Shown here: in pieces, positions 1 through 64,000 of the stretch
How positions within the stretch are numbered: the stretch's first letter is position 1
How the letters are laid out: each line of letters begins with the position of its first letter
From: Minisyncoccota bacterium
GTDB lineage: Bacteria > Patescibacteriota > Minisyncoccia > Phycocordibacterales > UBA5272
DNA length: 64,000 nt
Assembly (NCBI GenBank): GCA_043781255.1
Contig: JAYWBQ010000028.1
Coordinates: forward strand, 16,702-80,701
Reading direction: 5' to 3'
Notes under the pieces: model-generated
The model's input: the letters and a program-made list of their open reading frames with translations, nothing else
The model's database searches: none
What the model was told of the DNA's origin: nothing
Translations under genes and position numbers: made by a program

Positions 1-176
1 TGAAATCTTTGAATGGCGATACGCTGTTAGCTCAGACCCAACAGCAGGACTCGCAGTTCTTGGCTCACAAGGGGATATCTGGGACGCACAAGAAGACATG
101 CTGATGGATACAATAGGGGGATTTATTGGTGTAGCACTTTATTTCTTTTTCGGGAGAACAAAAACTTTATCCTAAT
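1..176 (+). CDS. 3' fragment of a hypothetical hydrophobic protein; CDS enters from upstream of the window
   Basis: In-frame ORF running to the TAA at 174-176 (...MLMDTIGGFIGVALYFFFGRTKTLS*). No start within the window. Confidence 0.3.
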
Positions 177-863
177 TTATAGAAATTCCTGTGGTGCATC
201 TGTTGCGAAAAAATATTTTTCACCACCGGCTTCAAACATTAGCGTCTTTGCATGAAGCATGATACGAGGGGAGTCATAGGTGCTACCGTACGCCTTGTCA
301 CCAACAATTGGATGAGAAATATATGACATGTGTGCACGTAGCTGATGTGTGCGACCAGTTTTTGGTGTAAGTTCTACAAGAGTTGTTCTGTCAGCTTCAT
401 TTCTTGTTATTACTTTCACGTCAGTCACTGCGTCTCGCAGTTCTCCTCGCGGATTAGGTGGGTTAACTTGCTGCCTGTAGTCTTTCTTATTTCGTCCAAG
501 AGATGCATTAATTCTAAACTCTTCTTGTTTAACGACCCCACCAACAATAGCTATATATGTTTTTTTAGTAATGTGATTTCTAAATTGTGCCTTTAGTTCA
601 TTAAACGTTTTTTCATTTTTTGCTATTACCATTACACCTGAGGTATCACGGTCTAGTTTGTGGACAATGCCACCGAGATTAATTGTCCTTTTGTCTTGAA
701 GTGTGATTGGATTATCAATGATAAAAATTTCTGGCACATGCGTCATCAAAAAATCAATAAGTGTCTCTTCTAAAGAATGGTCAAAAGGATGGACCACGAA
801 CCCAGAAGGTTTATTAATAACTAAAATATTTGTATCCTCGAATATAACAGGGATAGGTTGCAT
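177..863 (-). CDS. RluA-family 23S rRNA/tRNA pseudouridine synthase
   Basis: 228-aa ORF with the HKLDRDTSGVMVIAKN catalytic Asp motif (HRLDxxTSG) typical of the RluA/RluD family. Confidence 0.85.
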   Translation of the reverse strand: MQPIPVIFEDTNILVINKPSGFVVHPFDHSLEETLIDFLMTHVPEIFIIDNPITLQDKRTINLGGIVHKLDRDTSGVMVIAKNEKTFNELKAQFRNHITKKTYIAIVGGVVKQEEFRINASLGRNKKDYRQQVNPPNPRGELRDAVTDVKVITRNEADRTTLVELTPKTGRTHQLRAHMSYISHPIVGDKAYGSTYDSPRIMLHAKTLMFEAGGEKYFFATDAPQEFL

Positions 864-1004
864 ATTAATCTACTCTAGCATGTAGAAAGAAGTTGGTCAC
901 GAAGTTACTTTTGCACAAGAAGAGTGGGTTTCAGAACTTTTAAAATCTTGTTCTTCCCTCAAAATCTCAATTAAGATGTTAGAAAAAGTTACCCTACAAA
1001 AGAA

Positions 1005-1595
1005 TTAAACTAATTTATCCTTAATTTTGTTTATTAGGGAAGTCATCTCTTGATTATCTCTTAGGTCAACTTGTGTAATATCAACATCTAAAAAGTTTTT
1101 ATTCATTAAAAAATTTTTGATATTATCCGCAGTTGTCTGTAAGACCTCTTTATTAAGATAAGTATTTTCTAAACTTAAACCTAAATTCCGTTCTTTTGCT
1201 CTTTTCAAGATGACTTCTATATCTCCAGTTAAGTTTAGATATAAGTCTGGTTTTGGAATGAAAGTATTAATTATACTACACGTATTTTTGAACTCAGGAC
1301 ATTCTTCTTCTTTTAACAGAAATTTTGAGTAGATCTCTGTCATTTCAAAGCATGTATCAACAAAAATAAGTTCACTAATAGAATCTTGAGCTTTCTCCAT
1401 TTGATGGTATCTGAGATTAAGAAAACCAATACATTTTTCAAAATTAGAAGCACTACTTTCTCTTTCTTTTGAAATAGAAGAAATTTGATCAAATTTCTCT
1501 TCATAAAAAGGATACTCTAAATTTTCATATATAGATTTTCCTAATGTTGACTTACCAGATCCAGGTATTCCTAATAGACAAATAATTTTTTTCAT
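1005..1595 (-). CDS. P-loop NTPase, deoxynucleoside/nucleoside kinase-like
   Basis: N-terminal Walker A GIPGSGKST. Size (196 aa) and downstream DTCF/ERN-like segments resemble dNK-family kinases. No search done. Confidence 0.5.
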   Translation of the reverse strand: MKKIICLLGIPGSGKSTLGKSIYENLEYPFYEEKFDQISSISKERESSASNFEKCIGFLNLRYHQMEKAQDSISELIFVDTCFEMTEIYSKFLLKEEECPEFKNTCSIINTFIPKPDLYLNLTGDIEVILKRAKERNLGLSLENTYLNKEVLQTTADNIKNFLMNKNFLDVDITQVDLRDNQEMTSLINKIKDKLV

Positions 1596-1601
1596 ACCTG
1601 T

Positions 1602-2345
1602 TTAAAATTTTACTTCTAATAACTCATCATCTGAAAAACTAAATACTTCACCCGTTTTTAACATTTGTGTGGAATGATAATCTTCTTTAATTCCCCCCTC
1701 TGCAATATGCTTAACTATCCGCCCTATCCACCCATGTGTTGATATAAAAACACTATCATTCTTAGTCCATTTTCTAAGTCTTCTTAAGTATGTTAAAAAT
1801 CTTTTAGCTCTAAAGTAAGTATCCTCAGCATTTTCAGTTTTTGATTTTCCTTCATACCACTGCTCAACGTAAAAATCCAAAACTCCCATAAATCCAACTT
1901 TTTCTATTAGGATTTTGTATTCCTCAGAGCTCAGTAAGGTAGTATCAAATTCTACTTCCTTCAAGTACTCACTTTGGATAATTTCAAGATGATTACCAGT
2001 TTTTTCTTCTATGACATTTAGAACTTCTTGAGCTGTCTCAACACAGCGTAAATATGGAGAAGAAATAATAAGTTTTACTTTTTCTAAAACTTCAGTAGAA
2101 AGTTTCTCAACACTTCCCCTAACTTCAACCTTACCGTTTTCAGAAAGTGGTAAGTTTAAAGATTTTGGAACATCAATTGCATTTAGAAAGTCATCAAAAG
2201 GCATTCTATTTGTACCGTAAGTTTCCGGGTCTACTCCAGGACTAGTAACCGGCTTTCCATGTCTAACAAAATGAACATTTTTTATTGATTCTGCAGGAAA
2301 ATTTTCTTGAGTGACATTTAAACTATCTGGATTAGTAGGTTCCAT
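1602..2345 (-). CDS. Histidine phosphatase family protein (phosphoglycerate mutase-like)
   Basis: FVRHGK (RHG catalytic motif) near the N-terminus and a second conserved His in ISTHGW. Confidence 0.6.
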   Translation of the reverse strand: MEPTNPDSLNVTQENFPAESIKNVHFVRHGKPVTSPGVDPETYGTNRMPFDDFLNAIDVPKSLNLPLSENGKVEVRGSVEKLSTEVLEKVKLIISSPYLRCVETAQEVLNVIEEKTGNHLEIIQSEYLKEVEFDTTLLSSEEYKILIEKVGFMGVLDFYVEQWYEGKSKTENAEDTYFRAKRFLTYLRRLRKWTKNDSVFISTHGWIGRIVKHIAEGGIKEDYHSTQMLKTGEVFSFSDDELLEVKF

Positions 2346-2603
2346 AATTCAAAGTATAACATTTACTTAATTAACTAAGCTAGAATACGCAAATTACACC
2401 TAATGAAATAAAAATAGAGACTAATGATTTAGTTTAATTTGACAACCTTTTCCATAAAATGTAACAATGAATATACGGAGTAAGGTCATTTACTTCTGTG
2501 CATTCCCGTAAAGATTGTTTACTAACATGTTGAGTGTTAGTTGTCCTGATTTCCCAAAAGCATAGCTGTACCAGTTGCGGTCATAGAAAGTCCAAAAACT
2601 TCT

Positions 2604-3101
2604 ATGTCTACATCTATCTTAGATGAATTCTTCCTGTGTGATGTTTCTGTAGATCAAAAATCAATAAAGTATTCAATAGACAGAAATAGTACTTATCTAC
2701 TGTCTAGAGAGTTGTTCCTACACTCAAAATCACATGTTGAGTGGTTTTCCGCATTCCCTGATGTATCACTGCACGCTGATTACTCACAGAAGGTTAGAGG
2801 GTCACTTTTCACAGGTATTGTTAAAACACTTTTTCCGGAGGAAAAATTAAGTATTGTATCTGCACATTACCTTTTCCCTTGTCAAACTCTAGCGGAGGAA
2901 CGGAGTGAGTTTTACAAGTGGAAAAGTAGTGTGATAGGTGAAGACATACCAGCCCGTCCTGTTAAAGGGCGGGTATGGTTACACATAGCACGCGGGAAGT
3001 GCGTAAGCGGTACCCAACGGGTACCGAGCAACGCGTATCAACGTTCTGGGTTACTAGTAACACCCAGAGAACGTTGCATGTTGCAACAACACTCCATATG
3101 A
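2604..3101 (+). CDS. Hypothetical protein on the element. The C-terminal part overlaps the inverted-repeat block and may not be coding.
   Basis: 165-aa ORF. Its last ~50 codons run through GC-rich palindromes (2940-3095), so the true product is probably shorter, or the ORF is spurious. Confidence 0.25.
   Translation: MSTSILDEFFLCDVSVDQKSIKYSIDRNSTYLLSRELFLHSKSHVEWFSAFPDVSLHADYSQKVRGSLFTGIVKTLFPEEKLSIVSAHYLFPCQTLAEERSEFYKWKSSVIGEDIPARPVKGRVWLHIARGKCVSGTQRVPSNAYQRSGLLVTPRERCMLQQHSI
2950..3096. repeat. Cluster of inverted repeats; candidate replication origin or recombination site of the element
   Basis: Three inverted repeats: GGTACCCAACGGGTACC (3009-3025), CAACGTTCTGGGTT-ACTAGT-AACACCCAGAGAACGTTG (3039-3076) and TGTTGCAACA (~3078-3087). 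They are GC-rich in an AT-rich element and sit immediately upstream of the putative Rep start at 3098. Confidence 0.45.
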
Positions 3102-4171
3102 TAGACACAATTAAATTCTTTGTGTCTATTCCTGATGTTCAAGTTCTTAATAGAATAAAGAGCATTTCTGAACAAATAAAAAGAGAAGACCTAAAAACAG
3201 GAAAGATAAGATTTGTATTCCACACAACTGAAATAAAAGTAGGTTCTTATAATAAATCAATCAATATAAGGATAACAGACAATCTTTACAACCAAGGATT
3301 ATTCATAGAGCTCTCAATTCCAAAATATGCAAAAGGAAACAATATAGAAATGCTCCTACCCAGAGAGCTCCCACAAATAATAGAAAAATTATCCCAAGAC
3401 ATAACCACCCAACTAGATACCCCACTACCTCATTTTTCTACTTGGGAAATATTTAGATTAGACATTTGTTATAACTGGATATTTAAAACTAAACAAGAAA
3501 CAGAAACAGTAAGGGGTTTTCTTCAAAGAATAGATTATCCAAGAAAGAAGAAAATCCTGTACCCAACATCCGTCATGTTTTTAGGTACTGCTTATCTTAT
3601 TAGATTCTACTTAAAATATCCTGAGTACTTAGTTCATGACTACAAAGATTTACAAGATGAAGACAAAACAAGTGATAGAACATTTAATCTTTTATTCTTT
3701 GCAGAAAGAATTGTTAGATTTGAAGTTGAGTTTAAGAAAAAACATCTTAAAGGGGTTTTTAGATATGACAAAGTATTCATTGTACATATACAAGATGATG
3801 AAAAAATAGAGGAGGAACTCAAGCACTACCTCAATGACAAAGTATTCAAATATGTAACTCTTAAGAATACAACAGATATCAAAGTAGAAGAACTGCTTTA
3901 CAGTAACTTCACAAAAACAAAAGCTACACGTCTTTATCAATTCTACAATGATTTCTATTTAAGTAATGGAGCTATAAAAAATAGAATGCTTAGCGGTGGT
4001 TTAAACAGAAGCACTATTTGGAGGTATAAAACAGATCTTAAAAGTGTTGGTATTGGTTTTGACGTGGTAAGTACTTCTGGCGTCAGTTTACTTGAACAGT
4101 TAGTAATTCCATCTCCAAATTCAAAGTTTGATTTAATTGGTTTTCCTGAAAAAGAAAATGGACATTGTTAA
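3098..4171 (+). CDS. Possible rolling-circle replication initiator (Rep_trans-like); otherwise a hypothetical protein
   Basis: The ORF track starts it at 2975, but codons 1-41 lie in the IR block. The Met at 3098 (MIDTIKFF...) is the more plausible start. The segment KKHLKGVFRYDKVF resembles the Rep_trans R-x-Y-D-K nucleophile region. Weak, unverified. Confidence 0.35.
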   Translation: MIDTIKFFVSIPDVQVLNRIKSISEQIKREDLKTGKIRFVFHTTEIKVGSYNKSINIRITDNLYNQGLFIELSIPKYAKGNNIEMLLPRELPQIIEKLSQDITTQLDTPLPHFSTWEIFRLDICYNWIFKTKQETETVRGFLQRIDYPRKKKILYPTSVMFLGTAYLIRFYLKYPEYLVHDYKDLQDEDKTSDRTFNLLFFAERIVRFEVEFKKKHLKGVFRYDKVFIVHIQDDEKIEEELKHYLNDKVFKYVTLKNTTDIKVEELLYSNFTKTKATRLYQFYNDFYLSNGAIKNRMLSGGLNRSTIWRYKTDLKSVGIGFDVVSTSGVSLLEQLVIPSPNSKFDLIGFPEKENGHC

Positions 4172-4328
4172 AACTTCACAAGAAGAAGTTTTACCTGAAG
4201 AAACCCTACAAACGTTAGAGGCTTTAGGTGAGGTGCTGCTTAGAATTAGGAGAAGGATGTTATCTGAGGGGTTTGACGTGGTAGATGGAAAAGTTGTTAA
4301 AAAGAGTATAATAGACAAAAATGACTGA
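4137..4328 (+). CDS. Small protein translationally coupled to the recombinase; candidate recombination directionality factor or regulator
   Basis: Of the 63 codons, a start at MDIVKT (4158) is likely. Its stop TGA (4326-4328) overlaps the recombinase ATG (4321) in an ATGACTGA arrangement. Confidence 0.3.
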   Translation: MVFLKKKMDIVKTSQEEVLPEETLQTLEALGEVLLRIRRRMLSEGFDVVDGKVVKKSIIDKND

Positions 4329-5991
4329 AGAAGAACTACAAATCTGGAAGGATATTGAGAAAGGTAAGTACTGCAATTACTATTTGATTTACAATAGAAA
4401 AAGTACTGATGAACAAGATAATCAGAAAACTTCTCTTAGACATCAAAAAGAAGAAAATCTTAAATTTGCTCAAAAGAATAATTTACCTATTGCCCCCATT
4501 ACAACACCTACATTTTTTAATAATGGTGTAATATCAGAAAAACATTCTGCATATAAACAAGATGATGATATGGTTTTAAATGATGACGGAACTGTTCAAC
4601 TTAGCGTTGGAAGACCAAAGTTTTTTAAACTGTCACAGTTGTTAAATAAGAAATTATTTAAAGGTGTTATTTTCTTATGTCTTGACAGAGCTAGTAGAAA
4701 TGCGTCTGATAATTTAATCATCAAAAAACTTCAAAAGAATGGTGTAGATATACTCTTTGCTCTTGCTACTTATGATAAGACTAGTGCGGGGAAATTACAC
4801 CAAGATATTGATGGGATGTTTGCGGAACATAAATCAAGAGACACTGCTGAAAAAGTCACAAATACTGGAAAGAAGAATAGAAATGGTGGTGTCTGCACTT
4901 ATAAAGCACCTGTTGGTTATTTAAATCTAGGAACAATGGATAACAAACCATTTGACCCAGTACGTGCTCCATTTATTGTAAAATTTTTTGAACTAGCAGA
5001 TACTGGATGGTCACTTGCGGATATAGCTAGATTTTCTATTGAACAAGGTTTTACAATGCCTCCAATTCGGAAAAGAAGGAGTACTCATCAACTACTTTTA
5101 GATGAAGAAGAAGATGAAGCATCAACTCAACCCAAAGTATGCAACCTTGCTAGATATACCACTATACAAAAGATACTACGCAGTCCTTTTTATACAGGTG
5201 CTGTCCAAAACAAAGAACTTGGGTGGATACCTAGTACAAGTCATAAAGCTCTCATAACAAAAGAAATGTTTGATAGAGTACAAGAAAAACTTACTAAGAA
5301 GAACAGGAGTAAAAAGTATAATGAACCTCTTCCTAATCCATTTAGAGCACAATTCACCTGTGACGGTTGTAGACGCTCCTATACCCCATATTTTAAGAAA
5401 GGACACCTATATTTAGGGTCTAGGTGTGTAGTTGGGTGTTCTAACTCAAACAAGAACTTTAACGTTGATTTTATTACCAAGAACATAAGTAAGGTTGTCA
5501 GTAGTCTTTCTTTCTCTAAGGAGGAAATTGGAGTTATAGATAGTAGGGTTAAAAACTATTTAGAAGTCTTAGAAAAAGACCAAAATAGTAAGGATGAGGA
5601 AAATAAAAATAAGAAGAATAAACTTAGTGAAGATTTAGCATACTTAATAGCAAATAAACTCACCCTTTTAAAGAATGGTGTTTATACTCCTGAAAGTTTG
5701 GTGGTAGAAGAAAAAAAACTGGAAACAGCTATCAGTAACATTTCTAACCTTGAGCATGTTTCAGTAGAAGAAATACAAAAAACAGTACAAAATGTTTATA
5801 AACTTTCAGAACTTCTAAAAGACTTTATTCCTCAATGGGAATTTGCTAATTCTCATGAAAAACAAGATTTACTTAAAATAATGTTTTCAGAACTTTCTAT
5901 TTCTGAGAAAAACCTTAATTATAAGGTTACAAATGGACTTGTTCCCATTCAATCAAGATTTTTCTCTCTTTGTGCCCAGGAAAGGACTTGA
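4321..5991 (+). CDS. Large serine recombinase (resolvase domain, recombinase domain, zinc ribbon, coiled coil)
   Basis: N-terminal YLIYNRKSTDEQ (the Y-x-R-x-S-T-x-x-Q catalytic serine motif). The central region has the large-serine-recombinase layout. Cys cluster CDGCRRS...GSRCVVGC. C-terminal coiled-coil-like segment. The last 19 nt overlap tRNA-Leu. Confidence 0.9.
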   Translation: MTEEELQIWKDIEKGKYCNYYLIYNRKSTDEQDNQKTSLRHQKEENLKFAQKNNLPIAPITTPTFFNNGVISEKHSAYKQDDDMVLNDDGTVQLSVGRPKFFKLSQLLNKKLFKGVIFLCLDRASRNASDNLIIKKLQKNGVDILFALATYDKTSAGKLHQDIDGMFAEHKSRDTAEKVTNTGKKNRNGGVCTYKAPVGYLNLGTMDNKPFDPVRAPFIVKFFELADTGWSLADIARFSIEQGFTMPPIRKRRSTHQLLLDEEEDEASTQPKVCNLARYTTIQKILRSPFYTGAVQNKELGWIPSTSHKALITKEMFDRVQEKLTKKNRSKKYNEPLPNPFRAQFTCDGCRRSYTPYFKKGHLYLGSRCVVGCSNSNKNFNVDFITKNISKVVSSLSFSKEEIGVIDSRVKNYLEVLEKDQNSKDEENKNKKNKLSEDLAYLIANKLTLLKNGVYTPESLVVEEKKLETAISNISNLEHVSVEEIQKTVQNVYKLSELLKDFIPQWEFANSHEKQDLLKIMFSELSISEKNLNYKVTNGLVPIQSRFFSLCAQERT

Positions 5992-6054
5992 ACCTTCACG
6001 CCTTGCGGCATCAGTTCCTAAGACTGATGTGTCTACCAATTTCACCACCTGGGC
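5973..6054 (-). tRNA. tRNA-Leu (anticodon TAG)
   Basis: Hand-folded. Acceptor stem GCCCAGG/CCTGGGC. D-arm GTGAAATTGGTAGACAC. Anticodon loop CTTAGGA. Long variable arm TGCCGCAAGGCGTG. T-arm AAGGTTCAAGTCCTT. Confidence 0.85.
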
Positions 6055-6199
6055 ATTTTTTGAACTTACTCTTTTGTAAGTATTTTCCATTTCCTCTACA
6101 GTAGAAAGATTATAACGTATTTATACTAAATTTGCGAATTTAAGTTTTAATAAAACCAAAGCACAATTTTTACTAATCTTTAGTGGTATACTTAAGAAA

Positions 6200-6805
6200 A
6201 TGAACCCTCAAGATGTAACTATACAAACATATCAGGATAATTTTGAGCTCTACAAAGAAAAGACACCGAGGGTACTATTTGGTGAATTTCTTACACGGAT
6301 GGATTCTTTTATAAATGTGCTTCCTCTACATGGAAAAATATTTGAACTAGGCTCTCTAGAGGGAAGAGATGCACGGTATTTGCGAGACAAGGGTTTCACT
6401 GTCACCTGTACAGATGTCATTCCACAAGCGCTTCAGTCACTAGAAGTAGATGGATTTACAACGTACTTCTATGACCTGAGAGATGAGCCAAAAGAAGAAT
6501 GGAGTAACTTATTTGATGGCATTATTGCAAAAGCCGTCTACCTTCATATGTCGCAGGAAATATTTGAAAAATCTCTCGCTTATATGGGTACGATTTTAAA
6601 AGTGGGAGGTATATTTTGTTTGACTTTTAAGCTGGGGGTTGGTGAGGAAATAGAAACAAGGAAGCTGGGAGGTGAGAGATATTTTAAGTATTACACACAA
6701 AAAGAGCTGGAAGCTATCGTAAAAAAATATCAGTGCTATGAGCTCGTCGATACAGTAACAATAGAAGATAAAAAGTGGATCCAGATTCTTCTGAGGAAGA
6801 AATAA
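6200..6805 (+). CDS. Class I SAM-dependent methyltransferase
   Basis: Motif I-like FELGSLEGRDARYL and the size (201 aa) are typical of small-molecule MTases. Confidence 0.65.
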   Translation: MNPQDVTIQTYQDNFELYKEKTPRVLFGEFLTRMDSFINVLPLHGKIFELGSLEGRDARYLRDKGFTVTCTDVIPQALQSLEVDGFTTYFYDLRDEPKEEWSNLFDGIIAKAVYLHMSQEIFEKSLAYMGTILKVGGIFCLTFKLGVGEEIETRKLGGERYFKYYTQKELEAIVKKYQCYELVDTVTIEDKKWIQILLRKK

Positions 6806-6885
6806 AAATAAAAACCCCAGCAAACGACTGTGCGCTTGGAGGGGTTTTGCTTGTAACATTGCGCTACAAGGTTGGAGCGTTTCGA

Positions 6886-7728
6886 TTAGGCTGATGCCAT
6901 CTCGCGTTGCTCGAAGTCAACTTGGTCAACTTGGAACATCGACGAAACGTCGATACCACTCACGGGGACCTTTACGTCATCGTCATCACCAAATTCTGCC
7001 TTATGCTCTTCGTCGACCATTTTCATGGTGATGACGGCATCCATGGGCTGATCAAATGAATCTCGTGTCATTTTCATGAAGTTTTTCTGTACGTTTCGTG
7101 CTTTTGCTTTGGTAATCAACTCTTTCAAGTTGTGCTGCAAAAATGCAAGCATGCCATCCTGAACTTCCCCGATTTTCCCTCGCGTGAAGTTTGCCTTCAC
7201 GTGTTTCTGCAGAAGCCAGGTATGAGGGATGAAAATTCGCTCATGTGCGCCATCCCGGAGGAATGGTTCTTGAATAACCAAGATGTCTTGTGCAGGCTTG
7301 TCCCCATTTTTAGGGAACCAGCGAAGTGTGACAATAAAGTCGTTGGTGACGAACTGGTCATCAGAGTTTCGGCCGAAGACATGGTAGCTACCATGGGTGC
7401 CAATAACCATCTCTTTAAGACGATTTTGCTCCTGTTCAGCAAGAATTTTCTTTGTCTCGGCTTTTGCCTTTGCGGCTAGTGCCTGCTTTTGCTCTTGGTG
7501 AGCTTCTGCACGGTCTTGGTTTCGGTCAAAGTTCGGGATCATACCTTTCACTTCCTTTACCGGCTTGGCCGCTTGTACAGCCGCCTCTTTGGCAGCTTTT
7601 TTGTCAGCGAGAGTCGTTTTCTTTATCTGCTTAGTCATCGAGTACTCCAGTTGATGCCTGTTAGGGCTATAACAATTTAAAAGGACATGACCATGTAAAA
7701 GTACAGGGTCAAGATATATTATACACAA
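6886..7728 (-). CDS. Hypothetical protein with a Lys/Ala-rich N-terminal tail (possible nucleic-acid binding)
   Basis: Likely true start at 7638 (MTKQIKK...), which has a GGAG 8 nt upstream. The tail ADKKAAKEAAVQAAKPVKEVKG is histone-H1-like low complexity. The globular part matches no family I recognise. GC is higher than in neighbouring genes. Confidence 0.5.
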   Translation of the reverse strand: MCIIYLDPVLLHGHVLLNCYSPNRHQLEYSMTKQIKKTTLADKKAAKEAAVQAAKPVKEVKGMIPNFDRNQDRAEAHQEQKQALAAKAKAETKKILAEQEQNRLKEMVIGTHGSYHVFGRNSDDQFVTNDFIVTLRWFPKNGDKPAQDILVIQEPFLRDGAHERIFIPHTWLLQKHVKANFTRGKIGEVQDGMLAFLQHNLKELITKAKARNVQKNFMKMTRDSFDQPMDAVITMKMVDEEHKAEFGDDDDVKVPVSGIDVSSMFQVDQVDFEQREMASA

Positions 7729-7739
7729 AATATAGATTT

Positions 7740-7812
7740 TGTCAATAAATATATTGACATTTAATATAAAATATTATATATTATAAAAATCTGGTGTCAT
7801 TAAAAATACCAG
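7740..7812. promoter_or_regulatory. Divergent promoter region with a palindromic operator-like site and a second hairpin
   Basis: TGTCAATA-aata-TATTGACA is a perfect 8-bp inverted repeat (7740-7759) that overlaps a TTGACA -35-like hexamer and is followed by A/T-rich -10 candidates. A second inverted repeat CTGGT-n12-ACCAG lies at 7790-7812. AGGAG at 7858-7862 precedes the ATG at 7871. Confidence 0.35.
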
Positions 7813-7870
7813 ACGAAAGTTTCTCTTTAGTTCACTGTCCTTTTACATTTTATTTTTAGGAGTTATTCAA

Positions 7871-8770
7871 ATGACAAAAAGTGTCCCTCACACTCTGGAA
7901 GACCAAATCGGGGTAGCGAACCTTCTTTCGCTGGCTACTAAGGTGGCCCTTCAACTGAAGCCAGAGACTAAGTTCTCAGCCTTCGCAGCTGAAGGACATG
8001 GTGCATGCCTGCTTCTTGACGGCACTATCTTCGGGTATATCGCACACGCAAATGGCGACAAGGCAATGGTGCTTAAAACTGGACACCAAGACCTTGAGGT
8101 GAACGATTTTGTTCATCTTCAGGAAGTTGGCTATTATGCATTCTCTGGTGAGGGGTACTATCCCTCTAGCGTTCGTGATCCAAGGATTGAGAATAAACGC
8201 GTAGCGATGTTTGATATCTTGCTTTCTGTAATCGCTGCTGAAGGCGGCCATGAGGCTGTGCTTCAAGCAATTAAAATGCGAAATGGCAAAAAAGATGAGG
8301 TGAGGCGTATTGTGAAAGATATGAAAAGTGGGGTGCTTCCGAGTAACCTGCTTGACATGTTTAGTGATATGAAGAAAGCGAAAGCTCTTGGAATCATTGT
8401 TAACAATTCGCCTCTGGTTTTTTATCGAGCATATCAAAGGATGCAGGTAAAAGATGTGTGGAAGCATGTACTTGTTATTCGCTTGGGGCTCGCGCCACAC
8501 GGTGTTGAGGGGTTTGATATTGGGACATTTGTCCCTTTGGCCAATCTCTTCATCGAGCACAGTAACAAACATGTTGCTCAAATGGTGAAAGTTCTGGTGG
8601 AGAGTATCTCGCCAAAAGATCTGGATGAGGTTAAACGCCTTACTCATGATCTTGCGGTTACGGAAGGCCGTATTCTGGAAGCAGAAGCAGAAGACTCGGC
8701 ACCTTTACTACCTGAAATTATTTTTAAGGAAGTGGGTGCTGGAGAGTCTGACAGTCAGATTCTTCATTGA
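7871..8770 (+). CDS. Hypothetical protein
   Basis: 299-aa ORF with a canonical SD (AGGAG, 8-nt spacing) and a downstream hairpin terminator (8786-8815). No recognisable motif. GC is higher than in neighbours. Confidence 0.6.
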   Translation: MTKSVPHTLEDQIGVANLLSLATKVALQLKPETKFSAFAAEGHGACLLLDGTIFGYIAHANGDKAMVLKTGHQDLEVNDFVHLQEVGYYAFSGEGYYPSSVRDPRIENKRVAMFDILLSVIAAEGGHEAVLQAIKMRNGKKDEVRRIVKDMKSGVLPSNLLDMFSDMKKAKALGIIVNNSPLVFYRAYQRMQVKDVWKHVLVIRLGLAPHGVEGFDIGTFVPLANLFIEHSNKHVAQMVKVLVESISPKDLDEVKRLTHDLAVTEGRILEAEAEDSAPLLPEIIFKEVGAGESDSQILH

Positions 8771-8836
8771 GTTCATACATGTACACATGAGGTGAACAAA
8801 AGGCGAACGCAAGCGTTCGCCTTTTCTTTTTATGGT

Positions 8837-9241
8837 TTAATTATCTTCGAGCTCCTCCTTTCGATGTTGTATCATTGCTTGGTAGTCGTCGTTTGCTTTC
8901 TTTTCTTTTCGTAAAAGTTCATCAACATGAAGACGGTTTTTCTCTCCGAAGTCAATCTCTACTTCAAAGAAAGGAATTACTTTAACAGGAAGCCTTTTCA
9001 TCACAAAGTGACGAAGTTCACTACGCATACGCTTGGCAAAGTTGATGGCCGCATCTTCTTTATTTTCTGGAAGTACGGTAATAAAAATAGTTCCATGTTT
9101 CATATCTCGCGATACCTCGGTGCGAGTGACGGTTATCATAGAAGCGCCTGAACTTTCACGTTGAAAAAAGTCTTGGGTGATACCGAGGACTTGCTGCTCG
9201 ACTTGGAGCTGGCGTTGTGATTTTGGGATGTTGGCGTCCAT
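8837..9241 (-). CDS. rbfA: Ribosome-binding factor A
   Basis: 134 aa, lying immediately downstream of infB in the conserved infB-rbfA order. RbfA-like core (TVTRTEVSRDMKHGTIFITV...). Confidence 0.7.
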   Translation of the reverse strand: MDANIPKSQRQLQVEQQVLGITQDFFQRESSGASMITVTRTEVSRDMKHGTIFITVLPENKEDAAINFAKRMRSELRHFVMKRLPVKVIPFFEVEIDFGEKNRLHVDELLRKEKKANDDYQAMIQHRKEELEDN

Positions 9242-9321
9242 ATGAAGATAGTTAGTAGTTGATAGTGTTAAGATTTTTTTGAATTTTTGCTATAAGCTAT
9301 TAACCATGAGCCATTAGCTGA

Positions 9322-10884
9322 TTATATTCGGAGTTTCTCCACAGTGATTGCTTCGATCATGTCTCCTGGAACCATTTCGACTTTACTTTCAATCATAAGA
9401 CCACATTCTATTCCTTCCATGACAGTATTTGTTTTTATCTTTTGTGATTGAAGTTCGACAATTCTCCCACGTCCTAGCTCGACTCCTCGACGAACAACGC
9501 GAACGAGTCTGTCATTTTCTATCTTACCAGTCTCGACACGTCCCCCGATCACATGCTTTTCTTTTTGTGAACTAAATGTGCGGAGAATTTTTAGTGTTCC
9601 GAGTATTGTTTCTTTTTCTTCAAACGGAAGACGAGCTTCGACGATAGTATCGAACCATTCTGATAGTTTGTAAATAATGTCAAAAATCTCTGGGGTGATT
9701 TTAAAACGGTCTGCTTGGTCACGTGCTTTTGCTTCCATCTTCACGGTAAAGCCAATGATCACTGTCTTCTCATCGGAGGATGCGAGCATGATGTCACCTT
9801 CAGAGATATTCCCCACACCCTCTGCGATTATTTTTATTTTAATAGCATCTGTCTCACGTTTCTTTACTTCACGTTTTACAGCATCTAATGTTCCAAGAGA
9901 GTCAGCTTTAATAACAACAGGGATGACTACTTTTGCATTGCGATAGATACGAGGATCCATGACTATTTTTATTTTAGCTTGTCTGGTTTCTTGTGCAAGC
10001 TTTTCCATTTCTTTTTTATCTGGAGAAGAAATGAAGATAGCTCCAGATGCTGGTATCTCGTCAAACCCTGTCACCATGACGGGTTGTCCTGCATGAGGAT
10101 TCTTTATTGCCTTACCTGCAAAGTTTTCAACAATACGAATAGGGGACAGTGCAGTCCCTGCCAAGACTGAGCCACTTGCACTCAGCGTACCGTCTTTAAT
10201 AACGAGTGTTGCAGAGATACCACGCTTTGCATCTACAAAACTTTCAAGAACGTGACCAGTTGCCTCGGTATCTAATTCTGCAGTGAGCTCATTCATATCA
10301 ACAAGAAGAAGGAGTGTTTCAAGAAGAAGGTCGATACCAGTTCCTGTTTTTGCAGAAATTTCTACACAAGGGACTTCACCTCCGTAGCCTTCGATGTAAA
10401 TTGCATTTTCAACAAGAGAGTTTTTTGTTTTCTGGATGTCTGCACCTGGTTTATCTATTTTGTTAATAGCAACAACATACGGAAGTTTTCGGGCTTCGAT
10501 TGTTTTCCATGCTTCAAGAGTTTGTGTCTTCACACCATCTTCTGCTGAGACAATAAGGATAGCAATATCTGCAATCTCAACACCGCGCTCACGCATACCT
10601 TGAAATGCTGCATGCCCTGGTGTGTCTAAAAAGGTGATTGGTTTTACTTTTCCGTCTGCTTGCTTGTGTTCGACTTCATACGCTGAAATACGCTGTGTAA
10701 TACCTCCTGCTTCACCGTCAACAATATTTGATTTTCGAATGTAATCAAGAAGAGAAGATTTTCCATGGTCGACATGACCAAGTACCGCAATAATTGGTTG
10801 ACGAGGGGATAAAGCTAAAGTTGCTTTTGGTATAAGCTTTTTTGACATAATGATAGTGGCAATTATACCACAGAATGCCAACAA
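9322..10884 (-). CDS. infB: Translation initiation factor IF-2 (compact form)
   Basis: G-domain motifs GHVDHGKSSLLD, DTPGH and NKIDK. IF-2 beta-barrel domains. C-terminal GGRVETGKI-like region. Confidence 0.9.
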   Translation of the reverse strand: MLAFCGIIATIIMSKKLIPKATLALSPRQPIIAVLGHVDHGKSSLLDYIRKSNIVDGEAGGITQRISAYEVEHKQADGKVKPITFLDTPGHAAFQGMRERGVEIADIAILIVSAEDGVKTQTLEAWKTIEARKLPYVVAINKIDKPGADIQKTKNSLVENAIYIEGYGGEVPCVEISAKTGTGIDLLLETLLLLVDMNELTAELDTEATGHVLESFVDAKRGISATLVIKDGTLSASGSVLAGTALSPIRIVENFAGKAIKNPHAGQPVMVTGFDEIPASGAIFISSPDKKEMEKLAQETRQAKIKIVMDPRIYRNAKVVIPVVIKADSLGTLDAVKREVKKRETDAIKIKIIAEGVGNISEGDIMLASSDEKTVIIGFTVKMEAKARDQADRFKITPEIFDIIYKLSEWFDTIVEARLPFEEKETILGTLKILRTFSSQKEKHVIGGRVETGKIENDRLVRVVRRGVELGRGRIVELQSQKIKTNTVMEGIECGLMIESKVEMVPGDMIEAITVEKLRI

Positions 10885-10985
10885 AGGATAGCTCTTAGAC
10901 TATAGAGGTTAGACTGTATCTTTTAGATACATGAGTATGCGAAGCTATTTGAGTTGAACTTTAACTACAGTCTAAAGGCCAAGAT

Positions 10986-11483
10986 CTACTGGCTATTCTT
11001 CTGGTGTGCTGCGCGAGCATCGTCGATGACAGCGAGTTCTTCTTCTGTTAGTTCGTACGTGCTTTCATAGTTTTCAAGTGGCTTTGCAAAAGTGCTCATA
11101 CGTTCATGGGAATGAAGTGATGTAAGAACAACACCATTTCCTTTTTCATTGATAAGTGCGATGGAGAAGCTTTGATTAGAGCCGTTAGTGTCGAATGCTT
11201 TGTAGCGGATAGTTTGCGCATTACGAAGTGAATGAGAAACTTTCTCTTCAAGGAGTTCTGCATGCTTAGTAAGGAGGTTGTTTTGTTTTTCGATTGTTTC
11301 GGCATTTTTGATACAGGATCGTATGATCTCTTCAAGAGATGCTCCGTTGTTACCTCTCGTTAAGACGACAATTTTATGATCAAGGTAAAGAGCGTAACAA
11401 ATGACAACAAAGAGTGACATCGCAAGGAGTATTGTTGGTGTGATTGGGAGAGCGGAGATGGAAGAGAAGAGAGTTGAGAGCAT
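10986..11483 (-). CDS. DUF4446-like membrane-anchored protein
   Basis: N-terminal TM helix, then RYKAFDTNGSNQSFSIALINEKGNGVVLTS, which resembles the DUF4446 consensus. From memory; unverified. Confidence 0.5.
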   Translation of the reverse strand: MLSTLFSSISALPITPTILLAMSLFVVICYALYLDHKIVVLTRGNNGASLEEIIRSCIKNAETIEKQNNLLTKHAELLEEKVSHSLRNAQTIRYKAFDTNGSNQSFSIALINEKGNGVVLTSLHSHERMSTFAKPLENYESTYELTEEELAVIDDARAAHQKNSQ

Positions 11484-11638
11484 AGAGAGTATTACAGAGA
11501 TTGTAGCATGATGAACATAAAAAGGTGTTACTAGAAAAGTGAGATGATATAAAGTAAAAGTAGTATTATCGAAGGTTAGGTATTACAATTTATGTAGCCA
11601 GTACTTTTTCTTTTGTATCTATATGGTAGAGTATTTGT

Positions 11639-12952
11639 ATGATGAAATTATTTTTCACAAAAAATAAAAATAAAAGAGTGTATTTGGATAATGCGGGGGC
11701 GACAGAGATAGGAGGGCGGCCAACGGCCGCCCTTCTAGAAGCACTCAGTATCTATGGCAACCCATCAGGCATCCATAAAGAAGGCGCAGATGCAGGAATT
11801 CTTCTTGATAAAGCACGTGCCATGTGTGGAACCGTGTTAAATGCGCACGCTTACGAAATATACTTCATGTCTTCTGGGACAGAGTCATGTGACCTTGCTG
11901 TTTTTGGAACATATTTTGGATTTGTTGATAGCCAAGAGCTGCTAGTTAATAGTCAAAATCCTCCCCATATCATTACTTCTTCTATCGAGCATCCTGCAGT
12001 CCTCGAGCCAATTAAACAACTCGAGCGTGACGGCAAAGTACGAGTGACGTATCTCCCTGTGTATGAAGATGGTATTGTAAGAGTGAAAGATGTACGTGTG
12101 GCATTGTGCGAAGAAACAATACTCGTAAGTGTGATGTATGCAAATAACGAGATAGGCACCATTCAACCATTAAAAGAAATGGGTCGTGTGATAGACGAAT
12201 GGAAAAGAGATAATGGTAAGACTTTCACTTCGTATCCTTACTTTCATGCTGATGCTTGCCAAGCTGCTAATTATTGTAATCTCGATGTACTTCGTCTTAA
12301 GTGTCACTTGATGACGGTTAATAGTAGCAAGGTGTATGGTCCAAAAGGCTCCGCACTGTTATATAAACGAGAGGGAATAAAAATTTCCCCAGTAACTCTC
12401 GGTGGTGGACAAGAGCGAGGATTACGTAGCGGGACAGAAGCTGTGCCTCTACATTATGCATTTGGTGTAGCTCTTCTAGAAGCTAAAGAGCTACAAGAAA
12501 AAGAAAGCGCGCGCTTGCGCGCGCTTCGTGATGAGACGGTAAAACTTCTTACAAAAGAAATCCCCTCAATTATTTTCTACGGCGCTTTCGATGTTAGTAA
12601 CAAGGAAGTCAAAAGAAGTAAGAAGCAAGAAAATAATATGGAAAGTTTACAACCTACAGCATACAGCCCACAACCTGCCCTCCGCTTGCCGAATAATATT
12701 AATTGTAGAGTTCCAGGAATCTCAAGTGAAGAAATGATACTTCGCCTCGATGCAAAAGGCTTCGCAGTCTCACATAAGTCTGCGTGTGCATCAAGGGAGA
12801 CAGAAGGGAGTTATGTCGTAATGTCACTCGGTGCTACAGAATTAGAGGCACAAGAAAATATTCGCATCTCACTCGGCCGTTCAACATCCAAGGGAGATTT
12901 AGATAGACTGGTGGAAGCAATGAAAGATATTTCTACAAAATATACTAAATAG
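11639..12952 (+). CDS. Cysteine desulfurase (class V aminotransferase, IscS/NifS-like)
   Basis: YLDNAGAT N-terminus. PLP-lysine region SSKVYGPKG. C-terminal active-site Cys loop (SHKSACASRETEGSYV). Confidence 0.8.
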   Translation: MMKLFFTKNKNKRVYLDNAGATEIGGRPTAALLEALSIYGNPSGIHKEGADAGILLDKARAMCGTVLNAHAYEIYFMSSGTESCDLAVFGTYFGFVDSQELLVNSQNPPHIITSSIEHPAVLEPIKQLERDGKVRVTYLPVYEDGIVRVKDVRVALCEETILVSVMYANNEIGTIQPLKEMGRVIDEWKRDNGKTFTSYPYFHADACQAANYCNLDVLRLKCHLMTVNSSKVYGPKGSALLYKREGIKISPVTLGGGQERGLRSGTEAVPLHYAFGVALLEAKELQEKESARLRALRDETVKLLTKEIPSIIFYGAFDVSNKEVKRSKKQENNMESLQPTAYSPQPALRLPNNINCRVPGISSEEMILRLDAKGFAVSHKSACASRETEGSYVVMSLGATELEAQENIRISLGRSTSKGDLDRLVEAMKDISTKYTK

Positions 12953-12998
12953 GTTGTATACTTTGGATATCATTAATTTATAAACTTACAATAAAAAT

Positions 12999-13565
12999 AT
13001 GCAACCATACGTAGCAAAAGATTTTTCACACTTACTTGGAACTCCTGGTATGAGTGACACACTTCTCACTAATCACTTCACGCTTTACCAAGGGTATGTT
13101 ACCAATACCAACAAATTAATGGATATGATGAAGGATAAAGAGTCAGGAACACCTGACTATGCAGAACTTCATCGCCGCTTCGGATGGGAATGGAATGGAA
13201 TGAGACTACATGAGCTTTACTTTGGAAACATCGCAAAACATCCTGTGCCATTAAGTGAAAGAACTCTCAAACAAAAAATTGAAAGCACGTGGGGAACATA
13301 CGAAAATTGGGAAAAAGAATTCCGCGGAATAGCAGCAATTCGGGGTGTAGGTTGGGTGCTCCTTACTCATGACAAAAGAGATGGAAAGTTAATTAACGTA
13401 TGGATAGGGGAACACGATTGGGGGCATCTTGCAGGTCTTACTCCGTTACTTGTTATGGATGTGTGGGAGCATGCGTTCATGCTTGATTATGGCATCAAAC
13501 GTGCAGATTATATTAATGTGTTCATGTCTATTGTTGATTGGCATGCTGTAGAAGAAAGAATATAA
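12999..13565 (+). CDS. Fe/Mn-family superoxide dismutase-like protein
   Basis: C-terminal DVWEHAFMLDYGIKRADYINVF matches the D-x-W-E-H-A-Y-Y...R-x-x-Y region. The N-terminal ligand region is divergent (see findings). Confidence 0.7.
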   Translation: MQPYVAKDFSHLLGTPGMSDTLLTNHFTLYQGYVTNTNKLMDMMKDKESGTPDYAELHRRFGWEWNGMRLHELYFGNIAKHPVPLSERTLKQKIESTWGTYENWEKEFRGIAAIRGVGWVLLTHDKRDGKLINVWIGEHDWGHLAGLTPLLVMDVWEHAFMLDYGIKRADYINVFMSIVDWHAVEERI

Positions 13566-13972
13566 ATAAATTGCATCTTTAATTCGAAAATACAAATACT
13601 TTAAGGTTCACCCTATGGTGAGGACAAGACAGAAGAAGTTTTGGGGATGAGATCACTGTTGGTGAGAAATTAGGAATTATTTCAGGTAAAATTATATATC
13701 AAAAAGAAATTTTGTCAAGTTGACTTCAGTAATTAATTTTGGCATTGTATATATACTACCGAAGATGTAAGAATAGTCTGCTTATCCACCACAACTTAAC
13801 TCTATAATCCTGCTACACTGTAAGAGAAGATATACGTAAGATTTTTTGTGTATTTAAGAATTATATTTGAATTATCAGTATTTAATTAGTTACGATTTAT
13901 TTTTATCTACGAAATAGTGTCTCAAGAGATCATCGTAGATAAATTACTTGGGCTAAAAGTTATATTTACCAT

Positions 13973-16672
13973 ATGCCTCCAGCATTTAATAATTTCACCA
14001 CTAAAGCAAAAGAAGTAATCAGGCGTGCTCATGAGCTCGCTATTGAACGTGGACAAAACCAAGTTTCACCACTGCACTTAATGGGCGCACTTCTTACACA
14101 AGAAGAGTCCCTTGTGCATGCCATTTTAGAAAAACTCGAGATTGATGTCATCCACCTCACAGATACGATTGTGGATGCCATAGAAGTTCCGGGAGCATCA
14201 GCTACGATGAGTCCGTCATACCAGATGTACCTCACTCCTGAACTAGCAAATACCCTTGAAATGTCGATGAAAGTCGCACAGTCTTTTAATGATGAATTCG
14301 TTTCAACAGAACATCTGTTCCTTTCACTTCTTGAAACGACAGGTCAAGTGCGTGAAGTCCTTGCACGTTTTAGAATTGACAAGGACGCGGCATACCATGT
14401 GCTCGAAGAACTTCGTACACAAAATATTACCGAAGCTCAAGGTCCAAAGAAAAATAAAGCACTCGTTAAGTACACTCGTAACTTCACTGATCTTGCTCGT
14501 GCTGATAAGCTCGATCCTGTGATTGGACGAGATACTGAGATTATGCGTCTCATGCAGATTCTTTCTCGACGTACAAAAAACAATCCGATACTTATTGGAG
14601 AAGCAGGAACAGGAAAGACCGCAGTCGTAGAAGGTCTTGCTATTCGTATGGCAAAAGGGGATGTACCTGAAAGTTTAAAAGGAAAGGAGCTCGTATCACT
14701 CGATCTCGGGATGCTTATTGCAGGAACAAAATTTAGAGGTGAATTTGAAGAGCGATTAAAAGCGATAATGAAAGAAATTGAACGGTCAGAAGGGGGTATT
14801 ATTCTCTTTATCGATGAGATACACACCATAGTAGGAGCAGGAGCTACAGAAGGGTCGGCGGATGCTGCAAACCTCCTTAAGCCTGCGCTTTCTCGTGGAG
14901 AACTTCGTGCAATAGGTGCAACGACTCTCAAAGAGTACCAAAAGCATATTGAAAAAGATCCAGCACTCGCACGACGTTTCCAGCCAGTGTTTGTTGAGGA
15001 GCCGTCAGAAGCTGATGCTTTGGCTATTTTACGAGGCCTTAAAGAAAAATATGAGCTTTTTCACGGTGTGCGTATCACTGATGACGCACTTGTCTCTGCC
15101 GTGAACCTTTCAACGAGATACATCACGTCACGATTCCTTCCTGATAAGGCGATTGACTTGATTGACGAGGCAGCATCTTCTCTTCGTATCGCTCTTGAGA
15201 ACAAGCCTCCTGTGTTGGATGAGGCACATCGTCGTATCATGCGACTTGAGATTGAAAAAGAAGCTCTTTCGAAAGAACTTATTTTAGATAGTGAGCGAGA
15301 AGATGTTGGGTCAACCAAGAAACGTATTGCAATAATTGACGAAGAAATAGCGAACGTGAAAGAGAAAACTCGCGAGCTGGAGCTGAAGTGGAAAAATGAA
15401 AAGAAGACGCTTGGTGAGATAGGAGAAATTAAAAAATCTCTTGAGGCACTTCGTACTGAAGCAGAGAATGCTGAGCTTCGTGCGGATCTCACACGTGTAG
15501 CTGAGATTCGTTACGGTCAGATACCAGAGCTTACTCGTGAGCTCCATGACTCTATCGAGAAATTAAAGAAACTTCAGAAGACCCGACGAATTTTGAAAGA
15601 AGAAGTTACTGAGGAGGATATTGCATCTGTTGTTGCGAGATGGACTGGTATTCCTGTGGTACGAATGCTTGAAGAAGAGGAAGAGAAACTCTCACGAATG
15701 GAAGAAGAACTCGGCAAGCGTGTGATTAGTCAGAAGGAAGCGATTAGTAAAATAAGTGGTGCTGTGAGAAGGAGTCGTGCGGGGATCAATGACCCAGGAC
15801 GACCAATCGGATCATTCATGTTCCTTGGTCCAACAGGAGTTGGAAAAACTGAGCTTACAAAAGCACTCGCAGAATTTATGTTTAATGACGAGAAAGCTCT
15901 CATAAAAGTAGACATGAGTGAGTACATGGAAAAACATAGTACGAGTAAACTAATCGGAAGTCCTCCAGGATACGTGGGTTATGACGAGTCAGGTCAACTC
16001 ACCGAAGCAGTCCGACATCGACCGTACGCTGTGATACTTTTTGATGAAGTTGAAAAGGCTCATCCTGAAGTGTTTAATATTCTTCTTCAAGTTTTAGATG
16101 AAGGAAGACTCACTGATAGTAAAGGACGAGTGGTAAACTTTAAAAATACAATCATCATCATGACATCCAACATCGGCAGTCAGTACATTCAGAAGATGGA
16201 GCAGATTGGATTTTCAAATATGGTTGCAGGAGCTGAATACACACAAGTGAAAGAACGTGTTACAGAGGCTGTTAAAGAGTTTTTTAAACCAGAATTTTTG
16301 AATCGTCTCGATGAGACAGTTATTTTTGATGTATTGTCTAAAGAAGAAATCAAGCAAATAGTCGGTCTTCAGATCGCATCTCTTGCAAAGCGACTTCTTG
16401 AAAAAGAAATCACTCTCGAAGTAACCCCAAACGCAGTCACTTACATCGGAGAGAAATCCTATGATCCGCATTATGGAGCACGACCAATTAAGCGTTATAT
16501 GCAGACACATATCTTGAACCAGATTGCATCACTTATGCTTTCTAAGAAGTTTACAAAAAGTGGTATCGCCTATGTGACACTTGATAAGAAAGGGGAGCTC
16601 ACCGTAGAAGCGCGTCGCCCAGCTAAGATACTGAGTCCACTTCAAAAAGAAGAAGTTGTAGGGAAAAAGTAA
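13973..16672 (+). CDS. clpB: ATP-dependent chaperone ClpB
   Basis: Clp N domain. Walker A motifs [15 protein letters not shown] and [15 protein letters not shown]. Long coiled-coil middle domain. Total length 899 aa. Confidence 0.9.
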
Positions 16673-16734
16673 TTGGAAAGACTTTTGATGTGTAGAGGGG
16701 TAGAGAGAAGTAAGATAAGAATTGTATAAAAAAA

Positions 16735-16766
16735 GAAGCGCAGGCCACAGGCCTGCGCTTCTTTTT
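16735..16766. terminator. Rho-independent terminator after clpB
   Basis: GAAGCGCAGGCC-aca-GGCCTGCGCTTC perfect 12-bp stem, followed by TTTTT. Confidence 0.7.
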
Positions 16767-16883
16767 GCTTTACTTTCTTATTTTTGGTAGAATGTGGTTC
16801 GCTGTCACGTGCATGTGTAGGATAGACCAGAGGCCTTGAAGCCGTCCTTGAAATATGGTCCTTGTACGTGATGGCGACCATAT

Positions 16884-16966
16884 GCGTCGGTGGTGGAGTG
16901 GTCAATCACAACAGACTGTAAATCTGTCGCCTCCGGGCTTCGCTGGTTCAAATCCAGCCCGACGCA
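16884..16966 (+). tRNA. tRNA-Tyr (anticodon GTA)
   Basis: Hand-folded. Acceptor stem GCGTCGG/CCGACGC. Anticodon stem-loop ACAGA-CTGTAAA-TCTGT. Long variable arm. T-arm GCTGG-TTCAAAT-CCAGC. A TAGAAT -10-like element lies ~85 nt upstream. Confidence 0.85.
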
Positions 16967-16972
16967 CTGAAT

Positions 16973-17000
16973 TCAAAAAGCACCTTCAGGTGCTTTTTGT
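16973..17000 (+). terminator. Hairpin terminator after tRNA-Tyr
   Basis: AAAAAGCACC-ttca-GGTGCTTTTT perfect stem with a T-run. Confidence 0.55.
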
Positions 17001-17326
17001 GCGCAGGGCAGGATTTGAACTGCTGATTAGTAAATCACACGGGGGGGGTGATAGTCGCAACCTGCATACTCCAGGAGTTATTCTGCTGAATGACGAGCAG
17101 GTGTAGGTCTCGAGTATAGTAATGTGATACCATCCCTAACAAACCATTCAACATATTTGCCTTAATTTACCTCATAAAAAATAGTGTTTTTGTGCAGACA
17201 GTGTGTAAAGGTTAATTAGAAATGGTATGAGAGGCGAGTTTAGTCCGACACATAAAATTAAAAACACCTACTTGAAAGTATTTTTAATTAAAATTATTTT
17301 TTGGAGATAGATGATACGATGGAGTT

Positions 17327-17800
17327 ATGAGTGTCATAACATTAAAAAATAAAATTCATCTGGTTTTTGAGGTTAGTATTTTACTAAAAGGCTTGCATGC
17401 GATATTGGAAATTGTAGGAGGAGTTTTAATATTCTTTATCACTAAAGCGTATGTTATTAGTACAGTACTTTCTATCACACAGGAAGAATTAAGTGAAGAT
17501 TCAAAAGATTTTATTACTCATTATCTTATTATAATGAGTAATAATTTTTCGATTAGCTCACAGCATTTTATTGCTTTTTATTTACTTAGTCATGGAGTTA
17601 TAAAATTGTTCTTAGTTATTAATCTTTTTAAGAAAAAGTTGTGGGCATACCCTCTATCTATTTTAGTTTTTAGTTTATTTATTCTCTATCAACTTTACAG
17701 ATTTAGTAGTACTCATTCTGTTTGGCTACTTCTTTTGACTCTCTTTGATATTATAATTATTTGGCTAACACTTCGTGAGTATCAGTATATTCAAAAGTAA
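17327..17800 (+). CDS. Hypothetical multi-pass membrane protein
   Basis: 157 aa with 4 predicted hydrophobic helices. Confidence 0.5.
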   Translation: MSVITLKNKIHLVFEVSILLKGLHAILEIVGGVLIFFITKAYVISTVLSITQEELSEDSKDFITHYLIIMSNNFSISSQHFIAFYLLSHGVIKLFLVINLFKKKLWAYPLSILVFSLFILYQLYRFSSTHSVWLLLLTLFDIIIIWLTLREYQYIQK

Positions 17801-17862
17801 AAGTTGTGCAGTATTTCTCACCAGTAAAGATTAATTAAAGTAATCGATGGTATACTCATCAT

Positions 17863-18876
17863 ATGAAATTTCGTGGAATCGATACATTTAGACAACCCTG
17901 GGTACTTGGGGTTATTTTTTTTAGTGCATTTTGTGGATCATTGCTTACATGGGGTTTGGTGACTTTTATGTCAAATCAGTCTTCAGTAAGTTTTGGTGCA
18001 ATTAGAATAAGTGAGGCATCAAAGCCACTGATTCATCCTTTACTTGCATACAATACTCCAGAAATGCAAACAGTTAGTCCTCTCGAAGAGGCTCTTAAGT
18101 TAATTGTTTCTACTTCTATCAAAAATAAGCAACTTACAACAGCCTCAGTGTATTATCGAGATTTGAATACTGGTCGTTGGTTTGGTATTAATCAAGACCA
18201 AAAATTTGTCCCGGCAAGTTTGTTTAAAGTTCCTCTTATGATTGCTTATTTAAAAGATGCAGAAAAAAATCCAAATTTATTATCAACAAAAGTTGTTAAT
18301 GATCTTGTAAGTGATGAAAATGTAAATGAAACAATCAAGGCGCTACAGTCAGTCAAGCAAGGTGAAAGATATACCGTTGATGAGCTTCTACACTATATGA
18401 TTGATTCTTCAGATAACAATGCTACGGTATTACTTTTTAAAAATGTTAACCAAGACACTTTAAAAAAAGTTTTTTCAGATTTGGATATACAAATACCAAC
18501 CACGGGTATAAATACAGATTTTATCTCAGTAGATAATTATAGTTTTCTTTTTAGAGTGCTCTATAATGCAACATATCTAAGTCATGAGATGTCTGAAAAA
18601 GGTTTGGAGATGTTGAGTAAAATAGATTTTGAAGATGGACTCCGCACTAGTAGTATTCCTAAAAGCATTACTATTGCAGATAAATTTGGTGAGTATTATC
18701 TAATTGAAAATGGCAAGGTTGGTGAACATCAGTTGCATGATTGTGGTATTGTGTATCACCCTAAACACCCATACCTTCTTTGTGTGATGACAAAAGGTGA
18801 AAAAATTGAAGACCTTGAAAAACTAATACAAGACATATCAAAAATGGCGTACAGGTATGTAAATAACATGAAGTAA
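17863..18876 (+). CDS. Class A beta-lactamase-like serine hydrolase, membrane-anchored
   Basis: SxxK (PASLFK), SDN (IDSSDNNAT) and a KTG-equivalent (DKFGE) in class-A order. N-terminal TM segment. Confidence 0.6.
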   Translation: MKFRGIDTFRQPWVLGVIFFSAFCGSLLTWGLVTFMSNQSSVSFGAIRISEASKPLIHPLLAYNTPEMQTVSPLEEALKLIVSTSIKNKQLTTASVYYRDLNTGRWFGINQDQKFVPASLFKVPLMIAYLKDAEKNPNLLSTKVVNDLVSDENVNETIKALQSVKQGERYTVDELLHYMIDSSDNNATVLLFKNVNQDTLKKVFSDLDIQIPTTGINTDFISVDNYSFLFRVLYNATYLSHEMSEKGLEMLSKIDFEDGLRTSSIPKSITIADKFGEYYLIENGKVGEHQLHDCGIVYHPKHPYLLCVMTKGEKIEDLEKLIQDISKMAYRYVNNMK

Positions 18877-19064
18877 AAGATACAAAACTTCAGGTTATAT
18901 TTTTTTGAAAATTTTTTTACAGGTAGTTCTTATCTTGGGTTTTTTAAAACAATGATTGATTCTTGGTTAAAAGACATGTTCTTGTTTGTGTTTACCTTCT
19001 TAGGTCTCACAGAGTGGTAGTGGTATACTCTAAAAGGGTAGATAAACTTTCACAGGAGTAATTC

Positions 19065-19262
19065 ATGCTTACATCTCAACCGACACCTGATCCTTTTTTT
19101 TTGGTAAATCTTTTTTTCGAAAAGCCCCCGTACAAATACAACTCTATGTTATTTACTGGAGTACTTTTTGCGAGACCTATGGCAATGGGACTTGTGATGA
19201 TGATGCCTTTTTTCCCCGCGCTTGATTTGCGTACACCTCTTAGTACAAAGACTTTGGCGTAA
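19065..19262 (+). CDS. Small Pro/Met-rich hypothetical protein (65 aa)
   Basis: AGGAG 9 nt upstream of the ATG. A hairpin terminator ATTCCGG-n18-CCGGAAT plus T-run lies at ~19270-19312. Unusual composition; could still be spurious. Confidence 0.3.
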   Translation: MLTSQPTPDPFFLVNLFFEKPPYKYNSMLFTGVLFARPMAMGLVMMMPFFPALDLRTPLSTKTLA

Positions 19263-19343
19263 AAAATCTAAAGATTCCGGTCTAACCTAACAGTTATGCC
19301 GGAATCTTTTTGCTTGTGATATAAAAATGATAGTATATATAGT

Positions 19344-19889
19344 ATGACAAAATCAGTTATTTTAGCAGGTGGATGTTTCTGGTGTGTTGAGCATGATCTT
19401 CGTGCGGCTCCTGGTGTTAGTTTGGTAACGTCAGGATACGTGGGTAGTGATGCTGGATTACAGGTGCCGTCTTATGAGTATCATCAAGGGTATAAAGAGG
19501 CTGTACATGTAGAGTATGATGAAGAAAAAACTAGTTATAAAAAAATACTACAATTTTTTATTGACCACATAGATCCAACAGATGAAGGTGGTCAGTTTGC
19601 TGATCGAGGAGATAGTTACAAAGCTGTAATATATTATAAAGATGAAGAAGAACGACTTATTTCACTGTTTGTGATTAAAGAACTTAACGAGAGTCATGTC
19701 TATAATGGTCCTTCGAAGATAGAAGTACTCCCTCAGGCTTACTTTTATGAAGCAGAAGAGTGCCATCAGAATTATGCAGACAAAAATCCTCTTCGTTATG
19801 ATCTGTATAAAAAAACTTCTGGACGTGAAGCATTTATTAATCGAACATGTGCGATGAGAGAGGAAAAGAAAATTTCTTGGAAAGAATAA
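19344..19889 (+). CDS. msrA: Peptide methionine sulfoxide reductase MsrA
   Basis: AGGCFWCVE (GCFWC active-site motif) near the N-terminus; 181 aa. Confidence 0.85.
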   Translation: MTKSVILAGGCFWCVEHDLRAAPGVSLVTSGYVGSDAGLQVPSYEYHQGYKEAVHVEYDEEKTSYKKILQFFIDHIDPTDEGGQFADRGDSYKAVIYYKDEEERLISLFVIKELNESHVYNGPSKIEVLPQAYFYEAEECHQNYADKNPLRYDLYKKTSGREAFINRTCAMREEKKISWKE

Positions 19890-19910
19890 GGTTCATAAAG
19901 TTCATAACGT

Positions 19911-20537
19911 GTGTTACATAAACAAAAGATAGAGATGAAGAAATACATTATTGGTATCGATGAAGTAGGGCGTGGGCCGATAGCTGGACCTGTCGTAGTC
20001 TGTGCCTGTGCAATTATCTCTGGAGTAGATATTATTAAGTATTTTCCAAGGCAGGAATTACAGGATAGTAAAAAGCTTACAGGAAAACGTCGTCAAGAAA
20101 TTTTAGAAAAAATTACTGATCATACAAAATCACAAGAAATAATTTTTGGTATCGGAGAAATGAGCGCTGTTGTGATTGATGAAATTGGCATAAGTGTTGC
20201 AATTAAAGGAGCAATCTTGCAAGCACTGATTTCACTTCATCAACAAAGTGTCCCCAAAGAATCATTCATCTTTTTGGATGGCTCCCTGTATGCACCAGAA
20301 ATCTACCAACAGGAAACAATCATCAAAGGTGATGAAAAAATCCCTGAGATATCGCTTGCATCAATCTATGCAAAAGAATATCGAGATACTAAAATGAAAG
20401 AGTATGCAAAGCAACTTCCGCACTATTCATTTGAAAAGCATGTTGGATACGGAACGTCTGCTCATTACAAAGCTATGAAGAAGCACGGTCTCTGCGAACT
20501 TCATAGAAGAAGTTTTCTTACAAAATTTCTTTCGTAA
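19911..20537 (+). CDS. rnhB: Ribonuclease HII
   Basis: IGIDEVGRGPIAGPVVVCA catalytic motif. Likely start at MKKYIIG. Confidence 0.85.
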   Translation: MLHKQKIEMKKYIIGIDEVGRGPIAGPVVVCACAIISGVDIIKYFPRQELQDSKKLTGKRRQEILEKITDHTKSQEIIFGIGEMSAVVIDEIGISVAIKGAILQALISLHQQSVPKESFIFLDGSLYAPEIYQQETIIKGDEKIPEISLASIYAKEYRDTKMKEYAKQLPHYSFEKHVGYGTSAHYKAMKKHGLCELHRRSFLTKFLS

Positions 20538-20628
20538 AAATATAGAGCATTTTCCTTGTGTAAGATTTAAGGATTTTAATGAGAATATTTTAGTAGCTCT
20601 TTTCTAAGAAGGGGGTATACTTACATAT

Positions 20629-21012
20629 ATGTCTAGTATATTTTCAAAAATTATTTCAGGAGAGGTTCCTGGTTATAAGATTTATGAAGATGACTATGTG
20701 TGTGCTATTTTAGATATTAATCCAATTCAAAAAGGTCACACACTTGTTATACCTAAACAAGAAGTAGATCAACTTTTTGAACTTGATGAAGTGTATTTTG
20801 ATAAAATGATGCATCGGGTTCGATATCTGGCACAAGTTATAAAGGCGCAAACTAATTGTAAGCGCGTGTGTGTTTTCGTGGAGGGTTATGGTGTTCCTCA
20901 TGTGCATGTACATCTTGTACCAACGAATACGCCCGCTGATTTTGATAAAGAGCTTGTGTATGAAGCATCTGTGGAAGAATTAAAGGAAATGCAGGCAAAG
21001 TTACAATCCTAA
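20629..21012 (+). CDS. HIT-family (histidine triad) protein
   Basis: HVHVHLVP histidine-triad motif. Confidence 0.85.
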   Translation: MSSIFSKIISGEVPGYKIYEDDYVCAILDINPIQKGHTLVIPKQEVDQLFELDEVYFDKMMHRVRYLAQVIKAQTNCKRVCVFVEGYGVPHVHVHLVPTNTPADFDKELVYEASVEELKEMQAKLQS

Positions 21013-21015
21013 TTT

Positions 21016-21369
21016 ATGAAGTATCTTGCCATACGAACAATTGCTGTTCTCATCACAAGTTATCTTACTAAAGTTGGAGTACCACTTGTATTCACCACTG
21101 TCGCATTTACGCTTAGCACAACATGGACAGCACTGATAGTCGCACTTGTCCTTGCGGTGATTAACCATACAATCAAACCATTGTTCATGATTATTTCGAT
21201 TCCGATTAATCTTGTAACACTTGGCTTGTTTTCGTTTGTGATTAATGGTCTCATGATTTTATTGGCAGATAAAATAGTGCCAGAATTTGCAATCCCATCG
21301 TTCTTAATGGCAATTTATTTTGCAGTCGTCCTTTCTGTCGTGAACTGGATTTTACATAGCTTTGAATAG
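21016..21369 (+). CDS. Small 3-4 TM membrane protein (phage-holin-4-like superfamily possible)
   Basis: 117 aa, strongly hydrophobic. Confidence 0.4.
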   Translation: MKYLAIRTIAVLITSYLTKVGVPLVFTTVAFTLSTTWTALIVALVLAVINHTIKPLFMIISIPINLVTLGLFSFVINGLMILLADKIVPEFAIPSFLMAIYFAVVLSVVNWILHSFE

Positions 21370-21782
21370 AAATTGGTATTTTACTTCGTTTTCTTTCTTG
21401 AATCTCTCTTGGAGTCACATTCCCCATCAGCTTGCTGCGGAAAGTTTTTGTTTTGACTTTCATGCCTTGTCAGCTTGCTGCAAGATCATTCATTCTTGGT
21501 GTAGTTTCTTGCTTTCAGTGGAGTCCGACGTTGAAAAGTTAATTTAACTAAACTGGTTTCCCTAATAATGCCAAATCCAATTAACCTCTTCCCTAAGTCA
21601 TCTCTGACTTAGGGAAGTCATGTCTTTTACCAGAATGAGGGAATCCAAATTTATTCCCTGGAATGTTCCAAGAACCAATTTTACTCATTCGTCCGTTTTG
21701 CGAGGGTAACAATACGTGGGAAGCGTTTAATTAGAAATGGTATAACGCTCATCTCGAGCGTTATTTTGCTATCAACTTATTA

Positions 21783-22268
21783 TTATAAAGGTCTATTGTG
21801 GTCAATTTTTTCATCAACGACTTCTATCTCATCTTGCATTTCGTCAATGTTTTCTTGAATATCCTCTACATCTTCTGCAATATCTTCCATATCCTCTTGA
21901 ATTTCCTCCACGTCGTGTGAGATCTCTTCCACGTCTTCTGCTATACCTTCCACATCTTCTTGCATCTCCTCAACATTTTCTTGAATATCCCCTACATCTT
22001 CCGCGATTTCATCAATTTCTTTTTCAACGCTTGCAAGAGCTCGTCCTTGGTAATTCACACTTATCTGAATGAATATTGAAAGATAAATAGCCTCGAGAGA
22101 CACAATCGTCGTAAGAACAAGAAGTACTCGTTCAAAATTAACGCCAAGCAAGATAATCACAAATGCTCCTGCAAAAAGGAGTGTATGGATGACAACTGAA
22201 CTGATTGACCCAATACCACGAGTTACCGAAAGTGCAAGAGCTTCAGCCTTATTTAAAGGGGTTTTCAT
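21783..22268 (-). CDS. DUF1003-like membrane protein with a C-terminal acidic heptad-repeat tail
   Basis: N-terminal GSISSVVIHTLLFAGAFVIILLGVNFERVLL...SLEAIYLSIFIQISVNYQ matches the DUF1003 pattern. The C-terminus has nine 7-residue repeats (IAEDVED/IQENVEE/MQEDVEG...). Confidence 0.55.
   Translation of the reverse strand: MKTPLNKAEALALSVTRGIGSISSVVIHTLLFAGAFVIILLGVNFERVLLVLTTIVSLEAIYLSIFIQISVNYQGRALASVEKEIDEIAEDVGDIQENVEEMQEDVEGIAEDVEEISHDVEEIQEDMEDIAEDVEDIQENIDEMQDEIEVVDEKIDHNRPL
21825..22015. repeat. Tandem 21-bp repeats (about 9 copies) encoding the acidic heptad repeats
   Basis: Periodic gatatcttc/gacgtcttc/catatcctc... units visible in the plus-strand sequence. Confidence 0.6.
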
Positions 22269-22307
22269 AGTATTCCCACTATATCATGAAAGTGGTAGAA
22301 TAGAGGA

Positions 22308-23459
22308 ATGGTAGTAACAATAATATTTATCGTAGCTCTTTTGGTTATCGTGATTATAGCTTCTGGTGTTCGTTTTGTTTACTTACTAGCATTACCTCAT
22401 ACAAATATACAATTAAATATGAAATCAAAAGCACTCGATCTTTTCCTGTACTTAGGAATAGCAATCTCACTTATAGTAAGCGTTACAAATTTACTACAAA
22501 TAATTTTTGCAGCAGTTGATAGAAAGTTCGTTGATATTTTAAGTGCTACACAATATTTCGATAGTACACAGGCTGATGTTCGTTTTGCAATCGCATCACT
22601 TGTGGTCATGTTTCCAATTTATGTCGGACTTTCTTGGTATGTATCTACTAACATCAAGAAGTATTTGTTTAAGCAAGATATTTCTGTTCGTAAGATTATG
22701 ATTTACTGTACACTTTTTGTGGCAGTACTAACTCTTATTGGAACTCTCGTTTCTAGTATCTATACGTATCTAGGAGGAGAAATTTCTATTCGATTTCTAC
22801 TTAAGGCTCTTGCTGTGTTTGTGGTCGCTTTCGTACTCTTTGGGTATTACTATTACACACTTAAACGAGATTATGCAAAGTCAACAATATTTCCAGCTGT
22901 TATCACAGCTATAACTTCTGTCTGTGTTATTGCTTCGGTGGTATGGAGTGTTTCTATTATTGGTACTCCAACAGAAATGCGTGCGAAGAAAATTGATAGT
23001 ACTCGTCTTTCTGATATTTCTAGAATTCAACAAGAAGTATTTAACCGTGTGCAGTCAACGGATAAGCTACCGCTTGCACTTTCTGAACTTAATAATGCCT
23101 TCCAAGGGTATAAAGTTCCCACAGATCCCCTTACTCATGTTGCCTATGGGTATAAAGTTATTCAGCAGCCAACAGTAAAGATTAATTACACAACAAACAG
23201 AAAAGATCTTACATCTCCGGCTATTTTTGAGCTTTGCTCAATATTTGATACGACTCGTGCAATCGATGCTCGTGGCCAGGCTGTAGTAAGTAAGGGTGAC
23301 ATCCCGAGTCAGGTAGTAGGTAATGTTATTGGCACTGACTCACTTTACTCTGTGCAGAACTATTACTACGAAGGTGATCAATCACCATTTTGGAATCATG
23401 GGACTGGAGAAACATGTTTCAAACGAATTATTTCATCTGATATGTATTATGGACGATAA
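22308..23459 (+). CDS. Hypothetical polytopic membrane protein with a C-terminal soluble domain
   Basis: 383 aa. About 6 N-terminal TM helices, then a ~150-aa hydrophilic C-terminal region. Confidence 0.5.
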   Translation: MVVTIIFIVALLVIVIIASGVRFVYLLALPHTNIQLNMKSKALDLFLYLGIAISLIVSVTNLLQIIFAAVDRKFVDILSATQYFDSTQADVRFAIASLVVMFPIYVGLSWYVSTNIKKYLFKQDISVRKIMIYCTLFVAVLTLIGTLVSSIYTYLGGEISIRFLLKALAVFVVAFVLFGYYYYTLKRDYAKSTIFPAVITAITSVCVIASVVWSVSIIGTPTEMRAKKIDSTRLSDISRIQQEVFNRVQSTDKLPLALSELNNAFQGYKVPTDPLTHVAYGYKVIQQPTVKINYTTNRKDLTSPAIFELCSIFDTTRAIDARGQAVVSKGDIPSQVVGNVIGTDSLYSVQNYYYEGDQSPFWNHGTGETCFKRIISSDMYYGR

Positions 23460-23470
23460 CGAAGTTGGTT

Positions 23471-23507
23471 TTATTTACGAATAATACCCCGTGGCATTAG
23501 CCCAAGG
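23471..23507 (+). repeat. Hairpin-repeat family, degenerate type-A copy
   Basis: TTATTTACGAATAA palindrome + TACCCCGTGGCATTAGCCCAAGG. Confidence 0.4.
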
Positions 23508-23612
23508 ATGTTCATTGAAATAAAAAGACCCCCAGAATACGTAGCCGTTCAAGGATTAATCCCAGTACCACTTAATGTATATCCTTCACATGCTTAGAGC
23601 AAGGACAATTAG

Positions 23613-24059
23613 TTAAACATATTTTGTAACTGAATAGGAGATATTTATTTGGATACCGCAATCAAAATCTCCACAGGAACTCAGTTTGCTTGCTGTAGTA
23701 TGGACCCAAGCTTCAAAGGCTGGAAGTTTAGATCGTATAAGTGCGTCCATGTATCCGGCATGTAGAAGAAGGTAACCTTTCCGAGAATGTAATTTGTTGT
23801 CATTCCTTGTTGTCCAGATGCCAAAAGAACCGCAACCACCTTTTTCACCCTTCCTTCTGTTCGTCCAAGGATTTTGATGGGTAAATAGTGCCATTTGAGA
23901 AGATAGCACTTCCATAACATGTGCGTAATAACCAGACTGATAGCTTTCATCTGTATCCTTATCTTTAGGCCAATGAGATTTTGCCCTTACTGTGAAGTTA
24001 ATTTTAACTTCAGGACTGTAGCGAGTCGTCAGTTGTTTTGCAGTCATCAAGACCTCCAT
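23613..24059 (-). CDS. Hypothetical protein (orphan)
   Basis: 148-aa ORF between the repeat hairpin at 23471-23507 and the duplicated topA 3' end. No recognisable motif. Confidence 0.45.
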   Translation of the reverse strand: MEVLMTAKQLTTRYSPEVKINFTVRAKSHWPKDKDTDESYQSGYYAHVMEVLSSQMALFTHQNPWTNRRKGEKGGCGSFGIWTTRNDNKLHSRKGYLLLHAGYMDALIRSKLPAFEAWVHTTASKLSSCGDFDCGIQINISYSVTKYV

Positions 24060-24222
24060 TTGTAGGGAAAAATGATCTAATTAATTTATATACTACTATA
24101 ACACTTTTGTCAAGTAAGTTTAGGTTTTGTATTTTCCTGTAGTCTAGAGATTTTTTATCCAACTTATGCGGGTTATGATTCGGCCCCCACTTTACAGGTA
24201 CGTTTCGCGGGGCACGTACATT

Positions 24223-26427
24223 TTATTTCTCTAATTTATGTGGATTATGATTCGGGCAGGTTTTGTCTGAACAGCGTTCAGGGATAGTCTTTGTCCCGGT
24301 CATCATGAGTTCACCGCACTCTGTTCCATCAGCTTTTTTATAGGCACACCGATTGCCTGTTGGTCGTGTTTTGATGATGTGTTTGCAATCAGGGTAGTTA
24401 GAACATGAAAAGAAAATTCCAAAACGACCTTTACGTTCTTCCATATAACCGTCTTTACATTTATTACAATGTACCCCAGTTGAGTTTGCTTTTCGCATCT
24501 CCTCATCTTGCTCGATGTACTTACACTTTGGATAATTATCACATGCAATAAATCTACCATACTTTCCTTCTCGTTCTATGAGTTCACCTTTCTCGCATTT
24601 TGGACATTTCTTGCCAAGTTTCTTTGGACCTTCCATGACTTCACCATCCATTTTTCGTGCACCCATACATTCAGGATAGCGGATACATGAATAGAATTTT
24701 CCATTTTTCGCAAGTTTGATAACCATGTTAGCATCACAGAGTGGGCATTGCATCCCCTCAGGGGCATCACCCATACTTGTCGCTTTCTCAAGATCATCTT
24801 TTGATTTTACATCTTTGATGAATGGTCCGTAGAAATCTTTGAGCGTTTTTAAGTATGTTGCTTTACCTTCTGAAATGAGGTCGAGTTTGTCCTCCATATC
24901 TGCAGTGAACGTGTCACTGATGTACTGTGCAAAATGTTCTTCAAGGAATGAAATAACTACTTCACCTGTATCAGTTGGGTGAAGTGCTTTGTTTATTTTA
25001 TCGACATAACCACGGGCTTCAATCGTAGAAAGAATAGACGCGTAGGTGGAAGGGCGGCCAATACCACGCTTTTCGAGTTCTTTAATGAGTCCAGCTTCTG
25101 TGTAGCGATGAGGAGGTTCAGTTTCTTTTTGGATGGATTGAAGTGTTGTTAAAGTAAGTGAATTACCTTTTGAAATATCTGGCAGGATAACATCATCACC
25201 TCGTGAAGCAGGGTCAACAGCGAGCCATCCAGGAGAAAGAAGAATGGAGCCATTTACGGTAAAATTGGGGATGGACTTTGTTGTAATGTTTGCAGTCACT
25301 TTACTTCGCTTGATCTTGGCATCCACCATTTGGCTTGCAACAGTGCGTTCCCAAATGAGAGAATAGAGCCGCTTTTCGTCGTCTGTAGTTCCTCCACTTC
25401 GTATTGTTGCGTTGGTTGGGCGTACTGCTTCATGAGCTTCCTGAGCATTTTTACTTTTAGTTTTGTACTTTCTAATTTCGATTTTATCTTTACCATAATT
25501 TTTTTCAATTACACTCGTTATCTCAGTAACCGCCTGATCAGAAAGAGTGGTGCTATCGGTACGCATGTAGGTGATAAGACCTTTTTCATAAAGTTTTTGT
25601 GCGATGCCCATGGTACGTGACGGTGCGTATCCTAAACGTGATGAAGCTGCTTGTTGAAGTGTGGAAGTGGTAAAAGGTGCTTTTGGTGAACGGGACGCTT
25701 CGGTACTTTCAACATCGAGAACTTCCCAAGTGCCATTTTTCCCTTCTTTAACAATTCTTTCTGCTTCTTCTTTGTTGTTTGGCTGTATTTCACACTCCAT
25801 TAAGAGGGGATAGGTTTTACTCTCTGCCATTTTACCTACTGTTTTAAATTCTCCTGCGATAACAAAGTAGGTAACAGGAATAAATGCACGAATCTCACGT
25901 TCGCGTTCCATGATAATACGAAGCGCAGGGGACTGCACTCGTCCAGCAGAAAGTCCGTAACGAACTTTTTTCCAAATAACTCCTGAGAGGTCATACCCCA
26001 CAAGACGATCAAGCACACGACGAGCTTCTTGTGCTTCTTTCATTTTCATATCGATCTCACGAGGGTGTTTGAGTGCTTCTTTGATGGCACTTTCAGTGAT
26101 TTCGTGAAAAGTGACACGCTTAGCACCATCTAATTGACACGCATCTTTAACATGCCATGCGATAGCTTCTCCTTCACGGTCGGGGTCGGTTGCGAGGATG
26201 ACCTCATTAGATCTTTTGGCGAGAGCTTTGATATCTGCTATCACTTTCTCTTTTCCTGGAGTGACTTCATAGTGAGGAATAAATCCTCCTTCGATGTCCA
26301 CTGCTTTTTTATTACTCTTTGGCAAGTCTCTAACATGACCAACAGAAGCACGTACTTCGTACGCACCATCTAAGTATTTTGCAATTGTTTTTGCCTTTGA
26401 AGGACTTTCTACGATTAAGAGTTTCAT
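24223..26427 (-). CDS. topA: DNA topoisomerase I
   Basis: Toprim N-terminus (IVESPSKAKTI). Type IA core. C-terminal repeated CxxC...CxxC zinc ribbons. Confidence 0.92.
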   Translation of the reverse strand: MKLLIVESPSKAKTIAKYLDGAYEVRASVGHVRDLPKSNKKAVDIEGGFIPHYEVTPGKEKVIADIKALAKRSNEVILATDPDREGEAIAWHVKDACQLDGAKRVTFHEITESAIKEALKHPREIDMKMKEAQEARRVLDRLVGYDLSGVIWKKVRYGLSAGRVQSPALRIIMEREREIRAFIPVTYFVIAGEFKTVGKMAESKTYPLLMECEIQPNNKEEAERIVKEGKNGTWEVLDVESTEASRSPKAPFTTSTLQQAASSRLGYAPSRTMGIAQKLYEKGLITYMRTDSTTLSDQAVTEITSVIEKNYGKDKIEIRKYKTKSKNAQEAHEAVRPTNATIRSGGTTDDEKRLYSLIWERTVASQMVDAKIKRSKVTANITTKSIPNFTVNGSILLSPGWLAVDPASRGDDVILPDISKGNSLTLTTLQSIQKETEPPHRYTEAGLIKELEKRGIGRPSTYASILSTIEARGYVDKINKALHPTDTGEVVISFLEEHFAQYISDTFTADMEDKLDLISEGKATYLKTLKDFYGPFIKDVKSKDDLEKATSMGDAPEGMQCPLCDANMVIKLAKNGKFYSCIRYPECMGARKMDGEVMEGPKKLGKKCPKCEKGELIEREGKYGRFIACDNYPKCKYIEQDEEMRKANSTGVHCNKCKDGYMEERKGRFGIFFSCSNYPDCKHIIKTRPTGNRCAYKKADGTECGELMMTGTKTIPERCSDKTCPNHNPHKLEK

Positions 26428-26590
26428 GAGGACAGTAGCTAGTGACTAGTTGTTAGTGTTTAGTAAACTAGATATAGCACAGTAATTTGTAACATGAGAT
26501 TCAGTATACATTATTTTTTATGCTTAGCATTATATTGTATTGTTGTTGCGCACTAGTCGCTAACAACTAGTAACTGATAACTGTTTCACT

Positions 26591-27521
26591 CTACACTATT
26601 CGTCTCACTTCACCAAATGTTTCTTCAATAGCACCAGTAAGTTCAAGAGAAGAGAATCCAGAAATAAAATCTTCAAATGATAAGTGTGTTGTAGAAAAAA
26701 GTGAGTCTTTGTCAATTGGTTCTCGAAGGTTTTCAATAATTATTTTTTCATTACGGGTATATTTTTTAAGTATGGTCTCGGATATGTCGGCACTATCTAC
26801 TTCTTGTTTTGAAATGTGAAGAAGTGCATAGAGGTCATCTGATGAAGTTATAGAATACGCTCCCTCACGGATAAGCATATTCGTACCAAAGGCAGTTGGA
26901 GAAAATATATCACCAGGAATTGCCCCAATATCACGACCGAGCTCTATTGCTTGGCGAGCGGTGATGAGTGTGCCTGACTTTACTTCTGCTTCAATAAATA
27001 GTACAGCATCTGACAGTGCCGCCATGACGCGGTTACGCATAGGAAATGTCCAGGGCGCAGCGATAGTCTCATTTGGAAGTTCAGAAAGAAGTGTTCCTCC
27101 TTTTTCTAAAATTTCTTTGGCGAGATGTCTATGAGCGCTCGGATAGAGAACTTTTTCGTCAAGACCACTTCCTGGAATGGCAATTGTTATGAGATTATTT
27201 TTAAGGGCATGGTGATGTGCGAGACTATCTATCCCAAGAGCAAGGCCAGATACAATAACAACGTCCTCACCCTTTAATGATGCAAGCAACATTTCAAGTA
27301 CCTGTCTTCCGTATGCTGTATTTTTTCGTGAGCCAACTTATTGTAAGAATACGAGGGGTTGCTCTACCATAAAGATCGATAGTGACTTCAGGGAGCTTCC
27401 CTTGTATATGGATGACTTCTGGAATTTGATGAAGTTCAAGAAGACGTGAAAGAAGAGGGTGAGCAGCAAAATCTTTTTTAAGGATAGTAACAATTTCGTT
27501 AGTCATGATAAAAGGATACAA
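26591..27521 (-). pseudogene. dprA: DNA processing protein DprA/Smf, interrupted by a +1 frameshift. ORFs 27294..27521 and 26591..27292 together encode one protein.
   Basis: The upstream ORF ends ...TPRILTI-SWLTKK*. The downstream frame reads (stop)VGSRKNTAYGRQVLEMLLASLKGEDVVIVSGLALGIDSLAHH, which is the DprA IVGSRk...SGlAxGID core. One extra base near 27336-27342 would restore RILTIVGSRKNTAYG. Confidence 0.6.
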
Positions 27522-27618
27522 AAATATAGCACTATATCACAAGGGATAGGAAAAACTTTTAGCAAAATAAAAAGCAGTGATATGTTACTATCGCTGCTTT
27601 TAGAAAGTGTGCATTCTC

Positions 27619-28758
27619 TTAAAAACAAACTAGCCCACCAAATTTTTTTGAAGAGGGTAGAAGTTCTGCTGTAGGTAAAGCTTCCACTTTAAGGCCATGT
27701 TTTTCTGTGCTTACCTCATCCCAACGGTCGTAAAGATATTTCCACGAAGTCTCGTCAAGTCTCATGGGTTTTTTCCAAAGAAAGTAGAAAATCTTTTTAT
27801 CGAATCTGATCTTCTCGGGGTCAAGTGCATACTTCACTCGATTTTTCATGTTAAGAACATAAAGAGGTGGGTATACAGAAGATACAAGTGCCGTTCTTCC
27901 TGGTGGAATGACGACGCACGAGGACTCAGTAATAAAGAAAGTGTGAAGTTCCCTATTATCTGTTTCATGGAATAAAAAGTACTTCCTGGGGTCGTTCTCT
28001 ACCTCTATATAAAGCTGTTTATCACCAAGTGGTTGTACGACAAAATCTTCGGGTAAAGGCATTGTCGGAGGTTTCCCTACTTTTAATGACGTGTAGATGA
28101 TAACGTGACCTTCCTTTGGAATTTTTGGTACTGTTATAGTATTCATGGGAGCGTGAGTGCTGCTTGAATATTTTTTTGAGTCATCATAGTTTGTGTGTGT
28201 ATTACCATAGAAAGCATTCGCACCCCATCCTAAGATGACGGCTGCAAGCATGACTCTGAATCCAACTCTTTGGAACAAGAGCTCTTCTTTACCTTTTTCT
28301 ACACCGATAAACCAGCAAAGTATGTTGTTAAAAACACGACTAGCTGTTGCTGTAAAGAAACTAGTTTCAACATTTACTCGGTACTGAGGAAGTCGCTGGT
28401 CTTGAAAATGGTCCACAGATACATTTCGTTCCTCTACACCATAGAAACTTCTTGGTTTTTTCAACGACCAGAGAAGATAAATTCCAAAGTAGTGAAGTAT
28501 TGGAAGAAGCGATGGTGTAAAGCAGTACCCATCTTCCCAGTATAACCCTGTAGCTTTTCCATTAAATACAAGTTCAGCCCTCTCAGCAGGTTCAATGATG
28601 TGAAAGAAATGGAGTATTACTCCAAAACCAAAAAGTGCCATCAAGTGAATAGTGTAGAGATTGCTGCCAAAGTACTGGAAGTAAAAAAACTCATAGGGAA
28701 CAGTGAGCAAAAGACAAAGTAAAAACCCTTGCCATTTTGTGATAAAGAATGAACTCAT
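27619..28758 (-). CDS. Hypothetical membrane protein
   Basis: 379 aa with several hydrophobic helices. No recognised motif. Confidence 0.5.
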   Translation of the reverse strand: MSSFFITKWQGFLLCLLLTVPYEFFYFQYFGSNLYTIHLMALFGFGVILHFFHIIEPAERAELVFNGKATGLYWEDGYCFTPSLLPILHYFGIYLLWSLKKPRSFYGVEERNVSVDHFQDQRLPQYRVNVETSFFTATASRVFNNILCWFIGVEKGKEELLFQRVGFRVMLAAVILGWGANAFYGNTHTNYDDSKKYSSSTHAPMNTITVPKIPKEGHVIIYTSLKVGKPPTMPLPEDFVVQPLGDKQLYIEVENDPRKYFLFHETDNRELHTFFITESSCVVIPPGRTALVSSVYPPLYVLNMKNRVKYALDPEKIRFDKKIFYFLWKKPMRLDETSWKYLYDRWDEVSTEKHGLKVEALPTAELLPSSKKFGGLVCF

Positions 28759-29106
28759 AATGTCTCCTTTTGTGAGAATGAGATTAATGAAAAAGAACGT
28801 TTATGTTATCCTAGTATATTAATGTTTAAAATACAAGTGTTTGGAGATGCCTGCGGGAATGTCTTCGGCAAGTAAATTTTTGTCGTCACAAAAATTTCTC
28901 GCTTTGGCCTCCCGGCATCATTTACTAATCGTCTAACGCAAGTCAAGCAGTTGGGATCGCCCCTCCCTGCTTGCTTGAGTACAAGTATCGTTTATCGTTG
29001 GTCGGAACGCACTATTTTTATATTCACTTTGTTCATTAAAAATAGGTGCCTACGGTCCCTGAATGTAAGTCAAACAGTAGGGAAGAAAACTTTTTGAAAC
29101 ATAGCT

Positions 29107-29179
29107 GTGTCCCCAGTAGGGATCGAACCTACGACCTGCGGATTAAGAGTCCGATGCTCTACCAGCTGAGCTATAGGGA
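29107..29179 (-). tRNA. tRNA-Lys (anticodon CTT)
   Basis: Hand-folded. Acceptor stem GTCCCTA/TGGGGAC. D-arm GCTCAGCTGGTAGAGC. Anticodon loop CTCTTAA. T-arm GTAGG-TTCGATC-CCTAC. Confidence 0.85.
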
Positions 29180-29250
29180 CATTGACACACAAAACATATT
29201 ATACCACAATATAAAGAATAATTCTAGCTCAAATATGCTACAATTTATGT

Positions 29251-30408
29251 ATGAATACGAAAAAAACTTTACGTATATTTCTTGGTGCTACTCTTTTTAG
29301 TGTGAGTGCTGTATTTTCGCCTATATTTGCTGCAACAACTTTTGACAAAGCTGTGTGGATTCCATACTGGCGAAAGACAGAAGGTGCGAGCACAACACTT
29401 CCAAATTTAAATAAATTGACTCAGATCAGTCCTTTTGCTTTTGAATTACAGTCAAACGGCACAATAAAAAATGCGCTTAAGTTCGAAGATGAGCCATGGA
29501 CTACACTCATTACAGAAGCAAAGAAAAAGAAAGTAAAAGTGTATCCAAGTATTCTTTCATACCCTCATAACGAGAACGAAAAGTACGCATTCTATCTTCT
29601 TTTGGCACAACGAAACAGAAGACTGGCCCACGAAAAAGAAATTCTAGCACTTGTTAAAAAATATAATGTTGATGGGATCGATATCGACTATGAGGCAAAA
29701 ACTGCAGAGACGAGGGTCTACTTTTCTGCTTTCTTAACTGAACTTGCAACGTTACTTCATAATAATAAAAAACAACTGATCTGTACCGTGGAAGCTCGTA
29801 CGCCACCAGAAAGTAGGTATGCTACCACATCACAAATTGTGCTTTCAAAAGTTGAATATTCAAATGATTACAAAGTTATAGGTAAAGTGTGTGATCAGGT
29901 GCGTATCATGGCGTATGATCAGGCAGGGGATGATATGCAACTGGTCAATCAAAATACTGCCTTAGGAACTAGTTATAAACCTGTAGCGGATATTAATTGG
30001 GTAGAAAAAATCGCAACCCTTGCACTTCGTGACATTCCTGCAAAGAAACTTATTCTTGGTATTCCAACGTATGGTTATAAGTACGAAATAATTCCAGCGA
30101 CCGCAACAAGTAGTCAAAAATACGCACGTCTAGGCTCAATGAATTTTAATTATGCTGATGAACTAGCAAAGAGTCTTCGTATTACACCAACACGAAATAG
30201 CGCAGGAGAAATAAGCTTTACGTATGCAACCTCAACAGATATAAATGGCAACCAGTTAGGAAGTTTGAAGCAGTATCTTGTATGGTATTCAGACGCTACA
30301 GCTATCGCTGACAAAATCCGTATTGCAAAGTTATATAAATTAGGAGGAGTCGTTATCTTTAAGGTAGATGGAGGGAATGATCCGAATCTTTGGAATGTAT
30401 TGAAGTAG
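29251..30408 (+). CDS. Secreted glycoside hydrolase family 18 (chitinase-like) protein
   Basis: Signal peptide. DGIDIDYE matches the GH18 DGxDxDWE catalytic motif. Confidence 0.75.
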   Translation: MNTKKTLRIFLGATLFSVSAVFSPIFAATTFDKAVWIPYWRKTEGASTTLPNLNKLTQISPFAFELQSNGTIKNALKFEDEPWTTLITEAKKKKVKVYPSILSYPHNENEKYAFYLLLAQRNRRLAHEKEILALVKKYNVDGIDIDYEAKTAETRVYFSAFLTELATLLHNNKKQLICTVEARTPPESRYATTSQIVLSKVEYSNDYKVIGKVCDQVRIMAYDQAGDDMQLVNQNTALGTSYKPVADINWVEKIATLALRDIPAKKLILGIPTYGYKYEIIPATATSSQKYARLGSMNFNYADELAKSLRITPTRNSAGEISFTYATSTDINGNQLGSLKQYLVWYSDATAIADKIRIAKLYKLGGVVIFKVDGGNDPNLWNVLK

Positions 30409-30526
30409 GAGTTGGGAGCCAGTTTCTAGTACTTGGAAGTGTTGAGGTATGTATAAGATGAGGAGGTGAAGGATTTCCTCCTTATGTTCACTAGCCACTA
30501 GCCACTAGCCACTATATACTATCCCT

Positions 30527-31282
30527 ATGGAATTTACTTTAAAACTCGATCGCTTCGAAGGGCCTTATACAAAACTCCTCGAACTCATCGAGTCACGAAA
30601 ACTTTCTGTCACGGAAATTGCTCTTGTTGAGATTACTGATGACTATATTGCGTACATAAAAACCATGGACCAGAAAAATAGTATCGATATTTCACAGTTC
30701 ATTGTTGTGGCATCGACCTTAATGCTTATGAAAGCAAAGTCACTTCTTCCGGGAGTCGTCTACACCGAAGAGGAAGAGAAGCAGGTTAATGATCTTGAAC
30801 ATAAACTTGAATTGTATACACTTTTAGCTCGAGGCTCATATCTTATAGAAAGTATTTATGGGAAAAATGTTCTCTACTCTCGTCCACATATTCAATCAAA
30901 AGATTTCCACGTTTTTGTTCCAGATGAGCGAGTTACTCCAGCTTTTTTGCAGTCAATTATTTCTCTTACACTTGTGTCATTTGTTACTCCAAAAGCTCTC
31001 GTGAAAGTAGCTGTTGAGCAAGCGCTTCGCATTGAAAACGTTATTGAAAATCTTCTCAAGCGTGTACAAAATGCACAGTCAGTAAGCTTGCAAAGCATGA
31101 CTCAAAATGAAGGAACAAAAGAAGAACAGAAGAAGTCACTCATTGTTAATTTTATTGCACTTTTAGAACTTCTTCGAATAGGCACACTTTATGCAGAGCA
31201 ACATAGTGATGGTGGTGAAATAACTATTCTTACACTTCCCTCATCTTCTTTTCTTACCCCACAAGAACCTGTGGTACACTGA
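30527..31282 (+). CDS. scpA: Segregation and condensation protein A
   Basis: N-terminal FEGPYTKLLELIESRKLSVTEIALVEITDDYIAYI is a ScpA signature. It is followed by scpB. Confidence 0.8.
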   Translation: MEFTLKLDRFEGPYTKLLELIESRKLSVTEIALVEITDDYIAYIKTMDQKNSIDISQFIVVASTLMLMKAKSLLPGVVYTEEEEKQVNDLEHKLELYTLLARGSYLIESIYGKNVLYSRPHIQSKDFHVFVPDERVTPAFLQSIISLTLVSFVTPKALVKVAVEQALRIENVIENLLKRVQNAQSVSLQSMTQNEGTKEEQKKSLIVNFIALLELLRIGTLYAEQHSDGGEITILTLPSSSFLTPQEPVVH

Positions 31283-31291
31283 TTAATATAT

Positions 31292-31798
31292 ATGCTCGAA
31301 AAAGTTATCACACTTCTCTTTCTCTCTGGCGATGTTGTTCCTGTAAAAAAACTTGCAGATTTTTTAAATATTCGGCCAGAGGAATTGATAGAAAATGCCC
31401 CATACCTAAAAACTAAATTAGAAGAAGTAGGTCTTACACTTTTGGTGAGTAATGAAGGCTTTTCAATTGTTTCTACCGTAGCACAATCCGCACTTGTGGA
31501 AAGTTGGAGAAAAGAAGAACAAAAAGGCGACCTTACCCCAGCAACGCTGCAAGTGCTCACGTTAGTTGCATACTTAGGGTACCCAACCCGTGAACAAATA
31601 TCATACATTCGCGGGGTTCAATCATTACAATCAATCAGAACTCTCACGGTGAGAGGTTTGATAAATCGCGTAGGAGAAATATGCTCACTCACTGCTGATG
31701 CACTCAAACATCTAGGTGTGACAAGTGTTGAGCAGCTCCCAGAGTATGCAAGTATGCACAAAGATTTATTGGATAAGCTGCAAGCTCGTGAACTATAA
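31292..31798 (+). CDS. scpB: Segregation and condensation protein B
   Basis: Two winged-helix repeats (LLFLSGDVVPVKKLADFL...; LTPATLQVLTLVAYLGYPTREQISYIRGV). Confidence 0.8.
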   Translation: MLEKVITLLFLSGDVVPVKKLADFLNIRPEELIENAPYLKTKLEEVGLTLLVSNEGFSIVSTVAQSALVESWRKEEQKGDLTPATLQVLTLVAYLGYPTREQISYIRGVQSLQSIRTLTVRGLINRVGEICSLTADALKHLGVTSVEQLPEYASMHKDLLDKLQAREL

Positions 31799-31806
31799 GT
31801 ACGTGT

Positions 31807-32751
31807 ATGTTGCTTAATCCTAAAAAAGTAGAAGTTGATATTTTTGTTATATACAGTCTTTCAGTTTGTATTATTATAGTAGTTTCTATTCTTGCACTTG
31901 TAAAGAAACATGTAGCGCCTCCTCGGGTACAGCCTCAGAAAGAAACAATGTCTGTAATAAGTCAAACAATTTTATTTAACAAACATGCTTTTGATCATGT
32001 AAAAATTGAAGGTAGAGCGTATGTTGTATATGATATTCTTAGTAAAGAAACTATTGCTTCAAAAAATGAAACTACCAAGCTACCTCTCGCTAGTATTACA
32101 AAAGTCATGATGGCAATCAGTGCAACACTTCATAAAGAAAAAAATGAAAAAGTAACAGTTAGTCCAAAAAGTATTGAAGATGGATATGATCTTGGTCTTA
32201 AAGATAAACAAATCTGGGAACTCTCTGAGCTTTTAAAATATACCCTTGTCTTTTCTTCAAATGATGGAGCAGAAATAGTGGCTGATAGTTTTGGTGGAAA
32301 AGATATTTTTGTAACACAAATGAACGCTGATGCAAAAAATCTTGGTCTTAATATTTTATTCACTGATCCTGCAGGTAGAGATATTGGTGGAAAATTTGGG
32401 GGATTAGGAACAGTAACTGAAGTTGCAAAACTTTTTTCTGTTGCACGAAAAAATATTCCAGAGATTATGGATGCAACTACAAAAAAACGAGAAACCGTTA
32501 TCGTAAATGGGGGTAAGATGAGAGGTATTCCAAACACCAACCAAGCAATCGAATCTCTTTCAGGGGCAGAGGCTTCAAAAACTGGTTACACTGACATGGC
32601 TGGAGGAAATTTGGGAGTAATTGTTGATATTAGTATTGGTCGCCCGGTAGTCATTGTTGTACTAGGTTCAACCAAAGAAGGGAGATTTAAAGACATGAGT
32701 ATTTTATACAAAACATTACGAGAAAGTATTCTACATACAGATATACAATAG
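31807..32751 (+). CDS. D-alanyl-D-alanine carboxypeptidase (S11, PBP5-like)
   Basis: SxxK (ASITK), SxN (SSNDG) and KTG (KTGYT) in order. N-terminal TM anchor. Confidence 0.8.
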   Translation: MLLNPKKVEVDIFVIYSLSVCIIIVVSILALVKKHVAPPRVQPQKETMSVISQTILFNKHAFDHVKIEGRAYVVYDILSKETIASKNETTKLPLASITKVMMAISATLHKEKNEKVTVSPKSIEDGYDLGLKDKQIWELSELLKYTLVFSSNDGAEIVADSFGGKDIFVTQMNADAKNLGLNILFTDPAGRDIGGKFGGLGTVTEVAKLFSVARKNIPEIMDATTKKRETVIVNGGKMRGIPNTNQAIESLSGAEASKTGYTDMAGGNLGVIVDISIGRPVVIVVLGSTKEGRFKDMSILYKTLRESILHTDIQ

Positions 32752-32802
32752 TATAGAAATATTCAGAGTATTTCTAGCGTTTCCTGTGATATAATTTAAG
32801 CT

Positions 32803-33873
32803 ATGTTAGCACTTGATCCTTTTAAGGTATTGTTTCCTGCTGTTATTTCGTTCTTAATTGGTATTGTCATCGCCCCAATTATTGGAGGTTTTTTAGTACG
32901 TCACAAACTTTGGAAAAAAAAGAATGTGAAAATGACAATAGATGGAAAAGAAGCAACCATCACTGCCTCGCTCCATAACGACGAAAAAGCACCCATTCCA
33001 AGAATGGGTGGACTTGTCGTTGTCATTTCAGTATTCGCAACAGCGCTTATTTTGTGGCTAATTTCTAAAATATACCCAACTATTTTTACTGAGAAACTAG
33101 ATTTTATTTCCCGTAATCAAACATGGCTTCCACTTTTTGCGATGCTCGTAGGTGCTCTCGTGGGTGCACTCGATGATCTTTTAGTTGTCGAAGCGTTTGG
33201 TGGAAAACTTAACTCATACATCGGAGGTGGGTTATCTTTTCCTGTCAGACTATTTGCAGTTTCATCGTTAGGATTATTTGCAGGGTGGTGGTTTTATGCA
33301 AAGTTAGGGATTGACTACGTGTACATTCCTTTCTATGGAGATTTTCATCTTGGTGGATTTACTTTTATTTTATTTTTTGTCTTAGTGACACTTGCAACTT
33401 TTTCTACGGGGGTAATCGACGGAGTGGACGGTCTTTCTGGCGGTGTCATGTCAGCTGTCTTTACGGCGTATGGAATGATAGCTTATGTCCATGGGCAAGT
33501 TAATATCGCAGCACTTTGCTTTGTTATTGTTGGAGGAATTATGGCGTTCTTGTGGTTTAATATTCCGCCTGCACTTTTTTATCTCACAGAAACAGGAATG
33601 CTGGCTCTTTCTTTAGGGCTTTCTGTTATTGCCTTTTTAACAAATGCTGTTGTCTATCTACCTATTATTGCGCTCCCACTCATGATGACGACACTCTCAG
33701 TAATTTTACAACTCGTATGGAAGAAATTTTTTAAGCGAAAGTTATTTTTGGTTGCACCACTTCATCATCATTTTCAGGCCAAGGGTTGGCCGGCATACAA
33801 AGTAGTAATGCGTTACTGGATTGTTTCGTATATGTGCGCGATGCTTGGGGTTGTAATAGCTCTTATTAGTTAA
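32803..33873 (+). CDS. mraY: Phospho-N-acetylmuramoyl-pentapeptide transferase
   Basis: Polytopic membrane protein with DDLL and HHHFQ motifs. Lies in the mraY-ftsW-murG order. Confidence 0.8.
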   Translation: MLALDPFKVLFPAVISFLIGIVIAPIIGGFLVRHKLWKKKNVKMTIDGKEATITASLHNDEKAPIPRMGGLVVVISVFATALILWLISKIYPTIFTEKLDFISRNQTWLPLFAMLVGALVGALDDLLVVEAFGGKLNSYIGGGLSFPVRLFAVSSLGLFAGWWFYAKLGIDYVYIPFYGDFHLGGFTFILFFVLVTLATFSTGVIDGVDGLSGGVMSAVFTAYGMIAYVHGQVNIAALCFVIVGGIMAFLWFNIPPALFYLTETGMLALSLGLSVIAFLTNAVVYLPIIALPLMMTTLSVILQLVWKKFFKRKLFLVAPLHHHFQAKGWPAYKVVMRYWIVSYMCAMLGVVIALIS

Positions 33874-33879
33874 CAGTAT

Positions 33880-34980
33880 ATGTTCCAACGAGTTGACAAA
33901 CCACTCCTTATTACTATTCTCATTCTTCTTATTAGTGGACTGGTTATTTTCGGTTCGGCTGCTCTTGGTGTACTTGCGAGTAATGAAGTAAAGTTTTTCT
34001 CAATTATTAAGACACAGTTAATCTATGCATTATTAGGTGGAGGAATCGCACTTTGCCTAGGTAGTTTTATCCCGTATCAATCGTACAAAAAGTACGCATA
34101 TCCATTATTTTTTTTCGCATGCATAGCGAGTATTTGTGTCTTTGTTCCAGGACTATCACGCTATCACGGTGGGGCACATAGATGGATTGATGTAGGTTCT
34201 TTTTCATTACAGCCGAGTGAAGCCCTTAAATTTGCTTTTGTTGTCGTCGTTGCGTATTGGTGTACAAAGTACAGAAATTTTTTTAAAAATTGGAAGTACG
34301 GGTTTTTAGCCTACCTGGTTGGCTTAGGCTTTGTCAGTGTTATATTGCTTGCTCAGCCTGATTTTGGTACTTACTTGGTAGTTGCGGGAGCCTCTTTTAT
34401 TACATATTTTGTTGGCGGAGCACGAAAACGTCATATTCAATATCTGATACTCTGCGGGGTTGCTGGCTTTCTCTTGCTTATCCTTTTTAGACCGTACATG
34501 CTCGAACGAGTAAAGACATTTTTTAATAACACTCATGATCCACGAGGTTCTTCATGGCAACTAAACCAATCTCTCATTGCTCTTGGCGGTGGTGGTTTAA
34601 CAGGACGAGGATTAGGCCAAAGTGTACAGAAATTTAACTATCTTCCTGAACCAATTGGAGATTCTATTTTTGCTGTTTTAGGTGAAGAATTAGGGTTTAT
34701 AGGATCGATGTATCTCATCGTGCTATATGGTATAGTTAGTATGCGTGGGTATGTTATTGCAAAGGTTGCAGGAGATCAGTTTGGACGATTATTGGCAACA
34801 GGGATTGTCTCTATCATTCTCATTCAAGCGGCTCTTAATATCGCGTCCATGCTTGGAATTTTGCCACTAACGGGTGTTCCACTTCCACTTGTGTCTCATG
34901 GAGGGACGGCATTTCTTGCAGCTTTATTTGAGTTTGGGGTCTTGCTTAATATATCAAAGTCAACCACTAATTATCTATGA
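33880..34980 (+). CDS. ftsW: SEDS-family peptidoglycan glycosyltransferase FtsW/RodA
   Basis: About 10 TM helices. QPDFGT motif. Gene order. Confidence 0.8.
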   Translation: MFQRVDKPLLITILILLISGLVIFGSAALGVLASNEVKFFSIIKTQLIYALLGGGIALCLGSFIPYQSYKKYAYPLFFFACIASICVFVPGLSRYHGGAHRWIDVGSFSLQPSEALKFAFVVVVAYWCTKYRNFFKNWKYGFLAYLVGLGFVSVILLAQPDFGTYLVVAGASFITYFVGGARKRHIQYLILCGVAGFLLLILFRPYMLERVKTFFNNTHDPRGSSWQLNQSLIALGGGGLTGRGLGQSVQKFNYLPEPIGDSIFAVLGEELGFIGSMYLIVLYGIVSMRGYVIAKVAGDQFGRLLATGIVSIILIQAALNIASMLGILPLTGVPLPLVSHGGTAFLAALFEFGVLLNISKSTTNYL

Positions 34981-36083
34981 AAATTGTTATTACAGGAGCA
35001 GGGGGAGGACACTTTTATCCACTTATCGCAGTTGCAGAGCGTATTCGAAAAGAAATTTTTATTCAGAAGCTTATTCAGCCTGAACTCTATTTTTTATCTG
35101 ACAAACCATATGACGAAGAAGCTCTTTTTAATCTTGATTGTAAGTTTATAGAAATCCCAGCAGGGAAGTTGCGTCTTTACCCGTCCTTTCAAAATATTAC
35201 CGATCTTTTTATAACCATGCAAGGATGTCTTATTGCACTTTTTAAGTTGTATTCTCTGTATCCTGATGTTATCTTTGCAAAAGGGGGATACGCCAGTTTC
35301 CCAACACTCCTAGCTGCGAGGATATTATCGATCCCAGTTATTATTCATGAGAGTGATACTGTCCCAGGCCGCACAACAAAATGGGCAGGACAATTTGCTT
35401 CTCGTGTCGCACTTTCATATCCTGAAGCCTCTTTGTTTTACCCACAGGATAAAGTTGCGTTAACGGGTCAACCGATTCGTGACATACTGCTTCCACCTCA
35501 CGATTTTGAAAAAAAATATGTAAAGAAAGATCGTCCTGTAATACTTATCTTTGGAGGATCTCAAGGAAGCCAAGTTATTAATACTGCTATACTTGAGGCA
35601 CTCCCTAGGCTCCTTAACTCATATGATGTTGTCCATCAAACCGGAATAGAAAATCTAAAAGAAGTAGAAGAAGTTGCGAAACATCTTCTTGTTAATCATG
35701 AATTTAAGAATCACTATTTTGTTAATGGTTTTTTAGACGCAGCTTTATTTTATCCAAAAGTAGACATGGTTGTGACTCGTGCTGGGTCTTCTATGTTTGA
35801 AATGGTGTTATGGAGACTCCCAATGGTTGTTATTCCCATACCAGAGTCAATTAGTCGAGATCAAAAAAGTAATGCATACGCCATGGCTTCTCATGGAGTG
35901 GCAATGGTTCTTGAGGAAAATAATCTTGGTCCAAATGTACTCATTTCAACTATCTCAAGGATATTGGATAATGAAGATGAGTATAATCATATGATTAAAA
36001 ATGCCCATATCTTTGAAAATTCACGAAATGCTGCATCAACTATTGCACGAGAAATTGTTCGTATTTGTCTGAGTCATTTATAA
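34977..36083 (+). CDS. murG: UDP-N-acetylglucosamine--N-acetylmuramyl-(pentapeptide) pyrophosphoryl-undecaprenol N-acetylglucosamine transferase
   Basis: N-terminal ITGAGGGHFYPLIAVAE (GGTGGH-type motif). GT28 layout. Confidence 0.85.
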   Translation: MKIVITGAGGGHFYPLIAVAERIRKEIFIQKLIQPELYFLSDKPYDEEALFNLDCKFIEIPAGKLRLYPSFQNITDLFITMQGCLIALFKLYSLYPDVIFAKGGYASFPTLLAARILSIPVIIHESDTVPGRTTKWAGQFASRVALSYPEASLFYPQDKVALTGQPIRDILLPPHDFEKKYVKKDRPVILIFGGSQGSQVINTAILEALPRLLNSYDVVHQTGIENLKEVEEVAKHLLVNHEFKNHYFVNGFLDAALFYPKVDMVVTRAGSSMFEMVLWRLPMVVIPIPESISRDQKSNAYAMASHGVAMVLEENNLGPNVLISTISRILDNEDEYNHMIKNAHIFENSRNAASTIAREIVRICLSHL

Positions 36084-37414
36084 TAAATATCACTATCATG
36101 GAAAAACCTGTCATTACACGTCTTGCCCCTAGTCCTACCGGACTACTTCATTTAGGTACCTATCGTACTGCTGTTTTTGCATATTTATATGCAAAAAAAA
36201 ATGGTGGCAAGTTTATTGTGAGAATTGAAGATACTGACAAAGCAAGAAGTAAGAACGAGTATAAAGAAAATATCCTTGCAAGTTTGAAATGGCTCTCACT
36301 ACCGTACGATGCTTTATATATTCAAAGTGAAAATATTCTTTCGCACACAAAGCACCTCGAAAGACTTATTGATACAGGGGCTGCATATATTTCAAAAGAG
36401 GAAGCAAAAGATGGGAGTGGCGTTATGCGTGAACTTGTGCGTCTTAAAAATAAAGGTGAAGTAGTTATTTTCAATGACATTATTCGCGGAAGTATTGAAA
36501 CAAATACAACTGATTTGGGTGATTTTGTGATTGCAAAATCTATCACGGAACCACTTTTTCACCTTGCGGTAGTTATTGATGACCATGAAGAAGGCGTGAC
36601 ACACGTTATACGAGGTGAAGATCATATTGCAAACACACCACGACAAATTCTTATTTCTCGAGCTCTTGGATTCCCATCACCAAAGTATGCTCACCTTCCA
36701 CTTGTACTTGCAGAAGACAGAACAAAACTCTCAAAACGAAAAGGGGCACTTCCAGCAACAGCATATAAAGATATTGGGTATTTACCAGAAGCATTACTTA
36801 ACTTCATGGCATTTATTGGATGGAACCCAGGAGGGGAGAGGGAAATTTACTCCCTTGAAGAACTTATTTCACTTTTTGAACTTGAAAAAATACATAAAGG
36901 AGGAGCTGTTTTTAATAAAGAGAAACTCGCATGGATGAATAAAGAATATATGCGAATGCAACAAGAAGTAGATCAACTAGCTTCAGTGAAAAAATATTTA
37001 CAAGGATACGATGAGATTCTTCTTAAAAAACTTCTTCCAACTATTATTGATAGAATTTCTGCATACGGTGAACTTGTAGCAATTGAAGCTTCTGAGTTTA
37101 GTTTTTTTAAAAAATACCCAGAAATAAATATAGAAAAAATTGTTTGGAAAGATAGTGAAAAGAGCGAAGCAAAAATGCATCTCGAAAAAGTTATGGAACT
37201 TTTGGATGGAGTTGATTTCTCTACATCGTCAGCAATCAAAGAAAAAATTATGCCGTATGCAGAGGTGCATGGTAAAGGTAATGTATTGTGGCCACTCCGA
37301 ATGTCATTATCAGGCCAAGAAAAATCGATAGACCCGTTTACTATTTGCTATGTACTTGGATATAAAGAAGTCATGAGTCGTTTAAAACTTGTTTGTAGCG
37401 CCCTTGATTCATAA
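36065..37414 (+). CDS. gltX: Glutamyl-tRNA synthetase
   Basis: HIGH-type motif (PSPTGLLHLGT). KMSKS-type KLSKRKG. Likely start at MEKPVITR (36098). Confidence 0.9.
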   Translation: MSESFIINITIMEKPVITRLAPSPTGLLHLGTYRTAVFAYLYAKKNGGKFIVRIEDTDKARSKNEYKENILASLKWLSLPYDALYIQSENILSHTKHLERLIDTGAAYISKEEAKDGSGVMRELVRLKNKGEVVIFNDIIRGSIETNTTDLGDFVIAKSITEPLFHLAVVIDDHEEGVTHVIRGEDHIANTPRQILISRALGFPSPKYAHLPLVLAEDRTKLSKRKGALPATAYKDIGYLPEALLNFMAFIGWNPGGEREIYSLEELISLFELEKIHKGGAVFNKEKLAWMNKEYMRMQQEVDQLASVKKYLQGYDEILLKKLLPTIIDRISAYGELVAIEASEFSFFKKYPEINIEKIVWKDSEKSEAKMHLEKVMELLDGVDFSTSSAIKEKIMPYAEVHGKGNVLWPLRMSLSGQEKSIDPFTICYVLGYKEVMSRLKLVCSALDS

Positions 37415-38720
37415 CACTCATAGTATGCTACCTACTCGCTCTTTTATTTCTATATTTCTAGTTAGCTCACTTTTACTCTTCTGTTCACCTTCTTTTCTGA
37501 CTCATACAGTCGCTCAAACAGCAGAGCAGTTAAAAGGTAATCTTGATACCCTGTCATTACAAATTAAAGCACTTGATGATGAAATTAAAGCGTTCAACTC
37601 AAAAATTAGCAAAACCCAAGGAGAGGCAAAAACCTTAAAAGAAGCTCTTACTAAACTAGAACTTCGACGCACAGGACTTTCAAAAGATATTTCCTATACA
37701 AAACTTCGGATTAATCAGGCTGAGCAAAATATTAGTTTTACGCAAGGAAAAATTAAAAATACAGAATCAACGCTTGATAAAACTAAAAGTGAGCTTGGAC
37801 TCTCTTTGCGGTTACTTGTCCATAATGAACAGTCTCTCCCATATTTTGTAAGTGCTCTTGCAAAGGGTGCTCACATCTCTGATGCGCTTGACATCACAAA
37901 ACGTGGAGAGGAGTTTACCACTGCTGTTAATCAAAAAACCCGTGCACTTGTTGATACTAAAACAACACTCTCAATTCAAAAAGCTTCATACGAACAACAC
38001 AAAAATGTTCTTCTCACACTTAATCAAACATTAACTGACCAAAAGATTCTAGTTGATCAAACATCAAAGGATAAGAGTTCTCTTCTTTCTGAAACAAAAG
38101 ATAAAGAGTCGACATATCAAAAGCTACTTGCTGAGAGGAAAAAAAAGAAAGGTGAGTTGGAAGTGGAAATGCTTGATGTTGAAGCAAAACTCCAAACAAT
38201 CGTGGACTCAAGTAAAATTCCTAAATATGGAAAGGGGATTCTTCAATATCCACTTGATAATGTTATCATCACTCAGTACTTTGGTAACACACCATTTTCA
38301 AGTAAAAACCCTCAAGTCTATAATGGTTCTGGGCATAATGGGGTCGATTTTGGTACAAAGATAGGTACGCCAATTTTATCTGCGGCAGCTGGCAGAGTGC
38401 TCGGTACCGGAGATACTGATGCATCATGTAATGGTGTGTCTTATGGTAAATGGGTTCTCATTAGACACGGCAATGGACTCACATCGCTCTATGCACATCT
38501 TTCTGTTATCCAAGCAAAAGTCGGAGATGTCGTTACCTCACGACAAAAAATTGGGCTCTCAGGAAATACCGGGTATAGTACTGGTCCACACTTACACTTT
38601 ACCGTGTATGCTTCTGATGCAGTTCAAATAACAAAGTATGTTAGTAAAGTATGTGGGACAAATATGACTATGCCAATTGCTCCACGTGCAGGGTATCTCA
38701 ATCCACTATCTTATTTGTAA
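37389..38720 (+). CDS. M23-family peptidoglycan endopeptidase with an N-terminal coiled coil (EnvC-like)
   Basis: Signal or TM segment, then a long coiled coil. C-terminal GHNGVDFGTKIGTPILSAAAGRV...GPHLHF carries the M23 HxxxD and HxH motifs. Confidence 0.8.
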   Translation: MFVAPLIHNTHSMLPTRSFISIFLVSSLLLFCSPSFLTHTVAQTAEQLKGNLDTLSLQIKALDDEIKAFNSKISKTQGEAKTLKEALTKLELRRTGLSKDISYTKLRINQAEQNISFTQGKIKNTESTLDKTKSELGLSLRLLVHNEQSLPYFVSALAKGAHISDALDITKRGEEFTTAVNQKTRALVDTKTTLSIQKASYEQHKNVLLTLNQTLTDQKILVDQTSKDKSSLLSETKDKESTYQKLLAERKKKKGELEVEMLDVEAKLQTIVDSSKIPKYGKGILQYPLDNVIITQYFGNTPFSSKNPQVYNGSGHNGVDFGTKIGTPILSAAAGRVLGTGDTDASCNGVSYGKWVLIRHGNGLTSLYAHLSVIQAKVGDVVTSRQKIGLSGNTGYSTGPHLHFTVYASDAVQITKYVSKVCGTNMTMPIAPRAGYLNPLSYL

Positions 38721-38753
38721 TCTTTCTTATTACTACATATACTGTTTACATAT

Positions 38754-38861
38754 ATGCTTACCTTCACTATCCCCGCACTCATACTCCTAATGATCTTGGC
38801 GTTTCTTGTCGGAGCTCTCATTGGTGGGGTTATTATTTATAGAAAGTCTACGGGAAAATAA
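38754..38861 (+). CDS. Small single-TM peptide (35 aa), copy 1 of a tandem pair; not in the ORF track
   Basis: MLTFTIPALILLMILAFLVGALIGGVIIYRKSTGK. Hydrophobic core with a basic C-terminus. The first 11 codons match copy 2 with mostly synonymous differences. Confidence 0.45.
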   Translation: MLTFTIPALILLMILAFLVGALIGGVIIYRKSTGK

Positions 38862-38873
38862 TTCATCTAAATT

Positions 38874-38975
38874 ATGCTAACATTCACTATTCCAGCCTTT
38901 ATTCTCTTGTTATTTATGTGTGCTTTAGTTGGTGCAACATTTGGAATTTGGGTTGTTCTTATAAAGTGGAGGTAG
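38874..38975 (+). CDS. Small single-TM peptide (33 aa), copy 2 of the tandem pair; not in the ORF track
   Basis: MLTFTIPAFILLLFMCALVGATFGIWVVLIKWR. It starts 13 nt after the stop of copy 1. Confidence 0.45.
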   Translation: MLTFTIPAFILLLFMCALVGATFGIWVVLIKWR

Positions 38976-39079
38976 ATAATTTTTGGTAAAGGTGAAAGGG
39001 TGAGGGGAGAAGTCCCCTATTTAAACTAGGGTTAGTTTTTAAATGTTAATTTAAGAGTTACGAGGGTTAGTATTTCTTT

Positions 39080-39116
39080 TTATTCGCGAATAATACCCTG
39101 TGGCGTCAGCCCAGGG
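39080..39116 (+). repeat. Hairpin-repeat family, type-A copy
   Basis: TTATTCGCGAATAA perfect palindrome + TACC + CCCTG-TGGCGTCAGCC-CAGGG hairpin. Confidence 0.6.
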
Positions 39117-39334
39117 ATGTAGCGAGTTCTGCATCCAGTTCTCCTTCGTTATGATACGATACAGGTATGTCTGCAAAACAGAATTACAAAAGGGGTAATC
39201 ACTGTGTATACCTGTGCGATTATCACATAGTGCTTCCGACCAAATTCAGACACTCATGTATCACAGAAGACCTGTGGTCGTACTTGTATGGGAAACTTCT
39301 GGAGATTACAAAACATTATCCGAATTCGTGAATA

Positions 39335-39362
39335 CTACCTCCATAGCGTCAGTCCAAGGTAG
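39335..39362 (+). repeat. Hairpin-repeat family, degenerate copy
   Basis: CTACCT-CCATAGCGTCAGTCCA-AGGTAG. The loop is related to TGGCGTCAGCC and the outer stem is compensated. Confidence 0.4.
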
Positions 39363-40057
39363 TTCATTGGTCAGTATGGTAAATACGGTACATTGTGGAA
39401 CAAGTTTGCTGTAAAGTTACTATTATTATAAAAATTTAAAAATGCAAAGGTTTTTAAAGTCTTGTAATGGCTAAAATAGCTTACCAGATAACTACGGTGA
39501 AGATGTGGGTTATTTAGGATACTTATGTCGTAAAAGATATATTGTGCGACATTAACTTATAATAACAAAAGCCCCCTCAACCTTATATATACAAAGGATT
39601 TTTCCCTTTGTCTTTTACTATTGATTATTACTAAATTTTTTAACAGCACTTACTGCCCTATCCATCCGTAGGTAACCATCAAGTCATCCTATTTCCTTTG
39701 TTACTATTTAAAAGCAAGTTAAGTCTTGGTTAATGTCATACATAGAAATATACTCTTACCAGATTAAGTCATTTTTACTGTAGTTCGATCTTAGATAGAC
39801 TACTGCTCGCACATAGCATGTCTCGCTTACTCTTTATAGATCTAAGTAAACACTGGATAACTATAAATCCCAAGTTACGATAGGCTCTAAGGTTAATTTT
39901 AGAGGATACTACCTACATCACTAGAATTATATATAAGACTACGATTACTTGGAATATATACCAAATCAGTAAAAAGTCTCTGATGTTACTGTAAAGATTA
40001 ACCATTAGTAAGATAAATTATTCCTACTATTTTTTATTCAATTGTTTTTATCTTTTT

Positions 40058-40093
40058 TAGTCCACACAAATCCTCCGTGGCGTCAGCCCGGAG
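40058..40093 (+). repeat. Hairpin-repeat family, type-B copy
   Basis: TAGTCCACACAAATC + CTCCG-TGGCGTCAGCC-CGGAG. Confidence 0.6.
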
Positions 40094-40235
40094 TTCTTTA
40101 GTTTATAATTATTATTTTATTATTTCTGTGGCTAAGACTACTTTTTCCTTGCTATTTTTTTTGAAAAAATATTTTAAGCTATAGTGAATGCTTTATATGT
40201 CTGCGTTTCCTCACCTTCCATTATAAAAGTAAAAT

Positions 40236-40263
40236 GGGTATGTATCCTTACAATACATACCCA
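40236..40263 (-). terminator. Hairpin terminator downstream of proS
   Basis: GGGTATGTAT-n8-ATACATACCC inverted repeat, followed on the minus strand by a T-rich run. Confidence 0.5.
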
Positions 40264-40331
40264 TTTAAACTATTAGATATAGCAAAATGTTTAGATAGAT
40301 AACTATAGAAAAGTGATACTGTCTTCTATGG

Positions 40332-41585
40332 CTAGCAAGCTTTTGTAAACATGTGAATGCACTGATCTACGGAAACAACATCAGAAGTTGTTCCTGTACG
40401 TTCCTTCACTTCAACTCCTCCTAAGGTGAGAGACTTGTCACTCACAACAACCCGCATAGGAATACCAATGAGATCACTATCAGCAAACTTTTCCCCTGCC
40501 TGTAACTCACGATCATCAAAGAGTACTTCTACATGGTTGTCAGTTAGTTGCTTGTATAAATACTCTGCTTGCTTGTAAGCTTCTCCATTTTTATCTTTTC
40601 CAAGCACGATAAGATGTATTGAGTATGGTGCAATAGATGCTGGCCATACGAGACCATTTTCATCAGATAATGTTTCAGCAATTACTCCCATAATACGACT
40701 GACCCCAATGCCATAACATCCCATAACGCCCCGCTTCCCTTCACCTTCCTTATCAATAAAAGAAAAATCAAAAGCTTCTTGGTAACGAGTGCCTAAGTCA
40801 AAGACATTCCCAACCTCGGAGGCCTTTCCTAATTTAAGTGGACCAGATCCATCTGGAGACTCATCTCCTTCTTCTAATTCTGTGATTTCTTTGTTGATGC
40901 AATAATTAGATTTTTCTGAATACAAAATATCATCTTCACCAGCATTGGTAAGCACCATGAATTCATATGATATTTTTTTTGAAAAACTGCCACCACTTGC
41001 CTCCGTTACTTTTGTCACAAGTCCAATCTCAGAATAAATCTCAAGGTACTTCTTCTTTGCTTGCTCATAAAATGTATCAAATGCATCTTGGTTTTCATGA
41101 ATTGTATACATGTCTTTCATAAGAAATTCTCGACCACGCATAATGCCTGCTTTTGCTCGAAGTTCATCTCTAAATTTCCAGTGAATTTGATATCCAATGA
41201 ATGGAAGATTTTTATATGATCGGATATATTCTTTAATAATTGGCGTCACAACCTCTTCTTCACTTTGTCCGATTGCATATTCTCGTTCAGTCCTGCTTTG
41301 AATTTTGAAGAGAACTTCAACAGAATCCCATGCACCAGTTGTTTTCCATAGTTCTGCCGGATGAAGCATCGACATAGTCATTTCTTGAGCGCCAAGCTCA
41401 TTCATTTTAAGCCTAACTATATCCTCAATTTTTCTAAGCACACGAAGACCTAGTGGAAGAAATGTGTAGGACCCCGCCATTGTTTTATGAACAAAACCAG
41501 CACGAATAAGTAGCTGTGCATTTTTACTTGTTTCATCTGCAGGTAGATCTTTAGTCGTCTTCGTAAATAATTGTGATTGTCGCAT
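40332..41585 (-). CDS. proS: Prolyl-tRNA synthetase (bacterial-like N-terminus, no INS editing domain)
   Basis: MRQSQLFTKTTKDLPADETSKNAQLLIRAGF matches the ProRS N-terminal consensus. Class II motifs present. 417 aa is too short to hold an INS domain. Confidence 0.85.
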   Translation of the reverse strand: MRQSQLFTKTTKDLPADETSKNAQLLIRAGFVHKTMAGSYTFLPLGLRVLRKIEDIVRLKMNELGAQEMTMSMLHPAELWKTTGAWDSVEVLFKIQSRTEREYAIGQSEEEVVTPIIKEYIRSYKNLPFIGYQIHWKFRDELRAKAGIMRGREFLMKDMYTIHENQDAFDTFYEQAKKKYLEIYSEIGLVTKVTEASGGSFSKKISYEFMVLTNAGEDDILYSEKSNYCINKEITELEEGDESPDGSGPLKLGKASEVGNVFDLGTRYQEAFDFSFIDKEGEGKRGVMGCYGIGVSRIMGVIAETLSDENGLVWPASIAPYSIHLIVLGKDKNGEAYKQAEYLYKQLTDNHVEVLFDDRELQAGEKFADSDLIGIPMRVVVSDKSLTLGGVEVKERTGTTSDVVSVDQCIHMFTKAC

Positions 41586-41600
41586 ATTCGTAAAATTATT

Positions 41601-42731
41601 TTAAACTCTAATGTCATTAATGGTTACAATGATAAGAAGTAACATAAGGCTTACAAAACCAATAACATTAACCCAAGAATAATATCCATAAGGTATCTTT
41701 TTTCGAGTCACGGTTTCGATAATCACCACTACCATTCTTCCACCGTCAAGTGCCGGGAGTGGAAGAATATTAAATATTGCAAGGTTAATAGAAAGAACAG
41801 CAACAAGCGTAAGGACTGCGCTGATTCCGTATTCACTAGTTTCCCCTACTATTCTCGCGATTCCAACTGGACCAGAAAGTGAAGAGAGAACATTATTACC
41901 TTTAAATATAGAACTAACAACACTGCTGAGGCCATCAATTGTTAACCTGGTAATGGTAAGAGTTTTGCCATATCCAAGACTAATAGCTTCTGCAAATGTT
42001 GTTTTTATTGTGCCAACTTGTTCAATAGAGATACCAAGAGCTTTTTTATCAGGTACGATGCCATAGACTGCGGCTACTGTTGTTGATTTTTCTTGCCCAT
42101 CGGGGGATCTATACGAAATTATAAAAGGAGTATTTTGGTGAGCTCCAATAAAAGCAATAAGTGACGTAGCTGTTGTAAGTTGTGCTTTTTGATTCGCACT
42201 TGTGAGAGCGAGAATTGTAGAACCAGGTACAACTCCCGCCTTATACGCTGGACTTTCTTTTGAAACTTCTGCAACAATAAGTGAACTCTCCTTGATACGA
42301 GATCCATATATTTCATCGTTCGCACTCACAGTAACTGTGCCATACGAAATACCGATAAAAATAAAAAGTGCCAAAAGCATATTCATAGTAACTCCAGCAA
42401 TGAGTACAAGCAGCTGCGTCCACCATGGACGATTACCAAAGGCACGAGGATGATGCTTTGCTCCGCCTTTCTCTTTGTCTTCGTCACTGCCATTTTCACC
42501 CCAAATTGAAACATATCCACCAAGAGGAAGTGCATTAATGGCATATGTCGTCTCACCATATTTTTTGGCAAATACTCGTGGAGGGAAGCCGAAAGCAAAT
42601 TCATCGACTCGCATCCCAGTTAGCTTGGCAACAATAAAGTGTCCGAATTCGTGAACGATAACGAGCACTAATAAAATAATAATAAACAGTGCTAAGGCAG
42701 ATATAGACATAATGACCTTAGTGTACCACAT
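41601..42731 (-). CDS. rseP: RIP metalloprotease RseP (M50 site-2 protease)
   Basis: HEFGHFIVAK (HExxH) in TM1. PDZ-like central region. C-terminal LDGG motif. Confidence 0.85.
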   Translation of the reverse strand: MWYTKVIMSISALALFIIILLVLVIVHEFGHFIVAKLTGMRVDEFAFGFPPRVFAKKYGETTYAINALPLGGYVSIWGENGSDEDKEKGGAKHHPRAFGNRPWWTQLLVLIAGVTMNMLLALFIFIGISYGTVTVSANDEIYGSRIKESSLIVAEVSKESPAYKAGVVPGSTILALTSANQKAQLTTATSLIAFIGAHQNTPFIISYRSPDGQEKSTTVAAVYGIVPDKKALGISIEQVGTIKTTFAEAISLGYGKTLTITRLTIDGLSSVVSSIFKGNNVLSSLSGPVGIARIVGETSEYGISAVLTLVAVLSINLAIFNILPLPALDGGRMVVVIIETVTRKKIPYGYYSWVNVIGFVSLMLLLIIVTINDIRV

Positions 42732-42823
42732 AGAACAGACTGAAGCAGGTACACTCTAGACTTTAGCTTTTTAATTCAAATGTATACAAAAAATGGTATC
42801 TTTGGAAATCAGTTTTTGTACTT

Positions 42824-42860
42824 TAGTCCACACAAATCCTCCGTGGCGTTAGTCCGGGAG
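42824..42860 (+). repeat. Hairpin-repeat family, type-B copy
   Basis: TAGTCCACACAAATC + CTCCG-TGGCGTTAGTC-CGGGAG. Confidence 0.55.
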
Positions 42861-42942
42861 ATGGAGTGAGTTCATGTTTTGTAATCAAAACATGTTGAAT
42901 GGCGAAGCTCTTCAACTAAAGCAATCCAAAGGATTGCGATCT

Positions 42943-42965
42943 AATCCTCTGTGGCGTCAGTCTAG
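42943..42965 (+). repeat. Hairpin-repeat family, degenerate type-B copy
   Basis: AATCCTCTG-TGGCGTCAGTC-TAG. Confidence 0.4.
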
Positions 42966-43008
42966 TATTCTTTAGTTATGGGCTACAGGCTAATTGCTAC
43001 AGTCTGTA

Positions 43009-43563
43009 TTATTCCCCCATTACTTCCTTTTCTTTTTTATTAAAAAGTTCTTCAAGTTCTTGGTTTGCATTGTCAACTATTTTTTGCATTTCGTCACGAT
43101 ATCTTTTTTGATCATCTTCGCCGTATGCTCCATCTTTTGCTTCAGTGTCGATTACTTTGTTTGTTTCTTCTCGCAGTGCACGTATGCGTACTCGTGCGTC
43201 TTCTAGACGATCTTTAAGAAGCTTTACAAGCTTTTGACGAGTCTCTGTTGTGAGACTTGGGAAGTGTACACGGAGTCCTTCACCATCAGAAGAAACAGAG
43301 AGCCCAAGGTCTGCGTCATTGATCGCCTTTTCCATTTGACTAATAATAGACTTATCCCACGGAGAAACACGAATGGTTCTTGGGTCTTCGATGGTAATAC
43401 CTGCGGCATGAGCGAGAGCTGTACGAGTTCCATACATATCGATGTGTACAAGATCAAGTACTTGTGGAGTTGCACGTCCGGTCTGAATAGATCGGTACTC
43501 AGCTTTTAACCATTCTGTAATGGTATTTTTTTGTGCTGTAACTTGTGAAAAATCGTATGCCAT
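43009..43563 (-). CDS. frr: Ribosome recycling factor
   Basis: 184 aa with the RRF consensus throughout (RVHFPSLTTETRQKLVKLLKDRLEDARVRIR...). Confidence 0.9.
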   Translation of the reverse strand: MAYDFSQVTAQKNTITEWLKAEYRSIQTGRATPQVLDLVHIDMYGTRTALAHAAGITIEDPRTIRVSPWDKSIISQMEKAINDADLGLSVSSDGEGLRVHFPSLTTETRQKLVKLLKDRLEDARVRIRALREETNKVIDTEAKDGAYGEDDQKRYRDEMQKIVDNANQELEELFNKKEKEVMGE

Positions 43564-43596
43564 ATAAAAGTAATTAAGTGTATGTAGTGTAGCTCA

Positions 43597-44391
43597 CTAT
43601 TTCATTTGTGGCAATAAGAGCGAAAGATACTCTAGGAGAGCTTTACCTGAAGCGGATGGGTCAGATGCAAAAGAAGCTATAGCTATCGTTTCAGTAATGT
43701 GATTATTTTGAAGAGAATCACCCCTTCTTTTTTTTTGTGAAAGAAGTTCAGCGAGATTAAGAATAAATTGTCGAACGGCTTCTCTGTCTTTACGATCCTC
43801 TTCATCTTTTTTTTCAAGAAGTTTTACTATGTAGGGTAATTTTATTCTCATTGTAGGATTCGTACTTAAAAATAATTCTGCATCTTTGTGTATATTTAAA
43901 TTTTCTTTTTCTTCATGTAGTAGGACTCTAGAAATAACTGTGTCAATCAAGTGAGATTTGTTACTTGTAATAAGAATAAAGCGAGTATTACTTGGAGGCT
44001 CTTCTAGAATTTTAAGTAAAGCATTTTGTGCAGGGATACCTGCTGTATGAAAAGAAATGATCCCGACCCTCTCATCATTGTAAGAAGTTTTTGCCCAAGA
44101 GATTATCTCACGCGCTGTCTCTATGTTTAATACTGTTTGGTTGAAGTATCTGTGTATAGGAGAAAGTCCTTTGAGTTCATTCCAAAGATCAGTACTTACT
44201 ACTATTCGATCATTTGTTGTTACAAGGATCGCATGATGTGTTGGGAGAGAAGAAAGTAGCATAGTTTTGTATTCCAAGTATAACATTTTGACAATATTGT
44301 GGAGGAGATGACAGATATTAAAGAAAAACTTTCTGAGACTAGAAAGAAAAAAATACCAGAGTCGCTTGCGACTCTGGTATTTGCCCACCAC
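43597..44391 (-). CDS. holB: DNA polymerase III delta-prime subunit-like clamp-loader protein
   Basis: NALLKILEEPP motif and SRV box (TVISRVL). Likely start at the internal Met (MLYLEYK...). Confidence 0.6.
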   Translation of the reverse strand: MVGKYQSRKRLWYFFLSSLRKFFFNICHLLHNIVKMLYLEYKTMLLSSLPTHHAILVTTNDRIVVSTDLWNELKGLSPIHRYFNQTVLNIETAREIISWAKTSYNDERVGIISFHTAGIPAQNALLKILEEPPSNTRFILITSNKSHLIDTVISRVLLHEEKENLNIHKDAELFLSTNPTMRIKLPYIVKLLEKKDEEDRKDREAVRQFILNLAELLSQKKRRGDSLQNNHITETIAIASFASDPSASGKALLEYLSLLLPQMK

Positions 44392-44397
44392 ACCTGC

Positions 44398-44970
44398 TCA
44401 CTTAAGGGGTAGTCTATCTGGCATTCCAGATCTTTTACAAACCTCTTGTAAAAACATTCTGCCATCTCTGGTCACGAAAAAACAAAGCGTTTCTTCAACG
44501 GCACGGTTATCAGCGAGGGTTGCATACGGTGCGTTTTTGTAAACGGGGTTACCATTTGTCATTAACAAGTGCTGAAGGCGATTTACTGTTAGTAATCCAA
44601 GCTGATTTTCTATAGCCCAAGAAGCAATAGCGCTGTCTCTTTCGCTTGAATAGTCATTCCAACCGTGCGATTTTTCTTTTGCTTTTCTCAAGGCGCTCTC
44701 AAGAAAAGATAATCCAACAGGCATCATTGACCACACAGCAAATGTTGCCGCAACTTTGGCAGTTCGAATCGTTAAACCTTGGGGTATAGAAGTTAAGAGT
44801 GCAATGAGTCGTGTTGTCCAACCACACGCGTACTCATTTTCATACCCCATGTATTCTTTCCAAAACGTAACCACTGCCAGCTCAAGAGGTCGGTCAAAAC
44901 GTGCATCAAAGTGTGGTAAAAACCAGTCGTCGGTAATTTTAACTTTAGTAGCATCCATAAGTATCTCCAA
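44398..44970 (-). CDS. Hypothetical protein
   Basis: 190-aa ORF between holB and mreB. No motif recognised. GC is somewhat higher than in flanking genes. Confidence 0.5.
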   Translation of the reverse strand: MEILMDATKVKITDDWFLPHFDARFDRPLELAVVTFWKEYMGYENEYACGWTTRLIALLTSIPQGLTIRTAKVAATFAVWSMMPVGLSFLESALRKAKEKSHGWNDYSSERDSAIASWAIENQLGLLTVNRLQHLLMTNGNPVYKNAPYATLADNRAVEETLCFFVTRDGRMFLQEVCKRSGMPDRLPLK

Positions 44971-45034
44971 AATAAAGAGCCCAGTTACTCTGAAAAAACT
45001 CTAACACTAATAGTTGTCTACTGCAAACCTATCT

Positions 45035-46048
45035 TTATTTCTTGGCGAAAATACTTCTCTTGTACGTATCTAAGTGTTCAAGTGCAATACCTGTACCTTT
45101 AGCCACACAATAGAAAGCATCAGGTGCCAGCACAGCTTTTACTCCCGTGCGACGTTCTACAAGGTCTGGGAAATGTCGAAGCATGGAAGATCCTCCGCTC
45201 ATGATGATGCCGTTGTCGATGATATCTGACGCGAGTTCTGGTGGAGTTTCTTGGAGCACATCTCGAATTGCTTTTATCATAAGTTTAAGTTCTTTATCAA
45301 TTGCTTTTACAATTTCATTCGTTCGTATCTCAACGGTACGTGGAAGCCCTGCAATAAAGTCCCGTCCTTTTACTTTAAGAACAAGTTCGTCTTCAATTGG
45401 AAGAGCGGACCCAATTTTTATTTTAATGTCTTCTGCAGTCTGGTCTCCGATAGCGAGATTGTAAGTTTTCTTTACATAATCAATGATGGCTTGATCAATT
45501 TTATTTCCTGCGCACTTCACTGAAGTACTACAAACAATACCACCAAGCGAAATAACGGCGACATCTGTTGTCCCTCCTCCAATATCCACAATCATTCTTC
45601 CTTGTGCTTCGTGAATTGGAATACCAGCTCCAATTGCAGCCAAAATCGGCTCCTTTACCACGTACGCATTCCGGGCCCCCGCTTTAAGGGCTGCTTCTAT
45701 TACTGCACGGCGTTCCGTCGAAGTCACTCCTGCAGGGACCGAGACCATCACATCAGGTTTGAAAAGATTAAACCCGCCAAGTGCCTTATGGATGTAATAT
45801 CGGAGCATCGCTTCTGTAACTCTGTAATCAGCAATAACTCCATCACGCATAGGGCGGTAGGCAGTGATTGAGTCAGGAGTTTTACCAATCATATCTTTAG
45901 CCTCACTCCCAACTGCTAGAATCTTTGTACCAGTCTCAGAAATAGCAACAACAGAGGGCTCAACGAGCACAACTCCTTTTCCAGGAACATAGACAAGTGT
46001 GTTTGCTGTGCCTAAGTCAATACCTAATTTCTTAAAAAAGAATCCCAT
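45035..46048 (-). CDS. mreB: Rod shape-determining protein MreB
   Basis: Actin-fold motifs (GIDLGTANTLVYV; DIGGGTTDVAVIS). Confidence 0.9.
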   Translation of the reverse strand: MGFFFKKLGIDLGTANTLVYVPGKGVVLVEPSVVAISETGTKILAVGSEAKDMIGKTPDSITAYRPMRDGVIADYRVTEAMLRYYIHKALGGFNLFKPDVMVSVPAGVTSTERRAVIEAALKAGARNAYVVKEPILAAIGAGIPIHEAQGRMIVDIGGGTTDVAVISLGGIVCSTSVKCAGNKIDQAIIDYVKKTYNLAIGDQTAEDIKIKIGSALPIEDELVLKVKGRDFIAGLPRTVEIRTNEIVKAIDKELKLMIKAIRDVLQETPPELASDIIDNGIIMSGGSSMLRHFPDLVERRTGVKAVLAPDAFYCVAKGTGIALEHLDTYKRSIFAKK

Positions 46049-46087
46049 AATTTTCTTAAGTATATCATATTTTTATGTTGTCGCAGA

Positions 46088-48022
46088 ATGCTTATTTACC
46101 TTATTTTAAAAGGATTTTTAGGGTATTTTATGTACTTTCTGATATACTTTATGGTAACCATGTATCTCCTTACTGTATCCCCTTTGGTTAATGGAATCCC
46201 ATATGAGGAGTTAACTTACTTTTCTAAAATTGAAACAGCCCCGGGAGACTTAGTGGAAATAACTATTCGCAAACGAATCTGTCGGGCACTCGTCTTATCT
46301 GTTGTTAATGCCGAAGAAGAAAAACAATCACTCAAGAATGCATCATTTGTTACAAAGAAAATTTCTAAAGTTTTGATTAAAGGTTTTCTTCATCCACGTC
46401 TTTGGTCGGCACTTGCTTTTGCATCGTCATGTGTTCTTCGTAATGTCGGGACACTTATCTATGATTTACTTTCTGAAAAAAGTTTTGATGATCTTACATT
46501 ACTTACTGTGTCCGAAGAAGCGAAAGGATTTGAAGTTTTACTTCTTGAGCAAAATTATTCAAATCGAATGCTAAGGTTTAAAACAACAATACGAGAAATG
46601 TTTTCAAAGAAGAAATCTCTTGTTATTTTTTTTCCGACAATTACTGATCTTGAACATGCAAAAGATATTTTAGCAAAAGGAATTGAGGATTATGTCATTA
46701 CCTTCCATGGAAGCTTAACTGATAAACAGTATGCACAATCAGAGTACACATTAAAGGTAAGTAATCACCCACTTGTAATTCTTACCACACCATCACTTCT
46801 ACCGTGGGTGCGGACTGACCTTGGGTTAGTTGTTATTGAGCGTGAACATAGTCACTATTACTACACGTATGGTGAACAAGGGTATGATATGCGTTTTGTT
46901 ATTGAGCTTTTAGCAAAAGCATCTGCAATCCCCTGCTTGTTAGGATCTCATATGCTCTCGCTCCGTGCTCATATGAAGTATCTAACAAAAGACGCAACAG
47001 AAATTATCCCCCTCTTGTTTAGAAATGATGCAAATGTAACTATTATACCAATGATAGAAGACAATAGGACAAGTAGTCCATATCTTTCACGACAGGCACT
47101 TGAAATTCTTCATCAATGTAAAGTACAAAAACATGGACACTATTTTTTGTATGCACATCGTAAGGGTATGTATCCTACTACTGTATGTTCTGACTGTGGT
47201 GAATTATTTACATGTACTAGGTGCAACCGTCCATATGTGCTTCATAAAATTGCAGGTAAGCGAACCTATGTCTGCCACGGATGTGAATCAATTATTCAAA
47301 TTGATGAAGAGACCTCACTGTCATGCCGGCATTGTGGTGGATGGAGAATGGCAACACTTGGCATTGCAACTGGTGGTATTGAGGAAGTATTGTCTCGTCT
47401 CGGACTCCCTATTTTTGTTATCGATGGAGAACGAACACCCACAAAAGCTAAAGTTAAAAAAGTGTGCAAAGAGTGGCAAGATTCACCGTATGGAATACTT
47501 ATTGGAACTGAAATGGCTCACAACATAGTAAATAGCTGTGATGGAATAATTATTCTCTCACTTGATTCACTTTTTTCTTTACCAGAATATAGAACAGATG
47601 AAAAGATACTTTCGCTTGTAACTGAAATGGCAGAAAAGTTATCTCGTGGTATTCAAACTGATGCGCCACTTATTCTTCAAACGAGATTAAAAAATAGCCC
47701 CGTCATTAAGCATTTAACCTCTTCCTCATTCAGAGAGGTATACCAGATACTTTTGAAAGAACGAGAAGCATTTTTACTGCCACCATACTATACAGTTATT
47801 AGAGCGTCATATGACAACTTATCAGATGATCTTAGAAAAAGATTTGAGCACGAACTTGAACCATATACAGTTATATGGTTTGAACAAGGTCGTGGGGTGA
47901 CACTTCTTTTTGTGCATATTAAAGAGTCAGAGTGGATGAACAACAGTGACGTACGAGAAAAAGTGAAGCGAGTGGTGTATGATGCACACCCTGTAGTTAA
48001 TCCTCTTCACTTCTTCATCTAA
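46088..48022 (+). CDS. PriA-like primosomal protein with degenerate helicase motifs
   Basis: Central Cys4 zinc-binding insert (CSDCGELFTCTRCNRP...CHGCES...CRHCGG) and PriA-like domain order. The expected Walker A (GxGKT) is absent and DEEH is replaced by EREH. Confidence 0.55.
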   Translation: MLIYLILKGFLGYFMYFLIYFMVTMYLLTVSPLVNGIPYEELTYFSKIETAPGDLVEITIRKRICRALVLSVVNAEEEKQSLKNASFVTKKISKVLIKGFLHPRLWSALAFASSCVLRNVGTLIYDLLSEKSFDDLTLLTVSEEAKGFEVLLLEQNYSNRMLRFKTTIREMFSKKKSLVIFFPTITDLEHAKDILAKGIEDYVITFHGSLTDKQYAQSEYTLKVSNHPLVILTTPSLLPWVRTDLGLVVIEREHSHYYYTYGEQGYDMRFVIELLAKASAIPCLLGSHMLSLRAHMKYLTKDATEIIPLLFRNDANVTIIPMIEDNRTSSPYLSRQALEILHQCKVQKHGHYFLYAHRKGMYPTTVCSDCGELFTCTRCNRPYVLHKIAGKRTYVCHGCESIIQIDEETSLSCRHCGGWRMATLGIATGGIEEVLSRLGLPIFVIDGERTPTKAKVKKVCKEWQDSPYGILIGTEMAHNIVNSCDGIIILSLDSLFSLPEYRTDEKILSLVTEMAEKLSRGIQTDAPLILQTRLKNSPVIKHLTSSSFREVYQILLKEREAFLLPPYYTVIRASYDNLSDDLRKRFEHELEPYTVIWFEQGRGVTLLFVHIKESEWMNNSDVREKVKRVVYDAHPVVNPLHFFI

Positions 48023-48135
48023 GGTAACATAGACCTCTCTGGTTTTATTTTGGTCCCAGACTTGAACTTTAGTTCAACCAGGAAAACAAACACAGGCTCT
48101 GTCAAGAGCTCTGTTTTTATGGTAGTATTATTTTT

Positions 48136-48681
48136 ATGAAAGTGAAAGATACTATCATTCAAATTAATGATGATGAACATAGTCCACTTCGTGCACATGC
48201 GCGATCTATTACGAAAGACGAGTTTAGCTCTGTCTATCTTCGGGACGTCATCTCTTCTATGAAGCAAGCGCTTGCTTCTGAGAGTGATGGTGTTGCAATA
48301 GCGGCTCCGCAGATAGCGATCCCACTTCGTTTATTTGTGGTTGCCCTATCATCATATGAAGAGAGCGTTAAACATAAGCCCCTTGTTTTTATTAACCCAA
48401 AGATAGTCAAAAAATCTAAGAAGACAGTTATTATGCAAGAGGGATGCCTTTCCGTGAGGTGGATTTATGGTAAGACAAAACGTTCAATTGCATGTACAAT
48501 TGAAGCGTATGACGAGGATGGAAAGAAATTTAGTTATGGTGGTCAAGGATTGTTAGCTCACATTTTTCAGCACGAAACAGATCATTTAAATGGAGTATTG
48601 TTTGTTGACCACGGATTTGATTTTGAGGAGTATACAGAGGAGGAAATTAGAAAAGCTGAAAAAGAAATGGAGAAAAAATAA
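48136..48681 (+). CDS. def: Peptide deformylase
   Basis: EGCLSV and HETDHLNG (HExxH) motifs. Confidence 0.85.
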   Translation: MKVKDTIIQINDDEHSPLRAHARSITKDEFSSVYLRDVISSMKQALASESDGVAIAAPQIAIPLRLFVVALSSYEESVKHKPLVFINPKIVKKSKKTVIMQEGCLSVRWIYGKTKRSIACTIEAYDEDGKKFSYGGQGLLAHIFQHETDHLNGVLFVDHGFDFEEYTEEEIRKAEKEMEKK

Positions 48682-48706
48682 GTTTTAATTTGATATACTT
48701 TAAAGT

Positions 48707-49582
48707 ATGAACAAAAATATACCGTATATATTTTTTGGTACCGGCGTACTCGCGGAGAGTGTCCTTGCATCACTCTATCGTGCTGGCTATGTGCCAGAAA
48801 TTGTTGTGACAAAACCTGATAGTAGACAAGGTCGTCATATGGAACTCACATCACCTACTATTAAAATTTGGGCAGAGATGAAAGGAATAAAAGTTCTCCA
48901 ACCCGAGAAATTAGACTTTGAATTAAGCGACAGTCTACAGCCTACTAGCTACAATCTATTTATTGTTGCTTCCTATGGTAAGATGATTCCAGAAGCTATT
49001 CTTAATCTGCCGGTTCACGGAGTTCTTAATGTGCATCCCTCTCTCCTTCCTCTCTACCGTGGAGCATCCCCTATCGAATCAGTACTCCTTGATGGTCACA
49101 TGACAACTGGTGTAAGTATCATGAAGTTAGATAAAAATATGGATCATGGACCAATTCTCGCACAATCAGCTTTTATGATTAACCCCGAATCAAATGCAGG
49201 TACTCTTGAAGTAGAGTGCGGACAATTAGGTGGCGAACTCCTCACACAAGTAATTCCTCACTACCTCGAGGGCACTCTTATCCCAAAAGAACAGGACCAC
49301 ACTAAAGCTACAATTTGTAAGAAGATTACAAAAGACCTTGGACTTATTCACTTACATGATGACATTGATATTGTACGAAGAAAGTTCCGTGCCTTCACTC
49401 CGTGGCCTTCACTTTATTTTTTTATTGAACACGCTGGACGTGATATTCGAGTAAAAATAAATCAAGTTGATTGTATTTCGGAAAAAGAATCACGCTTAGC
49501 AGAAGATTATATTATGAGTGTGACTCCTGAAGGGAAAAAACAGATGGACTGGGAAAGTTTTAAACGTGGTTATTTAAGTTAA
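48707..49582 (+). CDS. fmt: Methionyl-tRNA formyltransferase
   Basis: NVHPSLLPLYRGASPI formyltransferase motif. def-fmt gene order. Confidence 0.85.
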   Translation: MNKNIPYIFFGTGVLAESVLASLYRAGYVPEIVVTKPDSRQGRHMELTSPTIKIWAEMKGIKVLQPEKLDFELSDSLQPTSYNLFIVASYGKMIPEAILNLPVHGVLNVHPSLLPLYRGASPIESVLLDGHMTTGVSIMKLDKNMDHGPILAQSAFMINPESNAGTLEVECGQLGGELLTQVIPHYLEGTLIPKEQDHTKATICKKITKDLGLIHLHDDIDIVRRKFRAFTPWPSLYFFIEHAGRDIRVKINQVDCISEKESRLAEDYIMSVTPEGKKQMDWESFKRGYLS

Positions 49583-49618
49583 GTGTTTGGCTACTGGCTA
49601 AAGTCTACGGTCTGCCAG

Positions 49619-50320
49619 CTATCTCACTTCCACTTTTTGGATAATCACGTCTTCAATTGGGCGATCTGCAACTCCTGTTTTTACGTTTTGTATTGCTAGT
49701 GCGACTTCAAGTCCTTTTGTTACATGGCCGAAAACTGTATAAGCAGGAGATGGTGGAGTATACCCATCAGCTCCAGTCACAATGAAGAACTGTGACCCAT
49801 TAGTATTTTTTCCAGAGTTAGCCATAGAGACGGTCCCTTGAGGGTATTTTTCATTCCCGATATTTTCGTCATTGAACATATATCCTGGCCCGCCTGTCCC
49901 CCACATTGCCTCATTTGCTTTATCTTTAGAGAGCGGGTCCCCTGTCTGAATCATAAAGTTTTTGATAACACGATGGAAGCGTACCCCATCATAAAACTTT
50001 TCTGCTGATAACTTACCGAAGTTAGCAACTGTTATTGGTTTATTTTTATCAAACGTAATTTCGATCACTCCTTTGTTTGTTGTAATAGTCGCACTCGTAT
50101 ATATTTTTTCTTCCATAGTTTTTGTTGTTGTGGCTTCTGGTTTAGAGGCAGGTGTTGGGGTGGTTGGTAATGGTTTTGGCTTTTCTAGTATACTTAGTTC
50201 TTTAGAAGGAGGTGTTTTCAACTGCTCTACCCCCATCGGTTGAAGAAAATATGCAAGCCCTCCTAAGAAAATAATAAGCACCGCGATAACGCTGTAGGTA
50301 ACTTTTGTTTCACTATCCAT
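49619..50320 (-). CDS. Cyclophilin-type peptidyl-prolyl cis-trans isomerase, membrane-anchored
   Basis: FHRVIKNFMIQTGDP and GTGGPGY cyclophilin motifs. N-terminal TM segment plus a Pro/Thr-rich linker. Confidence 0.8.
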   Translation of the reverse strand: MDSETKVTYSVIAVLIIFLGGLAYFLQPMGVEQLKTPPSKELSILEKPKPLPTTPTPASKPEATTTKTMEEKIYTSATITTNKGVIEITFDKNKPITVANFGKLSAEKFYDGVRFHRVIKNFMIQTGDPLSKDKANEAMWGTGGPGYMFNDENIGNEKYPQGTVSMANSGKNTNGSQFFIVTGADGYTPPSPAYTVFGHVTKGLEVALAIQNVKTGVADRPIEDVIIQKVEVR

Positions 50321-50334
50321 ATTTATTCTCGTAA

Positions 50335-50697
50335 TTAAACTAATTTTTTAAATAATGATTTTACTTTATGAGCACTTCTTCGCATGATTGAACGCTCTTT
50401 ATCTTTGTGTGTCGCAAGTTCACGTGTCAGCATATCTTTGAGTACGTCAACAGCTTTATACAAGTCATCTTGAGTTGTTTGAAGTGTTGTTTCTTTCCCC
50501 TTGATATGAAGATTTGCTTCTGCTTGGAATACTTGACCGTGTACATGGTGATTTGTTGTCTTTGAAAGTTCGACAACTAGCTTTGCGCTCGCATCATCAT
50601 GTGGTACCAATTTTTCTAATGACTTCATTTTTTCAAGTGTATAGTCACGAATCGCTTCAGTAATCTCCATATGAACACCAGTAAGTATTGTATGCAT
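50335..50697 (-). CDS. hpf: Ribosome hibernation promoting factor / RaiA family protein
   Basis: N-terminus MHTILTGVHMEITEAIRDYTLEKMKSLEKL matches the HPF/YfiA consensus; 120 aa. Confidence 0.7.
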   Translation of the reverse strand: MHTILTGVHMEITEAIRDYTLEKMKSLEKLVPHDDASAKLVVELSKTTNHHVHGQVFQAEANLHIKGKETTLQTTQDDLYKAVDVLKDMLTRELATHKDKERSIMRRSAHKVKSLFKKLV

Positions 50698-50894
50698 ATA
50701 TGTGTGAATTGGTTACTCAGTAATACTTTCAGTATATAGTAAATATACAAATATGATAGTAATTACTATGCTATATTTTCTGGTACGTAGCTGTGAAGAT
50801 ACTGTGTGAAGTATTATAAAAATTATACACAGGTTTCCTTGATTATTTCATAAAAATAGTAAGTATCCTTGATATACTAAAAATACATAAAAAT

Positions 50895-51560
50895 ATGACA
50901 AAGCACCATTTTTCAATCAAAGAAGTTTTTACGTTTGGATACAATAAATTAGTGCAGCATGCATGGTTCGTGTTCCTTACTGGTATTATTAGTAGTATCA
51001 TTGTTTCCGCTACTATTCCTAACCCACTCCTAGTATTTATAGTAGGCACTATGGTTGGACTATCACTTGTTTCAATATCACTTATGATTGTTAGAAATCA
51101 TAGCTTTTCTTTTTCAGATTTAACTACCCCACTTCTGTCATATAAGCGAGTGTTAAAGTTTTTTGCCCTTACATCATTCTATATGCTTCCTGTGTTATTT
51201 CTTTCATTAACTGGTGCAATTATAGTTTTCGGTGCTGCAAATGGTAGTACGTCGGTAACTATTTTTGGCTTAATTCTTACCATGATTTTCTTTGTCATTA
51301 GTGTTTTTATTACTGTGCGTCTTAAATTTTTTCCATATATTGTTATAGAACATGAATATTCTTCTGTGAAAGATTTAATTCTCATGAGTTACAAGCTAAC
51401 TCAAAATAATTTCTGGAAACTTCTTTTATTCATTCTTGCTGCAGCTGTGCTTAATACTCTGGGAGCCTTGTTCTTTTTAGTTGGACTTGTTGTCACAGTT
51501 CCAATTACTGCATTTGCTTCTGCGCATCTTTATGATAAATTTAAAAGTCATTCTGCGTAG
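50895..51560 (+). CDS. Hypothetical polytopic membrane protein
   Basis: 221 aa with 5-6 hydrophobic helices. Confidence 0.5.
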   Translation: MTKHHFSIKEVFTFGYNKLVQHAWFVFLTGIISSIIVSATIPNPLLVFIVGTMVGLSLVSISLMIVRNHSFSFSDLTTPLLSYKRVLKFFALTSFYMLPVLFLSLTGAIIVFGAANGSTSVTIFGLILTMIFFVISVFITVRLKFFPYIVIEHEYSSVKDLILMSYKLTQNNFWKLLLFILAAAVLNTLGALFFLVGLVVTVPITAFASAHLYDKFKSHSA

Positions 51561-51810
51561 TTATTAAATTATGTATTCAAAGTAATATCAAAAAGATTGC
51601 TTATAAAGCATTTTTTATCATGTCAAAAAGTGTAGCAGATTTATGACTTTTGGAACTAAAAAAGCTATTTGGTATAGAGATTTCCCCAATTAATTTCAAG
51701 AGTAATATACACTACTTCAGTAAGATTTCTAAAGATTCAACGTCATAAATAGTGTAATCAGAGTTAGATACATAGCACTGATACAAAATTACCAATAATC
51801 ACATATTTCT

Positions 51811-52059
51811 ATGGGAATAATTTTATGGATCGTATTTGGAGCATTAGTAGGTTGGATTGCATCAATGATTATGAATACCAATGGCCAGCAAGGGGTAATT
51901 CTTAATATCATTGTTGGTATTGTTGGTGCAGTGATTGGGGGTTGGATTATGAGTTATTTTGGTAAGGCTGATGTTAATGGATTCAATCTCTACAGCTTTG
52001 TCGTAGCCTTAATTGGGGCGTGCGTGTTGATTGCTCTAGTTAAAATGGTAAGGAATTAA
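51811..52059 (+). CDS. GlsB/YeaQ/YmgE-family small membrane protein
   Basis: 82 aa. Gly-zipper TM helices (GALVGWIASMIM...GAVIGGWIMSYFG). Confidence 0.7.
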   Translation: MGIILWIVFGALVGWIASMIMNTNGQQGVILNIIVGIVGAVIGGWIMSYFGKADVNGFNLYSFVVALIGACVLIALVKMVRN

Positions 52060-52142
52060 GCTGTTACGTTCTAAAATATATTATAAAGATATTATGAAGA
52101 TACACGGTTTCGCGAGGCGTTACATATAAAAAATAAAAAAAA

Positions 52143-52589
52143 ATGGCTGACCCAATTAAAATCATAAAGAGTGATCACAGAATGGTTGAGAAACTATTTA
52201 AGGGATACGAACAACTAAGTGGTGGTGCGCTCAGGGCCAAACAAAAAATTGCAGAGGATATTTGTGTTGCTTTAACATTGCACGCAGAAATGGAAGAGAC
52301 CATAATGTATCCAAAGCAAGAGGAAAAGTTTAATAATGAGGGAGATAAAATGGTAGAAGAGGCGTACGCAGAACATGAAGTAATAAAAGGGCTCATAGCC
52401 GCATTAGAAGAGATGGACCCTGATGATCCTCAATTTGATGCGAAACTAAAAGTTCTTCAAGAGGTCGTTTCTCATCACGTTAAAGAAGAGGAACAGGAAC
52501 TACTTCCAAAAACTGAAAAGGAATTTTCGGAAGAGGAACTCTCTGAAATGGGAAATGAGATGGGAGCATTCAAGGCAGAAAATAACTAA
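52143..52589 (+). CDS. Hemerythrin-like (HHE cation-binding) domain protein
   Basis: Repeated H-x3-E / H-x2-EE-x3-P motifs (SDHRMVEKLF; LHAEMEETIMYP; HHVKEEEQELLP). Confidence 0.6.
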   Translation: MADPIKIIKSDHRMVEKLFKGYEQLSGGALRAKQKIAEDICVALTLHAEMEETIMYPKQEEKFNNEGDKMVEEAYAEHEVIKGLIAALEEMDPDDPQFDAKLKVLQEVVSHHVKEEEQELLPKTEKEFSEEELSEMGNEMGAFKAENN

Positions 52590-52840
52590 TTTGAATGAAG
52601 AAAATACCTCAATATAAAAAGAAAGCTACCGAAATCGGGTAGTTTTCGACGCCCGTATAATTAAAACGGGATTTTTGACAACCACTACTGTGGTCGTCAA
52701 CCAAAAATCCATTTGCTCCAAGCTTTGAGAAAACCTTCAGTGGTAATGAACAGACCTATCAAAACCTTCTTTGTCTACGACATAAAACGTACCCACCATT
52801 TCCCAAATGAAAATCCCCTTTTAAGGGATGTTTTCATTTA

Positions 52841-52858
52841 GCTCCGTGGGTAGGGATC
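52841..52858. repeat. Copy 1 of the tRNA-Asn 3'-end sequence (GCTCCGTGGGTAGGGATC)
   Basis: 18/18 identity to the tRNA-Asn 3' end at 53906-53923. Confidence 0.6.
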
Positions 52859-53140
52859 TTTCCCGAGAGTATTCGGGACTGTGGATTCCTGCAGATTGAG
52901 TACAATCTAAGAAATCTCGTAGCCTTCGGTTCGATCTCGGTACAAACGGCTGTTAAAAGTAAAAATCCCACACAAAGTGGAACTTTTACTTTTAATGCTC
53001 GCTTGGCAATCTGACTTCTGAACTTTTAATTGGTCCAAAGCTGTCGGTGATCCAGAGATAACAGCCAGAGAAGTTAACTACTTGTTATCACTTTGTTTAA
53101 TTAGTTTTAGAAAATAATCGTTAGTATCGTAAGTAGTATA

Positions 53141-53180
53141 AAAATGAAAACCACCGAAGCGCACGGTGGCTTTCGGTGGG
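53141..53180 (-). terminator. Rho-independent terminator of the GC-rich orphan gene
   Basis: Minus-strand RNA CCACCG-UGCGCUU-CGGUGG followed by UUUUCAUUUUU, immediately 3' of the stop at 53198. Confidence 0.6.
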
Positions 53181-53197
53181 GCTGTGAAGTGGTTCGT

Positions 53198-53581
53198 CTA
53201 CGCGTCAGCATAGCGCTTGAAGAACTCTGCACGTGTCGTGACAGGCTTCACGACTTCAGCAGATTCCAGACTGAACAGGAAAAGAGCAAAGTCATGATTC
53301 GGGAAGCCGAGCTCGTTCCAGTAGGTGGCGGCTTCCGGTGACTTTTCACGAAGTGCTTCGATCGCCATGGTCTGAAGCACGATGTAGCCGGGATAGTCCG
53401 GAACGTCGAACCCAGAAATGACATCACGCATCCCATCACCTTTTTGAGGAGTGCCGTCGTGCGAAAAGAGACAAGGAACTTCGACCTCAATCCACTGCTC
53501 ACGGATTGAGAGTGGTGCACCACCCTTTGGAACAGCGGTGAAGCGAATGACACCGAGATCTTCCAGTTTAATCTGTAACAT
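53198..53581 (-). CDS. Hypothetical protein; high-GC orphan gene inside the tRNA-Asn repeat region
   Basis: 127-aa ORF, noticeably more GC-rich than the rest of the window. It has its own terminator and lies between repeat copies 1 and 2. No motif recognised. Confidence 0.5.
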   Translation of the reverse strand: MLQIKLEDLGVIRFTAVPKGGAPLSIREQWIEVEVPCLFSHDGTPQKGDGMRDVISGFDVPDYPGYIVLQTMAIEALREKSPEAATYWNELGFPNHDFALFLFSLESAEVVKPVTTRAEFFKRYADA

Positions 53582-53708
53582 GAGAACTCCTTGGTTTGGT
53601 TATAGAAACACCTAAATACTACACTTTTGAAAATCATAAAGCAAGAACTAGTTCTGAACCCTAACTAGGTAAATGAAAAATACCTTATCTAAAAGGTATT
53701 TTTTAAAG

Positions 53709-53725
53709 GCTCCGTGGGTAGGGAT
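53709..53725. repeat. Copy 2 of the tRNA-Asn 3'-end sequence
   Basis: GCTCCGTGGGTAGGGAT, 17/17 identity to the tRNA 3' end. Confidence 0.6.
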
Positions 53726-53906
53726 ATCTCCCACAAGTAAACTTTTGCCGTCACAAAAGTTTCTCGCGGGCCACTCCTCGTCGTTTCGCTTGCTAGCGAA
53801 ACATACTCCGGACTTTCGACCCCTAACAAAAGCCAAGCAGTTGGCTTTTTCCCGCGGAGCACTAAAATCAAAGGCCGCCATTTCTGGCGACCTAAGATTT
53901 TATGGG

Positions 53907-53978
53907 CTCCGTGGGTAGGGATCGAACCTACGACCAATTCGTTAACAGCGAACTGCTCTACCGCTGAGCTACCACGGA
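53907..53978 (-). tRNA. tRNA-Asn (anticodon GTT)
   Basis: Hand-folded. Acceptor stem TCCGTGG/CCACGGA. Anticodon stem-loop GTTCG-CTGTTAA-CGAAT. T-arm GTAGG-TTCGATC-CCTAC. Confidence 0.85.
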
Positions 53979-54173
53979 ATATAAGTAGAACTGAAACTTT
54001 ATTATTTAAGAATTACTTCTTGAACATAGATACAATCATACAAGAAAAACAGGCTTTCTGCAAGATGAAATTTTGTGAATAATGAGTATAGATAATAATA
54101 TTTATTACAATAGATTCTTGATTCTAGGAAGTATCTTTTAGATGCCTCTATTAGAAAATAGTGACTCTTTGTA

Positions 54174-56639
54174 TTATTTTTCTGAAAGCAACTTTTTAAG
54201 TGGAGTTTTTGTAAGAGAATATGCAATGTAATATGAGAAGGTAGATGTCACCACTAAAATACCGATGGTAATATACAGTGGAGTAATTGCAAAAGTGAAA
54301 AGCTTAAAAGAAAAAAGATAGGTATTAAGAATGAAAGCAACGCCATGCGCCACAAGATACGAGATAAACGTTGCAATAAGAATAAGAACTGCTGTCTCAG
54401 CAACAAAAAGGAATGTAATAGTCATTCTCGTTAGGCCGTAGACTCGAAGCACAAGTACATCCCCTTTTCTTTCGTAGAGTGATTGACCCGTCATAACAAG
54501 GACCAGCATAAGACCAAGGAGGATACTCGGTATACCAATTATTTTTACAACTAGAATAATTGAAGTTAGTAATGTATTTATGGTTTCTAAGATTGTGCTT
54601 GTACCAAGTGGAATTATATTTGGATATAGGTTACCTATCTTTGTTTCAATTTCTTCCACAGTTTCTTTATTTACATCTACTGTTCCAAAATAGGATGCTG
54701 GGAATGTAGCTAAAACATCTGGTGAGAATACCATATAAAAATAAGGAGTACCTCTAGCCTTGTCTGCTTCATGAATGCTCGTGACTTTTGCTGTAATAAT
54801 AATACCTTGAACAAAGACGGACACCATATCTCCGACTTCAACACCCCCTGCTTCCTTAGCAAATGACTTTTCAAAAGAAACTGACTGCTTGCTACTATCT
54901 GCCCCATGCCACACACCCGAAGAAACTATTTCACCATCAATAAGAGTGTCTCGGTATGTCATATTTAATTCTCTGGTCACTTCTCTGTCTTTTGACATTG
55001 TAATATCTCTATCGTTAATAGTTAACAATCTTCCACGGATAATTGGATACTCCTTAAACGTTGATCCAGCTATCTCTTTTACTTTTGGTAATTGCGAAGT
55101 AGTGATGTCAACAAGATATAGAGCTGGGGTAGATTTTGAAATAGTCCCGTGCAAGTTGTACATAATATTCTGTTCAACAGCAGAAACAATAAATACTCCA
55201 GCAAGTGCTGTCATAATAGACGCAGAAGTTATCATGGTTTCAATTCCTCGCCATTTTAAAAATGAAATAATACTTGAAAACATAAATGAAAAGTATCTTC
55301 GATTATTATAGAGATATGTCACGACACCGTACGAGATAAGCATAAAAAAAGAAAATAGCAGGATAAGACCAAGTACACCATAGAGAGTAAGTTGTATATC
55401 TTTGGATATACCGTAAAGCAATATTCCTAAAAAAAGTGGTATAGGGCTATAGGTAAGTATATTTGTAATTATTTTTTTATTTGTGGTGGTGGATATATTA
55501 GAAAGTAATTGTTTTGGGTTAATATATTTAAGTGAATTAAAAAATGGAATAGAAGAAATTATAATTAGTATGAAGCCACTACAACCACCAAGAATAACAA
55601 TAGGAATAATTGCAGTACTTGGAATAATTCCTTCAATGTAAAGAGAAAGAGTGGGTAAAAACATCGTAGTACCAAATGCTCCTAAAAAAGTACCGAGTGC
55701 TCCCGCAGTGATCCCTAGTGTGCCTAGAATAATCGAATATATACATTGTATTTGTAGTGTGGTAGCCCCAAATGTCTTTAGAAGGGCTATAGTTTTTTTG
55801 AAGCGAGCAAGGATATATGTTAAGTTGGCTCCAATATTTACTGCGACTAAGAATAATGCAATAGCGAGGATAATCCCTGCAAAATCTTGAACTGAAGAAA
55901 GGCCTTCTACTAAGTTGTTCGGACCATCTCTCGCATCATCAAATCGTAGTTTATTATCTTTTGCAAATGTTTTGATGCTATCGATAGTTTCTTTCGTTAA
56001 AGGTAGTATTTCATTTTCTTTAATGGAAATTTTATATGAGACTCTACTTTGACTGAGATTAATTCCTGATGTTAGGATATCATCTTGTGACATTATTACG
56101 GTTGGGCTAAACGAAACCCCAAGAGATACCTTATCCGGCTCTTTAAGAAGTACACCTGCTACTTTATAAGAACTCGTACCAATAAAAACGTTATCACCCA
56201 GAGAAATACCTAGTTTTTTTAGGAACGGTCTTTCTGCGTAGATTATATTATGACCAACAAGAAAAGGAACATTATCTTCTACGGAGATTTTTCCATACAA
56301 CGGAAAGTCTTTTCCTACAAAACGGATATTCGTAGATATGGTAGAAGACCCAGTAGTATTTCGAAAAACTGCTTGCACATCATACTCAGCAGTGAGAATA
56401 TAATCTTTTTTTATAAGACCAGCAAATAGCTCGTTAGCAGTGTCTATTTTGTTGGAACTTTTAAGTACAATATCACCACCTAGTAAGGTTTTACCTTGTG
56501 TAGTAAAAAAGGATGACAAACTTTTCGATAATGATAGAATTGCTCCAAAAAGGAAAGCCCCCACAAGAAGGCTAAAAAACGTTAAAAGAAGGTACTTATA
56601 TGAGCGAATAAAAATAATCTTAACAAAATAATATATCAT
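54174..56639 (-). CDS. ABC transporter permease, FtsX/MacB-like with two permease modules
   Basis: 821 aa with two FtsX-like 4-TM modules separated by large extracytoplasmic domains. Overlaps the ATPase gene upstream. Confidence 0.8.
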   Translation of the reverse strand: MIYYFVKIIFIRSYKYLLLTFFSLLVGAFLFGAILSLSKSLSSFFTTQGKTLLGGDIVLKSSNKIDTANELFAGLIKKDYILTAEYDVQAVFRNTTGSSTISTNIRFVGKDFPLYGKISVEDNVPFLVGHNIIYAERPFLKKLGISLGDNVFIGTSSYKVAGVLLKEPDKVSLGVSFSPTVIMSQDDILTSGINLSQSRVSYKISIKENEILPLTKETIDSIKTFAKDNKLRFDDARDGPNNLVEGLSSVQDFAGIILAIALFLVAVNIGANLTYILARFKKTIALLKTFGATTLQIQCIYSIILGTLGITAGALGTFLGAFGTTMFLPTLSLYIEGIIPSTAIIPIVILGGCSGFILIIISSIPFFNSLKYINPKQLLSNISTTTNKKIITNILTYSPIPLFLGILLYGISKDIQLTLYGVLGLILLFSFFMLISYGVVTYLYNNRRYFSFMFSSIISFLKWRGIETMITSASIMTALAGVFIVSAVEQNIMYNLHGTISKSTPALYLVDITTSQLPKVKEIAGSTFKEYPIIRGRLLTINDRDITMSKDREVTRELNMTYRDTLIDGEIVSSGVWHGADSSKQSVSFEKSFAKEAGGVEVGDMVSVFVQGIIITAKVTSIHEADKARGTPYFYMVFSPDVLATFPASYFGTVDVNKETVEEIETKIGNLYPNIIPLGTSTILETINTLLTSIILVVKIIGIPSILLGLMLVLVMTGQSLYERKGDVLVLRVYGLTRMTITFLFVAETAVLILIATFISYLVAHGVAFILNTYLFSFKLFTFAITPLYITIGILVVTSTFSYYIAYSLTKTPLKKLLSEK

Positions 56640-57307
56640 TGCTCGTGTTGTAGTAAATGTATCATTCCATCTTTTATTTCATAAATATCGTCCATCTGCC
56701 TTGCAATATTCATATCGTGCGTAATGATAACAAATGTCTTTTTGTTTTCTTTTATTGTTCTTAAAAAAAGATCTAAGATTTTTTTCCCGTTTACTGCATC
56801 TAAATTACCAGTAGGTTCATCTGCAAAAATAATTTCACTTCCAGAAGCTAGTGCTCGTGCTATTGCCACTCGTTGCTGTTCCCCTCCTGATAATGTAGCT
56901 GGTAGATTATTCTTTCTATGCGTGAGATTAATCTCTTTAAAAAGCATGTCTACTTTTTCTGTGTTTACTTCATTTCTAATTGAAAGTGGTAGCATTACGT
57001 TTTCATATGCAGTGAAAAATTGCACTAATTCAAAAGCTTGAAAAATGATACTAATCTTTTTATTTCTAAACAATGCTAATTCTTGTTCATTAAGAGATGC
57101 AATGTCTACCTCGTCTATGAGCACCTCTCCTGTTGAAGGTTTATCTAACCCAGAGAGAATCGATAATAATGTTGATTTACCAGACCCTGAAGGACCTATG
57201 ATGGCAACACGCTTCCCAGTTTCTATGGTAAAACTGACATCCTTGAGAATAGTTACTTTACTATCTCCATCGAGAAATGTTTTTGATATATTCTTAACTG
57301 TGATCAT
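56636..57307 (-). CDS. ABC transporter ATP-binding protein (LolD/MacB-type)
   Basis: Walker A GPSGSGKST. Signature LSGGEQQRVAIARAL. Walker B IIFADEPT. Confidence 0.9.
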   Translation of the reverse strand: MITVKNISKTFLDGDSKVTILKDVSFTIETGKRVAIIGPSGSGKSTLLSILSGLDKPSTGEVLIDEVDIASLNEQELALFRNKKISIIFQAFELVQFFTAYENVMLPLSIRNEVNTEKVDMLFKEINLTHRKNNLPATLSGGEQQRVAIARALASGSEIIFADEPTGNLDAVNGKKILDLFLRTIKENKKTFVIITHDMNIARQMDDIYEIKDGMIHLLQHEQ

Positions 57308-57347
57308 CTTTATATAATAACATGCACGTTAATGTATACTAGTAACC

Positions 57348-58049
57348 ATGAAATCCAAAGTAATAATTATAATAATGTTAATACTTTTTCTAAGTATTAG
57401 TTATTTCCTGTATACAAAAGAACAAAAAAAGACTCCACTCAAAAATCAGCTGGCTAAAGGAAGTTTGATAGCAACGTCAACTCATAACGAAGTATTCACT
57501 ATTATTGCATTTGGCGATTCACTCACCGCAGGGTATGGGGTGCCTCTTGAAGAAAGTTATCCAAGTCTTCTAGAAAAAGAATTACAAAAAAGAAATAAGA
57601 ATATTGTTGTTGTGAATATGGGGATATCTGGAGAAACGACCACAGGTGGATTAGATAGAGTTGATTTTATCTTATCTCAAAAACCATCTCTTATTCTCTT
57701 AGGACTTGGGGCAAACGATATGTTGCGATCATCATCACCAATAATAGCAAAAGAGAATCTTCGAAAAATGTTACAGCGCATTACTACTAATAATGTTAAA
57801 GTAATTCTTCTCGGGATGAAGTCCGTTGCAAGTAATGGCAAGACATACAACGATGAATTTGATGTAATCTATACAACACTAGCAAAAGAATTTAATGTAC
57901 CTCTAGTACCTTTCTTTTTAGAAGGTGTCACACGTAATCCTTCCTTAAATATAAATGATGGTATCCATCCAAATAAAACTGGGTATGAGAAAATAGTAGA
58001 GGAGAATATTCTACCTGTTCTTTTACCATTAGTTGCTAATTATAAATAG
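57348..58049 (+). CDS. SGNH/GDSL hydrolase (TesA-like arylesterase/lipase)
   Basis: GDSL block (AFGDSLTAGYG). GxND block (GANDM). DxxH block (DGIHPN). Confidence 0.8.
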   Translation: MKSKVIIIIMLILFLSISYFLYTKEQKKTPLKNQLAKGSLIATSTHNEVFTIIAFGDSLTAGYGVPLEESYPSLLEKELQKRNKNIVVVNMGISGETTTGGLDRVDFILSQKPSLILLGLGANDMLRSSSPIIAKENLRKMLQRITTNNVKVILLGMKSVASNGKTYNDEFDVIYTTLAKEFNVPLVPFFLEGVTRNPSLNINDGIHPNKTGYEKIVEENILPVLLPLVANYK

Positions 58050-58084
58050 GAATACATTAATTTTAATTCTACAATATATCACAC

Positions 58085-58807
58085 ATGAATGAACCCTCAT
58101 CCACACTTCATCACTCCGAGTTCCATAAGCATATATCTAGGTCAAAATTAAATTGGTTACGCGCTGCTGTGCTTGGATCAAATGACGGCATTGTATCTGT
58201 TGCCTCTGTTGTAGTGGGTGTTGCGGGTGCAACTCAGGATACAAAAATAATTCTCACTGCAGGAATCGCAGCTCTCGTTGCGGGGGCGCTTTCCATGGCA
58301 GTCGGTGAGTATGTTTCGGTTAGTACCCAACGTGATACCGAGCAAGCCCTTTTACAAAAAGAAGAACAAGAATTAGTTGTACATCCTGAAATAGAACTTG
58401 AAGAACTTATTTCTATTTATGAAGCGAAAGGACTATCGAGAGTGACAGCAGAACTTGTCGGAAAGGAATTAACTCAACACGATGCACTTTGTGAACATGC
58501 TGAAACTGAACTTGGTATTAATCCACACAATCTTACTAACCCATGGTATGCAGCATATGCTTCTGGTCTCGCATTTCTTTGTGGAGCTGTCATCCCAATG
58601 CTCTCTATTATGTTGACACCGTCAAGGTACGCAATTGCAGCAACTTTTTTTTCAGTGATCATTGCACTTACTATTACAGGCGCATTAAGTGCTCATGTTG
58701 GAGGTTCACGAAAAAGAACTGCAATTATGCGTGTAATAGTCGGAGGTCTAATTGCGATGGTGGTTACCTACGTTGCTGGAAAACTTTTTGGAGTAGTTGG
58801 AATCTAA
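58085..58807 (+). CDS. VIT1/CCC1-family iron/manganese transporter
   Basis: LRAAVLGSNDGIVSVASVVVGVAGA motif. 5-TM layout. Confidence 0.75.
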   Translation: MNEPSSTLHHSEFHKHISRSKLNWLRAAVLGSNDGIVSVASVVVGVAGATQDTKIILTAGIAALVAGALSMAVGEYVSVSTQRDTEQALLQKEEQELVVHPEIELEELISIYEAKGLSRVTAELVGKELTQHDALCEHAETELGINPHNLTNPWYAAYASGLAFLCGAVIPMLSIMLTPSRYAIAATFFSVIIALTITGALSAHVGGSRKRTAIMRVIVGGLIAMVVTYVAGKLFGVVGI

Positions 58808-58852
58808 TGTTAAATTATCCTTGTGCTATATCTTAAATAGATCTAGAATGAA

Positions 58853-59686
58853 TTGATGAATAAAAAAACAATAACTTATGGAAGTGTTTTACTAGCTTTC
58901 ATTATGATTATTGTATATGCATACTTTAAACTTTCATTTTTAAAACTTGAGACATACACAGCAACAGTCGGTACATCTACGCCATTAGCAACAGTAGTGC
59001 CGAACGTTCCGAGGTACCAATATGTTGAGGTGGTTGATGGATGTGATTATGCGTTTGTGGGTGATTGTGTAAATATGCGAACTGGTCCTGGAACTGAATT
59101 TCCTGTGGCTGTTAAATTACGAACTGGAGTAGTTTTAAAAGTTGCAGAAATTGTAATAAAGGATGGCAAGTCTTGGTATAAAATTTTGTTTAGCCACAAG
59201 CTTCTCTATCCGGAGCGAGTAAAAGGTGATTGGTATGTATCAGCTGATTACGTAAAACTATTTTCAAATGAAGGTGATTATAATTTAGAAAAAGGCCAGG
59301 TTGCAACAACTACTAAACATATACTAGTTGATGTATCAGAGCAAAAACTATATGCCTATGATGGTGACGTGCTTTTTATGGAAGCTGTAGTCTCAACTGG
59401 ACTAGAACTCACACCGACTACCCGCGGCACATTTTCAGTTTTTAAAATGACGCCAAGTAGATTTATGCAAGGACCAATTCCAGAAGTCAGTGACCAGGTG
59501 TATGATCTTCCGGGAGTGCCATGGAATCTCTATTTTACAGCAGGAGGAGTTGTGATACATGGCGCCTACTGGCATAACCATTTTGGCACTCCATGGAGTC
59601 ACGGTTGCGTCAATCTAACCCCAGCGAATGCAAAAAAACTGTACAATTGGGCTGAAATTGGAATGAAGGTTGTTGTGCAGAATTAA
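58853..59686 (+). CDS. L,D-transpeptidase (YkuD domain) with an N-terminal anchor
   Basis: SHGCVNL catalytic His-Gly-Cys motif. Confidence 0.8.
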   Translation: MMNKKTITYGSVLLAFIMIIVYAYFKLSFLKLETYTATVGTSTPLATVVPNVPRYQYVEVVDGCDYAFVGDCVNMRTGPGTEFPVAVKLRTGVVLKVAEIVIKDGKSWYKILFSHKLLYPERVKGDWYVSADYVKLFSNEGDYNLEKGQVATTTKHILVDVSEQKLYAYDGDVLFMEAVVSTGLELTPTTRGTFSVFKMTPSRFMQGPIPEVSDQVYDLPGVPWNLYFTAGGVVIHGAYWHNHFGTPWSHGCVNLTPANAKKLYNWAEIGMKVVVQN

Positions 59687-59740
59687 AAATGAAATGCATA
59701 CCATTATTATTGGCATTTCTGGGAAATACTTGCAAATGAT

Positions 59741-60307
59741 TTGCATAACTGTCATAGTGAATATATGATACCTGTCATTCCTGTTCACTCGCCTATTCCA
59801 GTTGTGCCCTTTTACTCTCAATTTACTGATATCCATAGTTCTTCATGGCAAAAAGTTGGTTGCGGGATAACAAGTCTTGCAATGGTAATTGACTATTACA
59901 GTGAGGAAACTATTTCAGTGGACGCATTACTGAAGCAAGGTGTAGCAAGCGGTGCGTATAATAAAACATATGGCTGGATACATAAAGATCTGATAACACT
60001 TTCAAAAGAATATGGACTAGAAGGAAATAGTTATGATGTATCGTCACTTGGGAAAAATACTTCTTTGGTGAAGTTAGAAAGTTTTTTATCTGAAGGTCCA
60101 GTGATTGCTTCTGTTCATTATAAGTTTGATCCAAAAAGTAAAATTCCACATCTTGTTGTACTCGATGGAATACGAGATGGTTTTGTTTACTATAATGATC
60201 CAGCAGGAAAATTTGGTCAAAAAAAGATTTCTATTACAGATTTTCAAAAAGCCTGGAAAAAGAAATTTATTGTTATCCGACCACTGGAGAGCAACTTCCA
60301 TGTCTAG
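59741..60307 (+). CDS. Papain-like cysteine peptidase, C39-like domain protein
   Basis: WQKVGCGITSLAMVIDYY (C39-type catalytic Cys context), with downstream His (HLVVLDG) and Asp candidates. Confidence 0.5.
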   Translation: MHNCHSEYMIPVIPVHSPIPVVPFYSQFTDIHSSSWQKVGCGITSLAMVIDYYSEETISVDALLKQGVASGAYNKTYGWIHKDLITLSKEYGLEGNSYDVSSLGKNTSLVKLESFLSEGPVIASVHYKFDPKSKIPHLVVLDGIRDGFVYYNDPAGKFGQKKISITDFQKAWKKKFIVIRPLESNFHV

Positions 60308-60332
60308 TCTACGAGCTGAGTAAATGAACCTC

Positions 60333-60368
60333 CCCGGGCTGACGCCACGGGGTATTATTCGCGAATAA
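60333..60368 (-). repeat. Hairpin-repeat family, type-A copy in inverse orientation
   Basis: The reverse complement reads TTATTCGCGAATAA + TACC + CCCG-TGGCGTCAGCC-CGGGG. Confidence 0.6.
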
Positions 60369-60475
60369 AAAATAGTTTTTTGTAAGAAATTAGAGACCAG
60401 AACGTCACAATAGATGAGCCTCGTGATATTGCAAGTAATTATACAAATGTTTCTTAATTAATACTCATAAATACT

Positions 60476-60988
60476 ATGAAGAATACAACTATAGGTGTCT
60501 TTACAACTCATGTAACCGCTGAAAAAGGTTTGCAAGAACTCCGTAATTCTGGAGTCAGTGAAGGTGATCTATCATATCTTTATACTGATGACGAAGGAAG
60601 TGTGAAAGATGGTCAAAATGGCCAGAAGATTGCAACTGCAGCTAGCGTGGGTGTTGCGACGGGAGCTGTTATTGGTGGAATTGCTGGTTTAGTTATCGCA
60701 AATGGGATTATACCAGGATTTGGAGCACTTGTAGTTGCGGGACCTCTCGCTGAAGCTCTTGGAATTGCAGGAGCTACTGCCTTAGCAGGTGCAGGAACAG
60801 CAGCTATTGCAGGTGGTCTTATTGGAGCACTTACTCACCTAGGAGTGAGCGCTGATGATGCACATCTTTATGAAGAGCATGTTCGTAAAGGCGGGGTTCT
60901 AGTTATAGCGCGTGATCAAGATAAAAGTACTAGTGCAATTTTTGAAAGAAATGGTGCAACTAATGTAAAAGAATATCCCGTAAGTTAG
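60476..60988 (+). CDS. General stress protein 17M-like (YflT domain) with a glycine-zipper segment
   Basis: N-terminus IGVFTTHVTAEKGLQELRNSGVSEGDLSYLY and C-terminus LYEEHVRKGGVLVIAR resemble the YflT family. Central Gly/Ala-rich hydrophobic stretch. Confidence 0.5.
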   Translation: MKNTTIGVFTTHVTAEKGLQELRNSGVSEGDLSYLYTDDEGSVKDGQNGQKIATAASVGVATGAVIGGIAGLVIANGIIPGFGALVVAGPLAEALGIAGATALAGAGTAAIAGGLIGALTHLGVSADDAHLYEEHVRKGGVLVIARDQDKSTSAIFERNGATNVKEYPVS

Positions 60989-61219
60989 TAAAACTACTTT
61001 TTATACTAAAAATACCTCAAAATCCTCTTTGAGGTATTTTAGTATGCATTATTTACATAATAAGGATTGACGGATTGTTTTCTTTTTATGAAATAAACTA
61101 TTTCCAAATAATAACTTTCCACTTGTTTTCATCTTCGTGAAGACAAGGAGTCAGTGTTATAGATTTAGATGGACGTCTTTACGAGAATGACACAGGAAAC
61201 TGGTTAATTGGAGATGGTG

Positions 61220-63919
61220 TTACTTTCTTATTCGTTCTTTAGGATGTTTACGGAAGAGACGTAAAATTGAAAATGCTGCAAATAATATAACATACTGGAG
61301 TGAAGAAGATGTAGGCTGAAAAGGACTAGATTGGCCTGCTTCAGCTTCATTTTCTGCGTAGGCTGTTTCTATAAAATTGCTTCTAATAAGTGATTCGAGG
61401 GTTACTTTTTTTATTTGAGAGCTTACTCTTATTTGAGGAACTATAAGAGAAGTGATGACTGCTGTAGGTTTGATGGCACTTTGAATATCATTTCTCTTTG
61501 GCAGATAGTTAATAATTCCATTATTTCCAAAAAAAATATTTTGAGAGTGGGTTCCGAGAACTTCACTTGATAGAGTGTATACGCCTCTATTTGCTTGCGA
61601 TTCAAATGAAAGAGAATACGTTAGTGTAACTTCTTCATCTGCAAGTAAACTTCCGATATCCCAGGATTCTTTTTTAATTTTTTTACCATTCTCGTCAATA
61701 AGAAAGTCATTAAATATGACAGAAGGTATCTCTGTTTGAGTTGGGTTCTTGATAAGAATCGTCTGCTCTACAACGGTCCCCTCTGTTGTCACTATTGTAG
61801 AAGTAGACACCCGAACTACGATTATGGAATGTAGTGTGTCTGTTTGTGGTTTTTCTTGAACAACTAAAGGAATTTTTTGAGGAGAAATGGCGAGAATAGT
61901 AATTTCAGGTGGAATATATTGATATCCAACACCGGATGCTATAGTTCTTACTGTTGTTGTTATGGTTGTGGTATCGATATTATCTTGTGTATTATTATCC
62001 TTCTCATCTCCTTGTACCGTTACAGTATTGGTAATAGGTATTCCAGGTGTGCTTTCTTTAATTTTAGCATGAAAAGTTATTTCTTTAGATTCTTCTGGTC
62101 CCAGATTGCCAATAGAAAAGACAAGTTTACTGTGAGTATCTTCACTATATGAGGTGTTCGAATTAATGATATCAAGATGGTTGGTATCATAAGATGATGT
62201 CACTACAACATTTGAGGCATTACTATCGCCTTTATTAATAACGGTAACTCTGTAAAGAAGTTCTGTGTCGTTTGCGATTATAGACTCCGCTGAAACTTGT
62301 TCTCCGACCCAAAGATCTGGTCGCCCAAATGCAATGTTTCCAGTAAAATCTCCAAAAATGGTAATAATAGCAAGTACCCAGTTATGTCCTATAATATGTG
62401 TATTTGCGATATTAATTATATTTGCTGAAGCATATGCATCTCCTGTTGTGATCTGTGAGGTGTTAGTGTCCGTTGTTATATTTTTACCACTATCAGCAAG
62501 TACTTCGACATTGTTAGTAAGTAAAGCAGTACTCGAACTTAAAAACGTACCATTATGATTAGACCCCATCGACAGATTATCTTGTAATTGAAGTATACGA
62601 GTAGACCCTTCATCAATAAAATTCATAGGAGTCTTTATACCAACTAAGTTACCAAGCCAAGTACCAGTTACTTTAAGAAGTAGTAACAGTGAATTGCCTC
62701 CAAGAAGTGTGGAATTCGTATTATTGTACAGGTTTAAGGATGAGTTTGTACTTCCTGTTTGAGTAAAACCGGTAGAGCTTCCAACTGTGTTCTCGCCAGC
62801 ATTTGCTCCTATGTTAAGATTATTCGTTATTGTGGCATTTGTTTGGATGGTGGCATTTCCAAAATCTGATAAAGGACTACTGCTATTTGGTGAAGAGAAA
62901 AAGTTAGAGAGCGATGGGAAAATAATATCTCCATTAAAGTTACCGAAGGAATTAAGTGAGAGTAGTAAATAATGTGAATCCACTAAAGTCGTGTTGGCTA
63001 TGTTTACAAGATTAAGGCCCGCATAGACATTCCCAGTATCGATGATAGCTGCGTCCACTGTAGTAATTTCATTACTTCCTGATGTTGCAATAAGAGAAAC
63101 TGTAGTATCTACAGTTGATTCAGCTGTTATTTTGGCAGTAATAGAATCAATACCATTACAACTAAGAAGTGTACAAGGTGTACTCGTCGCCCCTTTATTG
63201 AGACGTATATCTAGATCTCCATTTTGAGGAGTAAATAAATTCTCAAGAATAATTGACCCCGTTGAGTTAATTAAGTTTGTATTAGTTATATTAAGAATAT
63301 TTGCTAACGCAACTGAAGATCCTGTGGAAATAGTTGTTGTTCCTGAGGGAAGGTCCCCTGTGTTTTCATGCGAAATAACTTCTTCTATTAATGCTGTTGA
63401 TGACGCTACTTCTGTTGATGACGCACGGACTTCTTCTTGTGAAGTGGTTGAACCTTCAAAACTTGAACTTGCATTTGAAAATAATACTATAGAAGGCGCT
63501 GTAGAAGTTCCCGTTGATTCAATTGTAGAAGTTCCTGTTGATTCAATTTTTGGCTCTTCTGGCGTAGGTGGTGTACTTGTCGTAGTGATTACTTCTGCTT
63601 TAGGAGTAGATCCTGTGATTGTTTCTTCTAAAGGTATCGCTGGGGTAGATATTTCTGTAGATATTTCTTGAGAGGAGGTGCCTAGGGTTTCTATAATTTC
63701 TTTTTTTTCGTTACTTATGGTTTGCTCAACTAGTCCTACCGGTTCTGATTCACTTGCATAGGAAGTCAATGTGAGTAAAGGTCCACATTGAAGTATAACA
63801 ATCATTCCTATTGAAATATATGATTTTTTTGCACAGTACTTTTTTGTAGTCATAGTCTTTGTGGTATGAATGTTAGTGCGTGTGTAGCTAGTACCTAATT
63901 CTGTACTCTTAGGAGACAT
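61220..63919 (-). CDS. Large Thr/Ser-rich cell-surface protein with a DUF11-like repeat domain and a C-terminal anchor
   Basis: Signal peptide at the internal Met (MTTKKY...SYA). Low-complexity T/S-rich repeats. VTVINKGDSNASNVVVTSSYD is typical of the DUF11 'conserved repeat domain'. C-terminal hydrophobic segment plus RKHPKERIRK. Confidence 0.6.
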   Translation of the reverse strand: MSPKSTELGTSYTRTNIHTTKTMTTKKYCAKKSYISIGMIVILQCGPLLTLTSYASESEPVGLVEQTISNEKKEIIETLGTSSQEISTEISTPAIPLEETITGSTPKAEVITTTSTPPTPEEPKIESTGTSTIESTGTSTAPSIVLFSNASSSFEGSTTSQEEVRASSTEVASSTALIEEVISHENTGDLPSGTTTISTGSSVALANILNITNTNLINSTGSIILENLFTPQNGDLDIRLNKGATSTPCTLLSCNGIDSITAKITAESTVDTTVSLIATSGSNEITTVDAAIIDTGNVYAGLNLVNIANTTLVDSHYLLLSLNSFGNFNGDIIFPSLSNFFSSPNSSSPLSDFGNATIQTNATITNNLNIGANAGENTVGSSTGFTQTGSTNSSLNLYNNTNSTLLGGNSLLLLLKVTGTWLGNLVGIKTPMNFIDEGSTRILQLQDNLSMGSNHNGTFLSSSTALLTNNVEVLADSGKNITTDTNTSQITTGDAYASANIINIANTHIIGHNWVLAIITIFGDFTGNIAFGRPDLWVGEQVSAESIIANDTELLYRVTVINKGDSNASNVVVTSSYDTNHLDIINSNTSYSEDTHSKLVFSIGNLGPEESKEITFHAKIKESTPGIPITNTVTVQGDEKDNNTQDNIDTTTITTTVRTIASGVGYQYIPPEITILAISPQKIPLVVQEKPQTDTLHSIIVVRVSTSTIVTTEGTVVEQTILIKNPTQTEIPSVIFNDFLIDENGKKIKKESWDIGSLLADEEVTLTYSLSFESQANRGVYTLSSEVLGTHSQNIFFGNNGIINYLPKRNDIQSAIKPTAVITSLIVPQIRVSSQIKKVTLESLIRSNFIETAYAENEAEAGQSSPFQPTSSSLQYVILFAAFSILRLFRKHPKERIRK

Positions 63920-64000
63920 CGATAGAATTACATATGATAATTAGAATCAATGTCTTCTAAGAATACAGGGTGATTAAACCCTTTATTCTTATACCAAACT

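What the first reader, a model, noticed from the sequence alone, without database searches (positions are those of the whole stretch)
38754..38975. Tandem pair of paralogous 33-35-aa single-TM peptide genes missed by the ORF track
Two adjacent mini-ORFs share the N-terminus MLTFTIPA(L/F)ILL.

- **Synonymous differences.** They differ mostly at synonymous sites (ctt/cta, acc/aca, atc/att, ccc/cca, gca/gcc). This is the signature of purifying selection on a real protein.
- **Composition.** Each has one hydrophobic helix and a basic C-terminus (YRKSTGK; LIKWR).
- **Context.** The pair lies directly downstream of an M23 peptidoglycan hydrolase gene and upstream of the hairpin-repeat-rich 1.25-kb non-coding region.

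The peptides could be small membrane regulators, type-I-toxin-like or bacteriocin-like peptides, or hydrolase-associated membrane partners. Neither has an obvious SD, so translation may be coupled or leaderless.
Basis: seen in the sequence. Interest (0 to 1): 0.6.

Follow-up and report, generated by a model that had tools for sequence, protein, structure and literature searches.

The report
Conserved 33-residue membrane mini-protein gene pair
Two tiny adjacent genes that standard gene finders skip are real: they encode a conserved, previously unnamed family of ~33-residue membrane-spanning peptides that in a group of ultra-small (CPR/Paceibacteria) bacteria always sits right behind a cell-wall-cutting enzyme gene, so they probably belong to the cell-wall/division machinery.

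Summary
ORF1 (38754-38861, 35 aa) and ORF2 (38874-38975, 33 aa) are paralogues. Seventeen of 33 aligned residues are identical, and 12 of those use different codons.

Homologues lie directly after the M23 hydrolase gene in 37 of 80 related Paceibacteria/Parcubacteria loci, as two copies or one. All 15 contigs found through the peptide itself show the same arrangement.

Synonymous sites are saturated (pS ~0.7-0.8) while pN is 0.06-0.27 against the nearest orthologues, so these are protein-coding genes under purifying selection.

Each peptide is one uncharged helix (AlphaFold residues 5-32, pLDDT 93) with a conserved N-terminus MxTFTIPAF, a G20xxxG24 motif, W26 and a basic tail. This predicts an N-out/C-in topology.

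The genome hardly uses Shine-Dalgarno sites. ORF1 has the genome-typical TATACT box 10 nt before its ATG, which fits a leaderless mRNA. ORF2 follows after 12 nt, which fits coupled translation.

No Pfam, NCBIfam or PHROG family matches. The few called relatives are unnamed, or labelled "YneF", a label my family scans do not support.

Function is inferred, not shown: most likely a membrane accessory of the envelope/division machinery encoded upstream (mraY-ftsW-murG-gltX-M23). Nothing found supports a type I toxin, bacteriocin or holin. This is a real new small-protein family of moderate interest.

The parts
37425..38720 (+). Upstream neighbour: a secreted peptidoglycan hydrolase with a coiled-coil region followed by a Peptidase_M23 domain. 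The longest ORF starts at TTG 37389; the likely start is ATG 37425 (MLPTRSF...).
   Evidence: - Pfam PF01551, E 8.5e-27, residues 315-408; the N-terminal part gives only weak matches to coiled-coil families.
- PDB relatives match only the M23 domain.
- The N-terminus looks like a variable signal peptide ending ..AQ|TAEQL, followed by conserved heptad-like sequence.
- It ends directly upstream of the peptide gene in all 15 peptide-anchored contigs.
38715..38743 (+). Promoter-like site for the peptide genes: -35 TTGTAA (38715-38720, overlapping the M23 stop codon), a 17-nt spacer, then -10 TATACT (38738-38743), which lies 10 nt before the ORF1 ATG.
   Evidence: - Found by the consensus scan.
- A TATACT or TATAAT box lies 3-14 nt upstream of the first peptide ATG in 23 of 38 genomes, and some TAnnnT box in 33 of 38.
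- The same arrangement marks 20 of 57 long genes in this window against a 4.6% background (p 4e-13), while an SD core occurs in only 2 of 57.
- The transcription start site itself is inferred, not mapped.
38754..38861 (+). ORF1, the 'A-type' paralogue, 35 aa: MLTFTIPALILLMILAFLVGALIGGVIIYRKSTGK.
   Evidence: - Coordinates and sequence.
- Orthologues in L001-L007 and others.
- Against L001: 18 synonymous and 9 non-synonymous differences, pS 0.77, pN 0.13.
- A copies are most similar to A copies of other genomes in 16 of 22 cases, and never to the B copy of their own genome.
38874..38975 (+). ORF2, the 'B-type' paralogue, 33 aa: MLTFTIPAFILLLFMCALVGATFGIWVVLIKWR. This is the more conserved type, and the one that single-copy genomes resemble.
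   Evidence: - Coordinates and sequence.
- Against L001: 15 synonymous and 4 non-synonymous differences, pS 0.69, pN 0.06.
- AlphaFold2 gives a single helix over residues 5-32 with mean pLDDT 93.
- It starts 12 nt after the ORF1 stop; this gap is 0-28 nt in other genomes.
39003..39041 (+). Terminator-like hairpins after ORF2. AGGGGA-GAAG-TCCCCT (39003-39018) overlaps CCCTA-TTTAAAC-TAGGG (39015-39031), which is followed by TTAGTTTTT.
   Evidence: - The second hairpin was found by the scan. The first I read directly from the sequence.
- Similar GGGGA/TCCCC hairpins follow the genes in L001 and follow M23 in L017.
- My simple hairpin rule found a terminator in only 7 of 38 genomes, so this part is weakly supported.

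Best explanation
**What it is (well supported).** ORF1 and ORF2 are two genuine protein-coding genes under purifying selection. They encode an old pair of paralogues from a previously unnamed family of 31-37-residue single-pass membrane mini-proteins. So far the family is seen only in one clade of Paceibacteria/Parcubacteria (CPR).

**Predicted protein.** Each peptide is essentially one transmembrane helix.
- The short uncharged N-terminus, with the conserved motif M-(I/L)-T-F-T-I-P-A-F, faces outward.
- A G20-x-x-x-G24 motif lies in the membrane core.
- W26 sits at the inner interface, and a Lys/Arg tail is in the cytoplasm.

**Expression (inferred from sequence signals).** A conserved -10 box (TATACT) about 6-13 nt before the first ATG drives a leaderless or nearly leaderless bicistronic mRNA. 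This is how many genes of this SD-less genome appear to start. The second cistron, 0-28 nt downstream, would be translated by coupling or re-initiation.

**Function (inferred from gene order only).** The peptides act as membrane-embedded accessory subunits or regulators of the cell-envelope growth and division machinery encoded in the same cluster (dacA-mraY-ftsW-murG-gltX-M23). The most likely partner is a membrane complex that works with the secreted coiled-coil M23 hydrolase encoded immediately upstream.
For: **Coding**
- There are 60 homologues in 37 related loci plus the window, all in the same strand and slot, with conserved length and stop position.
- Synonymous sites are saturated (pS 0.69-0.79) while pN is 0.06-0.27 against the nearest orthologues. 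pN is below pS in 99-100% of 785 ortholog pairs.
- Profile searches, one word-indexed over 5.8 billion clusters and one exhaustive over 1.84 billion representatives, find only 22 and 48 relatives. All but one are 32-53 aa; 45 of these 47 align from residue 1, and two have 11-12 extra N-terminal residues. None is a domain of a larger protein.

**Membrane helix and topology**
- None of the 60 members has a charged residue in the first 26 positions. The last 8 residues carry a mean net charge of +1.7. G20 is present in 59 of 60, and position 24 is G, A, S or T in all 60.
- AlphaFold2 gives one helix over residues 5-32, pLDDT 93.

**Expression**
- A promoter-like site lies at 38715-38743, and the -10 box is conserved across genomes.
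- Genome-wide, -10 boxes sit 4-12 nt before start codons in 20 of 57 genes (p 4e-13), and SD cores occur in 2 of 57.

**Link to M23 and the cell wall**
- All 15 contigs found via the peptide itself have M23 directly upstream, even where the downstream genes differ.
- The cluster context is dacA-mraY-ftsW-murG-gltX-M23.
- In more distant Parcubacteria the same slot after M23 holds a different orphan membrane protein of about 80-116 aa, in 28 loci. The two families never co-occur in a locus. A membrane-protein gene after M23 is therefore a persistent feature.
- There is a precedent for single-pass membrane proteins binding the coiled-coil domain of a division hydrolase: SteB with RipC (PMC6705760).
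Against: - The functional link rests on gene order alone. CPR genomes keep gene order over long distances, so adjacency may be inherited rather than functional.
- The peptide exposes only about 4-8 residues outside the membrane, which is little surface for binding a secreted coiled-coil protein. SteB, the precedent, uses an extracellular domain.
- M23 has its own cleavable-looking, poorly conserved signal peptide, so no M23 transmembrane helix is available to pack against.
- The peptide genes have their own promoter, so they need not be co-regulated with M23.
- Conservation along the helix does not fall on one helical face (100-degree moment, permutation p 0.98). I therefore have no positive evidence for a single packing interface.
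- L017 (65% M23 identity) has a terminator hairpin directly after M23 and no peptide gene within the 150 nt left on that contig. L038 lacks the gene as well.
- There are no transcript, ribosome or proteome data.
Confidence: 0.5

Rival explanations
1. The genes are real and the peptides are membrane mini-proteins, but their job has nothing to do with M23 or the cell wall. They could, for example, be a stabilising subunit of another membrane complex, or a membrane-property modulator. They sit behind M23 only because gene order is inherited in these streamlined genomes.
For: - All the coding and membrane evidence applies equally here.
- The peptide genes have their own promoter.
- The extracellular part is tiny, and M23 has a cleavable-looking signal peptide.
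- gltX, which has no cell-wall role, sits in the same conserved cluster. This shows that order here is not purely functional.
Against: - Adjacency to M23 survives where the downstream neighbourhood has been replaced (L085).
- It holds in 15 of 15 peptide-anchored contigs.
- A different membrane-protein family occupies the same slot in distant relatives, and the two never co-occur.
Confidence: 0.3
2. The peptides are type I toxin-like: small hydrophobic peptides that depolarise or permeabilise the membrane when made, and that are normally silenced by an antisense or trans-acting RNA.
For: - The size, the single hydrophobic helix and the basic C-terminus resemble TisB, Fst and BsrG-type toxins (comparison from memory).
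- Tandem duplication is common for such loci.
Against: - The locus is fixed and syntenic over species whose M23 is only about 45-50% identical, under steady purifying selection.
- The duplication is old and the copies have diverged into distinct types.
- The mRNA is predicted to be leaderless from a consensus-like -10 box, leaving no 5' UTR to structure or to target.
- Antisense -10-like boxes show no positional clustering within or after the genes, and the scan found no minus-strand promoter in 38744-39050.
- No conserved sequence lies next to the genes except a 26-nt DNA palindrome about 550 nt away.
- None of the 60 members matched a toxin family in NCBIfam or Pfam.
Confidence: 0.07
3. The peptides are a holin-like or export helper for the M23 hydrolase, or a secreted bacteriocin-like peptide pair.
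For: They are adjacent to a peptidoglycan hydrolase gene, and the peptides are small and hydrophobic.
Against: - M23 carries its own Sec-type signal peptide. It sits in a housekeeping dcw-like cluster, not a prophage.
- No PHROG family matches any member at a meaningful level.
- I saw no double-glycine or other leader in the sequences, and no ABC exporter or immunity gene among the neighbours I annotated.
- The whole peptide is one transmembrane helix, so there is no separable mature secreted part.
Confidence: 0.05
4. The ORFs are not translated. The conservation reflects an RNA or DNA element.
For: The ORFs are very short, have no SD, and are absent from public gene calls.
Against: - The nucleotide sequence is poorly conserved while the amino-acid sequence is kept. 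Synonymous sites are saturated, and 12 of the 17 identical residues between the paralogues use different codons.
- There are no frameshifts or stops in 60 copies.
- No Rfam match was found.
- Lack of an SD is the norm in this genome.
Confidence: 0.02

Closest known systems
Bacterial small single-pass membrane proteins that act as accessory subunits or regulators of larger membrane machines (e.g. AcrZ, KdpF, CydX, MgtS; the FtsW-binding division inhibitor SidA of Caulobacter). Recalled from memory, not tested here.
   Same: They share the size class (about 30-50 aa), being essentially one transmembrane helix with a short basic tail, being routinely missed by annotation, and often being encoded next to the partner's genes.
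   Different: No sequence relationship was detected to any curated family. The partner here is unknown. The family is confined to a CPR clade and occurs as an old tandem paralogue pair.
SteA/SteB-RipC-FtsEX cell-separation complex of Corynebacterineae (PMC6705760)
   Same: Single-pass membrane proteins work with a secreted coiled-coil peptidoglycan hydrolase at the division site. SteB binds the hydrolase's N-terminal coiled-coil domain.
   Different: SteB needs its extracellular C-terminal domain for that binding, whereas the peptides here have almost nothing outside the membrane. There is no homology. SteAB are not encoded next to ripC in the way described here.
Type I toxin peptides (TisB, Fst, BsrG, Hok-like)
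   Same: They are short, hydrophobic, single-helix peptides with a positively charged end, and they are sometimes tandemly duplicated.
   Different: The locus here is fixed and vertically inherited under long-term purifying selection. No antisense RNA signal was found. The mRNA is predicted to be leaderless and constitutive-looking. No family match was found.
UPF0154 / YneF (COG3763), the name JGI gave to two relatives (P0003, P0010)
   Same: Both have an N-terminal Gly-containing transmembrane helix followed by basic residues.
   Different: By my recollection, YneF proteins are about 70 aa with a cytoplasmic domain after the helix. The peptides here end right after the helix. None of the 60 members matched UPF0154 in Pfam at E<=0.1. 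The label most likely reflects a transmembrane-segment-only similarity.
The second orphan membrane-protein family found after M23 in more distant Parcubacteria (about 80-116 aa..GGFIKLIILI..W..YL..P..Y.W..ERIK.G)
   Same: It occupies the same genomic slot, immediately downstream of the orthologous M23 gene on the same strand. It is also a single-TM protein without a Pfam family. The two families never occur in the same locus.
   Different: It is about three times longer. Its N-terminus is charged, which predicts N-in topology. It carries a conserved Trp/Tyr-rich extracytoplasmic domain. No sequence similarity to the 33-aa family was detected.

Membership tests
Type I toxin-antitoxin toxin peptide | Small (<60 aa) hydrophobic membrane peptide | tested here: met
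   The peptides are 33-35 aa and form one helix over residues 5-32. No charged residue occurs in the first 26 positions.
Type I toxin-antitoxin toxin peptide | An RNA antitoxin encoded antisense to, or next to, the toxin gene, with its own promoter | tested here: inconclusive
   - No minus-strand promoter-like site was found in 38744-39050.
- Antisense -10-like boxes are not positionally clustered across 38 genomes.
- No Rfam hit was found.
- Absence of an RNA cannot be proven from sequence alone.
Type I toxin-antitoxin toxin peptide | Patchy, often multi-copy or mobile distribution rather than a fixed housekeeping locus | tested here: not met
   The genes are always in the same slot after M23, in 37 M23-anchored loci and in all 15 peptide-anchored contigs. 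There is no further copy in the 64-kb window.
UPF0154 / YneF (Pfam PF03672, COG3763) | A match to the family profile | tested here: not met
   None of the 60 members matches it at E<=0.1 in Pfam. No NCBIfam equivalent was hit.
UPF0154 / YneF (Pfam PF03672, COG3763) | A length of about 70 aa with a soluble domain after the transmembrane helix (recalled from memory) | tested here: not met
   Family members are 31-39 aa and stop 3-8 residues after the helix.
Phage-type holin | Membership of a phage lysis cassette or a known holin family | tested here: not met
   No meaningful PHROG match was found. The neighbours are housekeeping genes: mraY, ftsW, murG, gltX, proS and rseP-like M50.
Type IV pilin / Flp / TadE-like prepilin (weak sub-threshold Pfam TadE hits for 4 of 60 members) | A class III signal peptide with Gly at -1 and Glu at +5 (or the Flp G/XXXXEY motif), followed by a globular or extended mature part (recalled from memory) | tested here: not met
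   - The consensus starts MITFTIPAF directly.
- There is no charged leader.
- There is no conserved Gly before the hydrophobic stretch.
- None of the 60 members has Glu or any other charge in the first 26 residues.
- All hits are below the curated cut-off.
Leaderless mRNA gene (expression class) | A -10 promoter element ending about 6-12 nt upstream of the start codon, with no SD | tested here: met
   - TATACT ends 10 nt before the ORF1 ATG.
- The box is conserved in most orthologous loci.
- The same pattern is enriched genome-wide, in 20 of 57 genes against a 4.6% background.
Leaderless mRNA gene (expression class) | A mapped transcription start at or within a few nt of the start codon | not testable with these tools
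   This needs dRNA-seq or 5' RACE on a sample that contains this organism.

The most novel reading that the evidence does not exclude
The A/B peptide pair forms a minimal membrane module specific to one Paceibacteria clade. This module would tether or switch the secreted coiled-coil M23 hydrolase, or the FtsW-type synthase encoded in the same cluster. It would do, with two 33-residue helices, the job that a larger membrane partner does elsewhere: the ~100-aa family that fills the same slot in sister clades, or FtsEX/SteAB-type partners in other bacteria. That would make it one of the smallest dedicated regulators of cell-wall cleavage or division known.
Probability: 0.15. Interest if true: 0.6.

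Novelty: new member of a known kind. Interest (0 to 1): 0.4.

Why it matters
- **Annotation gap.** CPR/Patescibacteria have tiny genomes in which almost every conserved gene is expected to matter, yet many of their proteins are unannotated. Here is a mini-protein family under clear purifying selection that gene callers rarely report. I found 60 copies in 38 genomes, against only 22 clusters among 5.8 billion in public protein sets.
- **Candidate missing part.** The family sits at the end of the cell-wall/division cluster. If it is an accessory of the hydrolase or synthase machinery, it is a candidate missing component of division in organisms where some canonical divisome proteins are hard to find.
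- **Gene calling in this lineage.** The locus also shows that this lineage starts many genes without a Shine-Dalgarno site and with a -10 box a few bases before the ATG. Gene calling in these genomes should take this into account.

Tried and rejected
- **Word-indexed protein search with the peptides or alignment A1.** I got round this by putting a natural 40-aa upstream-extended ORF from L001 first in the alignment.
- **Exact-sequence look-up of both peptides.** Neither is on record.
- **Curated family libraries for all 60 members.** Pfam, NCBIfam and PHROGs gave only scattered sub-threshold transmembrane-segment hits (DUF3169, DUF6050, TadE, LapA and others), with no consistent family.
- **Rfam.** I ran it at gathering threshold on the whole window and at E<=1 on 38700-40400. 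Nothing overlaps the ORFs; the only hit is a chance-level IS128 match at 40225-40397.
- **Conserved helical face.** I tested whether conservation lies on one face of the helix, as evidence for a packing interface. It does not: the moment at 100 degrees is below the permutation mean, p 0.98. I therefore do not claim an interface beyond the GxxxG motif.
- **Antisense promoter search (type I antitoxin).** There is no positional clustering.
- **M23 transmembrane anchor.** I looked for a conserved M23 transmembrane helix the peptides could pack against. The M23 N-terminus is a variable, cleavable-looking signal peptide.
- **FtsE/FtsX near the locus.** None turned up among the 21 window proteins I scanned against Pfam. 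The only ABC system seen is an ATPase plus an 821-aa FtsX-like permease at 54174-57307.
- **Metagenome scan with the full alignment.** A 10-sequence sub-alignment worked.
- **GC skew to test whether the locus lies at the replication terminus.** Not decisive within 64 kb.
- **Fold search of the model.** Not run, because a single helix has no informative fold.
Full report
**1. The observation**

The two ORFs exist exactly as described.
- ORF1: 38754..38861, 35 aa, MLTFTIPALILLMILAFLVGALIGGVIIYRKSTGK.
- ORF2: 38874..38975, 33 aa, MLTFTIPAFILLLFMCALVGATFGIWVVLIKWR.

They align without gaps over their whole length, not only at the N-terminus. Seventeen of 33 residues are identical, and 12 of those 17 use different codons. 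The Nei-Gojobori proportions are pS 0.79 and pN 0.33 over 31 codons. For codons 1-12 they are pS 0.95 and pN 0.04. The duplication is therefore old enough to have saturated silent sites while the protein sequence was kept.

The upstream gene (likely start 37425, stop 38720) carries a Peptidase_M23 domain (E 8.5e-27) behind a long region that gives weak coiled-coil matches. A stretch of about 1.35 kb without long ORFs follows, up to the convergent proS gene.

**2. Organism and relatives**

A scan of species-representative genomes with the M23 protein returned 80 loci. All are from Paceibacterota/Parcubacteria/Nomurabacteria-type CPR metagenome-assembled genomes, with M23 identity from 84% down to 36%.

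I extracted every 20-100-aa ORF from these loci and iterated an HMM seeded with the two peptides. This gave 60 significant hits.
- All are on the M23 strand.
- In 36 of the 38 genomes the first copy starts 9-55 nt after the M23 stop; L023 has a gap of 71 nt and L042 one of 148 nt.
- They fall in 37 loci plus the window.
- Twenty-two genomes have a tandem pair and 16 have a single gene.
- No other hit below E 0.002 occurred anywhere else in about 1 Mb of six-frame small ORFs.

The consensus is MITFTIPAFILxxFxxFLxGxxxGxWxxLxKxK.

**3. Coding evidence**

Against the six nearest orthologues, synonymous sites are saturated (pS 0.69-0.77) while pN is 0.06-0.27. For the B copy against L001 there are 15 synonymous and 4 non-synonymous differences. 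Over 785 ortholog pairs pN is below pS in 99-100%. Length and stop position are conserved, and there is no frameshift in 60 copies. No Rfam family overlaps the ORFs.

**4. Distribution and naming**

The exact peptides are not called anywhere in the public gene-position index.
- A profile search of 5.8 billion protein clusters found 22 relatives of 32-50 aa. Most are unnamed, and JGI labelled two 'YneF (UPF0154)'.
- An exhaustive HMMER pass over 1.84 billion representatives found 48 hits at E<=1e-3. Forty-seven are 32-53 aa; 45 of them align from residue 1, and two have 11-12 extra N-terminal residues. The remaining hit is a repetitive 155-aa protein that looks spurious.

This is therefore a stand-alone mini-protein family, never a domain of something larger. 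None of the 60 members matches UPF0154 or any other Pfam, NCBIfam or PHROG family consistently or above a curated cut-off. The YneF label is most likely a transmembrane-segment artefact.

**5. The protein**

- None of the 60 members has a charged residue in the first 26 positions.
- The last eight residues carry a mean net charge of +1.7.
- Conserved positions are P7 (49/60), G20 (59/60), position 24 (G/A/S/T in 60/60), W26 (35/60) and K31 (42/60).
- AlphaFold2, using the family alignment, gives one continuous helix over residues 5-32 with mean pLDDT 93.

By the positive-inside rule (general knowledge), the N-terminus is outside and the basic tail is cytoplasmic. The strongest conservation is in the N-terminal TFTIPAF stretch, which would lie at the outer membrane surface, and in the G20xxxG24-W26 segment. 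Conservation does not fall on one helical face, so I do not claim a defined packing surface.

A copies are most similar to A copies of other genomes (16 of 22) and never to the B copy of their own genome. Single-copy genes resemble B. B therefore looks ancestral and A looks like an old, faster-evolving duplicate.

**6. Expression signals**

The consensus scan finds TTGTAA-17-TATACT at 38715-38743, with the -10 box ending 10 nt before the ORF1 ATG. A TATACT or TATAAT box lies 3-14 nt before the first peptide ATG in 23 of 38 genomes, and some TAnnnT box in 33 of 38. It also appears in the metagenome loci.

This is how genes start in this genome generally. Of 57 non-overlapping long ORFs in the window, 20 have such a box 4-12 nt before the start codon against a 4.6% background (binomial p 4e-13). 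Only 2 have an SD core against a 9.8% background. The missing SD is therefore normal here. ORF1 is best read as the first cistron of a leaderless or near-leaderless mRNA.

ORF2 starts 12 nt after the ORF1 stop, and this gap is 0-28 nt elsewhere. That suits coupling or re-initiation. Terminator-like hairpins follow at 39003-39041. A simple terminator rule fires in only 7 of 38 genomes, so this part is weak. All expression statements are inferred from sequence.

**7. Context and the case for a cell-envelope role**

Upstream on the same strand lie scpA, scpB, an S11 D-Ala-D-Ala carboxypeptidase, mraY, ftsW/rodA, murG, gltX and the M23 gene. Downstream and convergent lie proS, an M50 (RseP-like) protease and frr.

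To avoid circularity from the M23-anchored loci, I also looked up contigs through the peptides themselves.
- Three database relatives gave five contigs.
- A metagenome scan with the pattern M[IL]TFTIPA gave ten loci.
- In all 15, the M23 orthologue ends just upstream. This includes a contig whose downstream genes are entirely different, a MarR regulator and an RND efflux system (L085).

In the more distant Parcubacteria (M23 identity 36-47%) the 33-aa family is absent. There the slot after M23 is filled in 28 loci by another orphan membrane protein. It is about 80-116 aa, with a predicted N-in transmembrane helix followed by a Trp/Tyr-rich domain. That family is absent from every locus that has the 33-aa family, and from the 64-kb window.

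A small membrane-protein gene after this hydrolase gene is thus a persistent feature whose occupant was exchanged. This is the best argument for a functional link. A literature precedent exists for single-pass membrane proteins binding the coiled-coil domain of a division hydrolase, SteB with RipC (PMC6705760).

Several points argue against a direct peptide-M23 contact.
- The peptide has almost no extracellular part.
- M23 has a variable, cleavable-looking signal peptide rather than a transmembrane anchor.
- The peptides have their own promoter.

I therefore put about 0.95 on 'real membrane mini-proteins' and only about 0.4-0.5 on 'accessory of the envelope/division machinery'. The specific partner is open.

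**8. Rivals**

- **Type I toxin.** The fixed, vertically inherited locus, the long-term purifying selection, the predicted leaderless mRNA and the lack of any positioned antisense promoter or conserved flanking RNA all argue against it. The absence of an RNA cannot be proven from sequence.
- **Holin or bacteriocin.** There is no phage context or PHROG match. I saw no leader peptide in the sequences and no exporter or immunity genes among the neighbours I annotated. M23 also has its own signal peptide.
- **Non-coding.** This is excluded for practical purposes by the substitution pattern.
- **Unrelated membrane function.** This is the serious rival. The peptides may be a real membrane mini-protein family whose function is unrelated to M23 and whose adjacency is merely inherited.

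**9. Novelty and score**

This is a new, unnamed family of a well-known kind: bacterial small single-pass membrane proteins, which are routinely under-annotated. It is solid and tidy, and of moderate interest (0.4). It adds a candidate component to the poorly understood CPR envelope/division apparatus and documents SD-less, leaderless gene starts in this lineage. It does not overturn anything, and its function remains inferred.

**10. Seen in passing**

- The 'non-coding' region contains a 26-nt polar palindrome at 39526-39551, TGTCGTAAAAGATATATTGTGCGACA. It occurs once in the window and once in each of 59 of the 85 loci held at that point, including relatives whose M23 is only 38-45% identical. 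It usually lies 300-450 nt after the M23 stop.
- Its layout is two inverted arms of about 10 nt around a 6-nt centre. The variant in L055 shares 18 of 26 positions with the E. coli dif site as I recall it. Together these make a Xer/dif-type recombination site the leading guess.
- The DNA between the palindrome and proS differs between close relatives.
- Upstream of the palindrome, the window holds a fragment of an IS200-type transposase (39167-39331). REP-like hairpins that recur elsewhere in the window lie on both sides of it.
- GC skew within the window does not settle whether this is the terminus.

Noticed in passing
window 39526..39551 (conserved block about 39527..39617); also L001 7877, L002 3939, L055 6772 and others: - **Sequence.** A 26-nt polar palindrome, TGTCGTAAAAGATATATTGTGCGACA, with arms of about 10 nt around a 6-nt centre.
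- **Distribution.** It is single-copy in the window and occurs once in each of 59 of the 85 loci held at that point, even where M23 is only 38-45% identical. It usually lies 300-450 nt downstream of M23. A TATAAT-like box and a CCCC(T) run follow it.
- **What it is not.** It has no Rfam family and shows no compensatory changes.
- **Leading guess.** Its architecture, and an 18/26 match of the L055 variant to E. coli dif (recalled from memory), suggest a Xer/dif-type recombination site or an integration hotspot.
- **Alternatives.** An operator-plus-promoter of a roughly 50-nt RNA, or an NrdR-box-like site.
- **Supporting context.** Genes converge here, and the DNA beyond it is variable between relatives.
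- **Open point.** GC skew is inconclusive.
   Followed up: partly
whole window (for example the starts at 6200, 17863, 20629, 30527, 32803, 48707 and 57348): The genome is essentially free of Shine-Dalgarno sites: an SD core occurs before 2 of 57 long ORFs, below background. By contrast, 20 of 57 ORFs have a -10 box, often TGnTATACT, ending 4-12 nt before the start codon (p 4e-13). This implies pervasive leaderless mRNAs in this Paceibacteria genome.
   Followed up: yes
L041, L044-L046, L049-L057, L059-L063, L065-L067, L069, L072-L074, L076, L078, L079 (for example L053 from about 7251 and L054 from about 1992): - **What it is.** In more distant Parcubacteria the gene after M23 is a different orphan membrane protein of about 80-116 aa (M..QGGFIKLIILIIIV..SYF.I.LR.I.ES...Q.N..Y.W.....W..YL..P..Y.W...ERIK.G).
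- **Features.** It has no Pfam family, and its topology is predicted N-in.
- **Distribution.** It is present in 28 loci and never occurs together with the 33-aa family.
   Followed up: partly
window 39167..39331 (+): A 54-aa ORF matches only the first 39 positions of the IS200-type Y1 transposase profile (PF01797, E 7.8e-4, below the cut-off). It is probably a truncated IS200/RAYT-like pseudogene inside the intergenic region.
   Followed up: partly
window about 39077..39120 and 40056..40103; related copies at 60328..60371 (-), 23469..23511, 42822..42857 and 42943..42977: Short GC-rich hairpin repeats (core ...GTGGCGTCAGCCC...) recur in several intergenic regions of the window. They look REP-like and may be linked to the Y1-transposase remnant.
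   Followed up: no
L025, L026, L029, L030, L034, L036, L067 (5-45 nt upstream of the 26-nt palindrome): DnaA-box-like TGTGGATAA / TGTGGATAG motifs lie just upstream of the conserved palindrome in several relatives. The window has only a degenerate TGTGGAACA at about 39396. Their significance is unknown; they could bear on whether this locus is a replication landmark.
   Followed up: no
L040 7324..7455 and 7466..7582; L047 4383..4541; L027 7333..7428: These are borderline, longer or divergent relatives of the peptide family (MITLTLFKLVV..., 43 aa; MITLTVFQFIF..., 44 aa; MIVISISGFLG..., 31 aa), with E 0.002-0.15. They sit in the same slot in genomes near the edge of the family's range and may be intermediate forms.
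   Followed up: no

What the first reader, a model, noticed from the sequence alone, without database searches (positions are those of the whole stretch)
38980..40235. About 1.25 kb with no credible ORF in an otherwise tightly packed genome
Between the small peptide genes and the proS terminator there is no ORF over 66 aa on either strand. Elsewhere in the window, intergenic gaps are typically under 150 bp.

- **Content.** The stretch contains four or more copies or relics of the TGGCGTCAGCC hairpin family (39080, ~39275, 39335, 40058) and AT-rich tracts.
- **Candidate explanations.**
  - A cluster of ncRNA genes.
  - A decayed mobile-element graveyard.
  - A gene that has been disrupted beyond recognition.
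Basis: seen in the sequence. Interest (0 to 1): 0.5.

Follow-up and report, generated by a model that had tools for sequence, protein, structure and literature searches.

The report
Conserved recombination site plus transposon debris
The gene-free 1.25 kb is an old, conserved spacer between two converging operons of a Patescibacteria (CPR) bacterium. It holds an invariant 24-bp recombination site, probably the chromosome's dif/Xer site, which filamentous phages use as a landing pad in other genomes, and in this genome it has also collected fragments of a small IS200-type transposon.

Summary
Window 38721-40331 has no ORF of 70 aa or more and is by far the largest gap in the window.

**Recent transposon debris (well supported)**
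- 39083-39368 is an internally deleted IS200/IS605-family element: a left-end hairpin, the first 53 codons of tnpA, and a right-end hairpin.
- 40061-40100 is a solo end.
- The "TGGCGTCAGCC hairpins" are the transposon's subterminal hairpins. Related transposase ORFs in public data read through the same hairpin at both ends.

**An ancestral spacer (new)**
- At least four other species keep the same convergent M23-peptidase / proS arrangement, with a gene-free spacer of 1.0-1.4 kb.
- The spacer's core, GTCGTAAAA-GATATA-TTGTGCGAC (39527-39550), is identical in all of them.
- The same 24-mer occurs in 17 IMG/VR contigs. There it borders inovirus-like prophages in which no integrase was detected.
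- Those prophages are followed by hybrid copies that keep the centre and one arm. This is the signature of site-specific integration at a dif/Xer-type site (IMEX).
- In the window the site is empty.

**Other results**
- No known or structured ncRNA was found, and no destroyed host gene.
- GC skew does not flip at the site, so calling it "dif" remains an inference.

The parts
38996..39040 (+). Terminator-like hairpins closing the left operon (murG-gltX-M23-small peptides)
   Evidence: GGGGAGAAGTCCCC plus a T-rich tail. The scan hit lies at 39015-39031. Equivalent hairpins occur in relatives (alignment).
39076..39127 (+). IS200-family left-end unit: T-rich/TTTTA flank, TTCGCGAATAATA, then a hairpin CCCTG-T-GGC-GTCA-GCC-CAGGG with a bulged T
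   Evidence: Covariance model hit of 60.7 bits. DNA fold -10.1 kcal/mol, z = -2.9. Translated, it reads SRIIPCGVSPGM, which matches the N-terminal read-through of the related transposase ORF P0244.
39167..39331 (+). tnpA pseudogene: the first 53 codons of an IS200/IS605 Y1 transposase, ending before the HUH motif
   Evidence: NCBIfam transpos_IS200 E=1.2e-6, profile positions 1-45 of 126. Pfam Y1_Tnp E=7.8e-4. Eight of nine PDB hits are IS200/IS605 TnpA. 62-72% identity to P0241-P0244. 49% identity to annotated Borreliella tnpA.
39318..39370 (+). Degenerate right-end unit. The tnpA reading frame stops inside it, and it ends in GTTCATTGG like the other A-type units.
   Evidence: Covariance model hit of 46.8 bits. 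Alignments. The hairpin is decayed. Homology to TnpA ends at residue 53, exactly where the unit begins.
39506..39638 (.). Conserved non-coding block 1, present in all five species with this synteny
   Evidence: 76-86% identity to relatives, against 68-79% for M23 and about 50% for the rest of the spacer. Conserved in all reading frames, with stops and frameshifts, so not coding.
39527..39550 (.). Invariant core GTCGTAAAA-GATATA-TTGTGCGAC (9-6-9). In the window it extends to 11-6-11 at 39525-39552. Read as an unoccupied site-specific recombination / phage attachment site, probably dif/Xer-type.
   Evidence: Identical in the window, L122, L125, L128, L130 and L135. Single copy in the window. Exact matches in 17 IMG/VR contigs, where it borders inovirus-like prophages followed by hybrid copies that keep GATATA-TTGTGCGAC.
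39884..39923 (.). Conserved block 2 (TTTTAGAGGATACTACCTAC); function unknown
   Evidence: 84-93% identity to L122, L125 and L128.
40053..40104 (+). Solo B-type transposon end. The 40-bp unit at 40061-40100 lies between two TTTAG.
   Evidence: Covariance model hit of 61.4 bits. Intact hairpin, z = -3.8. Absent from relatives. The sister strain carries a stem-breaking change at 40092.
40232..40266 (-). proS terminator hairpin, usable from both sides
   Evidence: 15-bp stem followed by a T run. Fold z of -3.3 to -4.2.
40267..40290 (.). Conserved block 3 (AACTATTAGATATAGCA) between the terminator and the proS stop codon; function unknown
   Evidence: AACTATTAGAT is invariant in five species.
42827..42975 (+). 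Outside the finding: a complete 149-bp non-autonomous element of the same family, with two B-type hairpin units. It is inserted after TTTAG and ends in TTTAG.
   Evidence: A relative with 91% ProS identity (L119) has the empty site...GTATTTTTAG|CTACGGTCTACAG.
23467..23518 (+). Outside the finding: solo A-type unit with a decayed stem
60321..60372 (-). Outside the finding: solo A-type unit with an intact hairpin
   Evidence: It aligns to the P0244 read-through.

Best explanation
**The spacer.** The stretch is this species' version of an ancestral spacer of about 1-1.4 kb. It is gene-free and AT-rich, and the murG-gltX-M23-small-peptide operon and the proS-rseP-frr operon terminate in it head-on.

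**The functional core (inferred).**
- The core is a 24-bp imperfect inverted repeat, GTCGTAAAA-GATATA-TTGTGCGAC, at 39527-39550.
- I read it as the target of a host tyrosine recombinase, most likely the chromosome dimer-resolution (Xer/dif-type) site.
- In other genomes, filamentous-phage-like elements in which no integrase was detected have integrated there one after another.
- Each integration leaves the full site next to host DNA and a hybrid site (phage arm + same centre + same right arm) behind each element.
- In the window the site is unoccupied.

**The transposon debris (shown).**
- Because the spacer tolerates insertions, this species has also collected debris of an IS200/IS605-family transposon.
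- 39083-39368 is an internally deleted copy: left-end hairpin, 53 codons of tnpA without the catalytic HUH and Tyr residues, and a right-end hairpin.
- 40061-40100 is a solo end.
- These copies cannot move on their own.

**The rest.** The remaining sequence evolves almost freely.

**Shown versus inferred.**
- Shown: the transposon identity; conservation of the spacer and its core; the prophage junction structure elsewhere.
- Inferred: that the recombinase is Xer and that the site is dif.

**What the confidence covers.** The stated confidence is for the composite reading. My component estimates are about 0.9 for the IS200 debris, about 0.75 for a recombination/attachment site of some kind, and about 0.45 for Xer/dif specifically.
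For: **Transposon**
- The tnpA N-terminus is identified.
- P0244 reads through the same hairpin upstream of its tnpA (SRIIPRGVSPRM). P0242 reads through it at its 3' end (FIPCGVSPGF).
- The window holds 7 units. An empty site in L119 defines a complete 149-bp element flanked by TTTAG...TTTAG.
- Short-read contigs of the same species break at the units.
- The units are absent from relatives.

**Spacer and core**
- The same convergent synteny, with gene-free spacers of 1359, 998, 1259 and 1150 bp, occurs in species whose M23 is 84, 81, 79 and 67% identical.
- The core is invariant, and block 1 is more conserved than the flanking genes.
- The core is single copy in the window.
- There are 17 exact matches in IMG/VR.
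- The elements there carry a Zot-like ATPase and a rolling-circle Rep. No integrase was detected among the ORFs scanned.
- In six contigs, a full site and hybrid sites lie 5.1-5.9 kb apart in direct order, arranged as arrays.
- Contigs of two species end exactly at the core, and L135 continues differently after it.
- dif architecture and IMEX arrays are described in PMC9226527 and PMC3025954.

**Weak constraint elsewhere**
- Between strains there are 12 differences in 1245 bp of spacer, against 33 in 9253 bp of flank (odds ratio 2.7, P=0.008). None falls in 39087-39654.
Against: - GC skew does not change sign at the site. A regression over 59 ORFs gives a strand-independent +0.033±0.013 on both sides and a side effect of -0.008±0.014. 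dif sites normally sit near the skew shift.
- The palindrome test of Kono et al. (positions 7-12 against 17-22) gives only 3 of 6 pairs. Here it is the outer arm positions that are palindromic (with the sequence).
- No xer gene lies in the window, and the rest of the genome could not be searched.
- The hosts of the prophage contigs are unidentified. Their MurG is only 24% identical to the window's, so identity of all 24 bases across that distance is more than known dif sites usually show. Spread by the mobile elements themselves is an alternative explanation.
- About 70 nt to the right of the core are also conserved in four species, and a bare recombination site does not explain that.
Confidence: 0.6

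Rival explanations
1. The conserved core is an attachment site, but not dif. In this reading block 1 is (or overlaps) a small host gene or regulatory element, for instance a short RNA. Phages target the end of it, as they target tRNA genes, and some other recombinase carries out the reaction.
For: - About 70 nt to the right of the core are conserved in four species. This stretch includes TATAAT, a C-rich stretch (GCCCCC) and a weak hairpin with a T-rich tail.
- GC skew does not flip at the site.
- The Kono palindrome criterion is not met.
Against: - No integrase was detected in the integrated elements, which is what points to a host recombinase.
- No Rfam match, no covariation and no excess folding energy.
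- The promoter scan does not call a promoter there.
- L130 and L135 diverge directly after the core.
Confidence: 0.2
2. The core is an operator (inverted repeat GTCGTA-N12-TGCGAC) for a widespread DNA-binding regulator that controls a promoter immediately downstream. Its presence next to phage genes would then reflect regulation rather than recombination.
For: - In the viral contigs the 24-mer lies directly upstream of good promoters, such as TTGACA-17-TAAAAT, and of the first phage gene.
- In the window a TATAAT follows 7 nt after it.
Against: - An operator does not explain the hybrid copies, which keep only the centre and one arm and lie exactly one element length (5.1-5.9 kb) downstream in direct order.
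- It does not explain why assemblies break at the core.
- In the window no gene lies downstream, because the flanking operons converge.
Confidence: 0.08
3. The whole stretch is functionless junk: a mobile-element graveyard or a host gene destroyed beyond recognition.
For: - An IS200 relic and a solo end are present.
- A sister lineage has an IS256-family transposase in the same spacer.
- The spacer outside the conserved blocks is about 50% identical between species, and it varies 2.7 times more between strains than the flanks do.
Against: - Spacer length and position are kept in five species.
- 24-26 bases are invariant while the flanking genes are 60-79% identical.
- The IS units are absent from relatives, so they cannot be the reason the spacer exists.
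- No relic of any host gene was found in six frames.
Confidence: 0.05

Closest known systems
IS200/IS605-family insertion sequences and their non-autonomous derivatives (PATEs)
   Same: - An N-terminal Y1 transposase sequence.
- Subterminal hairpins with an extrahelical T, in direct orientation at both ends.
- No terminal inverted repeats.
- Insertion after a short motif (TTTAG or TTTTA) that is echoed at the element's own right end.
- Short gene-less derivatives scattered in intergenic DNA. PATE-like elements are described in PMC10055086.
   Different: - No intact copy is seen in the window.
- The copy in the finding lacks the HUH motif and the catalytic Tyr.
- Many units are single 40-50-nt hairpins, shorter than typical PATEs.
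- Whether TTTAG is a target/end motif pair or a 5-bp duplication cannot be decided from one empty site.
REP sequences with RAYT transposases
   Same: Short GC-rich hairpins of about 20-50 nt are dispersed in intergenic regions, often just after genes, and are associated with a Y1 transposase relative.
   Different: - The units flanking the tnpA relic are in direct, not inverted, orientation.
- The protein fragment matches the IS200 equivalog model.
- The copy number seen is low (7 in 64 kb).
dif sites and IMEX (integrative mobile elements exploiting Xer, e.g. CTXphi, TLCphi, VGJphi of Vibrio cholerae)
   Same: - Two partially inverted arms lie around a 6-bp centre.
- The site is single copy in a spacer between converging operons.
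- The site stays intact after integration.
- Filamentous phages in which no integrase was detected are integrated in tandem arrays, each bounded by a hybrid site with one degenerate arm (PMC9226527, PMC3025954).
   Different: - The sequence resembles canonical dif only loosely (about 6 of 11 positions per arm against E. coli dif; my own comparison).
- Palindromy is in the outer rather than the inner arm positions.
- There is no GC-skew shift at the site within the window.
- Xer proteins were neither identified nor tested.

Membership tests
IS200/IS605 insertion sequence | Encodes a Y1 (HUH) transposase TnpA of about 130-155 aa with the HUH motif and a catalytic tyrosine | tested here: not met
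   Only residues 1-53 are present. These correspond to NCBIfam profile positions 1-45 of 126. tblastn with full-length relatives finds nothing beyond residue 53. The copy is therefore a relic of a family member, not a functional member.
IS200/IS605 insertion sequence | Subterminal imperfect hairpins at both ends, in the same orientation, with no terminal inverted repeats | tested here: met
   Hairpin units lie at 39076-39127 and 39318-39370, both on the + strand. Related ORFs P0244 and P0242 read through the same hairpin 5' and 3' of tnpA.
IS200/IS605 insertion sequence | Inserts 3' of a short specific sequence without target duplication, and the right end carries a related motif | tested here: inconclusive
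   One comparison of an empty site (L119) with a filled site shows a 149-bp insert after TTTAG that ends in TTTAG. This fits a target/end motif pair but equally fits a 5-bp duplication.
REP/RAYT system | A single RAYT gene flanked by REPs in inverted orientation, with many REP copies genome-wide | tested here: not met
   The flanking units are in direct orientation. The best protein model is transpos_IS200. Genome-wide copy number is unknown.
dif / Xer chromosome dimer resolution site | About 28 bp: two 11-bp partially inverted arms around a 6-bp central region | tested here: met
   ATGTCGTAAAA-GATATA-TTGTGCGACAT has 9 of 11 arm positions inverted-identical in the window. The invariant part across species is 9-6-9.
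dif / Xer chromosome dimer resolution site | Palindromy of positions 7-12 against 17-22 (at least 4 of 6 pairs; criterion of Kono et al. 2011) | tested here: not met
   3 of 6 pairs are formed, whereas positions 1-6 against 23-28 give 6 of 6. The criterion comes from PMC3025954 and was applied by hand.
dif / Xer chromosome dimer resolution site | One copy per chromosome | tested here: inconclusive
   Single copy in the 64-kb window, even allowing 3 mismatches. The whole genome is not available.
dif / Xer chromosome dimer resolution site | Located at or near the GC-skew shift point (the terminus) | tested here: not met
   Skew has the same sign on both sides of the site. Gene orientation bias does flip, from 69% on the + strand to the left to 62% on the - strand to the right (hand count).
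dif / Xer chromosome dimer resolution site | Exploited by integrase-less mobile elements (IMEX), leaving the full site plus hybrid sites with a degenerate arm | tested here: met
   Six IMG/VR contigs show this arrangement. The elements have a Zot-like ATPase and a rolling-circle Rep, and no integrase was detected among the ORFs scanned.
dif / Xer chromosome dimer resolution site | Cognate XerC/XerD (or a single Xer) recombinase in the genome, with binding and cleavage of the site | not testable with these tools
   No tyrosine recombinase was found among the window ORFs scanned. The rest of the genome is not held.
Known structured ncRNA (Rfam 15) | Match to a covariance model, or conserved structure with covariation | tested here: not met
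   Nothing relevant at E up to 10 in the window, or at E up to 1 in four relatives. RNAalifold finds only invariant or doubtful pairs.

The most novel reading that the evidence does not exclude
The 24-bp core would be the dif site of a large part of the Patescibacteria (CPR), conserved base-for-base across lineages whose housekeeping proteins are only about 25% identical. It would be the integration site for arrays of integrase-less inoviruses. That would be the first definition of the dimer-resolution site, and of Xer-exploiting phages, in this superphylum. The site would also lie away from any GC-skew shift.
Probability: 0.35. Interest if true: 0.6.

Novelty: new member of a known kind. Interest (0 to 1): 0.5.

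Why it matters
- CPR/Patescibacteria genomes are tiny and densely packed, and their chromosome maintenance and mobile elements are poorly known.
- A conserved, easily searchable 24-mer would give a marker for the recombination/terminus region of these genomes. It would also give a direct way to link uncultured filamentous phages to their CPR hosts.
- The IS200-type hairpin units explain why short-read assemblies of this species fragment at these places.
- None of this changes known mechanisms. It extends them to an uncharacterised lineage.

Tried and rejected
- **Known RNAs:** Rfam gathering and E-value scans found nothing in the region. tRNA/tmRNA search found none in the region.
- **RNA structure:** sliding-window fold z-scores were significant only at the hairpin units and the proS terminator. 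RNAalifold on block 1 on both strands found no covariation.
- **Origin or terminus by composition:** there is no skew flip.
- **Hidden or decayed genes:** Pfam and NCBIfam on all 46 stop-free segments found only the tnpA fragment. An all-against-all peptide comparison of five species' spacers found only the two small peptides, plus frame-independent hits in block 1.
- **Similar DNA elsewhere:** distant DNA searches against plasmids and phages gave no match.
- **Word-indexed homologue search with the 54-aa fragment:** no candidates. Exact look-up of the fragment: not on record.
- **Literature:** searches for the hairpin string returned only unrelated primers. No paper in the library combines dif, XerD and CPR.
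- **Metagenome scan for the hairpin:**
  - It mainly found a REP-like family in an unrelated organism of 60% GC.
  - That family shares the hairpin and an upstream TCGTGAAT.
  - No Y1 transposase appeared among the 25 Pfam families listed for its contigs.
  - Left as a side observation.
- **Viral scan for the hairpin:** one chance match in a coding region.
- **Weak model hit in the frr-rseP spacer of L002:** 20.9 bits, E=0.79, opposite orientation. Judged not significant.
- **Closest GTDB relatives by ProS (L002, L120):** these have different synteny (proS followed by mreB), so they were uninformative for the spacer.
- **Alternative genetic code in the prophage hosts:** not indicated.

Full report
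**1. The observation**

The window has 37.6% G+C and comes from a Patescibacteria (CPR) bacterium. Relatives of its ProS are all MAGs of that group.

- Between the M23 peptidase gene (37425..38720, +) and proS (40332..41585, -) there is no ORF of 70 aa or more. Two small peptide genes follow M23 (38754..38861 and 38874..38975).
- This 1611-bp gap is the largest in the window. The next largest are 658 and 629 bp, and the median gap is 82 bp.
A covariance model built from the copies finds exactly seven units of about 50 nt in the window.
  - Three lie in the finding: 39076-39127, 39318-39370 and 40053-40104.
  - Two more lie in the frr-rseP spacer.
- The supposed copy near 39275 is not one.

**2. 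The hairpin units are the ends of an IS200/IS605-family transposon**

*The protein fragment.*
- ORF 39167..39331 (54 aa) matches the N-terminus of IS200/IS605 TnpA.
  - NCBIfam transpos_IS200 gives E=1.2e-6 over profile positions 1-45 of 126.
  - Pfam Y1_Tnp gives E=7.8e-4.
  - Eight of the nine best PDB matches are IS200/IS605 transposases.
  - It is 49% identical to annotated Borreliella tnpA.
- An exhaustive HMMER search found relatives with 62-72% identity.

*The link between hairpin and transposase.*
- P0244 has an N-terminal extension, ...SRIIPRGVSPRM.... This is the translation of the hairpin unit (window: SRIIPCGVSPGM at 39084-39119), at the same distance upstream of tnpA.
- P0242, which still has the HVH motif, ends in ...FIPCGVSPGF, the same hairpin read through at the 3' end.
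- So in independent contigs the hairpin sits on both sides of tnpA, as the left and right ends of this IS family do.

*The hairpin itself.*
- It is a 5-bp stem, a bulged T, GGC/GCC and a GTCA loop.
- It is intact in three window copies and decayed in four.

*State of the copy in the finding.*
- Homology to TnpA stops at residue 53, before the HUH motif, exactly where unit 39318-39370 begins. The stop codon lies inside that unit.
- No further tnpA remains are detectable.
- The simplest reading is an internally deleted element at 39083-39368: left end, 53 codons, right end.

*A clean insertion elsewhere in the window.*
- A relative with 91% ProS identity (L119) has an empty site in the frr-rseP spacer.
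- The window there carries a 149-bp insert (42827-42975) with two hairpin units. It is inserted after TTTAG and ends in TTTAG.
- By the same logic, 40061-40100 is a 40-bp solo unit between two TTTAG.
- Gene-less derivatives of this IS family (PATEs) are known (PMC10055086).

*Evidence that the family is recent in this species.*
- It is multicopy. Short-read contigs from several samples end in the units.
- It is absent from the syntenic regions of all relatives examined.

**3. The spacer itself is ancestral**

- Species whose M23 peptidase is 84, 81, 79 and 67% identical keep the same arrangement: murG-gltX-M23(-small peptides) converging on proS-rseP-frr.
- No genes are called in their spacers of 1359, 998, 1259 and 1150 bp.
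- Most of the spacer is unalignable, at about 50% identity. Block 1 (window 39506-39638) is 76-86% identical, more than the M23 gene (68-79%) or proS.
- The 26 bases GTCGTAAAAGATATATTGTGCGACAT are identical in the window and three of the four relatives (L122, L128, L130). L125 differs only at the last base, so 25 bases are invariant across all five species.
- Two shorter conserved blocks lie at 39884-39923 and 40267-40290.
- Block 1 is conserved in every reading frame, contains stops, and is frameshifted in one species. It is therefore not coding.
- Rfam finds nothing in the window or in the relatives. RNAalifold finds no covariation. Folding energy is unremarkable between 39400 and 39980.
- A sister strain (L118, 99.6% identical, colinear from 39087 to 49584 without indels) has 12 differences in the 1245 bp of spacer, against 33 in 9253 bp of flank (odds ratio 2.7, P=0.008). 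None of them falls between 39087 and 39654.

**4. What the core is**

*Architecture.* The invariant bases read as two 9-bp arms that are inverted copies of each other at 7 of 9 positions, around a 6-bp centre: GTCGTAAAA-GATATA-TTGTGCGAC. In the window this extends to 11-6-11, with 9 of 11 arm positions matching. This is the layout of a tyrosine-recombinase core site such as dif (PMC9226527).

*Structural variation at the site.*
- Short-read contigs of two of the related species end exactly at the right edge of the core (L133, L134, L136, L137, L129).
- One assembly (L135) continues with unrelated sequence after it.

*The same 24-mer in viral contigs.*
- It occurs exactly in 17 IMG/VR contigs. 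A chance match to 24 specified bases is very unlikely.
- In those contigs it lies between host genes (murG plus an ftsQ-like gene) and an element of about 5.1-5.9 kb.
- The element encodes a Zot-like assembly ATPase and a rolling-circle replication protein. No integrase was detected among the ORFs scanned. It is therefore inovirus-like.
- In all six contigs long enough to show it, the element is followed, in direct orientation, by a hybrid site. The hybrid keeps GATATA-TTGTGCGAC but has a different left arm, such as TTCCTACTT or CACAAAAAA. After it comes the beginning of another such element.

*Interpretation.* A full site next to the host, with hybrid sites between successive prophages, is the pattern produced by repeated integration into a site that is regenerated each time. 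This is what has been described for the Xer-exploiting phages (IMEX) of Vibrio cholerae, whose attP sites have a degenerate XerD arm (PMC9226527, PMC3025954).

*State in the window.* No hybrid copy exists even with 3 mismatches, so the site is empty.

**5. Why "dif" is still an inference**

- GC skew has the same sign on both sides of the site. A regression over 59 ORFs gives a strand-independent +0.033±0.013 and a side effect of -0.008±0.014.
- Gene orientation bias does reverse at the spacer, but that is weaker evidence.
- The palindromy test of Kono et al. is not met at the inner arm positions (3 of 6 pairs).
- No xer gene lies in the window.
- The prophage hosts are very distant from the window organism: MurG is 24% identical. 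Perfect identity of the site across that distance is striking and might partly reflect the mobile elements.
- About 70 nt to the right of the core are also conserved in four species and remain unexplained. They contain TATAAT, a C-rich run and a weak hairpin. A short transcript is possible but unsupported.

My probabilities are:

| Reading of the core | Probability |
|---|---|
| A site-specific recombination / attachment site of some kind | about 0.75 |
| Specifically the Xer/dif site | about 0.45 |

**6. Overall reading**

- The ORF-free stretch is neither a gene wreck nor a cluster of RNA genes.
- It is a conserved terminator-to-terminator spacer that carries a recombination site, and it tolerates insertions:
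  - IS200 debris in this species.
  - An IS256-family transposase in a sister lineage, L124.
  - Inovirus arrays in more distant genomes.
- The transposon part is ordinary.
- The conserved site is a new member of a known kind and would be useful for CPR genomics if confirmed.

Noticed in passing
window 2975-6054: ORF 2975-4171 is a rolling-circle replication protein of filamentous-phage type (Pfam Phage_CRI 1.3e-10; PHROG 702 2.8e-19). It is followed by a 556-aa large serine recombinase (XisF-like, 1.1e-15) that abuts tRNA-Leu at 5972-6054. This looks like an element integrated at the tRNA and is separate from the 24-mer site.
   Followed up: partly
window 52841-53979: tRNA-Asn (53903-53979, -) has two partial copies of its 3' half, at 53709-53739 and 52841-52871. 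A higher-GC ORF (53248-53637) lies between them. The pattern resembles nested att repeats left by integrations.
   Followed up: no
window 38754-38975: Two tandem paralogous hydrophobic peptides (35 and 33 aa, MLTFTIPA...) follow the M23 peptidase. Four of the five species have both; L130 has one copy. They resemble single-helix membrane peptides and their function is unknown.
   Followed up: partly
L118 1815-2001 (insertion relative to window 49585): A sister strain with 99.6% identity carries an extra 187-bp hairpin-rich segment between fmt and the PPIase gene. It may be another miniature mobile element.
   Followed up: no
L124 7765-8506: A strain of the L122 species has an IS256-family (Zn-binding variant) transposase gene inserted in the same spacer, about 110 bp to the left of where the core should be (NCBIfam 1.5e-42).
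   Followed up: partly
L086-L109 (JGI sample Ga0247727): An unrelated organism of about 60% GC has a REP-like repeat family with the identical hairpin CTCCGTGGCGTCAGCCCGGAG and an upstream TCGTGAAT. The repeats often form tandem arrays with a 64-66-bp period. This suggests the same hairpin-recognising transposase lineage is widespread.
   Followed up: partly
window 21800-22027: Eight or more tandem copies of a 21-bp unit lie inside ORF 21783..22268 (-), which would give a 7-residue repeat protein (family D1).
   Followed up: no
L149, L151, L152, L154-L156 (IMG/VR): Inovirus-like prophages sit in tandem arrays at the 24-mer, downstream of a murG / ftsQ-like gene pair in unidentified low-GC hosts that appear to use the standard genetic code.
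   Followed up: partly

What the first reader, a model, noticed from the sequence alone, without database searches (positions are those of the whole stretch)
39080..39116. Intergenic hairpin family with an invariant 11-nt loop and covarying stems (7 or more copies)
The unit is a 5-bp stem enclosing the loop TGGCGTCAGCC, and it recurs only in intergenic DNA. Coordinates in this entry refer to the clearest exemplar; the other copies are given below.

- **Copies.** 23471-23507 (degenerate), 39080-39116, 39335-39362 (degenerate), 40058-40093, 42824-42860, 42943-42965 (degenerate) and 60333-60368 (inverse orientation).
- **Covariation.** Stem sequences differ between copies while pairing is kept: CCCTG/CAGGG, CTCCG/CGGAG, CCCCG/CGGGG and CTACCT/AGGTAG. 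The loop stays constant. This pattern indicates selection on structure or on a loop-specific binding partner.
- **Two flank types.**
  - Type A copies are preceded by the perfect 14-bp palindrome TTATTCGCGAATAA.
  - Type B copies are preceded by TAGTCCACACAAATC.
- **REP-like feature.** The GTGG at the stem-loop junction resembles the GT[AG]G tetranucleotide of REP elements, which are mobilised by RAYT (IS200-like) transposases.

No checklist feature type names this family.
Basis: seen in the sequence. Interest (0 to 1): 0.7.

Follow-up and report, generated by a model that had tools for sequence, protein, structure and literature searches.

The report
Decayed IS200-type transposon ends
The repeated hairpins are the end structures of a small IS200/IS605-type jumping gene, present here only as broken copies, so this is a well-understood kind of mobile DNA and not a new class of element.

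Summary
The repeat family is real. There are five clear copies and two degenerate ones, all intergenic, against about 0.3 loop matches expected by chance.

The "invariant 11-nt loop" is not a loop. It is a bulged T, a 3-bp inner stem (GGC/GCC) and a GTCA tetraloop. The whole hairpin is an 8-bp imperfect palindrome.

It lies between two of the hairpins.

In related MAGs (several are labelled Candidatus Paceibacterota) and in metagenome contigs, intact 565-587-bp elements have this layout:
- target TTAT or TTAG
- a 12-nt leader
- the left hairpin
- tnpA (147 aa)
- the right hairpin
- an 8-nt tail

The 4 nt 5' of each hairpin covary with the cleavage tetranucleotide exactly as in IS608: AATA/TTAT, AATC/TTAG, AATT/TTAA, AATG/TTAC and GATA/TCAT.

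The window holds five relics:
- one internally deleted IS
- one 149-bp MITE
- three 41-nt single-hairpin remnants

It holds no intact transposase. The REP/RAYT reading fails its defining tests, although the Y1-transposase intuition was right.

Verdict: a new member of a known kind, of low to moderate interest.

The parts
39080..39083 (+). TTAT. Left cleavage/target tetranucleotide of the type A element. It is not part of the element.
   Evidence: Predicted from guide AATA by the IS608 rule. The same TTAT precedes the 12-nt leader in full-length relatives.
39084..39367 (+). Internally deleted IS200-type element (284 bp). It has a left end, the first 54 codons of tnpA, a decayed right-end hairpin and the tail TAGTTCAT.
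   Evidence: blastn aligns window 39085-39297 with positions 3-215 of the 565-bp element in L134 and 39092-39323 with positions 9-244 of the 587-bp element in L125. The tail matches the P0104 right end TAGTTCAT.
39084..39095 (+). 12-nt left-end leader TCGCGAATAATA. Its last 4 nt, AATA (39092-39095), are the guide.
   Evidence: Aligns with the leaders TCCGCAAAAATA, TCCACAAAAATA and TCCCACCCAATA of intact elements.
39096..39116 (+). Left-end hairpin CCCTG-T-GGC-GTCA-GCC-CAGGG.
   Evidence: CM 42.8 bits. The DNA fold is (((((.(((....)))))))).
39115..39136 (+). Second left-end hairpin GGATG..CATCC, within the conserved block ATGTAGCGAGT.
   Evidence: The block is conserved 3' of every left-end hairpin.
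39167..39331 (+). Truncated tnpA: 54 codons, N-terminal third of a Y1 HUH transposase. It lacks both the HUH motif and the catalytic Tyr.
   Evidence: tblastn gives 67% identity to the L036 TnpA, E 1.9e-24, over 39152-39325. Pfam Y1_Tnp gives E 7.8e-4 against profile positions 1-39 of 121.
39335..39359 (+). Decayed right-end hairpin, followed by the tail TAGTTCAT at 39360-39367.
   Evidence: Not found by the CM at E<=10. No family-type fold.
40061..40101 (+). Single-hairpin remnant, TTAG type (41 nt): leader TCCACACAAATC, hairpin 40073-40093 and right-end tail TTCTTTAG. The target TTAG lies at 40057-40060.
   Evidence: The first 31 nt are 100% identical to the left end of the intact element in L125. 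The tail matches its right end. CM 39.6 bits.
42827..42975 (+). 149-bp MITE of the TTAG type. It has a left hairpin at 42839-42860 with an extra G, a remnant of the tnpA 3' end, the hairpin GCAATCC-AAA-GGATTGC at 42921-42937, a decayed right hairpin at 42947-42967 and the tail TTCTTTAG at 42968-42975. The target TTAG lies at 42823-42826.
   Evidence: blastn to L125: positions 1-46 (93%) and 514-587 (84%). 78% identity over 141 nt to the 147-bp MITE of MAG JAYVAE01.
23475..23515 (+). Degenerate single-hairpin remnant, TTAT type: leader TTACGAATAATA, hairpin 23487-23507 with two mispairs and tail ATGTTCAT. TTAT lies at 23471-23474.
   Evidence: CM 20.5 bits, E 0.0012. This copy was not used to build the model.
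60324..60364 (-). Single-hairpin remnant, TTAT type, on the minus strand: leader TCGCGAATAATA, hairpin 60332-60352 and tail AGGTTCAT. TTAT is the complement of 60365-60368.
   Evidence: CM 43.7 bits.

Best explanation
The hairpins are the subterminal imperfect palindromes of a compact IS200-group insertion sequence of the IS200/IS605 family. The element carries tnpA only and is 565-587 bp when intact.

**Intact layout, on one strand**
- A target tetranucleotide (TTAT or TTAG).
- A 12-nt leader whose last four bases are the guide.
- The left hairpin: 5 bp, a bulged T, 3 bp and a GTNA tetraloop.
- About 55 nt, then tnpA (147 aa).
- The right hairpin with its own guide.
- An 8-nt tail ending in the right cleavage tetranucleotide.

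**Inferred mechanism, by analogy with IS608**
- A TnpA dimer binds the two hairpins on single-stranded DNA.
- Each guide pairs with its cleavage site: c-4 with g2, c-3 with g1, c-1 with g4.
- The catalytic tyrosine cuts.
- The element leaves as a single-stranded circle and reinserts 3' of the target tetranucleotide ("peel and paste").

**State of the window**
Every copy in the window is a relic:
- one IS that has lost two thirds of tnpA
- one 149-bp MITE with a decayed right hairpin
- three 41-nt units that join left leader, one hairpin and right tail

The 41-nt units were most likely made by deletion between the two hairpins. No intact transposase lies in the 64 kb, so these copies are probably immobile now.

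**Shown:** the architecture, the homology, the covariation and the target specificity.
**Inferred:** the biochemical mechanism and the origin of the single-hairpin units.
For: 1. **Transposase fragment in place.** A tnpA fragment lies between a left-type and a right-type hairpin at 39084-39367.
2. **Intact relatives carry the same ends.**
- Seven independent insertions of P0002 read ..T(T/G)AG|TCCACACAAATC-CTCCG TGGCGTCAGCC CGGGAG..tnpA..AATC-CGCTG TGGCGTAAGCC CAGCG-TTCTTTAG|.
   - P0107 and L032 have AATA-CCCCG TGGCGTCAGCC CGGGG upstream of an intact tnpA.
   - P0104 right ends finish in TAGTTCAT, the 3' flank of the type A copies in the window.
3. **Transposase identity.**
   - NCBIfam transpos_IS200 scores 121 bits against a cut-off of 55.
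   - 967 homologues have E<=1e-10, and the 120 listed all carry PF01797.
   - IS608 TnpA (2a6m) matches at E 2e-14. In the printed alignment to 2ec2, the query DHVHLLIS (the presumed HUH motif) pairs with DHIHLFVN and KRYIANQ (the presumed catalytic-Tyr helix) with KKYIEEQ.
4. **Hairpin covariation.**
   - Across 13 distinct gap-free hairpins, all 104 pair cells are paired.
   - 5 of 8 pairs show changes on both sides.
   - The covariation score is 0.462 against 0.127+/-0.037, and 0 of 500 shuffles reach it.
5. **Guide-cleavage covariation follows the IS608 rule.** The rule comes from PMC5934647: GL AAAG/CL TTAC, GR GAAT/CR TCAA, with A+16:T-3 and A+17:T-4. Here the pairs are AATA->TTAT, AATC->TTAG, AATT->TTAA, AATG->TTAC and GATA->TCAT.
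6. **Evidence of mobility.**
   - Identical 147-bp MITEs sit at six or more loci in MAG JAYVAE01.
   - P0104 has several copies per contig.
   - The def-fmt spacer is filled in L022 and empty in the window.
7. **Folding.** The three intact window hairpins fold as predicted in DNA.
Against: - No intact element or transposase is in the window. The rest of the source genome could not be searched, so current mobility in this organism is unknown.
- The hairpin alignment used for covariation left out copies with extra bulges and decayed copies. The 100% pairing is therefore partly by selection.
- One left end (L146) has TCAT where its guide AATA predicts TTAT.
- The third guide base is T here, whereas IS608 has an A that inserts into the protein.
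- A simple crossover within the loops of unlike left and right hairpins does not explain the single-hairpin units, because two of them have perfectly paired stems.
- No biochemistry has been done on this family.
Confidence: 0.93

Rival explanations
1. REP/BIME-like repeats are spread by a domesticated REP-associated tyrosine transposase (RAYT).
For: - The units are short GC-rich imperfect palindromes in intergenic DNA.
- A Y1 transposase relative is involved.
- Three copies are single hairpins.
- REPs are known to resemble IS200/IS605 end hairpins (PMC3333891).
Against: - The 4 nt 5' of the hairpin foot are AATA, AATC or GATA, not GT[AG]G (definition in PMC3333891).
- There are no inverted pairs in the window.
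- The relatives' transposases fall far below the REP_Tyr_transpos cut-off (24 vs 80 bits) and well above the IS200 cut-off.
- The hairpins flank multicopy autonomous elements as direct repeats, not inverted ones.
Confidence: 0.03
2. The 41-nt single-hairpin units (left leader + hairpin + right tail) are minimal non-autonomous elements in their own right, still mobilised in trans by TnpA. They would be an intermediate between IS ends and REPs, not deletion scars.
For: - Two of the three have perfectly paired stems and intact loops.
- The unit at 40061-40101 has the guide AATC with a matching TTAG on both sides.
- All three have exactly the same 41-nt architecture.
Against: - IS608-type TnpA dimers synapse two hairpins (PMC3201880). 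A single hairpin offers only one.
- The type A units pair the left guide AATA with the right site TCAT, a c-3/g1 mismatch.
- A scan of JGI metagenome contigs for the type B unit with any stem found none.
- No such unit occurs in the other family loci examined.
Confidence: 0.08
3. The hairpins are a structured RNA motif or a set of transcription terminators selected at the RNA level.
For: - The stems are GC-rich and lie in an AT-rich genome.
- All copies are intergenic.
- Some neighbouring hairpins inside the elements are flagged terminator-like.
Against: - There is no Rfam family match in the window apart from 4 tRNAs.
- The terminator scan does not flag the family hairpins themselves, and no T-run follows them.
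- Conservation extends to DNA-level features that have no RNA rationale: target tetranucleotides, leader and tail.
- The same hairpins bracket a transposase gene in relatives.
Confidence: 0.03

Closest known systems
IS608 (Helicobacter pylori), the mechanistic paradigm of IS200/IS605
   Same: - The transposase is a Y1 HUH TnpA, with sequence similarity at E 2e-14 to 2a6m.
- Both ends carry subterminal imperfect palindromes with an extrahelical base, on one strand.
- A guide tetranucleotide 5' of the hairpin foot pairs with a left cleavage site in the 5' flank and a right cleavage site inside the element. The pairing rule is the same.
- There is a second small hairpin 3' of the left palindrome.
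   Different: - There is no tnpB.
- The element is 565-587 bp. IS608 is about 1.8 kb (own knowledge).
- Spacing is tighter: 12 nt instead of 19 at the left end and 8 nt instead of 10 at the right end.
- The third guide base is T, not A.
- The targets are TTAT, TTAG, TTAA or TTAC, varying between subfamilies.
IS200 (Salmonella/Enterobacteriaceae) and other tnpA-only members
   Same: - It is a tnpA-only element of a few hundred bp with end hairpins.
- NCBIfam transpos_IS200 matches end to end.
   Different: - The end sequences are different.
- The host lineage is different: MAGs labelled Candidatus Paceibacterota or simply bacterium.
- It is shorter than the roughly 700-bp IS200 (own knowledge).
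PATEs / IS200-IS605-derived MITEs (Haloquadratum and Halanaerobium; PMC3119063, PMC7290912, PMC10055086)
   Same: - They are short non-coding derivatives that keep both IS ends.
- They are multicopy in some genomes. Compare window 42827-42975 and the 147-bp element in six or more copies in MAG JAYVAE01.
   Different: - This one derives from a tnpA-only element.
- The window also holds even shorter one-hairpin derivatives.
REP/BIME with RAYT (TnpA-REP)
   Same: - They are hairpin repeats recognised by a Y1 HUH protein.
- They are intergenic.
   Different: - There is no 5' GTAG.
- There are no inverted pairs.
- The transposase is of the IS200 type, not the RAYT type.

Membership tests
IS200/IS605 family insertion sequence (IS200 group) | Encodes a Y1 HUH transposase (TnpA) between the ends. 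| tested here: met
   Relatives have a 147-aa TnpA scoring 121 bits on transpos_IS200 against a cut-off of 55, and the 120 listed homologues all carry PF01797. The window itself has only an N-terminal 54-codon fragment.
IS200/IS605 family insertion sequence (IS200 group) | Subterminal imperfect-palindrome hairpins at both ends on the same strand, with no terminal inverted repeats. | tested here: met
   Left and right hairpins are direct repeats flanking tnpA in L115-L146. The 8-bp stem with a bulge is supported by covariation and by DNA folding.
IS200/IS605 family insertion sequence (IS200 group) | A guide tetranucleotide 5' of each hairpin foot matches the cleavage tetranucleotide. The left site lies in the 5' flank and the right site at the 3' tip. 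| tested here: met
   Five guide/site combinations obey c-4:g2, c-3:g1, c-1:g4. The rule is taken from PMC5934647. There is one exception, the L146 left end.
IS200/IS605 family insertion sequence (IS200 group) | Insertion 3' of a specific tetranucleotide. | tested here: met
   Seven independent P0002 insertions follow T(T/G)AG, and six or more P0104 insertions follow TTTAT. The outer flanks are unrelated.
IS200/IS605 family insertion sequence (IS200 group) | Strand-specific single-strand excision and integration by TnpA. | not testable with these tools
   This needs biochemistry or genetics.
MITE/PATE derived from IS200/IS605 | A short non-coding element that retains both IS ends and is multicopy. 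| tested here: met
   Window 42827-42975 aligns to positions 1-46 and 514-587 of the intact IS. A homologous 147-bp element occurs at six or more loci in one MAG. The window copy itself is single and decayed.
REP/BIME (RAYT-associated) | A conserved GT[AG]G tetranucleotide 5' to the foot of the palindrome. | tested here: not met
That position holds AATA, AATC, AATT, AATG or GATA. The definition is from PMC3333891.
REP/BIME (RAYT-associated) | The associated protein is a REP-associated tyrosine transposase. | tested here: not met
   REP_Tyr_transpos scores 19-24 bits against a cut-off of 80.
REP/BIME (RAYT-associated) | High copy number, mostly as inverted pairs. | tested here: inconclusive
   There are seven hairpins in 64 kb and none in an inverted pair. 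The rest of the genome was not available.
Known structured RNA family (Rfam) | A match at the gathering threshold. | tested here: not met
   Only 4 tRNAs were found in the window.

The most novel reading that the evidence does not exclude
The 41-nt single-hairpin units (left leader + one hairpin + right tail, with a cleavage tetranucleotide on each side) are minimal, still mobilisable derivatives of an IS200-type element. If so, they would be a natural intermediate on the path from IS ends to REP-like repeats, in a bacterium with a reduced genome.
Probability: 0.08. Interest if true: 0.55.

Novelty: new member of a known kind. Interest (0 to 1): 0.25.

Why it matters
- **Annotation.** It turns seven unexplained intergenic hairpins into annotated relics of an insertion sequence. 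It also shows that the source genome, probably a Paceibacterota-like bacterium, has hosted at least two subfamilies of a very compact IS200-type element (targets TTAT and TTAG).
- **Mechanism.** The family gives natural sequence evidence for the IS608 guide-cleavage pairing rule. All four base combinations occur at the g4/c-1 position and two at g1/c-3. That could help predict the targets of uncharacterised IS200/IS605 elements.
- **Limits.** It does not open a new mechanism.

Tried and rejected
- **Word-index homologue search with the 54-aa fragment.** No candidates. This was solved by first finding intact relatives through the hairpin DNA.
- **Viral-contig scan.** Four hits, none convincing. 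L001-L003 have unpaired stems; L004 has a paired stem but none of the predicted cleavage sites nearby.
- **Genome scan.**
  - Most of the 110 stretches are chance matches in GC-rich genomes without pairing stems.
  - L068 has a paired stem but lies in a stretch shared by several unrelated high-GC genomes, probably coding sequence.
- **Hit at 6889(-).** No stem, and not found by the CM. Chance.
- **The intact tnpA in L007.** It belongs to a different IS200 member with unrelated end hairpins. It is not the partner of this family.
- **Metagenome scan for the type B single-hairpin unit.** Zero hits.
- **Scan for the type A leader.** One real left end at a contig edge (L151) and one chance hit.
- **Terminator and RNA-motif readings.** Rejected.
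- **The 14-bp palindrome as a separate functional motif.** Rejected. It is TTAT plus the leader, and other family members have non-palindromic leaders.
- **Organism identity.** Inferred only indirectly, from MAG titles and from synteny with L022.

Full report
**Observation**

- The string TGGCGTCAGCC occurs exactly at 39101(+), 40078(+) and 60337-60347(-), and with one mismatch at 42952(+). That is five matches at <=1 mismatch against 0.29 expected, and no shuffle of 100 reaches five. The fifth match, at 6889(-), has no stem and is chance.
- The seven listed copies align with shared flanks.
- A covariance model built later finds five copies at E<=0.0012: 60332-60356(-), 39092-39116(+), 40069-40093(+), 42835-42860(+) and 23483-23507(+). 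It finds 42943-42967 weakly, misses the very decayed 39335 copy, and finds nothing else in the 64 kb.
- All copies lie between ORFs.
- Rfam reports only four tRNAs in the window.

Fifty nucleotides downstream of the exemplar hairpin is a 54-codon ORF at 39167-39331.
- Its product starts MSAKQNYKRGNHCVYLCDYHIVLPTKFR.
- It matches the first 39 positions of Pfam Y1_Tnp at E 7.8e-4, below the gathering score because it is a fragment.
- It ends just before the degenerate hairpin at 39335.
- That hairpin's 3' flank, GTTCATT, is also the 3' flank of the two isolated type A copies.
- Type B behaves the same way. The copy at 42824 carries the 5' flank, the copy at 42943 carries the 3' flank TTCTTTAG, and the isolated copy at 40058 carries both.

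This suggested left and right ends of decayed IS200/IS605 elements.

**Relatives**

- A scan of GTDB representative genomes for AATM-N4-GTGGCGTCAGCCC returned mostly chance hits in GC-rich genomes with unpaired stems.
- Twelve hits had perfect stems and AT-rich flanks. All came from MAGs labelled Candidatus Paceibacterota or simply "bacterium".
- MAG JAYVAE01 carries an identical 147-bp two-hairpin element at six or more loci. It is 78% identical over 141 nt to window 42834-42974.
- L022 from that MAG is syntenic with the window: frr-holB-mreB-priA-def-fmt at 32-85% amino-acid identity.
- L022 has the element between def and fmt, where the window has a 25-bp spacer. That is a filled site against an empty one.
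- L032 shows TTTAT|TCCCACCCAATA-CCCCG TGGCGTCAGCC CGGGG, then 55 nt, then a complete tnpA.
- L036 shows a complete tnpA followed directly by AATC-CGCTG TGGCGTCAGCC CAGCG-TTCTTTAG.
- The window fragment is 67% identical to the N-terminus of the L036 protein (E 1.9e-24).
- No other part of the window resembles TnpA.

**Full-length elements**

The L036 TnpA has 967 homologues at E<=1e-10. The 120 listed all carry PF01797, and most are 147 aa. Contigs encoding nine of them were fetched and their ends were read. Every one has the same plan and a length of 565-587 bp.
- **P0002** (seven independent insertions): ..T(T/G)AG|TCCACACAAATC-CTCCG TGGCGTCAGCC CGGGAG-ATGTAGTGAG..tnpA..AATC-CGCTG TGGCGTAAGCC CAGCG-TTCTTTAG|, with unrelated outer flanks.
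- **P0104** (several copies per contig, contigs up to 1.29 Mb): TTTAT|TCCGCAAAAATA-hairpin..tnpA..GATA-hairpin-TAGTTCAT|. This explains the type A 3' flank.
- **The type A "palindrome"** TTATTCGCGAATAA is TTAT plus the leader TCGCGAATAA(TA). Other members have non-palindromic leaders, so the palindrome is not a conserved feature.
- **Protein classification.**
  - The proteins score 121 bits on NCBIfam transpos_IS200 (cut-off 55) and 24 bits on REP_Tyr_transpos (cut-off 80).
  - They match the solved IS608 and ISDra2 TnpA structures at about 1e-14.
  - In the printed alignment to the best structure hit (2ec2), the query DHVHLLIS, the presumed HUH motif, pairs with DHIHLFVN. KRYIANQ, the presumed catalytic-Tyr helix, pairs with KKYIEEQ.

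**Hairpin structure**

The "11-nt loop" is not a loop.
- DNA folding of the three intact window copies gives (((((.(((....)))))))). That is a 5-bp outer stem, a bulged T, a 3-bp inner stem GGC/GCC and a tetraloop GTCA.
- In relatives the inner stem is CCC/GGG. In P0107 the left end has GGC/GCC and the right end has CCC/GGG within one element.
- On 13 distinct gap-free hairpins, all 104 pair cells are standard pairs and five of eight pairs show changes on both sides.
- The covariation score is 0.462 against 0.127+/-0.037 in shuffles (0 of 500 reach it), and slid registers collapse.
- Caveat: copies with extra bulges and decayed copies were left out of that alignment, so the 100% figure is partly by selection.
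- An imperfect palindrome with an extrahelical T is what IS608 TnpA recognises (PMC3201880).
CTACCT/AGGTAG is not.

**Guide and cleavage sites**

In IS608 the four bases 5' of each hairpin foot pair with the cleavage tetranucleotide:
- GL AAAG pairs with CL TTAC, which lies 19 nt upstream.
- GR GAAT pairs with CR TCAA, which lies 10 nt downstream.
- A+16 pairs with T-3 and A+17 with T-4 (PMC3201880, PMC5934647).

Both IS608 ends fit c-4:g2, c-3:g1, c-1:g4. Applied here, the rule predicts the observed sites:

| Guide | Site | Where seen |
|---|---|---|
| AATA | TTAT | Window type A left end; JAYVAE01 MITE, both ends; left ends of P0104, P0012, P0025, P0095, P0107 |
| AATC | TTAG | Window type B; P0002, both ends; L036; L103 |
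| AATT | TTAA | P0050 left end |
| AATG | TTAC | P0095 right end |
| GATA | TCAT | Right ends of P0104, P0012, P0025, P0050, P0073, P0107 |

- The left site lies 12 nt (once 13) before the hairpin foot. The right site ends 8 nt (once 9) after it.
- The only exception is the L146 left end, which has AATA with TCAT.
- This covariation between positions about 12 nt apart, with all four base combinations at g4/c-1, is the strongest evidence that the family works like IS608.
- The mechanism itself (binding of single-stranded hairpins by a TnpA dimer, tyrosine cleavage, a circular single-strand intermediate, insertion 3' of the target) is inferred from the family paradigm. It was not tested here.

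**What the window holds**

| Coordinates | Strand | Content |
|---|---|---|
| 39084-39367 | + | IS with intact left end, tnpA cut after codon 54, decayed right hairpin, tail TAGTTCAT |
| 42827-42975 | + | 149-bp MITE keeping positions 1-46 and 514-587 of the full element. The left hairpin has two substitutions and the right hairpin is decayed |
| 40061-40101 | + | 41-nt single-hairpin unit |
| 23475-23515 | + | 41-nt single-hairpin unit |
| 60324-60364 | - | 41-nt single-hairpin unit |

- Each single-hairpin unit is made of a left leader, one hairpin and a right tail.
- The type A units combine the left guide AATA with the right site TCAT, which is a mismatch. That fits a deletion scar better than a functional element.
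- The type B unit has AATC with TTAG on both sides and a perfect stem.
- A scan of JGI metagenomes for that unit with any stem found nothing.
- I read these units as deletion products between the two hairpins. The possibility that they are minimal mobile units stays open at low probability.
- Logan contigs from the same organism all break inside the MITE, as expected for a repeat.

**Rivals**

REP/RAYT fails on three counts:
- the position of the tetranucleotide (GTAG must be 5' of the foot; PMC3333891)
- the transposase subfamily
- the arrangement, which is direct repeats around tnpA and not inverted pairs

Terminator or RNA-motif readings fail on two counts:
- there is no T-run after the family hairpins and no Rfam hit
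- conservation extends to DNA-level transposition signals

**Verdict**

The repeat family is real. It is the set of ends of an IS200-group insertion sequence, together with its MITE and scar derivatives, in a probable Paceibacterota-like genome. It is a new member of a known kind. I found no paper in the searched library describing IS200 elements in this lineage; PATE/MITE derivatives of the family are known.

Noticed in passing
window 42921-42937; L020, L036, L055, L103, L125-L131 just after the tnpA stop: A second small hairpin lies between the tnpA stop codon and the right-end guide, and it covaries: GCAATGC/GCATTGC, GCAATCC/GGATTGC and GCAACCC/GGGTTGC. In the window its minus-strand form is followed by TTTAGTTGAA and is flagged terminator-like, about 70 nt downstream of frr(-).
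   Followed up: partly
window 39115-39136 and the 10-12 nt 3' of every left-end hairpin in relatives: A conserved block ATG[TAC]A[GT][CTG]GAGT follows the left hairpin directly. In the window it forms a second hairpin GGATG..CATCC. This recalls the second hairpin 3' of the left palindrome in IS608.
   Followed up: partly
L007 493-918: An intact 141-aa IS200-type tnpA with unrelated end hairpins lies about 340 nt from a MITE copy. The MAG therefore hosts at least two IS200 lineages.
   Followed up: partly
L022 5765-5911 versus window 48682-48706: The window and L022 share frr-holB-mreB-priA-def-fmt. The MITE fills the def-fmt spacer in L022, and its right end appears to supply the def stop codon. 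The window has a 25-bp empty spacer.
   Followed up: partly
L147-L149 (SRR23617225, SRR23617245, SRR23617278): Short-read contigs identical to the window around frr all end inside the MITE, just before its left hairpin. This suggests the assembly breaks at a repeat in the same organism.
   Followed up: no
window 38721-40331: A 1.6-kb gene-free, AT-rich stretch lies between the M23 peptidase gene and proS. It holds two element remnants. The rest of the stretch is unexplained.
   Followed up: no
window, whole: Four of the five insertion loci have the hairpin-bearing (top) strand on the + strand, which has positive GC skew across the window. This fits the reported preference of this IS family for the lagging-strand template (own knowledge; not checked in a paper here). 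The numbers are too small to test.
   Followed up: no
L119 and L124, 2525-2965: A second, different Y1_Tnp gene lies about 600 nt downstream of the P0104 element in two loci.
   Followed up: no
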